The position numbers and the translations under genes are program-made. From the NCBI GenBank assembly GCA_043228905.1, contig JBHGNT010000016.1, positions 10,974,001 to 11,038,000 on the forward strand: a stretch of DNA of 64,000 bases, given 5' to 3'. Of this stretch, positions 1 to 64,000 are shown piece after piece; the first letter of the stretch is position 1, and each line of letters opens with the position of its first letter. The stretch is from Azolla caroliniana. Lineage: Eukaryota; Plantae; Polypodiophyta. The notes under the pieces were generated by a model. It made no database searches and was not told where the DNA came from. It was given only the letters and a program-made list of their open reading frames with translations.

Positions 1-3000
1 TTTTCGCAAGGTGGATACTGCTAAGGTTGTCGCAATAGATCATCCTCGGATCAGACACCTCCACGTGCAGATCCCGTAACAGTTGTTTCAGCCAAATGAC
101 TTCGCACGTTGCAACAGTCGCCCCTCGATATTCGGCCTTTGTGCTCGACAGTGCTACTGTCAGTTGCTTCTTTTTGCTCCACGTGATCGTCGCACTTCCT
201 AATGAGAAGGTGTATCCGGATGTGGATCTACGATCATTGGTGTTTCCGGCCCAATCGGCATCCGTGTGCAACCCATCAGTTCGGCTACACCTCCCCGATA
301 CAACAATGCCATGTCTTTCATGCCGTTGACATATTGCAATATCCTTTGCGCGCATTGAAAGTGTTCGGCCGTAGGCTGCGACATAAACTGACTGATCAAT
401 CCGACCAAGTAGCTAATCGTCAAATATATCAGGCTTTCGACAATCTGTCGAAACTGTGTCGAGTTGCATGCCTTTCTCGAATCTCGGCAAAGCTTTGCGT
501 TTCTATCTAGAGGGGTCAAGATGGGCTTACAGTTTGCCATCCCGAACTTGAAGAGCATATTTAGTGCGTAATGACGACTGATCAATATGCCTTGGGGGCG
601 CGGATCACTTCGATCCCGAGGAAGTAATGAAGGTCTCCAAGAAAGATCCTTCATTTCAAATGATGACGCAAGCTGAGACTTTACACGGCAGATTTCGTCC
701 AGGGCGGCACTGGCGATGACTAAATCATCAACATACAGTAGAAGGCTAACCGGTCCATATTGACCTTGCCGAACAAATAGTGAAGAGTCTGATTTCGACG
801 TCATAAATCCCATCCTACGCAACTGTTGCGAAATCTTCGTGTTCCAAGCTCTCGGGGCTTGCTTAAGTCCATAGAGTGACTTCTTCAGTCGGCAAACTGC
901 CGAAGTGTTTCGTTCGGATAGAAATCCGGGGGGTTGTACCATGTACACGTTCTTTACATCCATCTGATGTAAGTACCACCCCTTTGCCACAGCTATGGCT
1001 AGCAGAACACACACGGTAGTCCACGTCATAGTCCACGCCGTGCTTCTGCGTATAGCCTTTCGCAACTAAACGGGCCTTGTATCGATTGACTGAGCTATCG
1101 GTATTGTATTTCACTTTATACACCCACCTACATCCAATCGACTTTACACCCTTTGGTGTGTCAACCAGGTCCCAAGTCTCATTATCAGTCAAAGCGTGCA
1201 TCTCTTCCTCCATCGCGACACGCCAGTTTGCGTCTTTCGCCGCTTCTACATAGCTCTCTGGCTCACGCACTTCTACCACTCGTGTCATGTACGCGTAATG
1301 GTGCGCCATGTACTCATTATACCCATATCTCTTTATGGGGTTCTTCAAGTGGGTAGATCGGCGTAATTCGTGATTACCCGATTTCACGACCTTTTCGGCT
1401 AATGTCAACCTCTTCCGTAGAGGTTCCTTTTTCAGTTTGCCCGTAGTCAGACTTGCTCTGATTTGACTTGGCATTATCAAAATTGTACTCCGACATCTTT
1501 TTCTTCCCTTTCTCCTTGCGCATAAACTGTCTCCTCAGTTCTTTACGCGAGGACATCACGGCTGAGTCTTCATTACTCGCCTTCTCTTCAATAGGTTGGC
1601 CATCTCGGCCCAACCCCTCATTCAACCCACTTAGCCGAAATGAGATCAGACTCTCTTAGAGCTCCGATGTCCTCATCATGCGGAGGCATCTCAACCTCGC
1701 TAACTTCTTCTTCAGAATTCGGAATGGGGTCATGAGGGGTAGTGGAGGGGAAGGCAAGTACCACAAAGCGGACTCGTAAAAACCGACATCTCGACTTACA
1801 CGCACTTCCTTTGTTCGGGGGTGATAACACTTATACCCTTTCTGCTCGTTTGGATAGCCGACTAAGACGCACTTTTTGATTTTGGCGTCTAGCTTCCTCC
1901 TCTTTTCGTTCGGCACATGCACATATGCAATGCTACTGAAAATCTTCAAGGGTGCCAAGTTCGGCTTCTTCCCGAAATACAATTGATGTGGCGACACTCC
2001 TCCATTAGCAAAAGTCTGATTCTGCAGGTAGACAACCGTCCTCACGGCTTCAACCCAATAGAATTTCGACATATGCTTCTCTGCAAGCATTGCCTTGGCC
2101 GCTTCTTCGATTGTCCGATTCTTCCGCTCGGCCTCACTGTTCTGTTGTGGCATGTATCTACACAAGAATTCGCGTCGAACTCCTTCCCGCCATCAGACCG
2201 TGAAGAAGAGTGAAGCCTTCTGTAGATAACTTGTGAACTGGTCAGAGAAGTACTCCTTCCCGCCATCAGACCGTAGGCATTTGATCTTACGCCTCGTTTC
2301 CGTTTCTGCAAGGTTCTTCACCTTCAGGAAACATGCGAAGACTTCACTCTTCTTCACGATTGTGCATACCCACGTGTGCCGAGTGAAGTCGTCGATGAAG
2401 ATTCCAAAGTAACGGCTTCCACCGAGACTCACGTTCTATGCCGGACCCCATACATCCAAATGGATCAAATCCAACGGATTTCGACTATGATTACGCTCGT
2501 TGGGGAATGGAAGTCGGTGTTGTTTTCCCATCTGGCACAGGCTTTGCAGACTTGGCCATTCTGGCCTCGAAATTTCGGCAAGTTGAAGACAATGTTCTTC
2601 GTTTGCATTTCACGGAACCGCGGGAAGTTAATATGGTCGAACCGCTTATGCCACAGGTCGATGTTCGACTCGACTTTCTACCCTTTCGCAAACATAGTGG
2701 TGCCGACATTGTTGGTTTTGAGGATAAACATCCTCCCTTCACGGCACCCTTGTGCGATTACTTTGCCCTCCTCTTCTATGAAGCACCCTAGATGCGTGAA
2801 TCAAACCTGCATCCCTTGGTCGATGTCGGACGATCTGTCTGACCGACACCAGGTTCTTCGTTATTGTCAGGACATGTAGCACATTCAAGAAATTCCCTTT
2901 CTCCCCGACATGGCTGAGGGGAACTTCACAGACATGTTCGATGGTATGCGAGGTGTCATCTCCCATTTCAACTACCCCTTGCTTTTCCGGGTTCTCCAAG

Positions 3001-4262
3001 TACGAGAACCATTCCTCATGACTCATCATATGATTTGATGCTCCGGAATCAACATACCACACCTTGCTCGATTTCGAGGTGTTCACGGCCATCAAATTGG
3101 CCTTGTGCTTCATTATGAAGGCGGCGTTCGATCCATTTCCGGCTTGTTCGGAACCCTCAACGTAGTGTGACTTTTGACACCTTACTGCATCTCTCCCGCT
3201 TGGTCCGGCTTTGTCCGAATCGGCTTGTTTCTTCTAGCACTCGCTCTCCCTGTGGCCTTTCTTTCCATAGTACCAGCATTCCGTTGCAGTCTTATCTTGC
3301 TGGCTTCCGGTGCCGCTATGACTCCCCCTGCTTCCGGAGGGTTCGGAATTGCTTCCAACATTTTGATTATGTCGTCCATTCTGCTCTTTTCGGCCGCCTC
3401 CATTATGCACCGATCCGCCTTGTCCACCACGACCATGGGGCCTATCTTCCTCCGTGTATAGCATCTTGCCATCGGCGTGCGTACTCATAGATGCACCCAT
3501 GTAGTTTTCCTCCACAACCAACATTGATTGAAGCTCGAAGATCGAAGGCATATTCTCCCTCGTACAGACCGCCGTTCAGAAGGCTCCGAACTTGGACACT
3601 AGCCCACCAAGGCACACTTGCACCATTTCATCCTCCTCGATGTTCATGTTGACGGAAGCAAGTGAGTCACAGATTTCCTTAATTCGGGCGGTATAATCGG
3701 CCATAGACAGATCTTTCTGCCGGACATTGCTGAGCTGCAGCTTCTTAGCCGTTGTGCTTGCGGCGAAAATCCTTTTGAGATTCGCCGACGCGTCATTTGG
3801 CGTCTTGGCATCCCGAATATAGCTCAATAGCGGGTCGCTCACACAGGATGCAAAGCAGTAGAGAACTCTGCTTGTCGCTTGTTCCCAAGCCGAAAAATCC
3901 CCGTGTGTCGATTCGGGTGCTGTATCATTAGCTCCTTCGACATAACTCCAATAGCCATGACCAAGCAGATACTTGTGCATCTTGTACGACCAAGATGCGT
4001 AGTTGCTACTGTTGAGCTTCTCAGTCAGTAGCGAGCTTCCCATTCCTTTGTCCATGTTGCTGTCTTATCTTTTCCGAAAGCCAAGCATACCAACTCAACT
4101 ATGTCTCTGTCGCAAGCTTTTCTATCGGCTACAGAGGACTTCAACCCTCACGCTCTGATACCATGTAAAACAATACGTGTGCGAAAGCGTATGCAAAACA
4201 CAGAGTACACAGTTCGGAGAATGACAGTTTGGTAAAAACACAGAAAACGCAGAGATGGAGAT

Positions 4263-4306
<44 letters not shown>

Positions 4307-4450
4307 CAGACAACTCAGTTCTATTTCAAAATAATGACACTTTGTACATACTTTGTGGTTAGTGAGCACCTTTTATACAAGCGCTGACTATTGGGCTGAC
4401 ACAAGTACTGACAGTACTTGACTGCTCATAAATGAGCATACTACACTAAC
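1..4450 (-). mobile_element. Ty1/Copia LTR retrotransposon A, decayed; 3' end lies outside the window; 5' LTR ~4164-4450 (outer end uncertain)
   Basis: Minus-strand ORF fragments in Copia order: gag (3576-4055, EKLNSSNYASW), protease (WYVDSGASNHM, 2739-3113), integrase (FIDDFTR, RSDGGKE, ERKNRT), RT ([16 protein letters not shown]), RNase H at the window edge. PBS at 4152-4163 followed by TG. Confidence 0.93.
4152..4163 (-). promoter_or_regulatory. Primer binding site (tRNA-iMet type) of Copia A; duplicate at 9683-9694
   Basis: gctctgatacca on + = TGGTATCAGAGC on -, directly adjacent to the LTR end (tgtaaaa at 4164). Confidence 0.9.
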
Positions 4451-5857
4451 TCCCAAAATTATTCCTTATGAGGAATACCATACTAACGGCCTTTCGGTTT
4501 ACGCACTGATACGACCATGTTATGCGTATTATTTTATGCAGCCAGTCTACGCACTGGGTTACGCACCATGTTACGCACCCAATGTTCAGCTTGTCACTCA
4601 ACAATGCACTCTCTAGAAGTTTCCATGCACTCTCTAGAAGTTTTATAGCTTTCATGCATACCTCCACATTCTTGTATAAATAGTCGGGTGCACCTTGATT
4701 ACAATCAATGTGAACAACACCAGTTACGAAAGCATAATTCAATTCTTGTTCTTTTGTCTATTGTCTATTTCTCTTGCTTGTTCTCTTGTCTATTGTCTCT
4801 CTTCCGCTATCTCTTAATATTGAGCCTCGTTTACTTGGTCGTGACAGTTCGTTCACCTTCCCAATTTCTAAGCCTTAGCATATCGGATCTTACCGAGAGA
4901 ATAAATCAGCTCATGGAAGCCATGCATCAACTTCAACTTGAGAATGACAACCTTCGGGAATCGTTACGGAAGCCTCAAGTTGGAACATCGATGGAACTTG
5001 AAGAAAAAAACAACTCTCCTCCTGCATCAACAAATGTTCTACCTATAGAGCCTGGTTCCTCGTCTGGTCTTTCTCCAACTTGTCTCCATCCCACTACAAG
5101 TATGGAGCCCAATATTAGTTTACCTAACAAGTTTGATGGCACGAGGAAGCACTTGTGAGGGTTCATAAATCAGATTAAACTTATTATCCAACTACAGCCT
5201 CAATGGTATATGGATGATTTTCATCAAGTTGGTCTCATCGAGACTCTTTTGTCAGGAGCTGCACAAGCCTGGTTTACACCGTTGATCGAAACTTCATCAC
5301 CATTTCTACAAAATTTTCCTGCCTTTTTGGCAGAGTTCAAGGCAACATTTGGGGATACGAACCGACGCCGAACTGCCATTACCAAACTCTATTCATTACA
5401 TCAAGGTATGTGTATGGTTTGTTTATGCCTCTGAATTTAGACAATTAGCATGTGATGTCCAGTGGGATGGCCAAGCGCCTTGCGACCATTTTCGTCGGGG
5501 CCTTCGAAGCGAGATTAAAAATTTACTACTCAACTTTCTGGAGCCTACGTCATTGTCACAAGCCATCACGCAAGCAGTTAGTTGTGACAATCAGTTGTTT
5601 GAGCTTTGTCAAGAGGAACGAGAAACTTCAAGGTGGCAACCCTCTTCGAGATCTCCTCCATGGTCATGACCTTGTGCCGATGGAAATTGATCGAGCTCGC
5701 GCCCCGCCACTCACTGAGGCTAAACATAGGTATCGCCGAACCAAAAGACTATGTTTATATTGTGGTGCATCCACTCATCTAATTCCTTTCTGCCCAATCA
5801 AGAATAATCAACGACAAATATCTATAAACAATATGACAAGACCCCCCTAACAACCGG
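4451..5857 (+). mobile_element. Tcn1/Tf1-like Ty3/Gypsy element A: truncated 5' LTR (to 4846) plus gag pseudogene; first duplicated copy
   Basis: LTR end gtgaCA at 4846, TATA at 4675. Gag motifs EPNISLPNKFDG, LLSGAAQAWF, PMEID and zinc knuckle LCLYCGASTHLIPFC, with stops and frameshifts. Left boundary approximate. Confidence 0.85.
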
Positions 5858-6857
5858 TGTCGTGAAAATCTGTCACTATGTGTGGAACTGCCGAATCAGA
5901 TGGATTCGAAGTTTGTACTAGTTTTAGCGAGAAAGTATTTAAGATAGATTGATATGGACAGAGAGAGATTAAGCTCGAGATCGAACCCTTCACTTTAGAT
6001 TTGTGAGACAAGATACATCACCAATTGGATAACGAATTTTCTCTTTATTAATTTCTTGATTAGTACATAGTTTGCTTGATATCCTTTTCTTTTTCCTCCC
6101 CTCTTTTATAGATTCCCCCATGCATATGATGCGTGTGAGGGTACAAGACATGCATACAATGCATGTTTGCCATTCGGTGCTCATGCATTAGATGTGACGC
6201 ATGATAACCATGTCACTCTTTCAAGCTCTCATGTATGAGAATTTACATATGAAGAATATAATGATGAAAATATAAGGGAATGGCTTGGCTTAATGGTAAG
6301 TTAATTGGCTCTTATCTACGAGGTGAAAGGCATATTAAGAATATAATGTTATAAAAATATAAGGAAATGACTAGGCTTAATTGTAAGTTAATTGGTTCCT
6401 ATTGAGGAGGTGCAAGGTTCAAATTCTTACTTGCACCCTTTCTTATACAATTATTTTATTTTATTTTTATTTTACTAGGCTTTAGTCACGTCGCAACCGA
6501 GATGTGTGTCCATTGCAACTAAACCGTGACAGAGCCGTGCAAACCGAACCGCAACTGGACCGTGCGAACCCAGATCGAGTCGTGCGCCATGCGCGTCCCG
6601 ATCGAGCCGTGCGCAAATGCGCATCCCGACCATGCCATGTGCATCCCGACTTAGCCAAAACCATTCCAAGCAATACATCCACATTTATCTATTCGAATAG
6701 TGTGGTTTGAATCATCCCAACCAGTGTTGCCTTTTGATGGCTAACATTGCCTGTCATGAGAACGGTATTCCAAAAAATTTGCGTGTCGAATGACGATTTG
6801 TCAAAAAAATTGCCCTTCAAAAAGTAAATACATTGAATATTTGTACTAAACAATATA

Positions 6858-7499
6858 TTATACCCTTCTATCCTTTGCATCTTTCGAAATTTCATATACA
6901 TGATCCCATTGTATTTCTTCAATGTGTGGCCCATTCGGTGGGATTCGCATTAAATCATCTAAATGTTAGCACGGTTTTGTGTGAGAGAGGGTTCTTTCTC
7001 TAAGCAAAATCTCATCAAAGAGATGAAAAGAAATCGATTGAATATAGAATGGAATAACCAAAGTAGCATGCCATAATTTCCTCAAATGAGGGAAACTATC
7101 TTGCAAATCCTTCATTTTGCAAAACATACGCCTAGCTTCATGCATAGTATAGCCTTCACAATTTCAACTTAAAGTGTCAACAAACCTATAGAGTTCCATT
7201 GCACAAGCTTTTATATCATGTAAAATTTGAAGACATGCATTGACATCGACATTTGGTTGTAAGTGAGAAATCAAAATTCCCAACAATGTCTTTGCTTTAC
7301 TATCCCTAATCACATCATCATTTGCATAATGGCATGGGTTGAATAATTTTGCTGCATTGAAGAGGCTTAAGTTAGGGAACATTGCATTTAGTCCATCAAT
7401 AATCTTTTGCACATAATTTTTAGATAGTTTAACACAACTTTTAAGTGATCCATCTATAAATTTTCTCATTCCCTTAGATTTTGCAATATTGGGATTCAT
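6858..7499 (-). pseudogene. hAT-superfamily transposase C-terminal remnant with an internal micro-inversion
   Basis: Manual translation: FPHLRKLWHATLVIP [VSTVLCERGFSKQNLIK..RNRLNIE on the opposite strand] LDDLMRIPPNGP..KDRRV*. This is the hAT dimerisation-domain pattern. Confidence 0.8.
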
Positions 7500-7525
7500 A
7501 TAATTGTGACTTGATTTATCAATAT

Positions 7526-7568
<43 letters not shown>

Positions 7569-9793
7569 AAGAGAGGAATGGGCTGAAAATAAAAGAAGCC
7601 CTAAGTTTATTTTCAAACTATGCATATGTCCGGGCACTTCTTCCCCTTTATCATGTCACATAACATATGTTTACACATTTATCTTATTCAAATAAAAATA
7701 TATGCTATAGCCTATAAATTGTAATTTGTAACCACTAAGACATGTACTATTGTTTTGGCCTTAGCAAAATTTGATTGTATTAACAAATTTTAAACCTTCA
7801 TTTTTACGTTTTTATAAAATATATGCCCGTCAAGATTGACGGTTTCATTTTCAAATTAACCTTCATATATGGTAATTTGCCAAAAATGGTCAAAATGGTC
7901 GTCGAAAGGCCGAGTGAAGTCGTCGATGAAGATTCCAAAGTAACGGCTTCCACCGAGACTCACGTTCTATGCCGGACCCCATACATCCAAATGGATCAAA
8001 TCCAACGGATTTCGACTATGATTACGCTCGTTGGGGAATGGAAGTCGGTGTTGTTTTCCCATCTGGCACAGGCTTTGCAGACTTGGCCATTCTGGCCTCG
8101 AAATTTCGGCAAGTTGAAGACAATGTTCTTCGTTTGCATTTCACGGAACCGCGGGAAGTTAATATGGTCGAACCGCTTATGCCACAGGTCGATGTTCGAC
8201 TCGACTTTCTACCCTTTCGCAAACATAGTGGTGCCGACATTGTTGGTTTTGAGGATAAACATCCTCCCTTCACGGCACCCTTGTGCGATTACTTTGCCCT
8301 CCTCTTCTATGAAGCACCCTAGATGCGTGAATCAAACCTGCATCCCTTGGTCGATGTCGGACGATCTGTCTGACCGACACCAGGTTCTTCGTTATTGTCA
8401 GGACATGTAGCACATTCAAGAAATTCCCTTTCTCCCCGACATGGCTGAGGGGAACTTCACAGACATGTTCGATGGTATGCGAGGTGTCATCTCCCATTTC
8501 AACTACCCCTTGCTTTTCCGGGTTCTCCAAGTACGAGAACCATTCCTCATGACTCATCATATGATTTGATGCTCCGGAATCAACATACCACACCTTGCTC
8601 GATTTCGAGGTGTTCACGGCCATCAAATTGGCCTTGTGCTTCATTATGAAGGCGGCGTTCGATCCATTTCCGGCTTGTTCGGAACCCTCAACGTAGTGTG
8701 ACTTTTGACACCTTACTGCATCTCTCCCGCTTGGTCCGGCTTTGTCCGAATCGGCTTGTTTCTTCTAGCACTCGCTCTCCCTGTGGCCTTTCTTTCCATA
8801 GTACCAGCATTCCGTTGCAGTCTTATCTTGCTGGCTTCCGGTGCCGCTATGACTCCCCCTGCTTCCGGAGGGTTCGGAATTGCTTCCAACATTTTGATTA
8901 TGTCGTCCATTCTGCTCTTTTCGGCCGCCTCCATTATGCACCGATCCGCCTTGTCCACCACGACCATGGGGCCTATCTTCCTCCGTGTATAGCATCTTGC
9001 CATCGGCGTGCGTACTCATAGATGCACCCATGTAGTTTTCCTCCACAACCAACATTGATTGAAGCTCGAAGATCGAAGGCATATTCTCCCTCGTACAGAC
9101 CGCCGTTCAGAAGGCTCCGAACTTGGACACTAGCCCACCAAGGCACACTTGCACCATTTCATCCTCCTCGATGTTCATGTTGACGGAAGCAAGTGAGTCA
9201 CAGATTTCCTTAATTCGGGCGGTATAATCGGCCATAGACAGATCTTTCTGCCGGACATTGCTGAGCTGCAGCTTCTTAGCCGTTGTGCTTGCGGCGAAAA
9301 TCCTTTTGAGATTCGCCGACGCGTCATTTGGCGTCTTGGCATCCCGAATATAGCTCAATAGCGGGTCGCTCACACAGGATGCAAAGCAGTAGAGAACTCT
9401 GCTTGTCGCTTGTTCCCAAGCCGAAAAATCCCCGTGTGTCGATTCGGGTGCTGTATCATTAGCTCCTTCGACATAACTCCAATAGCCATGACCAAGCAGA
9501 TACTTGTGCATCTTGTACGACCAAGATGCGTAGTTGCTACTGTTGAGCTTCTCAGTCAGTAGCGAGCTTCCCATTCCTTTGTCCATGTTGCTGTCTTATC
9601 TTTTCCGAAAGCCAAGCATACCAACTCAACTATGTCTCTGTCGCAAGCTTTTCTATCGGCTACAGAGGACTTCAACCCTCACGCTCTGATACCATGTAAA
9701 ACAATACGTGTGCGAAAGCGTATGCAAAACACAGAGTACACAGTTCGGAGAATGACAGTTTGGTAAAAACACAGAAAACGCAGAGATGGAGAT

Positions 9794-9837
<44 letters not shown>

Positions 9838-11388
9838 CAGACAACTCAGTTCTATTTCAAAATAATGACACTTTGTACATACTTTGTGGTTAGTGAGCAC
9901 CTTTTATACAAGCGCTGACTATTGGGCTGACACAAGTACTGACAGTACTTGACTGCTCATAAATGAGCATACTACACTAACTCCCAAAATTATTCCTTAT
10001 GAGGAATACCATACTAACGGCCTTTCGGTTTACGCACTGATACGACCATGTTATGCGTATTATTTTATGCAGCCAGTCTACGCACTGGGTTACGCACCAT
10101 GTTACGCACCCAATGTTCAGCTTGTCACTCAACAATGCACTCTCTAGAAGTTTCCATGCACTCTCTAGAAGTTTTATAGCTTTCATGCATACCTCCACAT
10201 TCTTGTATAAATAGTCGGGTGCACCTTGATTACAATCAATGTGAACAACACCAGTTACGAAAGCATAATTCAATTCTTGTTCTTTTGTCTATTGTCTATT
10301 TCTCTTGCTTGTTCTCTTGTCTATTGTCTCTCTTCCGCTATCTCTTAATATTGAGCCTCGTTTACTTGGTCGTGACAGTTCGTTCACCTTCCCAATTTCT
10401 AAGCCTTAGCATATCGGATCTTACCGAGAGAATAAATCAGCTCATGGAAGCCATGCATCAACTTCAACTTGAGAATGACAACCTTCGGGAATCGTTACGG
10501 AAGCCTCAAGTTGGAACATCGATGGAACTTGAAGAAAAAAACAACTCTCCTCCTGCATCAACAAATGTTCTACCTATAGAGCCTGGTTCCTCGTCTGGTC
10601 TTTCTCCAACTTGTCTCCATCCCACTACAAGTATGGAGCCCAATATTAGTTTACCTAACAAGTTTGATGGCACGAGGAAGCACTTGTGAGGGTTCATAAA
10701 TCAGATTAAACTTATTATCCAACTACAGCCTCAATGGTATATGGATGATTTTCATCAAGTTGGTCTCATCGAGACTCTTTTGTCAGGAGCTGCACAAGCC
10801 TGGTTTACACCGTTGATCGAAACTTCATCACCATTTCTACAAAATTTTCCTGCCTTTTTGGCAGAGTTCAAGGCAACATTTGGGGATACGAACCGACGCC
10901 GAACTGCCATTACCAAACTCTATTCATTACATCAAGGTATGTGTATGGTTTGTTTATGCCTCTGAATTTAGACAATTAGCATGTGATGTCCAGTGGGATG
11001 GCCAAGCGCCTTGCGACCATTTTCGTCGGGGCCTTCGAAGCGAGATTAAAAATTTACTACTCAACTTTCTGGAGCCTACGTCATTGTCACAAGCCATCAC
11101 GCAAGCAGTTAGTTGTGACAATCAGTTGTTTGAGCTTTGTCAAGAGGAACGAGAAACTTCAAGGTGGCAACCCTCTTCGAGATCTCCTCCATGGTCATGA
11201 CCTTGTGCCGATGGAAATTGATCGAGCTCGCGCCCCGCCACTCACTGAGGCTAAACATAGGTATCGCCGAACCAAAAGACTATGTTTATATTGTGGTGCA
11301 TCCACTCATCTAATTCCTTTCTGCCCAATCAAGAATAATCAACGACAAATATCTATAAACAATATGACAAGACCCCCCTAACAACCGG

Positions 11389-13056
11389 TGTCGTGAAAAT
11401 CTGTCACTATGTGTGGAACTGCCGAATCAGATGGATTCGAAGTTTGTACTAGTTTTAGCGAGAAAGTATTTAAGATAGATTGATATGGACAGAGAGAGAT
11501 TAAGCTCGAGATCGAACCCTTCACTTTAGATTTGTGAGACAAGATACATCACCAATTGGATAACGAATTTTCTCTTTATTAATTTCTTGATTAGTACATA
11601 GTTTGCTTGATATCCTTTTCTTTTTCCTCCCCTCTTTTATAGATTCCCCCATGCATATGATGCGTGTGAGGGTACAAGACATGCATACAATGCATGTTTG
11701 CCATTCGGTGCTCATGCATTAGATGTGACGCATGATAACCATGTCACTCTTTCAAGCTCTCATGTATGAGAATTTACATATGAAGAATATAATGATGAAA
11801 ATATAAGGGAATGGCTTGGCTTAATGGTAAGTTAATTGGCTCTTATCTACGAGGTGAAAGGCATATTAAGAATATAATGTTATAAAAATATAAGGAAATG
11901 ACTAGGCTTAATTGTAAGTTAATTGGTTCCTATTGAGGAGGTGCAAGGTTCAAATTCTTACTTGCACCCTTTCTTATACAATTATTTTATTTTATTTTTA
12001 TTTTACTAGGCTTTAGTCACGTCGCAACCGAGATGTGTGTCCATTGCAACTAAACCGTGACAGAGCCGTGCAAACCGAACCGCAACTGGACCGTGCGAAC
12101 CCAGATCGAGTCGTGCGCCATGCGCGTCCCGATCGAGCCGTGCGCAAATGCGCATCCCGACCATGCCATGTGCATCCCGACTTAGCCAAAACCATTCCAA
12201 GCAATACATCCACATTTATCTATTCGAATAGTGTGGTTTGAATCATCCCAACCAGTGTTGCCTTTTGATGGCTAACATTGCCTGTCATGAGAACGGTATT
12301 CCAAAAAATTTGCGTGTCGAATGACGATTTGTCAAAAAAATTGCCCTTCAAAAAGTAAATACATTGAATATTTGTACTAAACAATATATTATACCCTTCT
12401 ATCCTTTGCATCTTTCGAAATTTCATATACATGATCCCATTGTATTTCTTCAATGTGTGGCCCATTCGGTGGGATTCGCATTAAATCATCTAAATGTTAG
12501 CACGGTTTTGTGTGAGAGAGGGTTCTTTCTCTAAGCAAAATCTCATCAAAGAGATGAAAAGAAATCGATTGAATATAGAATGGAATAACCAAAGTAGCAT
12601 GCCATAATTTCCTCAAATGAGGGAAACTATCTTGCAAATCCTTCATTTTGCAAAACATACGCCTAGCTTCATGCATAGTATAGCCTTCACAATTTCAACT
12701 TAAAGTGTCAACAAACCTATAGAGTTCCATTGCACAAGCTTTTATATCATGTAAAATTTGAAGACATGCATTGACATCGACATTTGGTTGTAAGTGAGAA
12801 ATCAAAATTCCCAACAATGTCTTTGCTTTACTATCCCTAATCACATCATCATTTGCATAATGGCATGGGTTGAATAATTTTGCTGCATTGAAGAGGCTTA
12901 AGTTAGGGAACATTGCATTTAGTCCATCAATAATCTTTTGCACATAATTTTTAGATAGTTTAACACAACTTTTAAGTGATCCATCTATAAATTTTCTCAT
13001 TCCCTTAGATTTTGCAATATTGGGATTCATATAATTGTGACTTGATTTATCAATAT

Positions 13057-13099
<43 letters not shown>

Positions 13100-13770
13100 A
13101 AGAGAGGAATGGGCTGAAAATAAAAGAAGCCCTAAGTTTATTTTCAAACTATGCATATGTCCGGGCACTTCTTCCCCTTTATCATGTCACATAACATATG
13201 TTTACACATTTATCTTATTCAAATAAAAATATATGCTATAGCCTATAAATTGTAATTTGTAACCACTAAGACATGTACTATTGTTTTGGCCTTAGCAAAA
13301 TTTGATTGTATTAACAAATTTTAAACCTTCATTTTTACGTTTTTATAAAATATATGCCCGTCAAGATTGACGGTTTCATTTTCAAATTAACCTTCATATA
13401 TGGTAATTTGCCAAAAATGGTCAAAATGGTCGTCGAAAGGCAACATTGATCCCAACCATTCCATCTCTATACCTAAAGATACAAAATAAGAAGTTTTGGA
13501 TCTACTTATATACTTTAGGATCCTGATGTGTCCTATCTATGTGGGATATCTCACAATTTTGTTTTCCTCTTCTTCTCAAACTTCACCCTCACATAACTTG
13601 ATATTTAGTTGTCCATTTCATATGTAGTAAAATGCGTTCGGAAGCTCTTGAAGACATCCATCTTTTCACACCAAGATATTAAACTAATCGAAAATAATAC
13701 CTTCCAACGATTGTTTCATATCGTGTGTGAAGAACCACAGTTAATTTTGTATGTTCCTTGCAATTTTCAC
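11389..13770. mobile_element. Probable solo-LTR-like insertion carrying nested fragments; truncated duplicate at 5858-7908
   Basis: Begins tgtcgtgaaaat and ends attttcac (inverted termini, last 4 nt missing). Flanks accgg/accga. The host gag frame is restored on removal. The same terminus occurs inverted, ending at 29221. Confidence 0.6.
12389..13030 (-). pseudogene. hAT transposase remnant, duplicate copy
   Basis: Same sequence as 6858-7499 at +5531. Confidence 0.8.
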
Positions 13771-14786
13771 ACCGATGCCGAAAATCTTCATGACACCGGA
13801 AAACGACGGTGTCCAACTACAGTAGGAGCCATGTGGTTGGATCATCCGCATTCGTGTCGCTCCCATAGTTTGGCTACATTGATAGAAGATTTCTCCTTTC
13901 TGGTAAGCATCCATTTCAAGTCGATTTCAACGTGTTTTATGGACGAACGGTTCGTTCGTAAACACAAATTTCCGGTTGTTCGATTGTCCAAGCCAATCCC
14001 AATGGAAGCTATCGATGAACGCATGCTTTCTTTTGGAGTAGTCACAGAAGCCACTGTCCCATTTATCTTACAGCTCGGGGACCATTAGGAGGTCTTAACA
14101 TTTCATGTTATTACTTCACCGTGACATCCGGTCATCCTTGGTTTGTCTTGGCTAAAGGCACAAAATCCACTTATCGATTGATGAAATCACTCGATTACTT
14201 TCTTGCAAAACAACTCAGAGGTGCAAGCAGTATCTCATGTTGCAATAGCAATATGGCACAAATCGATTTCAGGTGCTCACCCTCCCATTAAAGCAGGAAT
14301 CAATTCCAAGGCGGATGCTCACGCCCCCGCCACAACAAGGAAAATAGTACATAGTGCCTCTGAGTCGAGCAATCCAATAAGGACAACTACCGACTCAGTA
14401 CCATCCAAGTATGAAGACTTCAGGGACGTGTTTGAGAAAAAGAATGTTGATCACTTGCTTGAGCATCGACCCTACGACTGTCTGATTGATCTACAAGAAG
14501 GTGTCCTTCCTCCCTTCGGCCCAATTTATGGATTGTCGGAACCAAAAATACAGGCACTCCGAATTTATCTCGACAAGAACCTGGAAAAGGGTTTTATTGA
14601 ACCCTCAAAATCACCAACAGGAGTTCCTATTTTGTTCGTGAAAAAGAAAGATGGCTCCTTACGCCTCTACGTTGATTATCAGGGTCTAAACAATATTACT
14701 GTTCGCAACCGATACCCACTACCTCTCATCCCAAGCTGTTGGATCGACTCCGAATTGGGAGGATCTTCTCTAAGATTGACCTACGG

Positions 14787-15589
14787 TGTCGAGGAAATCC
14801 TCACGGATGTGCAGAAGTTGGGCAGGACCACGGGGGTCTTGAACCAAGGAATCGAAAAGTGAGGAGGAAGAGTTTGTGGTTTACGAGAGCCCTGAGACCG
14901 TGGTTTAAACAGAAAAAAGATTAGCGAAACGAGAGAGATAGTGTAGGAGGATCGTGCGTAGACACAGGCGCAGACAAATATGCTAAGAACAACTTGCGTT
15001 AGGTGGATAAGCTTCTATTAATCAATATAGGTGTGTGGCACTGTGGGTGATTACAACCGGATCAGTGTCGGTGTTTGAGCGTAGGCTCTACAGTAGTCAG
15101 ATATGGAGATGAGTGGGCACACAAAAGGTCGATCCCCTGGTCGGGAGCACTCGGGCGTCTGACGCGAGCAAGGGAAGCGCCTTCTGGTCGCATGTCGTAA
15201 GACTCCTCGTCTTCTTTTGTCTTGTCTCCTTTCTCCTCTCTCCCTCTTTTCTCCTCTCTTTGAACGACCTTTCTCTAAAAAAAAGGACATCCCCAAAACA
15301 GTTGAGGGTCGCCCCTTTTATAGCACGAGGAGTGACCGTTACAGAGCTTTCATAGCCTTGTCGCTTTAACTTCCTAAATTCTCCCCCCCCCCCTGATTCG
15401 CTCTCCTTGTAACTCTCCCTACTTACGCGATGTCTGAATCGCTATTAGTGCTTTAACTACCTAGTACACCTCCCTTTCCCTATGCCTAGTACTTACACTA
15501 TCTAATTCACAAGGGGTGTGCACTCGTGCACACCAATGCTCCCACGCGTTTCACTTTGTTTCTACCGATGGCCCGGAATCTTCACGACA
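14787..15589 (-). repeat. 3' LTR of the Trp-primed Gypsy
   Basis: Direct repeat of 20006-20776 with several indels; adjacent PPT tccacccccactaaa on +. Confidence 0.93.
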
Positions 15590-18500
15590 TCCACCCCCAC
15601 TAAACCGCACATACTCCGTTATGTGCCAGGCAATGATTTTAGTGAGGGATTCTGGGCCATCTGCTACTCATCCTCCCTTTTTGAACTGGCACTTTCGGCT
15701 CCTAGGTTCGGTTCCGCCTCATTCCGCCTTTTGAAGGCCTTTATCCGCTTCCCGACCATTGGAGTCGTCATTCGGGTCCCGTCGAGCTCCGTGAGATTAT
15801 ACGTCGCGTTATTGTTGACGCTAATTACCACATATGGCCCGAACCATCATTTTGCAAACTTACGCGTAGACCTATGCTGGTTGTCGAGGCTGTTGTTATA
15901 GACTAACCCCCAATCGCCTTGCTCGATCTTCGTAGGCCGAAGCCCGTGTCCGGTCGAACTGGGCCTTGCTCCGGATTCTCGCTTCTTTCACCCGTGCCAT
16001 GGCCCGCTCCACATCTTCTGGCATTCACTCGAGTTGCCGGATTCGGGCCGCAAGCAATTCTACTCGGCTCATTTCATTGGCCCAATCAATTGTCGTCCAC
16101 GAGGCAATCGTCCGCTCTACTAGAATGATGGGTTTCTGTCCGAACATTAGTTCCGCTGGCATGTACGCTATCACCGAATTGTGGGTAGTCCTGTCCGCCC
16201 ATAGCGCATAATGGAGCAACCTTGTCCAGTCACTGACTCGTCCTTCGCATGTGCGTACAATGGCTTTTACGATCAGACCGTGGCCCTGCTCAATCTTTCC
16301 GTTTGCCTCCGAGTTGTATGCCATCGTGAGGGACAGTTTTACACCTAACCGATCTAACAGTTCCTCGGCCTCTTCCGGGCCTAGCTCGCCTCGGTCGGCC
16401 ATGATTTTAACCACGCATCTGTATCGGCATATGACATTTTCTATCAGAAACTTACATACTGCCATGGTGGTCTTGTTCGTTAGCGCTCGGCCCTCTACCT
16501 GGTTCGTTAGGTCTTCTCTAGCCAGCACCAGGTATCACTTCTGACCCTCTCCCATCGGCATGGTTACTAAGCCGACCATCCATTTGAAGTGCAGGGCCGG
16601 GGGGTAGGTCGGGTGCAACTCGTCGCGGTATCAAACCACTAAGTGCATCTGGCAGCTTTCGCACGTGGACACGAAATCATGCACGCTCTTATATATACCC
16701 GGCCACCTATATTTCTCCTTTTTAACTTCTCGAATGTGGCCCATGTACCCCGGTGTCCAGACCAAGGGCTTTCGTGGAACTCCGATATTAGCCTCTCTTG
16801 ATCATCCGCCCGTGCTATTACCCGGAGTGGCGCGTCGTTTCGCCTTTTTGGGCCCTCTAGATTTTCCCGTTCCGTAAGAAGTACCGGTATGCCCTTTTTC
16901 GGAGCTGTCCCGCCTCCTTCCTAGTCATCGTGGGGTCTGCCGTCATTGTTTTTCGAAACCTTCCAATTAGAAGCCACTCCCCATCATAGTCGTCTTCGTC
17001 AAACTCATTCAGGGGCGGAGCGCTTCTTCCTTTTATCCTCATGCTTGCTTATTCGAAGAAGTCTGCGCTGACTTCTTCGTTCTCAGATACCATGTCGTCC
17101 TCGTCCTCGAACCTTGCTCTGGAAAGCATATCGGCCATGGCGTTGTCTTTACCCAAGATGTGTCGTATCTCTAGGTTCAAGGACTTGATGTACGCAATCC
17201 ACCTGAGCATGGCCAGGTCGGGAGTTGCGCATCCGGAGACCATACCGAGAATCGGAAGGTAATCCGTTTCTATAATCACTTCTGTCCCGATTAGATAATC
17301 CTTGTCGACCCTAACCACCGAAACGATACCCCATAGCTCGCGCTTGACTTGGGCGTATCCTCGTTGTCGCTCGCTTAGTACCTTCGCACCGAACCGGATA
17401 GGGAAACGCGTGCCCTCTTCGTCCTCTTGATTTACGACCCATCTGATACTGGTCGGGCTAGTGTCCACCTTGATGTAGGCTGGGGTTCCCGGTGCATATT
17501 CTGCTTTGCGTAAAGCTGGTGCCTCGGCAAGCGTTCGTTTTAGCCTCCGGACTGCCTCGGTATGTTCCTTTGTCCATTCGAATTTCCTGCTCTTTTTTAG
17601 CAAGCCATAGAGTGGTTCGGCAACGTGCGCGTAATGAGGGATCCATATGTGGTAAAAGGTGCATGCTCCTAAGAATCGTCGAACCTTTGTGACAGATCCG
17701 CACTCCTCCTTCATTGCTGAGATGGCCTCTACCTTGGTCGGCAATGGCTTCCGTTTGTACGACCCACATAGATGGCCCACCACTAAGATCTCTGGCTGTC
17801 CGAAGGCCCACTTTTCTCTCGAGAAGGTAAACCGCGCGCCTTCGAGCCTCTGTAGTATTTTCTCGCAGTCGGAGATATGGTCGGTGACAAACCTTCGGCA
17901 CCCGTCTGTGTAGATCGATTCATCCTTGGTGTCCTCCGGACACCCCTTGATAGGGATGTCGTCCAGGAAAGCCATGGTGATGTCCGGAATGCAGTCCCGC
18001 AAGACTTTGTTCATTGCATTTACCATGTGTGCCATCAAGTTGGTCCCTCCCTGTGGCAGGGTACACATTCGAACCAGGCCGAGAGGGGTTCGCATTGTTG
18101 TGATGTCCCTGCTTTCCACGGTCAACTGGAACTGGTCGTACCCCCGAGTAAAGGTCTCTGATCGAGTATATGGACCTTCCGACAAAGGCTTCCGTGAAGT
18201 CATCGATCGACGTCCCAACTCGCGTATTGTGGATGGTCACCTTGTTGACCAGTTGTAAGTCCTTGATGAAGTGCAACGTATCGTTCTTCTTTGGTACCAT
18301 AAACCACTGGTTAGAGTAAGGGGCACTCGATGGTTCGAGGATGCCTAGCTCCACCTTCTGCGTAAGAAGCTCCATCAACATTGGCATGTGAGCTCTCGGT
18401 AATTGAATTGGTTTGAGACTCCATAGCACGTGCGGCACGGTAAAGATCACCATTGGTTCGACAATGGTTGGGTCGACACATCCGATCTCTCCCGACGAGA

Positions 18501-19983
18501 ATGCGAAAGCTTTCCCATGCTTCTCGAGCATCCTTCTAAACTGGTCCTCTTCCGCCGGCAGTAAGTAGGAAGTCACCCCCACCGATCTTCACCTATGCCG
18601 GCCGGATCTCGCAAGCTCGGGTCGGTAGCGACCCCCTTTATTCGTTCCTAGCTGCCCTCCGGTAAGGGGGCCATGACGGGCTTCACCTTTCGGTCCACAG
18701 TCTTGTACTTGGTCTCTACTCGGGCGATCCGATGCGCCCTGGTTTTTCTTTTGAAGTCTGCAATGACTTCATACATGTCAACCGAGTTCCGATATGGCTC
18801 GTTCTTCGCTTAGGCCTCCCTCGACTACCTTCCTGATTTCTCCAAGGGTATCATCGACCGAGACCGCCTCCACGGCTTCCCCAATCCCCTCGTCGTGACT
18901 CAAAGCTCTGCATGCTTTAAAGCGTATCTCGGCCCACTTTCTTTCTCGGCCACTGATGCTGGCAATGATACATCCACCGTTGTCGGAGAACAAAACTTTC
19001 CTCCCTAGTTTACAGATGTGGGGAATTTTCCGGCTATCCGGACAATTGTGGCCCCACGCCTTGATAGCCCTTTCTAAAACTCCGTCGTGTTGTTATTTCC
19101 GAGGGTGTCCCTGTTCCGCTCGTGATTCTTCCGAACGGTCAAAAATAGGACAAAGTGACATCCGTCTTGACATTTTACCCTCGCATAGGCTGAACCATTG
19201 TCCAACACTTTCGTCTCCATTCTAACCGTCGTGATGTATGGTTTGCCGATCAGGGCCTCGTAGTTCCTGCACGCGGCCTCCACAAAGCCGGTGCTCTCCT
19301 CCACGGGGTCACTCCAGCCGGTAACTTCGCGCACATGCTCCTCCGCGTGCTCCGCTTCTCCCTTCTGCAAACCTTCTTCCGGACAAGGTCTCGAGAATAA
19401 CCGGCCAGAACCCAGGGTTTGACTCGGGTTTGGCCGCCTTTTCGCCTATGTGGATGCCGGCCGAAGCCGAGTAGTGAACGGCTTCGACGTGCCATGCCGC
19501 GGCTTCTTCCATTAGCCTCTTCATGCCACCTCGTCCGAAATTCGCGTCAACCAATCTTCGCATGCCGCTTGCATTTTGACCCTTGTCGGGGCTGTTGACC
19601 CAATCCATAAAGACCTTTCTCAATAACCGGAGTGAGTCGTCATAACTGTATCTTTCGAGAACTTCCTCCACGAACTACGCTCAATCACGACAGTCCACTT
19701 GTATTTCGGTCATCTCTGTATGGATGTGTGGTGCCACAACCCGGGTAAACCCTGTCAATTGTCTATCCCTGGGTATATTCCTCATCTGCATCTCAGATTT
19801 GTAGGCCTCTAAGTAACTTGTGGCGTCTTTTCCACTAAACCGGCCTATCTTGTCGATCGTTGCTTCTATGGCCCTATCAAGGGCACTCCCGCCCTCGCAA
19901 GCGCTAACCAGGCTGTCTACCGCCACCACCATTGCTTTTGCCAGTTCGCTCCCTCTCATTTTCAGATTCCTTTGCCGCCCTTC

Positions 19984-20001
19984 TTCACGTCGGGTTCACC
20001 A
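19984..20001 (-). promoter_or_regulatory. PBS complementary to the tRNA-Trp 3' end
   Basis: ttcacgtcgggttcacca on + matches, from memory, the last 18 nt of plant cytosolic tRNA-Trp; lies 4 nt from the LTR. Confidence 0.8.
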
Positions 20002-20005
20002 AATA

Positions 20006-20776
20006 TGTCGAGGAAATCCTCGCGGATGCGTAGAAGTTGTGCAGGACCACAGGGGTCTTGAACCAAGGAATCGAGAAGTGAGGAGGAAGAGTCTGTGGTT
20101 TACGAGTGCCCTGAGACCGCGGTTTAAACAGAAAAAAGATTAGCAAAACGAGAGAGATAGTGTCGGAGGATCGTGCATAGACAGCTATGCTAAGAACAAC
20201 TTGCGTTAGGTGGATAAGCTTCTATTAATCAATATAAGCCCGTGGCGCTGTGGGTGATTACAACCGGATCAGTGCCGTGTTCGAGCGTAGGCTCCATAGT
20301 AGTCAGATATGGAGATGAGTGGGCACACAGAAGGTCAATCCCTTGGTCGGGAGCACTCGGGCGTCTGACGCGAGCAGGGGAAGCGCCTTCCGGTCCACAC
20401 GTAGTAAGACTGCTTATCTTCTTTTGTCTTGTCTCCTTTCTCCTCTCTTTCAATGACCTTTCTCTAAAAGAAATGACATCCCCAAAACAGTCGAGGGTCG
20501 CCCCTTTTATAGCACGAGGAGTGACCGTTACAAAGCATTCATGGCCTTGTCGATTTAACTTCCTAAATTCTCCCCCCCCTGAATCGCTCTCCTCGTAACT
20601 CTCCCTACTTACGCGATGTCTGAATCGTTATTAGTGCTTTAACTACCTAGTACACCTCCCTTTCCCTATGCCTAGTACTTAACACTATCTAATTCACGAG
20701 GGGTGTGCACTCGTGCACACCAGTGCTCCCGCGCGTTTCACTTTGTTTCTACCGATGGCCCGGAATCTTCACAACA
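20006..20776 (-). repeat. 5' LTR of the Trp-primed Gypsy
   Basis: Direct repeat of 14787-15589; PBS adjacent. Confidence 0.93.
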
Positions 20777-22510
20777 ACGGGGAGCATACAATCTGGTACG
20801 GATCAAAGCTGGAGATGAATGGAAAATCGTCTTTAGGACGCGCTACGGTCATTTCGAGTATAAGGTAATGCCTTTTGGCCTCACTAATGCTCCTTTAGTA
20901 TTTCAGCATATGATGAATGACATCTTCCGAGAATATCTAGTTCACTTTGTTGTGATCTATCTAGATGATATCTTGGTCTTCTCTTCAAACATCAAGGAGC
21001 ATACTCGACATGTCAGGTTGGTCCTCGCCAAATTTCGCGAGCATGGACTCTATGCTAAAAGTGAAAAATGTGAATTTGATCGTACTTCTGTAGAGTTTCT
21101 TGGGTATGTCATCTCGACACAAGGAATCACAATGGACACATAGAAAGTCAAGACTATCCGAGTGTGGGCTGTCCCAACTTGGGTACGAGATGTGCAATCA
21201 TTCCTCAATTTTGCTAATTTTTATCATCACTTCATCAAAGGATTCTCAATGATTGCAAAACCTCTCATTGTTCTTACGCACAAGGATGCTACTTTTGAAT
21301 GGATAACAATTGCACAAAAGGTGTTCAACTTGCTGAAACAAGCCTTTACTATGACACCAATCCTTTTACATCCTGACCCCACTAAGCCTTTCCAAGTCGA
21401 AACGGATGCTTCCGATTTTACCATTGGGGTGATCCTCTCCCAGCCTGATGAGGTCGGTGTACTTCACCCGGTGGCTTACTACTCCCGCAAATTCATGGGC
21501 CCAGAAATCAACTACCCCATATACATCAAGGATCTTCTCACTATTATTGCTGCTTTTGAAGAATGGAGACCCTATTTAGCCGGTGTGCAACACCGTATCA
21601 AAGTGATTACCGATCACAAAAATCTAATATACTTTTCTACCACACGAACTTTAAATCGTAGACAGGTGTGATGGTCAACCTTCTTGACAGACTATGATTT
21701 TGAGATAATCTTTCGACCCGACGATCCACACACGACGACTGATTTCTTATCTCGTCGGTCTGAGTTCGAGCTCACTCCGGAGGATGAAGCCTATGTCAAA
21801 CAGTCGTAGAGTTTGTTAAAGCATGACCAATTCTACAACTTCACAACTTTCTTGCTCTGGGATGACTCTTTGCTCAAGCAAATAGCAGAAGCCACTACGA
21901 CTGACAAGTTCGTCACAGATGTAAAGACAAGTATCAGAAACCCCTCCCATGAACCCAAATGGCCCGATTTAGGTCATTTTACAATTCAGGATAATCTTTT
22001 GTATGTCCTAGAAGGTCCATGTCGGACCAAGATGCTCCACGAGTGTCACGATGATCCACTTGTTGGTCATTTTGGCATTTCGAAAACCTTAGAGTTGATA
22101 TCTCGGGGGTACTAGTGGCCACAGAAATTGGTCAAAGAGTTCGTTAAGTCATGTGACATGTGTGCTCCCTCTAAAGCATCTCATCATCAACCATATTGTG
22201 ACAACTAAAAGAACCGGCCAAAGTCAGACTTGGTCGAGGAGGAGAAACGATCAACAACAATCAAAATCGCGTAGCGGAACGTTGAATGCCCACTACACCC
22301 ACTATAGGAAAGCCTGCCACAACATTGCCGATTGTTGGTCGATCAACACGAAGGGTAATGGTCTAAAATTTGATCGGAATACAGGCACGCGGAAGCTCTA
22401 CTCAATTGGAAGGCAAAAGAAGAAGGATCAACAACGTCGAGAGGCATCATCAACAAAGAATCACCTTCTTCTATATTCCACTCTCTTCTTTCCTCCACAT
22501 CTCTTCCCCC

Positions 22511-22786
22511 TGTTGGGAACTCAAGGTTCCTTATGTCTGACGCTCGGCCACAACCGAGATTCTTTACATACACAGAAAAACAGGTAATGAAACGCGACAC
22601 AAAAGAGAAGAAATGGTACACAGGAGGTATACATGGAAAACCCCAAAATAGGGGAAAAACCACGGCAGCCCACAAGCTGCAAACTGTCACTATGCAGAAA
22701 TATACAACAGTGAGATCACTGAGGCAACGACCTCGTGCTCTTAGATCTTCGCCACAGGCAGCGGTTACAACAGAGGCAACGACCTC

Positions 22787-22829
<43 letters not shown>

Positions 22830-23149
22830 CAGTTACGCGCGAAAGAATAATAACATAAAACAACAACTAAAAAAGTTTGCCCTAAGTCCTATTTATACTA
22901 ATATGACTTTTCGGCTATTTACAAATGTAGCCTCGATGGGCTCCATCCGACTCTCTGCAGTCGGGTACTCTCATCCGGTTCATACCGGGCCTACACCATC
23001 CGACTCTCCGAAGTCGGGTTCCCCTCATCCGGTTCATACCGGGCCTACACCATCCGACTCTCCGAAGTCGGGTTCTCCCCATCCGGTTCATACCGTTTCG
23101 TCGGCACTGTTCTTCTCCCTTCCCATCCGGAGGGACCTGTCTACCAACA
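22511..23149 (-). repeat. 3' LTR of Copia B, with (CT)n and about three 54-bp U3 repeats
   Basis: tgttgg...ccaaca termini; direct repeat of 27242-27862. Confidence 0.95.
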
Positions 23150-23159
23150 AACTCCCCCT

Positions 23160-26100
23160 TCACTCCGGCATGGGGTGTCTTTCCAGCCCGATCCTCTTCC
23201 GGCACGCGTCCAACTTGTCGGGTGTCAACACTTTGGTCAGCATATCGGACCCGTTCTCGGCCGTGTGGATCTTCGTTAGTGCGAACTCCTGGTCATCTAC
23301 CCTTTCCTGGATCCAGTGATACCTCCGCTGGATATGCTTTGTCCAGGAATGGTAGGCCGCATTCTTAGCAAGGTGGATGGCACTTTGACTGTCGCAGTAG
23401 AGCCGGTATTCCTCTTGCCGGATACCGAGCTCCCCGATGAAGTCCTTCATCCATAATATTTCCTTGCCGGCTTCCACAGCCGCCATGCCATGTACTCCGC
23501 CTCTGTGGTTGACAATGCAACCGTCTTTTGCAGCCTCGACTGCCACGAGACAGCTCCCCCTGCATATGTCATCACATACCCGGATGTAGACCGGCTGGTA
23601 TCCACATCAGCCGACATGTCCGAATCGGTGAAACCGTGCAGTTGAGGTTTCCTGGAGCCGAATCGGAAACACATATTTGACGTGCCCTTCAAATACCGGA
23701 GTATCCACTTGACCGCATTCCAATGCTCCTTGCCGGGATTGCTCATAAACCGGCTCACCACTCCGACTACGTATCCAATGTCCGGTCGGGTACAAACCAT
23801 TGCATACATCAAGCTCCCGACAGCAGAGGCATATGGGATATTCATCATATCTGCCTTCTCTCCTTTTGTCTTCGGGCTTTGCTTGCCGGACAACTTGCAG
23901 TTTGCCGGAAGTGTCGATCCGACCGGTTTTGCATCTGACATGTTGAACCGGTGAAGCACCTTTGTCACATACTTCTCCTGTGACAGCCATAATTGCTTCA
24001 CTGACCGGTCCCGAATGATGTGCATCCCCAACATCTGTCTTGCCGGACCCAAGTCCTTCATTGAGAAGGTCCGGTTGAGAGCCTTCTTCAGCATCCGAAT
24101 TTTTTCTTGGTCTCGTCCGACGATCAACATGTCATCCACGTACAGGAGGAGTATTAGGAAGTCCCCTCCTTCGAACTTCTTCACAAACACGCAGTGATCG
24201 GCCTGCGTCTTGTGGAACCCTTGATCGGTCATGAAGGAGTCGAACTTCCGGTACCATTGCCGGGGAGCCTGCTTCAGTCCGTACAGGCTCTTCTTCAACC
24301 GGCATACCAGGTGCTCCTTCCCTTTCTCCACAAATCCTTCCGGTTGCTGCATGTAGATTTCCTCTTCGAGGTCGCCGTGGAGGAATGTCGTCTTCACGTC
24401 TAGCTGCTCTACCTCGAGATCCATGCTTGCTGCTATACTCAGCACCGTCCGGATGGAGGTCATCTTTACTACCGGGGCAAATATTTCGTCGAAGTCCACG
24501 CCCTTCTTCTGCTGGAACCCCTTCACCACGATCCTGGCTTTGTATCTCGGGGGGTCGCCGGCGTCTCCCGGTTTCAACTTGAACACCCACTTGTTTCGGA
24601 GTGCCCGCTTTCCTTTCGGCAGCTCCACCAATTCGTACGTATGGTTCTCATGCAAGGAATCCATCTCATCCTGCATGGCACTTAACCATTTTCGGTTGTG
24701 GGTGTCTTCCTTCGCTTCTTCGAAGCTTTCTGGCTCCCCCTCATCGGTCAGTAGGACATGCTCTGCATCCGGAAATCTCCGGGGCGCCCTTCTCTCTCTG
24801 AGAGGATATCTACGTCTTCGGGCTTCGGTAATCGGTTCCTCCATTTGCTCTTCATCCGAATCCGATTCGGGGTCTTGACCGGTTCCGGTCTCAGCTTCCT
24901 CTACTTCTTCTTCTGCCGGTTTGGTATCCTCACCGTAACCGACTGGTTCCTCGAGTGCTAACCGGTCTCTTGCTGGTTGGGTCTGCTCATTGTAGAGTCT
25001 ATCTTTACCGGTCGACTCGGAGTTCATTACCTTCTTCTCCGACTCCCAGTCGGCGAGCGTCTTGTCCTCCATGAAGATAATATCTCGACTCCGGAATACC
25101 TTCTTGTCGACCGGGTCCCACACTCGGTAGCTGAACTCACCGTCACCGTAATCGAGGAATATGCATGGCCGGGTCTTTGGATCTAACTTTCCTCTCCGGT
25201 CCTTTGCTACATGCACGTACGCGAGACACCCGAACACCCTCAGATGCCAGTAGGACACTTCCTTACCGGTCCATACTCTCTGTGGCGTGTCTCCGTCCAA
25301 GGGTACTGAGGGTGATCTGTTTATCACATATGTCGCCGTCGACAGTGCCTCAGCCCAAAACTTCTTGGGTAGTTTTGCATGCGCTAGCATACTCCGGACC
25401 CTCTCCATTATGGTCCGGTTCATCCTCTCGGCCAGTCCATTTAGTTCCGGCGTCTTCGGCACGGTAAATTCGAGCCGGATTCCCTTCGAGCGACAGTACT
25501 CCTCGAACTGCCCCCGGTACTCACCTCCGTTATCTACTCGAACCGCCTTCAGCTTCCGGCCGGTTTCTCTTTCCACTCTCGTGTGGAGCTCTTTGAAGAC
25601 AGATAACACCTGGTCCTTTGTCTTCAGCGGTGTGGCCCACAGCTTCCGGCTGTGGTCATCTATGAACGTCACGAAGTATTGCGCTCCGGCATGTGACTTC
25701 GTGTCCACTTGACAAACATCCGTATGCACCAACTCCAGTGGTGCATTACGTCTCATCGGTGGCCTTGGTCGGAAGGAGGTCCGGTTCTGCTTACCAGCCA
25801 GACAATCAGTGCACTTCTCTAAATGCACGTTCTTCACTGGGATGAGGTTGTCGTCTGCAAGCCTCTTCATCCCCTTCTCACTCATGTGACATAGCCTCTT
25901 GTGCCACAGCTCACCGGCAGTGTCGGAAGCCACGTTCACTTCTTCCAGACATAACCAGGTATTCATCAGGTATAGTGTGTTTACCTTCCGGGCCCGAGCC
26001 ACAATCAGGCTCCCTTTGCTGAACTTCATGACACCGTTCCGGATGCTACCCGTGTAGCCTTCATCATCTAGCCGACCGGCTGATATCAGGTTCAGACGAA

Positions 26101-27211
26101 CTTCCGGAACGTGTCGGACATCTTTCAACAGCAATTTGCATCCGGTTGGTGTTGTCAGCCACACGTCTCCTATGCCGACAATTTGGCATGTTCCTTCATT
26201 CCCCATCCGGACACAGCCGTGATCACCGGCTGAGTAGGATGAGAAGCATTTCCGGTCCGGGGTAAGGTGGAACGACGCTCCGGAGTCTACCACCCAGGTC
26301 ATCTCGTCGCCGGCGTGGTTTATCTCAGTCTCCTCGGTGATGAGCATCAACTCCTCTTCACTTGCCGCAATTGCCGTCGTTCCCTTTCGGTCCGGACCCC
26401 TCCGGTCTTTACCGTTCCGGTTCGGGGTTTGCTTCGAATCGGTACCGTCGATTTCCTTGTCTTTACGGAAATGCCGACAGTTCTTTTGGAAGTGTCCCGG
26501 CTTGCCGCAATAGAAGCAAGTCGGCCTCCCCCTTGACTTTGATCGTGTCCCCGACTTCTCCCGGTTCTGGGGACTATGGTTTCTTTGTCTTCCGCGTTCC
26601 GATTCGGTAAGGAGCTCTTTGGAGTCGGAGCTCGTATCTTTGTCTTTCCGACGAGCCTCCTCATCTAGCAAGCTCGACTTTACTCTTGCTAGGGATAGCT
26701 GTTTTCCTTCCGGCCCGGCGTTGCCCAAAGTAACAACCAACGTCTCCCAGCTATCCGGGAGGGAACCGAGCAGGAGTAGCGCTAGGACCTCATCGGCAAG
26801 AGGTACTTCCAATGACGTTGCCTGGTGAGTCAGCCCCTGGAAGGCATTCATATGCTCCGCCATGCTGGAGCCATCTTGGTACCGGAGTCTTACTAGCTTC
26901 CGTAATACCGACGCCTGATTGACAGCATTTTTGTTTTGGAACATTGTGCCGATCTTCTCCCAGAGCTCATGAGCCTTACTCTCTTCATTGAAGTTGTTGT
27001 ACAGGCTCATGTCGATGAAGCACCGTATGTACGCCGTTGTCTTCATGTGCATCACCTCCCATATCGTGGCGTCGATTTTGTCCGGTCTCTTGTCCCCGAA
27101 CTGAACCGGCAGCCAGAGATCTTTAACCACGAGCATGTCCCTCATCTTCGACTTCCACACTGAATAGTTGGAGCCGGTGAGCTTGAACATTCCGCCAAAC
27201 AATTCGTCCAT
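23160..27211 (-). CDS. gag-pol: Copia Gag-Pol polyprotein: 1254-aa ORF 23447-27211; RNase H tail shifted to another frame (to 23160) by a 5-bp duplication
   Basis: CFYCGKPGHFQKNC, WVVDSGASFH, LWHKRLCHMS, HTDVC / DNGGEY / ERMNRT, YVDD, FTDSD, TEAEY. Tail YCDSQSAIHL...SDMLTK lies in ORF 23160-23546. Confidence 0.95.
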
Positions 27212-27241
27212 GTTTTGTGTCGATTTTGCTCTGATACCACT

Positions 27242-27862
27242 TGTTGGGACTCAAGGTTCCTTATGTCCGACGCTCGGCCACAACCGAGATTCTTGACATA
27301 CACAGAAAAACAGGTAATGAAACGCGACACAAAAGAGAAGAAATGGTACACAGGAGGTATACATGGAAAACCCCAAAATAGGGGAAAAACCACGGCAGCC
27401 CACAAGCTGCAAACTGTCACTATGCAGAAATATACAACAGTGAGATCACTGAGGCAACGACCTCGTGCTCTCAGATCTTCGCCACAGGCGGCGGTTACAA
27501 CAGAGGCAACGACCTCGTCTCTCTCTCTCTCTCTCTCTGTACAGTTACGCGCGAAAGAATAACAACATAAAACAACAACTAAAAAAGTTTGCCCTAAGTC
27601 ATATTTATACTAATATGACTTTTCGGCTATTTACAAATGTAGCCTCGATGGGCTCCATCCGACTCTCTGCAGTCGGGTACTCCTCATCCGGTTCATACCG
27701 GGCCTACACCATCCGACTCTCCGAAGTCGGGTTCCCCTCATCCGGTTCATACCGGGCCTACACCATCCGACTCTCCGAAGTCGGGTTCTCCCCATCCGGT
27801 TCATACCGTTTCGTCGGCACTGTTCTTCTCCCTTCCCATCCGGAGGGACCTGTCTACCAACA
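27242..27862 (-). repeat. Internal LTR of Copia B, flanked by a PBS on one side and a PPT on the other
   Basis: PBS at 27228-27239; aactcccccttc immediately after 27862. Confidence 0.95.
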
Positions 27863-28389
27863 AACTCCCCCTTCACTCCGGCATGGGGTGTCTTTCCAGC
27901 CCGATCCTCTTCCGGCACGCGTCCAACTTGTCGGGTGTCAGCACTTTGGTCAGCATATCGGACCCGTTCTCGGCCGTGTGGATCTTCGTTAGTGCGAACT
28001 CCTGGTCATCTACCCTTTCCCGGATCCAGTGATACCTCCGCTGGATATGCTTTGTCCGGGAATGGTAGGCCACATTCTTAGCAAGGTGGATGGCACTTTG
28101 ACTGTCGCAGTAGAGTCGGTATTCCTCTTGCCGGATACTGAGCTCATACCGGGCCTACACCATCCGACTCTCCGAAGGCGGGTTCGCCCCATCCGGTTCA
28201 TACCGTTTCGGCCTCGGCCGAGTTTGTTCGTCGGCACTGTTCTTCTCCCTTCCCATCTGGAGGGACCTGTCTACCAACACCCCCTTCCTTCATAAATTAT
28301 ATTTGATATCCATATCAACCCCGTTGTAGAATTGATTCTTAGTTTATAAAAGAATCTATTATATTGTAATAAACTAATGTTTGGTTTCA

Positions 28390-29110
28390 CCTACGTGTCT
28401 TATATGTTATTGTCATTTCTGCTTATTTGTTTATGTGTCTTATGACAAGGGAGTGTTTCAGGCTTGCCCATGCACCTCTCCTTTCACAAAGGCATTCAAA
28501 CTTATGTATCTTATATGTTATTATCATTTGTGTTTTTTTGTTTATGTGTTTTGTGACAAGGGAGCGTTTTGGGCTTGCCCATGCACCTCTCCTTTCACAA
28601 AGGCATTTAAATTTACGTGTCTTATATGTTATTGTCATTTGTGCTTATTTGTTTGTGTTTCTTGTGACAAGGGAGCGTTTCGGGCTTGCCCATGCACCTC
28701 TCCTTTCACAAAGGCATTCGAAATTGTGTCTCCCGTGTGTAAACCTTGCTTGTGTGTCCGCGTGTCTTGTAACAAGGGAGCGTTCAGACTTGCCCATGCT
28801 CCTCTCTTTTCACAAAGGCATTCGAAACTTTGTCTCTCGTTTGTGTAAGCCTTTTCCTTGTGTGTCCATGTATAAGCCTTTCTCATGTGCATTCGTTCGC
28901 CTTGTGACTAGGGATTGATTCGGGCTTGCCCATGCTCCTCTCCTTTTCACAAACGTGTTCGAAACTTTGTCTCTCGTGTGTGTAAGTATGCCTTTTCCTT
29001 GTGTGTTTGTGTGTAAGCCTTTCTCACACGCATTCATTCACCTTGTGACTAGGGGTTGATTTGGGCTCGCCCATGCACCTCTCCTTTTCACAAACGCATT
29101 CGAATACTCG
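28390..29110. repeat. Tandem array of about 6 units of 105-141 bp
   Basis: Core gacaagggag...gggcttgcccatgcacctctcctttcacaaa at 28444, 28555, 28666, 28771, 28906 and 29047. Confidence 0.92.
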
Positions 29111-29221
29111 TGCCTTGTTTGTGTAAAACTTGTGTTGTGCGTGTGAGCCCTATTTCCTTCCTGTCCATAACCCCGACGGTTCCGCCTCATGATCCGCACA
29201 TAGTGACAGATTTTCACGACA

Positions 29222-32200
29222 CTAGCCTGATCTCCATTGACATGTTTGTTGAAGACAGGTACAAGAGGACATTGTGTGAGTCGTCATAGCATATTACGAG
29301 AGGAGGAAATCTCCAATTCAGCCATGGTGTAAAGGACAACAATTTGTACCCCTCACAATCATTAGTAGGGAGGGATAACTGAATATAGCTGAATTGCCAA
29401 TATTTTCACTATGGCATGGCTAACTTGGCCATATGTCAAAGCAGGGTTCGAAAGGCTTTCATTAATCGGCTACATCCCAAAGCTTCACCATGCGGAGACT
29501 AACTTCCGTGAGCATTGCCGATACAAGAAATCACTCTCTTCATTATGAGACGATACAACAACCCTTGTAGCTAATCCACTATGACATTTGTGGGCCAATG
29601 CCCAAAAGATTTCTGGGAGGCGCGGATACTTCATCACCTTTGTAGATGAATACACGCAAGGTATCAGCTTATTCAATTAAGTCCAAGGATGAAGCACTCG
29701 AAGTTTTCGATCGGTGGCTAACGGAAGTCGAAAACTGATTAGGCCATAAGGCGAAATCATTACGGTCAGACAATGGAGGAGAATACACCTCCAGAGCCTT
29801 TGAAAAGTACCTATCCGAAAAAGGGATCCGGCATCAACGGGCCATTCCTTATACCCCAACACAAAACGGTGTAGCCGAATGAATGAACTGAATAATCTAG
29901 GAACGAGTGATAGCAATGCTCTAGCAATCAGGTCTCAAGTTGGAATTTTGGGCCAAAGCATTGTAGACGACAATTTACTTGATAAATCTATTGCCATCGA
30001 AATCAATCAAGCTTCAAGTGCCACAAGCATTATGGTCGAGCCAACAACCGAGCCACGATTGACTTCCCATATTCAAGAACCGAATGAATCTTGCTCCACG
30101 TTCGAGAAAATGTATCTTTCTAGGATCCGGAATGGAGGAGAATTTTGGCTATCGGCTATAAGACCCAGAGAATAGGATGTTGATCCTTAGCAATGACGTA
30201 GTCTTCAATGAAGACTCATTTAGCTCAGTCCAAACAAAGCCCCGAACCGGCAAGAGAGTTAGTTTTGACTACTCCAACTAATTTTGAGTATACAATGCGG
30301 AATGTTGAACCCAAAGAGGCGAGCGAGTCGACTAGCCAATTCGAAAGAATACTCATAGAGAAAATTCTAAGTAACTTTCCGATCGACTGATTTGAACCGG
30401 CATCGGCACAATCAAACTTGCCGAACACACTTGGGGTAGGGGTAGATACGACACGAACACAAGCCAATTGCCATAACGGATCTGCATCTAGAACTCCATT
30501 GAGCAAGGTCTAAACAATGTCGGTCGAACACCCGCATTGGTCGAAGAATCCGACCCAATTAACTCGGCACCGCGGAGATTAGCAGGAGTCCTAAGGTCGA
30601 CAAAGTTTTATCAACCGGGCCTGGACTATGGCAATTATATGGAACAGGAGAACCGAGCTAATACAAAGAAGCCATTATTGTGTCGAATGCTGACATATAG
30701 CAAAATGCCATGTTATTTGAAATGACCTCAATCAACCAAAAAGACACATGGGAGTTGGTTGAATTGCCAGTCGGCAAGAAGTCGTTGCCTTGCAAATGGG
30801 TATACAAATACAAATATATATCTAGTTTGGATCAACCCAAATACAAAGCTTGACTCATCGCAAAGGGATTTAAACAAGAACATGGAGTCAACTACGACAG
30901 GATCTTCTCTCCTGTAGTCAAGATGGTGACCTTGTTGAGAAATCGATGCGGAATTAATCACAATAATCGAACTACGCGCTGAAATACGATTCACAGAAAG
31001 ACAAGATAAAGAATTGTGCACAGAGATTTATGTGGAAACCCTAAAACGGGAAAACCATGGGTGAACAGAATCTTCACTATACAAAGTGGATATACAACAC
31101 CGAGAGGAATACAACACTATGTTGAGTGTATCAGCTGCACAGGGCTCTTCGCGTATGCTGTTACACACAAATATGGCGTGGCTCACACTTCTCTCTCTCT
31201 CACTCTCTCTCATTCTACAACTACAGTTCTTACATTGTTCCACACATAACATGTTTGCCCTAGTTGCATATATACTTACACAACTTTCTGGTTATTTACA
31301 TACGTAGCCCTCATGGGGCGCACTCTTAGACTATTTATAATTATAGTCTCCCGAGTTGGCTATTTACAGTTATAGTCCCTCATCAACTTGGCTCCTCTCT
31401 CTCCCCATCGGAAGAGACCTGTTTCCTAACATCATCATTATTATTATTACTATAATAATAATAGTCGAATCTTCAAACAATCGACTCACTATTTTCAACC
31501 CTTCGACTGCCGGCTTTCCAAACAGTCGGATCTTCCCAGTCATTGACTGTTGGTTTTCCGATCAGTCAGTTTTTCCTCCCACTGGAGGGACATCCTGTAT
31601 TTTGTCGACTGACTCTAAGTCTGTCCATAGGTAGGTTCTTCGTCAGCATGTCAGATCCATTGTCGTCGGTATAAATCTTCACAAGGGAAAACTCTCCTTC
31701 TTCAACTCTCTCCTGCAACCAGTGATACCTTCTCTGTATGTGCTTGGTCCGGGAGTGGTATGCTGTGTTCTTGGCTAGGTGTATGGCACTTTGGCTATCA
31801 CAATGAAGCAAGAACTCCTTTTGCTTCATGCCTAGTTTGGTGAGAAAATTTCTCATCCAAATCAGCTCTTTTCCGGCCTCTACCACTGCCATATACTCTG
31901 CCTCTGTAGTCGACAAGGCTACAGACTTCTGCAGTCGTGACTGCCACGACACTGCTCCCCCTGCATAGGTTATCACGTACCTTGACATGGATCGGCTCGA
32001 GTCGACATCTCTTGACATGTCTGAATTGGTAAAACCCTCTAGCACAGGTTTTCCAACACCATACCTTAGGCACACCTTCGAGGTGCCTTTCAAGTATTGG
32101 AGTATCCACTTCACCACTGCCCAGTGTTCTCTCCCTGGATTACTCATATATCGGCTTACGGCTCCCACATCAAATGCTATGTCCGGTCTCGTATAAACCA

Positions 32201-35200
32201 TAGCATACATTAGACTGCCGATGGCTGAGGCATATGGTACCTTCTTCATCTCAGCCTTTTCCTTCTGCCCTTTCGGACACTGCTTCGCATTTAATTTGCA
32301 GTTTGTTGGTAACACAGAGCCGACCGGCTTTGCATCTGACATGTTGAACCTCTCTAGGATCTTCGTCACATACTTTTGTTGTGACAACCATAGCACCTTC
32401 CGAGCTCTGTCTCGGGTTATGTGCATTCCTAGGATTTGCTTTGCTGGTCCAAGGTCTTTCATAGCAAATGATTTGCCGAGAGCTTTCTTCAAGCTTCCAA
32501 TCTTCCTTGTGTCTTGACCAACTATCAACATATCATCAACATATAGCAAGAGAATTAAGAAATCTCCTTCTTCATACCTTTTGACGAACACATAGTGATC
32601 GACCTGTGTTTTCTTGAACTGATGTTCCATCATGAAGGACTCGAATTTCTTGTACCATTGGTGTGGAGCTTGTTTCAGACCGTACAAGCTTTTCCTCAAG
32701 TCGACACACTAGATTCTCTTTCGCTTTCTCCTCAAAGCCTTTGGGTTGATGCATGTAGATCTCTTCGTCTAACGCCCCGGGAAAAAATGCGGTTTTGACA
32801 TCCAACTATTCAATCTCTAGGTCCATGTTGGCCGCTATGCTTAGAACAGTTTGTATGGATGTCATCTTTACGACTGGTGCGAATATGTCGTCAAAGTCGA
32901 CGCCCTTCCTCTGTTGGAAACCCTTTACCACTATGTGGGCTTTATACCTGGGCTCGTTGTCGACTTCTCCAATCTTCACCTTGTAGACCCATTTATTCCT
33001 GAGTGCTCTCTTACCTTTCGACAGCTCTACTAGGTCGTAGGTGTAATTCGCGTGCAAGGATTCCATCTCCTCTTGCATCGCGTTCAGCCATTTTCCTCTA
33101 CTCTCATCGGCAATGGCTTCTTCATAGCACTCCAGTTCACCATCATCAGTCAAGAGGACGTATTGACTGGCATATCTAGTCGATGCCTTCCTTTCTCTGA
33201 GTGGGTACCTTTGTCCTCTCATTGTTGGCTCTATTCCGGATGTCTCTGCCAACTCTTCTCTTTGCTCGAGATTTGGTTCATCAATCGGCATCTCCAGGTT
33301 GGACAACTCCAACTCATATTCCTCAATTGATATTAGCAGGTTTGTCGACTTTGATTCATAGTCTGTCGGTCTTTCCAAGTCGACCGATTCGGATTCGTCT
33401 CTGTCGGCTAGCTGTCTCCTTACAACTGTCGGTGTCGACACATTTGGCCTTAAGTCGATGTAGTCGAGGTTGACTGGGGAGTTGGTTCCGACTTCTGTTG
33501 CTTCTAGTCTTCAATTGTCTTGTCTTCTAGAATGACTACATCCCGACTTCTCACTACCTTCTTGTCGACTAGGTCCCATAGCCTGTAGCCGAATTCATCT
33601 TCCGAGTATCCCATGAATATGCATGCTTTCGACTTGTTGTCGAGCTTTGACCTTTGATCCTTTGGTACATGCATATACGCCAAACATCCAAACACCCTCA
33701 GGTGTTGGTAGGAGACATCTTTCCCTGTCCACACCCTTTGTGGGACATCACCTTTTAATGGCACTGAGGGAGACTTGTTGATCAGATAAATAGCTATGTA
33801 CATCGCCTCAACCCAATAGGATTTCGGCAGTTTTGCATGGGAGAGAGCATGCTCCTTACTCTCTCCATGATCGTTCGATTCATCCTCTCTGTAAGCCCGT
33901 TCAACTTTGGGGTCTTTAGCACTGTGTATTCGATTCGAATACCTTGGCACTTGCAGTATTCCTCAAACTGCCCTTTGTACTTGCCACCATTGTCGGTTCG
34001 GACAACCTTAAGTTTCCAACCCGACTCTTGTTCGGTTCTTGCTTGGAACTCCTTGAAAACCGACAGTACTTGATCCTTCGAGTTCAGTACGAAGGCCCAT
34101 GTCTTCCGACTATAATCGTCAATGAACGTTACAAAGTAATGTCCTCCTCGATGGGATGGAGCATCCACATAGCACACATCCGTGTGCACTAGTTCCAATA
34201 CAACTTCTCTTCTCCTTGGTGGTCTTGTGTGGAATGCCACCCTGTTCTGCTTTCCGGCTAAGCAGTCGACACACTTCTCCAGGTGCACTCCCTTGACACT
34301 CATGTGGCCTAGCCTCTTATGCCATATCTCCCTTGCTGAGTCGGCTGCCACGTTTACTTCCGATTTGCACAGTTGGGCATGCATCATGTACAATGTGCCT
34401 TCTTTTTGTGCTTGGGTCACTATGAGATTTCCTCGGTAGAACTTCCACTTGCCATTCCGAAAGCTACCACTGTAGCCTTTGTCATCAAGCCTTCCAATTG
34501 ATATCAGATTCAATCTGATGTCAGGGACGTGTCGAACATCCTTCAACGTCAGTCAACACCCTGTCGACATCGTTAAGCATACACTTTCGACTCCGGTTAT
34601 CTTGCACTCTCCACTATCACCCATCTTTACATAGCCATGATCCCCAACTATGTAAGTCAAAAAGTACTCTCTTGACGGAGTAATGTGAAAGGATGCGCCG
34701 GAGTCGATCACCCAAGTGCAATCTTCACTCGCAAGATTTGCACTCATCTGTTCACAAATGAATAGGAGTTCTTCATTGCTCGTAGCAATGGCCGAAGTGT
34801 TCTTTTCATCCGGAATCTTCCGGGGTTCAACATTATTTCCAACACTCTTGTCTTTTCTCATGTGTCAGTAGTCCTTTTGGAAGTGTCCAGGTTTTCCGCA
34901 ATAAAAGCACACAAGCTTACCTTTGGACTTTGATCTGGCGTGGGATTTGTTTGTTCGCTGCGTACTTCTTCTTCGCCGGTCCCTTCCTCTGTCCATATGT
35001 TAAGTCAGACTCGACTCCGTTTGGGACAGAACTCCTTTATCTGTCCTCCTTGCCTCCTCGTTTAGGATGCTTGTCTTCACCGTCTATAAAGACAAGTTCT
35101 CTTCTTGATAGGAGGTGCTAAGAGTAACCGCCAGGTTCTCCCAGCTTTCCGGCATTGTGCACATCAGTAGGATGGCCTGCATCACATCATCCAGGGGAAA

Positions 35201-36515
35201 CTTGCTCGCAACAAGTTGATTTACATACCCCATAAACGTGCTAATGTGTTCAACGATGCTCTCATCGTTCTTGTATTTCAGTCGTACGATCTTTCTCATC
35301 AACGAGGTTCCATTGAGCGCGTTCTTCCTCTCATAAAGAGCCGACAACTTCTACCATATCTCATGGGCATTCGTGTCGTTCGCCATATGCTGAAGGACAC
35401 TTACATCGACACATTGTCGGATTGTGGCCACCGCCTTCCTATTCAGAAGCTTCCAGTCTGACTCCAATACCCCCCTGGGTATTTCTGCTCTATCGACTGG
35501 CTCGTACAGGTCTTTAACTATGAGAAGGTCTTCCATCTTTATCTTCTAGTCTGCATAGTTCTGTGAGTTCAGAACTATCATACTTGGGAAACCGCTAACA
35601 CCTCCTTCCATGCTTGCACCTTAAGCTCTGATACCAGTTTGTTGAGAAATCGATGCGGAATTAATCACAATAATCGAACTACCCACTGAAATACGATTCA
35701 CTGAAATGCCAGAAAGATAAGATAAACAATGGTGCACAGAGATTTATGTGGAAACCCTAAAACGGGGAAAACCACGGGTGAACAGAATCTTCACTATACA
35801 AAGTGGATATACAACACCGAGAGGAATACAACACTCTGTCGAGTGTATCAGCCGCACATGGCTCTTCGTGTCTGTTGTTACTCACACAGCTATGGTGCAG
35901 CTCACACACACACACCCTCTCTCTCTCGCTCTCTTGCACACTACAACTTCCGTTCTCTACTCTGTTCGTCACTCACAATATGTTTGCCCTAGTTGCATAT
36001 ATACTTACGCAACTTTCTAGTTATTTACATACGTAGCCCTCATGGGGCGCACACTTAGACTATTTACAAATATAGTCTCCCAAGTCCCTCATCAACTCAG
36101 CTCCTCTCTCTCCCCATCGGGAGAGACCTGTTTCCTAACATCATCATCATTATTATTACTATAATAATAATAGTCAACTCACTATTTTCGACTCTTTGAC
36201 TGTCGGCTTTCCGAACAGTTGGATCTTCCCTGTCATCGATTGTCGGCTTTTTGATAAGTCAGTCTTCCTCCCACTGGAGGGACATATTCCCAACAGACCC
36301 TTCGACTCCTACTAGGACCGAAGATCTAGAACTTGAGCAATTTGACGTCAAGATGGCTTTCCTACATGGAGGTATGGAAGAAGAAATTTATGTGTCTCAA
36401 CTAGCAGGCTTCATGGCGACGGGGGAGGAAGGTCACCTCGTATGCTGACTAAAGAAAAGCCTTTACAGCTTGAAGCAAGTGTCGAGGATGTGGTACAAGA
36501 TGTTTGACTCCAACA
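29222..36515 (+). mobile_element. Old, heavily decayed Copia pol remnant (29222-30932 and 36296-36515), host of element C
   Basis: Plus-strand motifs YFITFVDEY, RSDNGGEY, PYTPTQNGVAE, FSPVVKMVT | LRLLL..LEQFDVKMAFLHG, KKSLYSLKQ. Confidence 0.85.
30933..36295 (-). mobile_element. Tork-like Copia element C, full length but decayed
   Basis: LTRs 30933-31593 (inner end deleted) and 35640-36295. TSD gacct/gaccc. PBS-Met 35625-35636. gag, PR (VIDSGASFH), INT and RT/RH (31566-32699) with frameshifts. Confidence 0.94.
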
Positions 36516-36519
36516 TCCT

Positions 36520-37160
36520 ATTCCTACTCTCTAGAGAACACAGATAGATACTCAATCACTGATTACCCCTTCCCCAAAGGATCATGGTGGGAGGTATGGA
36601 TCTAGCAGACCGCAACTTGATAACTATCCAGATCGGCTATGGTTAAACCGGCTACTAACAATAATGGATTCGGCTATAGCCGAATCGGTTAACAATTAAT
36701 ACAATAATTAAGGAACAAATTAACATTGATGCACAAAGACATGGTATACCCAAAATCTCTCTATATTAAGTACTTGTACACAATATACAACCCCTCAATT
36801 CAAAGCACATGCCCCCTTTTTATAGGTGAAGCATGTATGGTTACAATGCTGTTTTGGCATATCCCTTTGGATCAGATATCATATCATCATACATCATGGC
36901 TACTCAAATCTAAACTTTATTACATTGTTTCATATCTAATAATATTCGGCTACAAAATATTCGGCAATTATACTATATTTGGCTTCCGACTTCACACTAC
37001 TTCTGGCTACACATTTTGACTTCAACTTTCACACTCCAACCACCTTTCTACTCTTACCACTTATTTGGCCTTCAACCATTTCAACTACCAATCCTTGTGG
37101 GTAACATATCCGGCAACTTGGATACAACCGGTCCAACTCGGATCCATGCATGTACATTCA
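36520..37160 (-). repeat. Possible LTR fragment of an unidentified family
   Basis: Non-coding; minus-strand TATA-like cctataaaaaggggg near 36812-36826; interrupts the Copia RT remnant abruptly. No partner copy seen and boundaries are uncertain. Confidence 0.3.
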
Positions 37161-37610
37161 GGAATTACCCGCCAAGTCTAGTATATATTTGATCCTATAT
37201 GTCAACGACATGCCCATCATAGAAAATGATAGAACCGAAATCGAAAGTTAGAAAAATTAAAAATTTACAGAGTCCAAACTATAGTTAGAACTTACAAGGC
37301 CGAAGTAGAGAGTGGATTGTTCACTGGGCCTTTAATGTTGAATGTCAATTGTCAACACATATCATCTTGTATATGACTCATTCTCACAAAGGGGATTATA
37401 CTATCCTCAATGATCACATACTTCATAGAATGAAAAACACCATAGTGTTACCATAGTTATCGGATCTCAAATCACATCTCATATGTCTAGAGGGGTAAAC
37501 ACGTGAGATGCTTTCTTGGTAAAGTTCTTACAATCAAAATTTCTTGCATTAATTTTGCTTGTGTATTTTCTGAACCTCCTTATTTATATTGCATACCCAC
37601 AACTTGCATC

Positions 37611-40600
37611 ATGGAACAAGTTTTGAACATTGTTGGAGTGATCTCTCCGACCGAGACCTCTCAACTCCAATCCGCATCTCGCACACAAGCTGAGATCACT
37701 ATTGAGCAATTGCTCACTACAACCTTGAATCAATTGGCCGAAATGAGGCACACCAATATGGCATTGGAAAAGAAATTCCAATAATTGACTATTGAGTCCA
37801 ATAAAGAAGGTGAACCTTCTTTTGAAGTAACACCATTCAAGGGAGATCAGAAAGAAAGAACTGAGGAGGCCATTAGCATTTGGCTTGGTCGTCGGGAGTC
37901 TCACTTTGAGCTCCACCCCAAGCCCGATGCTATAAAAATTGGTTATGTCGGTTGTGAGTTAGGTGGCCGAGCTGCTGCTTGGTGGCGCAGCCTAAGGATT
38001 GCAAAGAACTTACCCACAACTTGGGAAGGTTTCGTTGATGTTTTTAAGAAATAGTTTTTGATATCACCTTCTCAAACTGAACAAGCGCAACACTTGCTCA
38101 CGTTGTCGAGTAAGCCATTTACCTCTCTTGAGGATTATGTGCATCATGCTCGGACCCAAATCCAAAAATCAGGACTTATGGGTGAGAAATGGTTTGTTGC
38201 TTGCTTTTTGAATGGTATTCCCAATGGGGATTACCATTGGATTGTCCATGACAAGGACCCCACAACTTTTGAGGAAGCCATCAACATTGTACTTCGGTAC
38301 CATAGGTCTTCCAAGAAAGACCACAATAAACCTGAGTTCGCCAAAACTTTGAATGTCAAGTTCATTGGGAAACGTAAGCAATCCAATGACACTCTTGACT
38401 GTGACTCCAAGAAATTAAACCTCTTCTGTGCATATTGCAATAAGCGGGGCCACATAAAGAATACTTGTCGTCGTCTTGAGAGGAAGTCAATGAACACCCC
38501 TCCTCAAGACAAATCTACAACCACTTAAGGTCATGTGAATGCACTTTTCCTTCACATTTACTTGGACCTAATGATTTACTCTGAGTAGTCAGGTATATCA
38601 ATGGAACACAAGCACATTTCTTGTTTGATTCCGGTAGTTCTCACAATTTTCTTAATGATCACTTTGTGCAGCAAATGGAACTCCATATAAACACAAGTGA
38701 TCATATCTATCAAGTTCACATGGCAAATGGAAGCGTTCAATACATCAAATGCGAATTCAAATAGATACCTATTTGGAGAAGCTAGACTTTCATGCTATGA
38801 AACTACAACCCGCAGATGTCATTTTAGGATACCCTTGGTTTTTTAATAAAAACCCTTCTTTGTCCATTGATTAGGTTAATCACTCAATCACATTTGAACT
38901 TAATAATTGTAAACATTTTATTCAATGTTCCAAACTTCTTTCTCGTTCACTTGTGTCTTCTAAATCTTTAAGTTGGTATTTTAGTTCATTAATGTATTCG
39001 TGTGTAATTGATCATGCGATTCAATTTTATTATTTTAATATTGACGCCACACAATTACCACATTACGAACAATGATTACTCGACTCTATTTTAGACGATT
39101 TTCAAGACGTGTTTCCTAACAAATTCCCGCTTACTTTACCACCAAAAAGTAATGTGGACCATCAAATTGAACTCATCCCCGGTGTTGCTCCTGTGAGCAT
39201 TCCACCTTACCGACTTAGTCGATTAAAAGAGGATGAGATTGCTAAAAAATTTAAGAAATACTTGAGTAAAGGGTGCATTAGGTATAGTAAATCACCTTGG
39301 GGTGCGTCAGTTCTATTAGTTAAGAAGAAGGAAGGTTCATGGCGAATGTGTATCAATTTTGCCGTTTGAATAAAATGACAATTAAAAATGCATATCTGTT
39401 ACCTCGTGTCGATGGTTTGATTGATCATTTGCATGGGGCCTGATATTTTACGAAAATTGACTTACGAACAGGTTATCATCAAATTCACATTGCAAAGGAT
39501 GATATTCTTAAAACAACTTTTCGTACGTGTTATGGCCATTATGAGTTTTTAGTCATGCCATTGGGGGTTGACTAATGCTCCAACCACATTCCAAGAAGTG
39601 ATGAATAACGTTTTTCGAGATCAACTCGGTGATTTTGTTGTCGTCTTCTTGGATGATAGTTTGATATATAGTCGTACCTTGCAAGATCATGTTCAACATG
39701 TTCGATTTGTTTTGCAAGAGTTGCGTGATAACTCTGTCTATGTAAAACATTCAAAATGTGATTTTTTCCCAAAATCTATTGTGTACCTAGGTCATTTAAT
39801 TATGGAAAATGGCGTGGAAATTGAACCTTCTCGTATTGAAAAGGTTAAACTTTGGCCCATTCCTCGTAATATTTGTGAACTGCGATCATTCTTAGGGTTT
39901 GTTGGATTTTTACGAAAATCAATTCATAACTATTCCAAATTGACTATGCCATTAACTTACCTTTTAAAAGGTCATCCATGTAAGCCTGTCAAACCGATTG
40001 CATGGAATGAACAACTTGACAAATCATTTGAGACACTCAAAGAGCATGTGTGTCAAGCTTCCACTCTTCTATTACTGGACCCTTCTAAGCTTTTCTCAAT
40101 CGAAACCGATGCTAGTGATTATGCTATTGGTGCCGTTCTTTATCAAGGTGGTCACCCTATTGATTTTGAAAGTAAGAAACTTGATGCTGCTCAATCCCGG
40201 TATTCAGTTCAAGAGACAAAGTTGTTTGCGGTAATACATGCACTTAAAACATGGAGGCATTATCTCTATGGAAATAAATTTGTGGTTACAACAGACCATC
40301 AATCATTGAAGTATTTTTGTGACCATCCAAATCTTATTGGTCGTAAAGGCTATTGGGTTGACCTTATGCAAGATTTTGATTTTTCCATACGATATCACAA
40401 GGGTTCTATGAACACCGTTGCAGATGCTCTTAGTCGCATTAAAGAAGTTAACATGCTTAGCTTCACGGAAATAAAATCTGATCTTTTAGATCACCTTCGA
40501 GGGAAATACCTTGATGATAGTTATTTCTCAAAATACTAGACGAAAGCCGAATTTGGTTTAGATGCCGTTACTAGCACCCTACCCTCGAAGGTGACCTTTC

Positions 40601-42383
40601 ACATTACAAACGGTTTCCTCTACCGTAGTGGAAAGGTCTATGTTCTAGATTTACCAAATGTAAAATAGTAAATTCTTCATGAATGTCATGATGTACCATC
40701 CGCGGGTCATCTTGGAATATAACGCACAATCGTTCTCATCTCGAGCACTTTTTTCTGGCCTAAGATGCACTCTGACGTGCATAAATACGTAACTCAATGC
40801 TTACAATGTTAGATAAATAAGTCAGAACGACTTAAAGCTACTGGTCTTTTACATCCCTTAGATATTCCCAACAACAAATGGGAAAGTATCTCAATGGATT
40901 TTATTGTTAGTTTACATCGTACACAGAGGGGTCATGATGCCATTTGGGTTGTCGTTGACAGACTAACAAAATTGGTTAGATTTATTCCTACCAAAACCAC
41001 GGTAACCGCTCAACAATTGGCTAATCAATTTGTTGATGAGTTATTTCGTTTTTATGGATTACCGATGGATATTATTAGTGATCGAGATTCCTAGTTTACT
41101 AGTGACTTTTAGACTCAAGTCTTTAAGAAACTAGAAACTACGTTGAGCATGAGTTTCGCAGATCATCCTCAGTCTGATGGACAAACTAAACGAGTTAATC
41201 AAATTATTGAGTACATGCTTCAAGCTTATGTAGCGAAAACCCCTTCTAAGTGGGAACAATGCCTTCCTATCTTAGAATTTGCCTATAGTAGCTCTAAACA
41301 TACATCCATTGGATATAGCCACGTGTCCCAGTCGATGTCACGATTCACCTGATACATTAGATATTACATGCAATTTTTTGCAAGACATGAAACAAATGTT
41401 GCATATTGCCAAAGAAAATGTCAAGACAACTCAAGATCGTGCTTGATTTTATGTTGATCAAGAGAGACGTCCTCGTGCATTTACTATTGGTCAAAAAGTT
41501 TTTTTGCATGTCCCGACTAACTCTACGTCATTGTCTACGGGCAAGTGCGCTAAGTTAGCCCCACGATATTGTGGCCCATTTAAAATCCTTATGCGAGTTG
41601 GTTCATCTGTTTATCACCTTGCCTTACCCTAACGTTGGTATTCATCCTGTTTTTCACGTCAGTGATATAAAACCATTTTTAGGCTCTGGTGATAACACCA
41701 TCACAATCCAAGATCTTGTAACATTAGAGGATTTTTCTTACAAACCACATGTTCCTGAACGAATTCTTGATTCTCGTACTAAACGTGTATGGTCTAAAGA
41801 GATTCTGCTATTCAAGATCAAATGGATGGATAAACCTATTGATGATGCCACATGGGAACGTGAGCATACTCCTAAGGCACAATTTCCTCACTTCATATTG
41901 CAAGAATGCAATCATTTAAAGTAGGGGAGTATGTTATGTACACATAACATTGGTGAGGGTAGGTCACTAATATTTACATTAGTGAAGGATATGTTCACTA
42001 ATGTTAAAAAGGGGCTAATGTGATTGGATACAAGGAATGATAGGTGCATGCACTATCATGATTTGGGCAACCAATGAATGGAGACCCTTTTAGAAAGGCA
42101 CATCTATTCAAGGGGCCTAGGAAAAGGTATAAATATGAGGCTTAGCTACCCTCATAAGCACATTACGTTGAAAGGTTGTTGTCTTAGACACCGGTGGTGC
42201 GGGCCAGGGTTTCATCTCAACGATCATGTTTATCTCTTCCAAGGTATTAGTGATCCTAATATCCAACGGTATGGGACGTCAGTGGTAGCTCGGGGGTGGT
42301 CGGGTGGAACAGGTTCTTCTATCCAATCTATTTTCCTTCGTTTACCTTACTTTGGTCTATTGATTAGTAATACACACTTAACA
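37611..42383 (+). mobile_element. Chromovirus (Gypsy with C-terminal chromodomain), decayed; 3' LTR 41932-42383; no matching 5' LTR seen
   Basis: gag with CAYCNKRGHIKNTC, protease LFDSGSSHNF, RT (SPWGASVLLVKKKEGSWRMC, FLDD), RH (ETDASD), INT (SMDFI, HPQSDGQT), chromodomain PERILDSR..KIKW...DATWE. PPT aaagtaggggag, then tgtta...taaca. Confidence 0.92.
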
Positions 42384-43140
42384 ACTTCCTTGACTTTTCG
42401 ACTCGCCTCTTCATCTAGCAAGCTCGACTTCACTCTTGCTAGGGATAGTTGCTTTCCTTCCGGCCCGGCGTTACCCAAAGTGACAACTAGGATCTCCCAA
42501 CTATCCAAGAGGTAACCAAGGATAGCAACACAAGTACCTCATCGGCCAGAAGTACTTCCAATGAGGTGGCTTGATTTATGAGCCCTTGGAAGGCATTCAT
42601 GTGCTCCACCATACTGGAGCCGTCTTGATATATGAGTCTCACCAGCTTTCAAATAACCAAAACTTGATTCACGGCAGTCTTGTTCTGGAACATGATGCCT
42701 ACCTTCTCCAAGAGTTCATGAGCCTTGCTTTCTTCGTTGAAGTTGTTGTACAGGCTCATGTCGATGAAGCATCTGATGTGTTCCATCGTCTTCATGTGCA
42801 TCACCTTCCATGTCGTGCCATCGATCTTTTCCGGTTTCTTGTCCTCGAACTGTATCGGCAACCAGAGATCTTTGACCACGAGCATGTTCCTCATCTTCGA
42901 CTTCCACACTAGGTAGTTGGAGCCGGTGAGCTTGAACATGCTTCCAGATAACTCTTCCATTTTCTTGTTTGCTCTGATACTAGTTTGTGCGGAATAGCGC
43001 TCGGCCACCACTGAGTCTCAAACTCTTTATGAAAGAACAAAATAGAAATGGAGGTTCGTACACTTACATAGAAGAGATGACACTCGTCCGATCCCACTCC
43101 TCCAGATCTCATCCGGATCCCATGCAGAGGGACCGAATTC
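42384..43140 (-). mobile_element. Truncated Copia gag (B-like family) with PBS and LTR stub
   Basis: MEELSGSMFKLTGSNY...; PBS gctctgatacta at 42971-42982; LTR-like cgctcggccac follows. Confidence 0.85.
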
Positions 43141-43460
43141 CCAACAGACGCGCTCTGTCTAACCGTCAGTCTGAGGGTGATAGGCGGAGGACAACTTGAC
43201 GGAGATGCCTAAAGTTTGTAGCATGCACTGCCAGAAGTGAGAGCCAAACTCGGGTTCGCTATCAGAGATGACATCGTTGGGGAGGCCATGCAAACAGAGC
43301 ACATTATTGAGGAGTAGATGTGCCATTCCTTCTCCAGAAATAGTTTTTGAGCATGGAGTGAAGTGAACCATCTTTGTAACCCGATCAACAACAACCAACG
43401 CCGAGTCATAGCTATTGACCAAGGGTAGATCGTTTATGATGTCCATAGAGATAGAGGCCC
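43141..43460 (-). pseudogene. Gypsy integrase core fragment
   Basis: SMDII.DLP...VVVDRVTKMVHF...ISDS...SSAYHPQTDG (ORF 43159-43446). Confidence 0.85.
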
Positions 43461-46400
43461 TGTTAGGAATATGTCCTAGTGGGAGCAGTTGACTGATCAG
43501 ACGAGAGCCGATGGTTGAGGAATCAACTCAAAGAGAGTTGATGGAGGTTGAAGACACGACTTGGCTAGTTGGGTCAATGACCAGGCCGACTAGTCGGACC
43601 GACTAGACAATCGATGAATGAGTTAGCTGATTAGTAGGACTATTATTATTATTATTGGATAATAATAATTACCATGATTGTAAATAGCCCATTCTGTGTA
43701 TTAGTATAAATACACCTAGGGCAAAAAGAACATGGAGACAAATATATGGGTGAGCCTCTGTAGCATAGAGATATAGAGAAGAGAAAAGAGTGTGAGGGAG
43801 CATGAGTGAGTGAGCGGCGCCATAGCTGTGATAAGAACAACATACTCCAAGAGTCCTTCAGGGTTGTTTACACTCTATGTAGAGAGTGTTATACTCTAAT
43901 CTTGTTGTTGTATATCCATTGTGTAGGGAAGCTCCGTTCTCCGTGGTTTTCAACCACTTTAGGGTTTCAACGTTAAATTTGTTTACACTGCATTCTATGC
44001 TTTAGAGTTTGTGGATTGCCGATTCATTTCGCAGCAAATTGGTACCAGAGCTTGAGGTGCAAGCATGGAAGGAGGTGTGAGTGGCTTCCTAGGAATGATG
44101 GTTCTAAACTCTCAGAACTATGCAGACTGGAAGATAAAGATGGAGGACCTTCTCATAGTCAAAGACTTATAGGAGTCGATCGATAGAGCAGAAATACCCA
44201 CGGGGGTGGTAGAGTCGGAATGGTAACTTCTTAACAGAAAGGCGGTGGCCACCATCCGACAATGCGTCGATGTAAGTATCCTTCAGCATGTGACGAACGA
44301 CACAAATTCCCACGAGATGTGGCAGAAGCTGTTAGATCTAAATGAGAGGAAAAACGCCTGAATAAAATCACACTGATTGAGAAGAGTATTCGGAATAATC
44401 TTCGGCCACAACCTAAGCTTAGATCACTTAATGATAATCAAACACATAAGAAATGGGAAATGGAAGTAAGTACACAAACAGAAAGAGAATGCACAGGATG
44501 TTAACGTGGAAAACCCTAGATGGGAAAAACCACGAGAGTCCAAAAAACTCCAACTCTCACTATACAAGAATAATACAACAAGGGAACCCAGAGGCAACGA
44601 CCTTGTGCTCACAACAATCTTTGCTTGGTGGCAGTTACAATGGAGACTCGCTCTGTCTGTCTGTCTGTTTGTCTCTCTTTCCCTCTACTACGCTCTATAC
44701 AACAGTTACACCAATATCACTATACTAAATAATGACAGCACAATGGTACATACACACTCTGTTTGCGTTAGGTCATATTTATACTGATATGACTTTCAAG
44801 CTATGTAAAAATATAGCCACAATGGGCTAATAGAAACATATTTCGATATATGTCCCTCCATCCGGTGAGAGGTTCTCATCGGGCATGCGTCATCTGGTTC
44901 TCACCGGGTTTTCCGTTGCCAGGTACTCATATCCCATCCGGAGGGACCGAAATACTAACAAACTCCCCCTTCACTCCGGCATGGGATGCTTCATCAATCC
45001 AATCCTCTTCCTGCATGCATCTAGCTTGTTAGGTGTCAGCACCTTGGTCAGCATATACGACCCGTTCTCCTTCATGTGGATCTTCGTCAGCACGAACTCT
45101 CAATCTTCCACTCGCTCCCGAATCCAGTGGTACCTCCGCTGGATGTGCTTCATCCTAGAATGATACGCTACGTTCTTCGCAAGGTGGATGACACTTTGAC
45201 TGTCTCAATAGAGCCGATATTCCTCTTGCCGGATCCCTAGCTCATCAATGAAGTCCTTCATCCATAGTATTTCCTTGCCGGCTTCCATAGCCGCCATGTA
45301 CTCCGCCTCCGTGGTTGACAATGCAACCGTCTTTTGCAGCCTCGACTGCCACGAAACAGCTCCCCCTGCATATGTCATAACATATCCGAATGTTGACCGG
45401 TCGGTATCCGCATAAGCCGACATATCCGAGTCGGTGAAACCGTCGAGTTGGGGTTTACTGGAGCCGAATTGGAGACACACAGTTGAGGTGCCTTTCAAGT
45501 ACTGGAATATCCATTTTACTGCATTCCAGTGCTCCTTGTCGGGATTTCTCATAAAGCGGCTCACCACTCGGACTGTGTATCCAATATCCGGTCGAGTACA
45601 CACCATTGCGTACATTAAGCTTTCGACGGCAGAGACATATGGTATCTTTATCATATCTGCCTTCTCTACCTTCGTCTTTAGGCTTTGCTTACCGGATAAC
45701 CTGCAGTTTGCCGAGAGTGTCGATTTGACCGGTTTTGCATCTAACATGTTGAACCGCTGAAGCACCTTTGTCACGTACTTCTCTTGTGACAGCCATAATT
45801 GCTTCGTTGACCAGTCCCGGATGATATGCATCCCCAGTATATCTGTCTTGCTGGACCCAAGTCTTTCATTGAGAAGGTCCGCTTCAGGGCCTTCTTCAGC
45901 ATCTGTATCTGGACTTGGTCTCGTCCGACGATCAACATGTCGTCCACGTACAGGAGGAGTATCGGGAAGTCTCCACCTTCGAACTTCTTCACAAATACAC
46001 AGTGATCGACCTGCGTCTTGTGGTACCCTTGATTGGTCATGAAGGAGTCGAACTTCTGGTACCATTGCCGGGGGGAGCCTGCTTCAAACCATAGAGGCTC
46101 TTCTTCAACCGGCAAACCAGGTGCTCCTTCCCTTTCTTCACAAATCCCTCTGGTTGCTGCATGTAGATCTCCTCTTCGAGGTCACCATGGAGGAACGTTG
46201 TCTTCACGTCCAACTGCTCTACCTTGAGGTCCATGCTTGCCTCTATACTCAGCACCATCCAGATGGAAGTCATCTTTACTACTGAGGCAAATATCTCGTC
46301 GAAGTCCACGCCCTTCTTCTGCTAGAACCCCTTCACCACGATCCTGGCTTTGTATCTCAGGGGGTTGTCGGCATCTCCCGGTTTCAGCTTGTACACCCAC

Positions 46401-49400
46401 TTGTTTCGGAGTGCCCTCTTTCTTTTCGGCAACTCCAGCAATTCATATGTGTGGTTCTCATGCAGGGAATCCATCTCGTCCTACATGGCACTCAACCACT
46501 TGCAGCTATGGGTGTCATCTTTCGCTTCTTCGAAGCTTTTCGGCTCCCCCTTATCGGTCACCAACACATGCTCTACATCTGGAAATCTCCGGGGTGCTCT
46601 TCTTTCCCGGAGAGGATATCTACATCCTCGGTTTTCGGTAACTGGCTCCTGTGTCTGTTCTTCATCCGAATCCGATTCGAGGTCTTGGCCAGTTCCAGTT
46701 TCTACTTCTTCTTCTTCTTCGGTCGGTTCGGTATCCTCATCGTAACCGGCCTGTTCTTCGAGTGTCAACCGGCTCTTAGCCGGGTAGGTCCGTATCTCAT
46801 CGAATCGGTCCTTTCCGGGCAACTTAGAGTTCATTATCTTCTTCTCTGACTCCCAATCGGCAAGAGTCTTGTTCTCCATGAAGATAATATCTCGACTCTG
46901 AAAAACCTTCTTGTCGACCGGATCCCACACTCGGTAACCGAACTCATTATCGTCGTATCCGAGGAATATGAAAGGCCGCGACTTTGGATCCAACTTTGCT
47001 CTCCGGTCCTTTGCAACATGCATGTAAGTGAGACATCTGAACACCTTCAGGTGCTGGTAAGACACTTCCTTACCGGTCCATACTCTTTGTGGCGTGTCTC
47101 CGTTCAAGGGCACTAAGGGTGATCTGTTTATCACATACGTCGCTGTCGACAACGCCTCAGCCCAAAATGTCTTGGGTAGCTTAGCATGTGCTAAGCATAC
47201 TCCGGACCCTCTCCATTATGGTACGGTTCATCCTCTCGGCCAGCCCGTTTAGTTCTGGCGTCTTCGGCTTGGTAAATTCTAGCCGGATTCCCTTCGAGCG
47301 TCAGTACTCCTCAAACTGCCCCTGGTATTCGCCTCCGTTATCTGCTCGAATCGCCTTAAGCTTCCAGCCGGTTTTTCTTTCCACTCTTTCGTGGAACTCC
47401 TTGAAGATGGATAACACCTGATCCTTCGTCTTCAGCGGTGAGACCCACAACTTCCGGCTGTGGTTGTCTATGAACGTCACGAAGTACTGCGATCTGGCAT
47501 GTGACTTCGTGTCCACTTGACACACATCGGTATGCACCACCTTCCGTGGTGCATTGCGTCTCATCGGTGGCCTTGATCGGAAGGAGGTCCGGTTTTGCTT
47601 ACCGGCCAGGCAGTTGGTGCACCTCTCAAGATGCACATCCTTCACCGGAATGAGGTTGTCATCGGCAAGCCTCCTCATCCCCTTCTCGCTCATGTGGCAC
47701 AGTCTCTTGTGCCACAACTCACCGGTAGTGTCGGATGCCACGTTCACATCTTTCGGGCATAATCGGGCATAATCGGGCATTCATCAGATACAACGTGTTG
47801 ACTTTCTAGGCCCGAGACACTACCAGGCTCCCTTTGCTGAATTTCATGACACCGTTCCGGATGCTATACATGTAGCCTTCATCATCTAATCGATCGGCTG
47901 CTATCAGGTGCAGTCGAACTTCCGGAACGCGTTGAACATCCTTCAGCAACAACTTGCATCCGGTTGGTGTTGTCAGCCACACATCTCCTCTGCCAAGAAT
48001 TCGGCATATACCTTCATTCCCCATGCGGACACAACCGTGATCACCGACCATGTAGGATGAGAAGCATTTCTGGTTCGGGGTAACGTGGAACGACGCTCCG
48101 GAATCGACAATCCACGTTGACTCGTCGCCGGCAAGGTTCAACTCACTCTCCTCAGTGATGAGCATCAACTCTTCTTCACTTGCCACGATGTCGTCGTTCC
48201 CTTTCGGTCCGGTCCCCTCTGGTCTTTACCGTTCCGCTCCGGTACCGCTTCAAATTGGTACTATCGGTTTCCTTGTCTTTCTGGAAATGCCAACAGTTCT
48301 TTTGGAAGTTCCCCGACTTCCCATAGTAGAAGCAAGTGGGCCTTCCCCTTAACTTTGACCGTGTCCCTGACTTTTCCCGGTTCTAGAGACTCTGGTTCGT
48401 TTGTCTTCCGCGTTCCGATTCGATAAGGAGCGCTTTGGAGTCGAAGCTCGTATCCTTGTCTTTTCGACGCGCCTCCTCATCTAGCAAGCTCGACTTGACC
48501 ATTGCTAGGGATAGTTTTTTTCCTTTCGGCTCGGCGTTGCCCAACATGACAACCAACATCTCCCAGCTATCCGGGAGGGAACCGAGCAGGAGTAGAGCAA
48601 GTACCTTATCGGCGAGAGGTACTTCCAGAGAGGTTGCTTGGTGTATCAGTCCCTGAAAGGCATTCATGTGCTCCGCCATGTTGGAGCCATCTTGGTACCA
48701 GAGTCTTACTAGCTTCCGGAATATCGAAACCCGATTAACAACATTTTTGTTTTGAAACATAATACCGATCTTCTCCAAGAGCTCATGAGCCTTGGTCTCT
48801 TCATTGAAGTTGTTGTATAGGCTCATGTCGATGAAGCACTGAATGTATGACGTCGTCTTCATGTGCATCACCTCCCACATCGTGGTGTCGATCTTGTCTG
48901 GTCTCTTGTCCCCGAATTGAACCGGCAACCAAAGTTCTTTAACCACGAGCATGTCCCTCATCTTCGACTTCCACACTGAGTAGTTGGAGTTGGTGAGCTT
49001 GAACATGCCTCCCAACGAATCTTCCATTTTCTGTGTTGTTTCGCTCTGATACCAAATTGAGAAGAGTATTCGGAATAATCTTCGGCCACAACCAAAGCTT
49101 AGATCACTTAATGATAATCAAACACAGAAGAAATGGGAAATGGAAGTAAGTACACAAACAGAAAGAGAATGCACAGGATGTTAACGTGGAAAACCCTAGA
49201 TGGGAAAAACCACGAGAGTCCAAAAAACTCCAACTCTCACTATGCAAGAAGAATACAACAGGGGAACACAAAGGCAACAACCTCCTACTCACAATCTTTG
49301 CTTGGTGGCGGTTACAATGGAGACTCGCTCTGTCTGTCTGTCTGTTTGTCTCTCTTTCCCTCTACTATGCTCTATATAACAGTTACACCAATATCACTAT

Positions 49401-50032
49401 ACTAAATAATGACAACACAATGGTACATACACACTCTATTTGCGTTAGGTCATATTTATACTGATATGACTTTCAAGCTATGTAAAAATATAGCCACAAT
49501 GGGCTAATAGAAACATATTTCGATATATGTCCCTCCATCCGGTGAGAGGTTCTCACTGGGCCTGTGTCATCTAGTTCTCACCGGGTCTTTCTTGCTGGGT
49601 AGTCATCATCCGGTTCTCATCGGGTCTTCCATTTCCGGGTACTCATATCCCATCCGGAGGGACCGAAATCCTAACAATGATAAGAAAGATCGTACAACTA
49701 AAATATAAAGACGGTGAGAGCATCGTCGAACACATCAGCACATTCATGGGGTATGTAAATCAACTTGCTGCAACCAAGTTTCCCCTTGATGAGGCTATGC
49801 AGGCCATCTTGCTAATGTGCACACTACCAGATAGGTGGGAGAACTTGGTGGTTACTCTCAGCACCTCCTGCCAAGAAGAGAACTTGTCTTTACAAGCGGT
49901 GAAGACAAGCATCTTGAATGAGGAAGCGAGAAGGAAGGACAAGGGTGTCCTAGTCCAGTCGGAGTCAAATTTGACTCAACATATCGGGAGAGGAAGGAAA
50001 CGGCAAAGAAGTCCACCGAGGAGAGAAAAGTC
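43461..50032 (+). mobile_element. Copia D (C-like family): 5' LTR 43461-44036, PBS, gag split by element E, truncated at ~50032
   Basis: tgttagg...gcagca, then tggtaccagagc (44040-44051). gag MEGGVSGFLGMMVLNSQNY at 44066-44377 resumes at 49677 (MIRKIVQLKY). Confidence 0.88.
44378..49676 (-). mobile_element. Tork-like Copia element E, full length, decayed (relative of B)
   Basis: LTRs 44378-44960 and 49058-49676. TSD ctgat/atgat (4 of 5). PBS-Met 49043-49054, PPT 44961-44972. gag-PR-INT-RT-RH fragments highly similar to ORF 23447-27211. Confidence 0.95.
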
Positions 50033-53000
50033 TTACTCCTATCCACCTTATTAGCACCAACCTCAATAAACAATCTATTCTTACCATCATCTGACATCTT
50101 CCATGTCAGCCACTCCACAACATCATGTGCATTTTGTAACTTCGCAACTTTTTTATCCAACTGTTCACTTGTAAGAGCACACTTGATCACAGCCCCCGCG
50201 CCATCGTGCTCTCCGTTTCCATGTCCAGACCCAAAGTAGTTCCATTGCATCCTAATGTTTGTCAATGAGAAGTATCTGGGTGTTTTGCATGATAGCTAGC
50301 CAACAAACAGAGTTAGTGCATTATTGGAGCTTACATCTCTTAACATAACTTAAACCAAAATTTCCACGAATGCACGAGAGAGGATAGTACTAAGGTATTG
50401 ATTAGTACTAATGCATGAGAGAGGACAGTCCTAAGTTATAACTTGGTCTTAATGAACAAAGTTGGACAGTACTAAGTTAATAATTAGTAGTAATGAACAA
50501 AGTTAGACAATCATAAGTTATAAACTTGTGTGAATGAACAAAGTTGGACATTACTAAGTTATTATTTAGTACTAATGCACTAGAGAGACCCATCCTAATT
50601 AGTACTAATGAACAAAGTTATAAATGAGTAGTAATGACCGAAAGAAGATAGTACTAAGTTATTCATTAGTACTAATGCACGACAGAGGACAGTGCTAAGT
50701 TACAAATTAGTACTCCTACATGTGGGATGACACCACAAAGTTATCAATTAGTACTTGTGAATGCGGGATCTGAGTACTAAGTTGTAAAATATAGTTAGTA
50801 CTTGTGCATGTGGGATGATAGTACTAAGTTATAAAATAAGGGTACTTTACAAGGCGTTGAACTGTAGTCAGTACTTGTCCATGTGGGATGATACTACTAA
50901 GTTGTAAAATAAGGATACTTTTCAAGGCTTTGAACCATACATACAACACTTACACCATAATTAGTACAAACATTTCAAGACAGTACTGGTGCATGTAGTA
51001 GGAGAATTGCTAATTGTGTTTTATACAAACATTTTTTATGACTGTTCATATAATATTCGTATTGTTAGGAAACTCAACCAATACATGATGATGTACTATA
51101 AATTATTACCAAAATAGACTTCCAATTATAAATACCAATCATATGGATTATTTCCTTACCTTGCAATAAAGTGGAAGGACCGAACCGCCTTAAATTGCGA
51201 GGCAACACCATCAAACCAGACCGAATGGCAATAAAAGTTAACACCCAAGGACAATAAATCTGCGTGGTGAAGCTTAAAACAATGTTGAACAAATAGCGTA
51301 TCATGCTTTTTATCATCTGAAATATAGAATATTGCTTTCTTATGTAACTCACCAACTTTTCTCCAGTAGCAAATATGTACAAGTATTGTACATTGGTCAT
51401 TGTACCAATGTATTGACTGAACCTCATTTTGAACTTTAAAGGTATAGTTCTCTGCAAAGTCAATAACAGATACCATAACATCCGGTGGTAAGTTATTTAT
51501 ACATTCCTTGAACTGTGAATTTTGCCAATAACTCCTAAAGTTATATGGAATGAACTCCTCGAGTTGATTCCTAAACTCTGAGACAAGGGTAGCAACACAT
51601 GTCTCCTTATATACTTCCTTGATACGCTTACTAACGAAACCCTTACCTATATTTTCTGTCACATACTCTAAATATTTCCATTGCACAATATGACAGTTAT
51701 CCACGTCTACCTCCTGTCTACAAATAATGGTCGTGGGAAAACCTTACATGTTCTGACAAGACATGTATAATTATGCCACTCAGATGATGGTTGTTTTTGA
51801 CAAACAAAAGACCTCCATAACTCAGAAACTGTTGCATAAGTCATGTTTCGCGCATTACATTTATTACCACTCCCATTTGGTCTACATACCTCACAAGTGC
51901 AAACACACCCATCCCCATGTATACCCTTAGAATCAGTACGCATACTGTTCACGCCAAGCCTTAACATGTCCATTTTAATGTGGTACACACAACAACATGT
52001 GTTCCTCTCCTTTAACTTTCTAACAAAAAATGGTTTCAAACCTTGGAACTTGCGAAATCCAAGATTGGTGCTAGGATGTTGATCTTTGAAGTTCATGAAC
52101 AATTAAGCCTACATCACTCAATCTGGTACCTACCTCGACTTATACGTTGTCTACATACATCTTTTTTATTCGGTGAGACACATGTGTTTTTTGCCCAAAA
52201 GGAACCCACTTCCTCAATAATCTCATGAGACAATGCATCACATCGTCATCTACGGCCTAACCCCAACCACTTAAATTGATTTGATTGTATATTTGTCCAA
52301 TGTTTCCTCAAGTTCCTTCTTTGGATACCAAGTGCTAAGGCAACTTTAGTATCAAGTGCTATATATTTTTTTAGTTGTACCATTTACAACCATGTGAAGG
52401 GCTGCTCTCTTTGCACCAAGCTTATCTATGCTCTCTACCCCTTTCACTAAGTGTAGGGATGACTTCATACACTCTACAATTTCCTCTAAAACACATTGGT
52501 CCCTAAACTTAATATTCGCCATGTCTTCATTCAAAAGTTGATGGTGCAACACTCTAGAGATAATATCCCTACGATCCTCCAAGCTAAATCTCTCAATTAC
52601 TTCTAGTAAATAACGGACTATGTGAAGAACCAAACCGTCTCTTGCTCCTCTCAGACATAGATTTGCTAAGGGACACCTCGCTCTCCTCATCGATGACCAA
52701 TTGTCACTCTCATATATTCCAGCACCTAATTTCTTGTTATTTCCGCACCTAATTAATCAGAATAAGTGCTTAATACATCATAAAATAAACATAGTTAATA
52801 CCCCATAGCATAAACATGAACTGGAAATCGGATAAACATGTACTTTATAGAAATAACCACTTTATAGAAATAGGCGCAGACATACCGAGTGAAAGAGAAG
52901 ATGGAGAAGACATACCGATGGAAGGAGAAGATGGGGAAGACGAGTGACGCAAAGAAAAGAAAATCGGGTTTCGAGTGAGTTGTCTCAGTTGGAAGGCGGA

Positions 53001-53251
53001 AGAGGAGAAGTGCCAAAAGGATTTAATGTGGCATCCTAAATTAAACGTGAGGGGGAAATAGCCCCCAAAACAGTCCTGAATATGCAACAACTGTCCCCCC
53101 ACCCATTCCCTGACTTTAATGCAACGTACACCACTCCCTAAAAAGATTTTAATTATTTTCGATTTTTTAAAAATCACTCAGTACTAACAGTATTCATGTT
53201 TTTTTGGCCAAAAACAATACTTTTTTGGTACACCATAGCGTTCTTCAACCC
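50033..53251 (-). mobile_element. DNA transposon with intron-containing, Sola2-like DDD transposase pseudogene; 3'-truncated
   Basis: Motifs TCCCVYH, VIDFAENY..VQSIHW, ISDD..HD, WFDG.ASQFK, FGSGHG.GEHDGAG. GT-AG intron 50276-51159 joins FIAR|YFSLTN in frame. Terminus GGG at 53251 abuts the host RNase H. Superfamily label is from recalled motifs. Confidence 0.7.
50369..50930. repeat. Degenerate ~41-bp minisatellite inside the transposase intron
   Basis: Units such as aatgaacaaagttggacagtactaagttaataattagtagt repeated roughly a dozen times with increasing divergence. Confidence 0.85.
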
Positions 53252-56200
53252 TGTTGTGCTCCGGCCAAATAGGGGCGCCATTCTTCAAAGGCAACAATGA
53301 TAACATCAAGCTCCTTGTCATATATTGGATAATTGATTTCGGATACCATGAATTTGCGGGAGTAGTAAGCCACTTGGTGCATTATGTTGGAGTCATCGGT
53401 CTAGGATAAAATGGCACCAATGGCAAAGTCAGAGGCATCAAATTCAACCCCGAAGGGTCATATGGAGTTAGCATGTAGAAATCGAATGCATGTTTGAGAG
53501 AGTCGAACAAATTTTGTGCTGCCGAGGTCCATAGAAAGGGAATACCTTTGCGCGTGAGGGCGATAAGAGGATGTGCTAGAGTGGAAAACCCCCTGATGAA
53601 GCAACCGTAAAAATTGGCGAAGCCAAGGAAGGATTGCACATCTTTAAGTTGAGTTGGAGTCGCCTACTCCCAAATGATGGAAACCTTCTTCATAGCCATC
53701 GTGATGCCAGTGAGCGAGATGTTGTAGCCCAAGAATTCAATTGAGGTACGGTTGAATTCGCATTTCTCACATTTGGTATAAAGGTCGTGCTTGACAGGTG
53801 TGCTCCACTATGTTTGGTGAAAAAATGAGAATATCATCCAGGTAGATGACCACAAAATGATCAAGATATTCCCGGAATATATCGTTCATCATATGTTGAA
53901 AAATAGTTGGGGAGTTAGTAAGGCCGAAAATCATTACCTTGTATTCGGAATACCCATATCGTGTTCGGAATGTGGTTTTCCATTCATCATCGAGCTTGAT
54001 GCCTACCAGATTGTATGCAACACGTAGACCAACTTTGGAGAAGACGCGCGGAGCGCGTAGCTGATCGAGGAGTTCAGCGATTAGAGGGAGCGGATAGCGG
54101 TTGTGCACAAGGATTTTTTTGAGACCCCAATAGTCTACACAGAAGCGTAGAGAGCCGTCCTTCTTCTTCACAAATAATATGGGGGCCCCGGCTAGCGACT
54201 TAGAAGGTTGAATAAATCCTTTCGCGAGGTTCTCATCGAGATACACTCGAAGGGCCTTTAGGTCTAGTGCAGGTAATGCATATAGAGGACCAAAGAGTGG
54301 AGATACACCTTCTTGAATATCGATGGGATAGTTGTAGAGCCGGTGTTTGAGCAAACGATCTACATTACGTTTCTCAAATACAACGGAGAAGTCTTTATAC
54401 TTGTCAGAAATAGCATGGAGTGTGTTAGAAGTAGCTCCACAAATGGCAAGCAGGAGATGAACTAAGGGTGGAGTGGTCGAGTCGGAATTGACTGTCTCCG
54501 AAGGATGTGAAACTGAATTGACCTTCATAGTTTTGTGTGAGCATCCTGGCTCGCGAAATGTGATCGAGTGATTACACCAATCCACTATTGGATTGTGCGC
54601 CTCCAACCACAATACTCCTAAGATGATCAGATGCTGAGGGGATGCGATGAGGTAAAAGGGGAGCTCCTCTTGGTGGGAGCCCACACGAAGCCCTAATGGG
54701 ATTGTAGTCTCGGTAATTGCTCCTAACGAGAGGACACGCCCGTCAATGGCTTCCCACATGAAGCCCTAATGGGTTTTAAAAGGCACACGATGGGTATCCC
54801 ATGTGCTCAGGCGAATGCCACATCGATGAAGCAAAAAGACGCTCCAGAATCTAGTAAAGCGATAGATTGAATGAAACTGGAATTAAAAGAAAGGCATACC
54901 TCCAATGTGAAATTGCTTGATGTTCTAGCAATGGAACCACGGGAATGTGGATGATAGGAGACATCCAGCTGCATGGCTCCTACTGCAACCGGAAGATGTC
55001 GTTTTCCAGATGTTGGGGTCCGTTGACTCGATGGAATGGTGGGCGATTACTTCTAGGAAAATGGTGAAGAGATGACCCAAGGCACCACAATATACGCACA
55101 ATCCATTAATCCGCCGAAATTCTCGTTCAACATTAGTCAATGGCCGAAAGCGAGCTTGATCAATTTCCATTGGGACTGGAGCATCTGCCAGAGTAGGGGA
55201 GCATGACGCTACCGACAGGAGGGATACCTAGGGTTGTACGAATGGGACGTGTCATGGAAGTGAATGAGTCAAACCCCAATTCCGGCGCTCTTCTTGACGA
55301 AATTCAAAAAGACGATTGTCACAATGGATTGCTTGTGAAATCGCTTGGGATAACGAGGTGGGATTGGGAATTTTCAAGAGAAGATTCATGACATCGCTCT
55401 GGAAGCACCGTCGAAAATGATTAGCTAAAGCTTGATCATCCCAATTGACATCACATGCTAGTTGTCAGAATTCCGAAGCATAGGCAGAAGTTGCACGCGA
55501 ACCTTGTTCGAGTGCATACAGCTTGGTGAGGGTTGTACATTGTTGGTCCGTCTCTCCAAATGTGGCCTCTAACTCGGCGAGGAAGGCGCGAAAGTCCTCC
55601 AATAGAGATGAAGAAGTTTCTACCGAAGGTGCAAACCAAGCTTGGGCCAGACCAGTGAGGAGGGTGCCCAAGTCCAACTTGTCGAAGAGCATATGCTTAT
55701 ACGTTGAGGTTGTAGCCGAATGATTAGATGAATTTGGTTGATGAACCCCCGGAAACTTGACCTCCTTCCATCAAATATTTTTGGGAGGCTAATCTTAGGC
55801 TCAAGAAAATGAGAAGAAGCTAGATCCGATGTTGGTAGAAGATTCGGCTCCGAGCTAGGTTGTGGTGGGACACTAGGCTCCGTGGGTTGTGAGGATAGAG
55901 AGGTGTCGACTTGAAGTTCTCGTAAAGAATTCTGAAGAGCTTCATTTTCAAGCTGGAGGTGTTGTAAGGTTGTCATTATCTGGCCTAAGTCACAGGCTAG
56001 GTCGGACATAGCTATGGCTAATGAGAAGGAGAGCTACGAGAATGGGAAGGTGAACAAGCTGTCAGGGGTAGAAAATATACACAAGAGAGCAGAAGATAAT
56101 CAAAGGGATGAGTTGATTAATTGAAAGACTCTGTAATGGTGTTGTTCACCTTGATTGTAATTTAGGTGTACACACATATTTATAGAAGTTCTGAGATTGA

Positions 56201-56427
56201 ATATCTCTAGAATATACCTAAGAAATATCTCTAGAATATACCTGAGAAATATTTCTAGAATATACTCGTCTAGAATATACCATAAAAAATTTCTAGAATA
56301 TTCTATATGCTAGACTATATAAAATATTAACCATATACAATTTACATATAAGTTAAGGGTTTCCAAATGGTTTATCTAATACTAAGTATTCGGTGTGTTA
56401 GTTAGAGGTTTGAGTCTAGATGTGACA
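53252..56427 (-). mobile_element. Tcn1/Tf1-like Gypsy element B: 5' LTR 56060-56427, gag, PR, RT, RH (decayed)
   Basis: LTR tgtca...tgaca. gag MSDLA..EPKISLP..FDG, MEID, LCVYCGALGH. Protease LLDSGAS, RT ORF 53767-54759 (YLDD), RH to AFEEWRPYLAGAQ. Confidence 0.92.
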
Positions 56428-58700
56428 TCATGTGGTGTGGCCTCTTGTCTCACAGCTCACCAGTTGTGTCGGCTGCCACATTTACTTCCTCTCGGCATAA
56501 TCGAGCATGCATCAAATATAGTGTGTTGGTTATCTAGGCTCGGGCCACAATCAGGCTCCCTTTGCAAAAATTCATGACGTCGTTCCGGATGCTACCCGTG
56601 TAACCTTTATCATCTAGCCGACCGGCTGATATCAGATTTAATCTACCTTCCGAAACGTGTCAGACATCCTTCAACACTACTCTGCACTGGGTTAAGGTTA
56701 CCAAACACACATCTCCTATGACAACATTTCGGCATGCTCCTCATAGATTCGAGATCTCCACTTCTATAAGATGAGAAGCATTTTTGGTTGGGGGTTAGGA
56801 GGAATGACCCACCCGAATCGACCACCCATGTTATTTCATCGCCGACAAGGTTCACTTCGCTTTGCTCACTGATGAGCAAGAACTCCTCCTCACTTGTTGC
56901 GATAGCTGAAGTGTTCTTGTTGTCTGAAATCTTTCGGAAGTGTGGGCAATTCTTTTGGAAGTGCCTTGGCTTTCCATAATAGAAGCACGTGGGCCTTCCC
57001 CTCGACTTCAACCTTGTCCCCGGCTTATCTCGATTTTGGGAACTTCGATTCCGACCTCTTCCTCGTTTCATGTCACGTTCCGTGACTAAGGCCTTTGGCT
57101 TGGCAATGGACTTTCGGTCCTTCCAGCGAGCTTCGTCGTTTAGTAGGCTTGACTTCACCTGGTCTAGGGATAGATGCTTCCCTTCCGGTCCGACATTGCC
57201 CAATGTGACAATGAGCGTCCCCCAACTATCCAAAAGGGATCCCAGCAACTGTTGGGAATATGTCCCTCCAATGGGAGGAAGAACGAACTGATCGGAAAGA
57301 CGACAACCAATGACAGGGAAGATCCGACTGTTCGGAAAGCCGACAGTCGAAGAGTCGAAAACAGTGAGTCGACTGTTTGAAGATTCAACTATTATTATTG
57401 TAGTAGTAATAATAATAATAATGATGTTAGGAAATAGGTCTCTCTAGATGGGGAGAGAGAGGAGCCGGGTTGATGAGGGACTCGGGAGACTAATTGTAAA
57501 TAGTCGAAGAGTGCGCCCCATGAGGGCTACATATGTAAATAACTAGAAAGTTGCGTAAGTATATATGCAACTAGGGCAAACATGTTATGTTTGGAACAGT
57601 GTAAGAACTATAGGTGTAGAACAAGAGAGAGTGTGCTAGAGAGAAGTGTGAGCCGCGCCATAGTTGTGTGTGTAACAGTAGACGCGAAGAGCCCTATGCA
57701 GCTGATACACTCGATAGAGTGTTGTATTCCTCTCAGTGTTGTATATCCACTTTGTATAGTGAAGAAATCTGTTCACCCGTGGTTTTCCCCGTTTTAGGGT
57801 TTCCACGTAAATCTCTGTGTACATCTGTGTATCTTGTCTTTCGGCATTAAGTGTGATTCGTATTTCAGCGCGTAGTTTGCTTATTGTGATCTATTCCGCA
57901 TCGATTTCTCAACAGCAACAATAATGCTAATACCTCGTCGGCAAGAGGTACTTCTAGAGAGGTGGTTTTATTCATCACTCCTTGGAAGGCATTAATATGC
58001 TTCACCATGCTGGTACCATCTTGATACCAGAGTCTCATGATTTTTCTGAAAACTGAGACTCTCTATTCACGGAGTTCTTGCTCTCAAACATTACGTCAAT
58101 CTTCTTCCAGAGGACGTCGACGCTCGTCCCTTCATCAAAGTTGTTGTATAGACACATGTCTATAAAACACCTTATATATGCAACCGAGTTTAGAAGCATG
58201 ATTTCCCAAGTTGATGCATCGACCTTGTCTAGCTTCATCTTCTCATATTGCACTGGCAGCTACAGGTCTTTGCACACGAGCTTATCCCACATCTTCGACT
58301 TCCACACTGAATAGTTCGAGCCGGTTAACTTGAACATTCCACCAAAATGTTCGTCCATCGCTTTGATACCACTTTGATGGCATCGTGACCAGCCACAACC
58401 GGTTTCTCGTACGTATGTTCGGGTACAAAGAATCGACAATGACAATGCACAAACAGAAAACAGAAAGTACTGAAAAGAGAACACAGAGACACTGGATTTT
58501 ATAACGTGGAAAACCGAAAGGGGAAAAACCACGAGGGTCCACAAACCCCAAGAAAACAAATCACTATGTGTACGGAGAGGAGTACATGGAGACTTGGAGG
58601 CAACAACCTCAAACTCGTTTTTGTGTAACAAACGGCAACAGAGTTATTGCTCTTTATCTCTCTCTCACTCATAGTTACAAAGGCAACTACTCTCATGATA
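56428..58700 (-). mobile_element. Decayed Copia (B-like): gag-PR with PBS 58360-58371 and truncated 5' LTR from ~58375
   Basis: MDEHFGGMFKLTGSNY, LLGSLLDSW, TWVVDSG; gctttgatacca. Right boundary approximate. Confidence 0.85.
57250..57914 (+). repeat. Solo LTR of the Copia C family
   Basis: tgttg...caaca with perfect TSD gcaac (57245-57249 and 57915-57919); reverse-complement homolog of 35640-36295. Confidence 0.95.
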
Positions 58701-58759
58701 TGGCAAGATTCAAACCCATGACCTTATGCTACATGGGTCAAGCTCTTGACCATTAGACT

Positions 58760-60414
58760 ATATATTGTAATACGAAAGATATTATTTTCATTTAAGTTTT
58801 ACTGTAGAAAATAGATGTATATTCCAGATTTCTTTGGAACATTCTAGAAACTTTAGGAGTACTCCTAAGAACACTATAAAAGGAGGCACGATCCATTATT
58901 TCGAACCAAATCAGTTCAACACCAGTCTTAAGCCTCCTAACTACTATTGTATATTCTCTTAACATAATATATATCTTTCGTTATCATCATTCTCTCTCTT
59001 CGAGAGACTTGGGTGGAAATGAAATTAGGCCTAGTATAACATCATTTTTATTGTAGAACATGTTTGTTATTTTATTTTACTAGAACTATTTACCATAAAA
59101 CTCTATTTCTATTTTTATTTTTATTTTTTACGTTCAATGAATGGGTCAATATCCCATTTTTTGTTGTAAACCATTTGTCTTATGGGCCAATTTTGGCCTT
59201 AGAAGACATTAATATATCTTTCTTTCTTTCTCTCTCACACTCACTCTTTCCTTGTCTCAAGAGTTCTACACCTCCCTTAGTACTAATCCTCATATTTTAG
59301 TACTAATTCCTTCTCTGTCTTAGTACTGTTGCTGAATGTACTTCTATGTCTTAGTACTCTTCCTGACAGTTTGAACCGATTTTAGTCTCCTTCCTTCTCT
59401 TCCTTTTATCTTCTTACTTCTCCCTCCCTTCATATTAATCTCTTATTCCTCTTTTCTCTCATACTATGGCCATTGTTAGCGCTCAGGTATATCAATATGT
59501 TTTTTCGGAGTTGCAATGCTTAAAAGAGAAGTTTCTCACACCGGAACAAGAAAATCAATGACTGTTGGGGGAGCTTCAACAAATCTCTTTCAAGAAGCAG
59601 CAAACGCAACAACAACATGGGAACTAGCATTACACGTGCAACAACTCAAAGCGACCATTGTAGCCTTGCAACAACAAGGATCAAGTACGCAAGGTATTCA
59701 TAAAGAACCCAAGATCGGTCTTCCTATGAAATTCAATGGAACGCGATCACAGTTTAGAGGATTCCTTAATTAGGTACGATTAGTCATTCAAATGCATCCT
59801 TCCCGATATCCCACCGATGCATCACGAGTGGGTCTAGTAGGCATGTTGTTAAGTGGCTCAGCTTTGGCATGGTTTCCTTTGTTGTTAGAAAAGGAATCTC
59901 CATTACTAAACAATTTTGAAGAGTTTATAAGTGAGTTTAAAGCCTGTTTTGGAGATACTGATAGCATAAGGACAACAACAACAAAATCCGACGACACATA
60001 TGCCGCAAATTTCCGTCGACTCAGCTCCGATATCCCCTGGGATGACCAAGCATTAATGGAGCAATGTCATTATGGAATACGTAACGATGTCAAGGATTTA
60101 CTCTTGACCTTCCTCGAAGAACCAAAGTCATTGATAGAAGCAATCAGTCACGCAGTACGATGTGATAACTGCATCTTCGAACGACATCCAGAACGTCAGT
60201 TTCAAATGCCAAGGGCAAGATCAGAGCCCACCTACGTTTTAGTTGTAGCAAAGGCTTTCCCAAGGGAGTCATTTAATACATCTCCAACAAATACTCCGAC
60301 TCCAATGGAAAATCGACACCACACGTCGTAGTGGACCCCTATATGAAGAAGAAAAGCAGGGACGCCGGGCAAATCAATTATGTCTTTATTGCGGTGGACC
60401 GGGCATACTGCAAT
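58760..60414 (+). mobile_element. Tcn1/Tf1-like Gypsy element C: partial LTR (ends 59368) and gag pseudogene
   Basis: TATA at 58875, LTR end cctgaCA at 59368. gag EPKIGLP.KFNGTRSQFRGF, LLSGSALAWF, PTPME, LCLYCGGPGH. Left boundary approximate. Confidence 0.82.
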
Positions 60415-60649
60415 TGTAAAAGAATACGTGTGCGGAAGCATGTACAAAAGACATAAAGTACACGGTTCAAAAGTACGACAATTCGGTAAAACGGAAATCA
60501 CAGAGAAGGAGACTGAGAGACTGAGAGAGAGAGAGAGCAGAAAAAGAAAACTATATATTCAAAAATAATTCTCTATATGTTCTCGTACCTACTTCGTGCT
60601 CAATGAGCACCTTTTATACAAGCCCTGACTATTGGGCTAACATAAGTAC
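60415..60649 (-). repeat. Partial LTR of the Copia A family
   Basis: Homologous to 4164-4408 (tgtaaaa.aatacgtgtgcg ... gagcaccttttatacaagc.ctgactattgggct). Confidence 0.85.
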
Positions 60650-60688
60650 GAACCATACGTCTTCCGGACCGGAGGCACTAGTTGAGGT

Positions 60689-61465
60689 TGACAGGAATAC
60701 ATGCTCCCGATGAACAACGCTCGGCCACAACCGAGCCTAGAATCAAACACAGTAAACGGGTAATGAACGCATGAGACAGTGAAGAGAAGAGTACACAGGA
60801 TGTTAACGTGGAAAACCCAAACTAGGGAAAAACCACGGTAGCCCACAGACTGCAAACTATCATTATATCAGAATGTACAATAGAAAAGCACCGAGGCAAC
60901 GACCTCGAGCTTGCTATCTTCGCCACAGGCGGCGGTTACAACAGAGGCAACGACCTCTTCCTCTCTCTTTCTCTCTTTGTACACAGTTACGCACTCTAAT
61001 CTTGCACCAACAAGAATAACAACAACAACATCATACTAAGTTTGCCCTAAGTCATATTTATACTAATATGACGTTTCGGCTATTTACAAATATAGCCCCG
61101 ATGGACTCTCAGAAAACATATTTACAAATATGTCCCTTCATCCGGTGAGCACTCCTCACCGGGCCTGCATCATCCGGTTCTCACTGGGTCTTCCGTTTCC
61201 GGGTACTCCTCATCCGGTTCTCACCGGGTCTTTCGTTGCCGGGTACTCCTCATCCGGTTCTCACCGGGTCTTTCGTTGCCGGGTACTCCTCATCTGGTTC
61301 TCACCGGGTCTTCCGTTGCCGATTACTCCTTATCCGGTTCTCACCGGGTCTTCCGTTGCCGGGTACTCCACATCCGGTTTCGGCCGAGGCCTATCGGCCT
61401 CAACCGAGTTTGCTCATCAACACTGTTCTTCTCACTTCCCATCCGGAGGGACCTGTTTCCTAACA
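60689..61465 (-). repeat. Solo LTR (B/E-related) with about five and a half 40-bp U3 repeats
   Basis: tgacagg...cctaaca with perfect TSD gaggt (60684-60688 and 61466-61470). Repeats start at 61171, 61211, 61251, 61291, 61331 and 61371. Confidence 0.95.
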
Positions 61466-62490
61466 GAGGTAGCGGCCGACATAGAGTTTGCTCTATGTTT
61501 CATCATGAACATTCCGCCACGGTCGGAGTTGTGTGCATACATTCCACCACAATCTTCGTAGTCGGAGTTGTGCCCGTACATTTCGCCATGGTCAGAGTTG
61601 TGTGAGTAATTCGTGAGTTGTCGGCTTGTGGAAGCCGATTCACGCATCTTCTTTCGGCACTCTTCTTTGTGGTGGCCGAGGTTTCCGCAATATCCGCATT
61701 CGGTTGCGTTGTGACAGCTTGGGCCAGAGTGGAAGCTCCCCCTTCTTGCAAAGGTTCCTCGTTGGCCTCCGTTTTGCGGCCGAAATTGGGAGTTGTTATC
61801 GTAGGTCGAACCTCGTCTGCCTTGTCCTTGGCCGAATCGGCGTCTCGCTCGTTCGCGTCCTCTTCCTCCATTAGAGTGCGTGTAGAGCATGTGGATTTCC
61901 GACTCATTGCTCCTTGTACGCACATGGTTTTCTTCGACCAATAGCATTGATTGGAGCTCGAAGAAGGAGGGAGATTTCTCTCGTGCTAGAACGGCGGTTC
62001 GCATCGCGCCGAACCGTGGTGCGAGGCCGCTGAGGCATATTTGCACCATCTCATCATCATCTATACTTACGCTTATTGAGTCGAGCGAGTCGCAAAGCTC
62101 CTTGATCTTCAAGGTGTATGTCGTGATGGACATGTCCCTTTGTTGAATGTTGTTCAACTCTTGGCGGAGTTGAAGCTTCCTTGCGGTCGTGTTGGCGGCA
62201 AAAATCTTTCGTAGATTTTCCCACGCTTCCTTCGGTGTCTTGGCTTCTCGCATGTAATCGAGCATGTGGTCGTGAACACATGTTGCCAAACAATACATCA
62301 CGCGGCTTGCGGCTTGCTCCCATGTCGCGTATCCGGGAGCCGATTCGGCGGGTCGGTCTTCATGCGCTCCTTTGATGTAGCTCCAATAGCCTTGTCCGAC
62401 AAGGTATTGGTGCATCTTGTACTCCCAAGATGCGAAGGTGTTTCGATCCAACTTCTCCGTAGGGAGAGCGCTCCCCATTTGAGTATTCAT
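61466..62490 (-). CDS. gag: Copia Gag, uninterrupted up to the solo-LTR insertion
   Basis: EKLDRNTFASWEYKMHQYL..., zinc knuckle CGYCGNLGHHKEEC; clearly homologous to gag 3576-4055. Confidence 0.85.
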
Positions 62491-63779
62491 TATGTCGATT
62501 CTTCTTCTTCTTCTTCTTCTTCTCTCTTCGAATGCGAGCTATGTAGCGAAGCTATGATAGCTATGAGCCGGTTCTTGGTCGTTGGTGTAGAGCACAACAC
62601 ACGATCACGATGAGGCGAATGGGCTAGATCGAGCTACCAAATCACTCTAATACCATGTAAAGAATCAAGAGATGGATTCTTGTGAAGCGGAAGAGATGTG
62701 AGTTATGTGTGTATGTAAGAGAGAGAGAGAGTGTGTGAGTGAAACACAGAGAATATGCAATGTAAAAGTATATTGACAAAGGAGAAAGACTCAACATTAT
62801 ACAAGGTGGGAGGAGGGTGCTTTATGTAGTCACCCTCTCTCTTCATTAACTACAAGACTCATGGAGCATGGGGAATGTGAAAGCTCATAAGTTATGTGTC
62901 ATAGAATATGATTCTATGACTCATACTAAATACTAGAATACAAAGTGGTGACATAATGGTGACTCTTGACCGTTGGAGTGTCTCTTCACTCTCAAGGTGA
63001 GTTCACACACTAGACCAAGTTGAGCTTGATTCTCAACAAGAAATATATATGGTCATCAAGGAAATTTGTGCCCCAATGTCCCATCTTGTGTCAAAGAGAA
63101 TATGGTAAACTCATTTGGAACCAATGGTGCAAAAGGTGGACAAAGGGTGGGTTGAAGCATGTACCAACGAATGTAGTTTTCCCGTTGCAAAAGAAGATAG
63201 TTTTGTAGTTGGGGACAACATATATAATATAACGTGTAAAACATGAGCCTCCATATCTTTCCTAAACCATGAAATATTGACTTTGAAAGTAAAAGGCCTT
63301 CATTCATAGAGAGACAAAGAACTAAAGAAGATATTTTTTAATGTCAACAAGAGACCGATTGTGATCTATGAGATGGGGCCATTGTTAAGATGGTTTGACA
63401 ACTATGAGTTTGTCCAAAAGTCCTAGTGAAAACTCATTTCAATTAAGTTATTATGCTTGAGTAATCGCAACTGAAAGCTTTCGATGCTTGCTAATGATAG
63501 TTCTTTGATTTATGGAGAGTCTCATTCTTGTGATCTTGGGCATTCCATAACTTTCAATTCTTTAGCTTTCTCTAAAGAGAGTCCCAATTCTAGATGAACT
63601 TATTTTCATCTCTTGTAAATACTCCATTTGGGCTTAAGCAAGATGTGGGCCACATTGTATGTGGTATATGGAGGATGCATTTAAAGGTTGATGGCCATAC
63701 AATGTCTCAATGAGTGTTGGAGTGCCCTCTTTCAATATGGTTGATGTGTACCTTAGAAGTTCCATAAACTATAATTTGA

Positions 63780-64000
63780 AACACTTCTTCATAGAATTGC
63801 AGGACATAATGTAATGGTACGAACCCATCATGGAATAGATGTGGTATTTGCCTCAAATATATACAAATGTAGCATTCCTCCAATTCTATGTCATTCTCAA
63901 TGTAGCTTATTGTATGTCACTTTCTCTCATCTACAAGTGTCCCCATTATTAGCTTATGTGAAGATGTAAGTATTTTTCCAATGATTCTATGTTGAGTCAT
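63780..64000 (-). pseudogene. Possible decayed LINE ORF2 C-terminal remnant
   Basis: Weak motif IIGKILTSSHKLIM resembles R.SSH.L.IE.GR of RTE-X/CR1-like ORF2 ends; many stops. Confidence 0.25.

What the first reader, a model, noticed from the sequence alone, without database searches (positions are those of the whole stretch)
56047..56184. tRNA-independent self-priming signal in a plant Gypsy LTR (perfect 11-nt PBS / 5'-end duplex)
Seen: element B has no TGG-type tRNA PBS. On the minus strand the LTR end (..ctgaCA, 56060) is followed by a 2-nt spacer and TTGTTCACCTT (56057-56047). Exactly 32 nt downstream of the start of the LTR TATA box (tataaata, 56184) lies AAGGTGAACAA (56152-56142), its exact 11-nt complement; pairing does not extend on either side. 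Known: S. pombe Tf1 primes minus-strand synthesis with the first 11 nt of its own mRNA annealed to the PBS and cut off by RNase H. Inference: this family self-primes the same way and its TSS is at 56152.
Basis: partly seen in the sequence, partly recalled or inferred. Interest (0 to 1): 0.82.

Follow-up and report, generated by a model that had tools for sequence, protein, structure and literature searches.

The report
Self-priming plant Gypsy retrotransposon relic
This is a broken copy of a plant jumping gene whose primer site pairs perfectly with its own terminal repeat instead of a tRNA, so its family likely starts copying itself with the first 11 letters of its own RNA, a trick proven in yeast and already predicted in print for this group of plant elements.

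Summary
Observation confirmed: the 11-nt site 2 nt after the LTR (56057-56047) is the exact complement of 56152-56142, 32 nt after the TATA box; 1 of 20,000 LTR shuffles did as well. Two other element starts in the window show the same layout, one with different letters. 31 of 57 related loci have a complement of 9 nt or more at a 2-nt spacer, against 1-5 at other spacers. The RT groups with fungal and vertebrate Tf1/sushi-type chromoviruses, apart from seed-plant ones. Self-priming is already predicted in print for 83% of 1,500 plant Tcn1 elements (PMC6317226), and this scan found it before in moss genomes. The TSS is untested, and this copy is truncated and mutated. One addition: U3, between TATA and primer, holds a second complement that covaries with primer and PBS. 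It would fold over the 3' copy of the primer. I did not find it in print, but the scan noted it before on other DNA. The host may be a fern (unverified), where Tcn1 was not detected by an earlier PCR survey.

The parts
56060..56427 (-). 5' LTR of element B, 368 bp, TGTCA..TGACA ends; no second LTR in the window
   Evidence: junction with the Copia remnant at 56429
56177..56184 (-). TATA box (TATAAATA), 32 nt before the primer
   Evidence: invariant TATAAA in 13 of 13 aligned LTRs
56160..56171 (-). U3 arm complementary to the primer (partly decayed here: CACCT pairs with AGGTG; 10-12 bp stems in L002 and L003)
56142..56152 (-). predicted self-primer, first 11 nt of R (AAGGTGAACAA); TSS predicted at 56152
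   Evidence: TSS not tested
56058..56059 (-). 2-nt spacer between LTR end and PBS
   Evidence: spacer 2 in 31 of 57 related loci
56047..56057 (-). primer-binding site (TTGTTCACCTT), exact complement of the primer, not TGG-type
55069..56009 (-). gag remnant with stops and frameshifts
   Evidence: tblastn with related Gag-Pol proteins; translation
53254..54974 (-). pol remnant: protease, RT and part of RNase H, 75-79% identical to P0003, in four out-of-frame pieces; ends within RNase H, no integrase or chromodomain
56429..58346 (-). Copia remnant (gag to integrase) that breaks off at the start of B's LTR; likely the element into which B inserted
4592..4859 (+). element A, same family type: LTR 4592-4846, TATA 4675, primer-like 4707-4717, PBS 4849-4859, 9 of 11 pairs; repeated 5,531 nt further on (primer 10238-10248, PBS 10380-10390)
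58875..59382 (+). element C, different sequence, same layout: TATA 58875, primer-like 58908-58919, LTR end 59368, PBS 59371-59382, 11 of 12 pairs; gag remnant 59621-60404 follows

Best explanation
This is the 5' LTR and primer-binding site of a truncated, mutated Ty3/gypsy element of the Tf1/sushi chromovirus type (Tcn1-like), whose family likely primes minus-strand DNA synthesis with the first 11 nt of its own RNA. Shown: the exact 11-nt complement, the 2-nt spacer, the TATA distance, matched changes in relatives, and the RT placement. Inferred from Tf1: transcription starts at 56152; the 5' end folds back onto the PBS; the RT's RNase H domain cuts after base 11 and the freed 3' end is extended. 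Also inferred: a U3 arm between TATA and TSS, present in RNA only at the 3' end, folds over the second copy of the primer in the 3' R region and keeps it off the PBS. This copy is dead; the signal is a relic.
For: Chance 1 of 20,000. Elements A (9 of 11 pairs) and C (11 of 12, different letters) share the layout, TATA distance 32 and 33. 31 of 57 loci have a complement of 9 nt or more starting exactly 2 nt after an ACA, against 5, 4, 4, 2, 1 and 5 loci for spacers 0, 1, 3, 4, 5 and 6. Among 12 loci with two LTRs, 6 have 9 nt or more and 10 have 8 or more at spacer 2. L003 has the same 11-mers as B; L004 differs at two primer positions with both matched in the PBS; L010/L011/L067 and L019 use other sequences, TATA distance 31-35. 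The RT lies with fungal and vertebrate elements, split from seed-plant chromoviruses and an algal one at SH-aLRT 99. The closest whole relative P0003 has a chromodomain. Literature: Tf1 mechanism (PMC7175516, passage); 83% of 1,500 plant Tcn1 elements predicted self-priming (PMC6317226).
Against: No TSS, cleavage or cDNA data: no RNA run was listed as holding the stretch, and only contigs could be laid. B has no 3' LTR, so its LTR end rests on terminal repeats and homology. 26 of 57 loci showed no 9-nt match at spacer 2; some are cut short or decayed, which I did not sort locus by locus. The loci are not independent (several belong to one family). Of the two flanking duplexes that Tf1 needs, the one 3' of the PBS is only 3-7 bp with G-U pairs in the close relatives, and both are weak in B. 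SM-Tcn1 was first reported with no sign of self-priming (PMC2864245, section 6). Tf1 and named plant Tcn1 sequences were not in my trees.
Confidence: 0.88

Rival explanations
1. The PBS binds a host tRNA half or fragment, or another small RNA, and the match to the LTR is a structural side feature like the retroviral U5-leader stem.
For: The host's tRNA set could not be searched: no genome is held and the window has no tRNA gene. Half-tRNA priming exists in plant Copia lineages (PMC6317226, passage).
Against: No TGG after the LTR. The PBS changes freely between families and always tracks the family's own LTR, which a fixed host RNA would not allow. Half-tRNA primers were found only in Copia lineages (PMC6317226, passage).
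Confidence: 0.05
2. The family self-primes, but the RNA starts elsewhere (for example further upstream) and the primer is released by two cuts or carries a 5' extension.
For: No TSS data. Tf2 uses alternative start sites in vivo (PMC5341516, passages).
Against: The primer starts 31-35 nt after a TATA box in all close relatives with a readable PBS, the usual TATA-to-start distance for plant RNA polymerase II (recalled). An upstream start would include the U3 arm, which would fold over the primer.
Confidence: 0.05
3. The 11-nt match is chance or a local inverted repeat with no role.
For: The window is repeat-rich, with many inverted repeats.
Against: 1 of 20,000 shuffles; spacer-specific recurrence in 31 of 57 loci; compensatory changes.
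Confidence: 0.02

Closest known systems
Plant Tcn1-clade chromoviruses (REXdb; PMC6317226 passages and Additional file 5; PMC2864245 sections 6 and 7)
   Same: Ty3/gypsy, RT closer to fungal than to seed-plant elements, no tRNA PBS, a complement of at least 10 nt in the 5' LTR starting 0-5 nt after it (the paper's own criterion), chromodomain in the closest whole relative.
   Different: Reported from mosses and Selaginella; a PCR survey of ferns and horsetails found none. Here the RT clade also holds an Adiantum nelumboides protein (P0383) and the host may be a fern (unverified). The U3 arm is not mentioned in the passages read. No named Tcn1 sequence was in my trees.
Tf1/Tf2 of Schizosaccharomyces pombe, Tj1, Tosmo1-3 (PMC7175516, PMC4600332, PMC10085805; passages)
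   Same: 11-nt primer at the predicted RNA 5' end complementary to a PBS just after the LTR; priming shown by experiment for Tf1.
   Different: Tf1 needs a three-duplex 'pretzel'; here the central duplex is clear, the duplex 5' of the PBS is seen in relatives, the one 3' of it is doubtful. No experiment exists for B's family. Whether Tf1/Tf2 have a U3 arm could not be checked (the LTR alignments in the supplement are pictures).
TAR-lineage Copia elements of plants (Houba, Osr-1; PMC6317226 passages)
   Same: Predicted self-priming in plants (89% of 203 elements).
   Different: Copia, not Gypsy; unrelated to this RT.

Membership tests
Ty3/gypsy LTR retrotransposon | LTR with TG..CA ends followed by gag, protease, RT, RNase H in gypsy order | tested here: met
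   best solved match Ty3 RT, E 8e-30
Ty3/gypsy LTR retrotransposon | two LTRs, PPT and target-site duplication | tested here: inconclusive
   B is cut within RNase H; no 3' LTR in the window
Chromovirus | chromodomain at the end of integrase | tested here: inconclusive
   B lacks this part; its closest whole relative P0003 (80% identical over the RT) has PF00385 at 1104-1154 with Tyr, Trp and Tyr at the cage-like positions, read by eye
Tf1/sushi group | RT groups with fungal and vertebrate chromoviruses, apart from seed-plant clades | tested here: met
   SH-aLRT 99 in two quick trees without bootstrap; Tf1 itself not in the tree
Tf1/sushi group | PBS complementary to the LTR, not to a tRNA 3' end | tested here: met
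Tf1/sushi group | two flanking duplexes of the pretzel structure | tested here: inconclusive
   5'-side duplex between R and the U5 end 6-8 bp in A, L003, L004, L010, L011, L067, L019, but 4 bp in B; 3'-side duplex 3-7 bp; no null was computed
Tf1/sushi group | primer is the capped 5' end and is cut off by RNase H | not testable with these tools
   no raw RNA reads offered
Tcn1 clade | one clade with Cryptococcus Tcn1 and moss/Selaginella Tcn1 elements | tested here: inconclusive
   B is in a 14-row clade (SH-aLRT 98) with an Adiantum protein; two Cryptococcus proteins and a Batrachochytrium protein lie outside it at unresolved forks; no named Tcn1 reference was available and the Cryptococcus proteins are not known to be Tcn1
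Tcn1 clade | host is a non-seed plant | not tested
   plant-type Copia neighbours support a land plant; 'likely fern' comes only from unchecked notes on this genome

The most novel reading that the evidence does not exclude
Self-priming plant Gypsy elements carry a third, co-evolving copy of the primer duplex: a U3 arm between TATA box and start site that folds over the primer sequence only at the RNA's 3' end, so that just the 5' copy can reach the PBS. Primer, PBS and U3 arm change together, which makes a three-part switch for choosing the priming end; and this Tcn1-like lineage reaches into ferns.
Probability: 0.45. Interest if true: 0.5.

Novelty: new member of a known kind. Interest (0 to 1): 0.3.

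Why it matters
The priming mode itself is not news: it is proven in yeast and predicted in print for this plant group. The value is in two additions. Compensatory changes across families give better support than one-element complementarity for a plant prediction that, in the papers I read, rests on sequence matching alone. The U3 arm offers a testable answer to a problem every self-priming element has: its RNA carries the primer sequence twice, and only the 5' copy should be used. If the host is a fern, the known range of Tcn1-like elements also widens, which bears on the proposed fungus-to-plant transfer.

Tried and rejected
No whole genome is held, so the copy-by-copy test in this genome and the tRNA comparison could not be run. 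No RNA holder was listed. Laying contigs of two runs with the same species label gave 5 short pieces on B from X1 and none from X2; one X1 contig matches 56137-56172 at 31 of 36 letters and ends 4 nt later, but contigs cannot show RNA ends and the run may hold DNA, so I draw nothing from it; one search added no piece over a PBS or gag. Viral contigs: 3 distant loci; an exact TATA-primer pattern found 0. Prokaryote genome contigs gave 28 loci, mostly short and distant; I did not analyse them for priming sites. Rfam: only a chance match at E 0.45. ARAGORN: no tRNA. The careful trees did not finish; only quick trees are cited. U3 arm, results against: by folding z-score only 4 of 17 close LTRs fall under -2 and B itself is -1.0; element C has only 3 contiguous pairs; L008 and L019 fold in a different register and, with C, were left out of alignment A2; in the 24 distant elements the signal is weak (452 of 20,000 permutations for Watson-Crick pairs, 2,984 with G-U); the two measures least inflated by kinship were not above shuffles (297 and 271 of 500). 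Rejected: tRNA priming (no TGG, PBS tracks the LTR); chance.

Full report
Observation. On the minus strand the TATA box starts at 56184, AAGGTGAACAA lies at 56152-56142, the LTR ends at 56060, and after a 2-nt spacer comes TTGTTCACCTT (56057-56047), the exact complement. The flanking bases are C opposite C on both sides. There is no TGG in the 20 nt after the LTR. The LTR is 368 bp (56427-56060) with TGTCA..TGACA ends. 1 of 20,000 dinucleotide shuffles of the LTR gave a complement of 11 nt or more to a site starting 0-5 nt after the LTR. The predicted RNA 5' end folds with all 11 pairs, z = -3.1.

The element. The window is a stack of transposons. Element B has gag and pol remnants with stops and frameshifts; pol is 75-79% identical to an intact 1,183-aa relative, P0003, and ends inside RNase H at 53254. 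No integrase, PPT or 3' LTR follows. B's LTR starts where a Copia integrase remnant breaks off. So B is a dead relic, and the question is about its family.

Inside the window. Two more elements of this type start here. A (TATA 4675, primer-like 4707-4717, PBS 4849-4859; repeated 5,531 nt further on) pairs at 9 of 11 positions. C (TATA 58875, primer-like 58908-58919, PBS 59371-59382) has different letters and pairs at 11 of 12. TATA distances are 32, 32 and 33 and all spacers are 2 nt.

Relatives. A scan of metagenome contigs kept the best 80 of 567 related stretches; viral contigs added 3. Of these 83 loci, 57 had enough DNA upstream of RT. 31 of 57 have a complement of 9 nt or more that starts exactly 2 nt after an ACA, against 5, 4, 4, 2, 1 and 5 loci for spacers 0, 1, 3, 4, 5 and 6. 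In 12 loci where two LTRs fix the boundary independently, 6 have 9 nt or more at spacer 2 and 10 have 8 or more (one of them AT-rich and doubtful); L008 and L032 gave none in that call. L003 has the same pair of 11-mers as B. L004 has AAGGAGATCAA / TTGATCTCCTT, two changes matched on both sides. L010, L011 and L067 have AGCAGACCAA / TTGGTCTGCT, and L019 has AGTCTGGTCAA / TTGACCAGACT. TATA distances are 31-35. These loci are not all independent. A PBS that follows each family's own LTR is what self-priming predicts and tRNA priming does not (inference).

Placement. In two quick maximum-likelihood trees (SH-aLRT only; the careful searches did not finish) B's RT sits with P0003 inside a clade (95, 98) that also holds a protein of the fern Adiantum nelumboides (P0383). 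That clade lies among fungal (Cryptococcus, Batrachochytrium, Cunninghamella, Absidia) and amphibian elements, and all are split at 99 from seed-plant (Tanacetum, Mikania) and algal (Nannochloris) ones. B's RT is 58-66% identical to the fungal proteins, 66% to the Adiantum one and 44-49% to the seed-plant and algal ones. P0003 carries a chromodomain. This is the Tf1/sushi type. The tree used 90 rows chosen by me (named proteins, the best unnamed hits, 43 loci, window segments), that used 32. The host is a land plant by its Copia neighbours; 'likely fern' comes from unchecked notes.

What is known. PMC6317226 (passages; Additional file 5 read whole) predicts self-priming for 83% of 1,500 plant Tcn1 elements and 89% of 203 TAR elements, using a complement of at least 10 bp starting 0-5 bp after the LTR. 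B meets that test. Its Additional file 1, with per-element data, was too large to read and may bear on the details. PMC7175516 (passages) gives the Tf1 mechanism: first 11 bases pair with the PBS and RNase H cuts between bases 11 and 12. PMC10085805 and its preprint (passages; supplement part 1, LTR alignments not readable) describe the three-duplex pretzel. PMC2864245 (passages and sections 6 and 7) found Tcn1 in mosses and Selaginella, none in its PCR survey of ferns and horsetails, and no priming signal in SM-Tcn1. PMC4600332, PMC5341516, PMC3601003 and PMC8282616 were seen as passages. The primary papers of Levin, Lin and Levin, and Butler et al. were not read. This scan reported the same layout before in moss genomes.

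Pretzel. A duplex between R (about +16 to +24) and the U5 end is 6-8 bp in A, L004, L010, L011, L067 and L019, with different letters; L003 has a 6-bp helix at another place in R; B has 4 bp. The duplex 3' of the PBS is 3-7 bp with G-U pairs in the close relatives. No null was computed, so this is inconclusive.

The U3 arm. Between TATA and primer the close relatives carry a second complement of the primer. L002 and L003 have 10-12 bp stems, L004 has 12 pairs with one bulge, the L067 family 7 contiguous pairs; B and A keep 5 contiguous pairs. With one LTR for each of 9 close families, own arm and primer pair better than swapped ones: mean 6.7 against 3.9 bp, 7 of 20,000 permutations for Watson-Crick pairs and 67 with G-U. 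In a 13-row alignment anchored by TATA, RNAalifold predicts the hairpin unaided, 5 of 9 pairs with changes on both sides. For the 12-pair helix I named, 81% of cells pair against 28-49% when slid by 1-3 columns. The positions that change in L004 and in the L067 family change in U3 arm, primer and PBS together. Against: 8 of the 13 rows are one family, so there are about three independent lineages; the two kinship-resistant measures were not above shuffles (297 and 271 of 500); C, L008 and L019 were left out of the alignment because they fold weakly or in another register; only 4 of 17 close LTRs have a folding z under -2; the 24 distant elements give a weak signal (452 of 20,000). Since U3 is transcribed only at the RNA's 3' end, the hairpin would cover the second copy of the primer there (inference). 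I noted the arm; later showed that the scan had reported it on other genomes, with the same masking idea, which is not independent support. Paper searches listed nothing that describes it in the passages I read, but the primary Tf1 papers were not seen, so absence from print is not established.

Verdict. The TSS and the cut are untested. Interest 0.3, most of it for the U3 arm and the possible fern host.

Noticed in passing
window 2378-7910 and 7909-13441: A 5,531-bp head-to-tail duplication at 100% identity, covering decayed Copia and Gypsy pieces and microsatellites; either an assembly artefact or a very recent tandem duplication.
   Followed up: no
window 23447-27250 (-), LTRs about 22511-23432 and 27242-28145: A young Copia element with an open 1,267-codon frame and LTRs 96.5% identical; several older relatives lie at 31581-35611, 44983-49009 and 56429-58346.
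   Followed up: partly
window 13831-14798 and 20778-22196 (+): Pol of a B-like element split in the RT by a 6-kb Gypsy-type element on the opposite strand with 800-bp LTRs (14787-15589, 20006-20776; 90% identical); a further B-like integrase piece lies at 43147-43521 (-).
   Followed up: partly
window 37600-41930 (+): A divergent decayed Gypsy element (33-38% identical to all others tested, very long branch) with a purine tract before a likely 3' LTR near 41932; its primer site was not examined.
   Followed up: no
window 51074-52756 (-) and 50351-50752: Broken ORFs of a likely DNA transposon and a 41-bp tandem array follow the point where B is cut off; the type was judged by eye only.
   Followed up: no
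L005 4009-4650 and L009 2990-3550: Two related elements carry, between pol and the 3' LTR, a TATA-like box and a short extra reading frame with similar sequence in both.
   Followed up: no
window 56141-56131 and equivalents in L002-L004, L008, L010-L018: A conserved CAC(C/T)AGT-like motif follows the primer at the predicted cut site in the close relatives, whatever the primer sequence; it may position the cut.
   Followed up: partly
L084-L111: Eukaryote-type chromovirus pol sequences occur on contigs of prokaryote genome assemblies, likely contamination.
   Followed up: no
window 56200-56310: U3 of B holds several copies of a TTCTAGA palindrome repeat, also seen in U3 of A, C, L002 and L009.
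   Followed up: no
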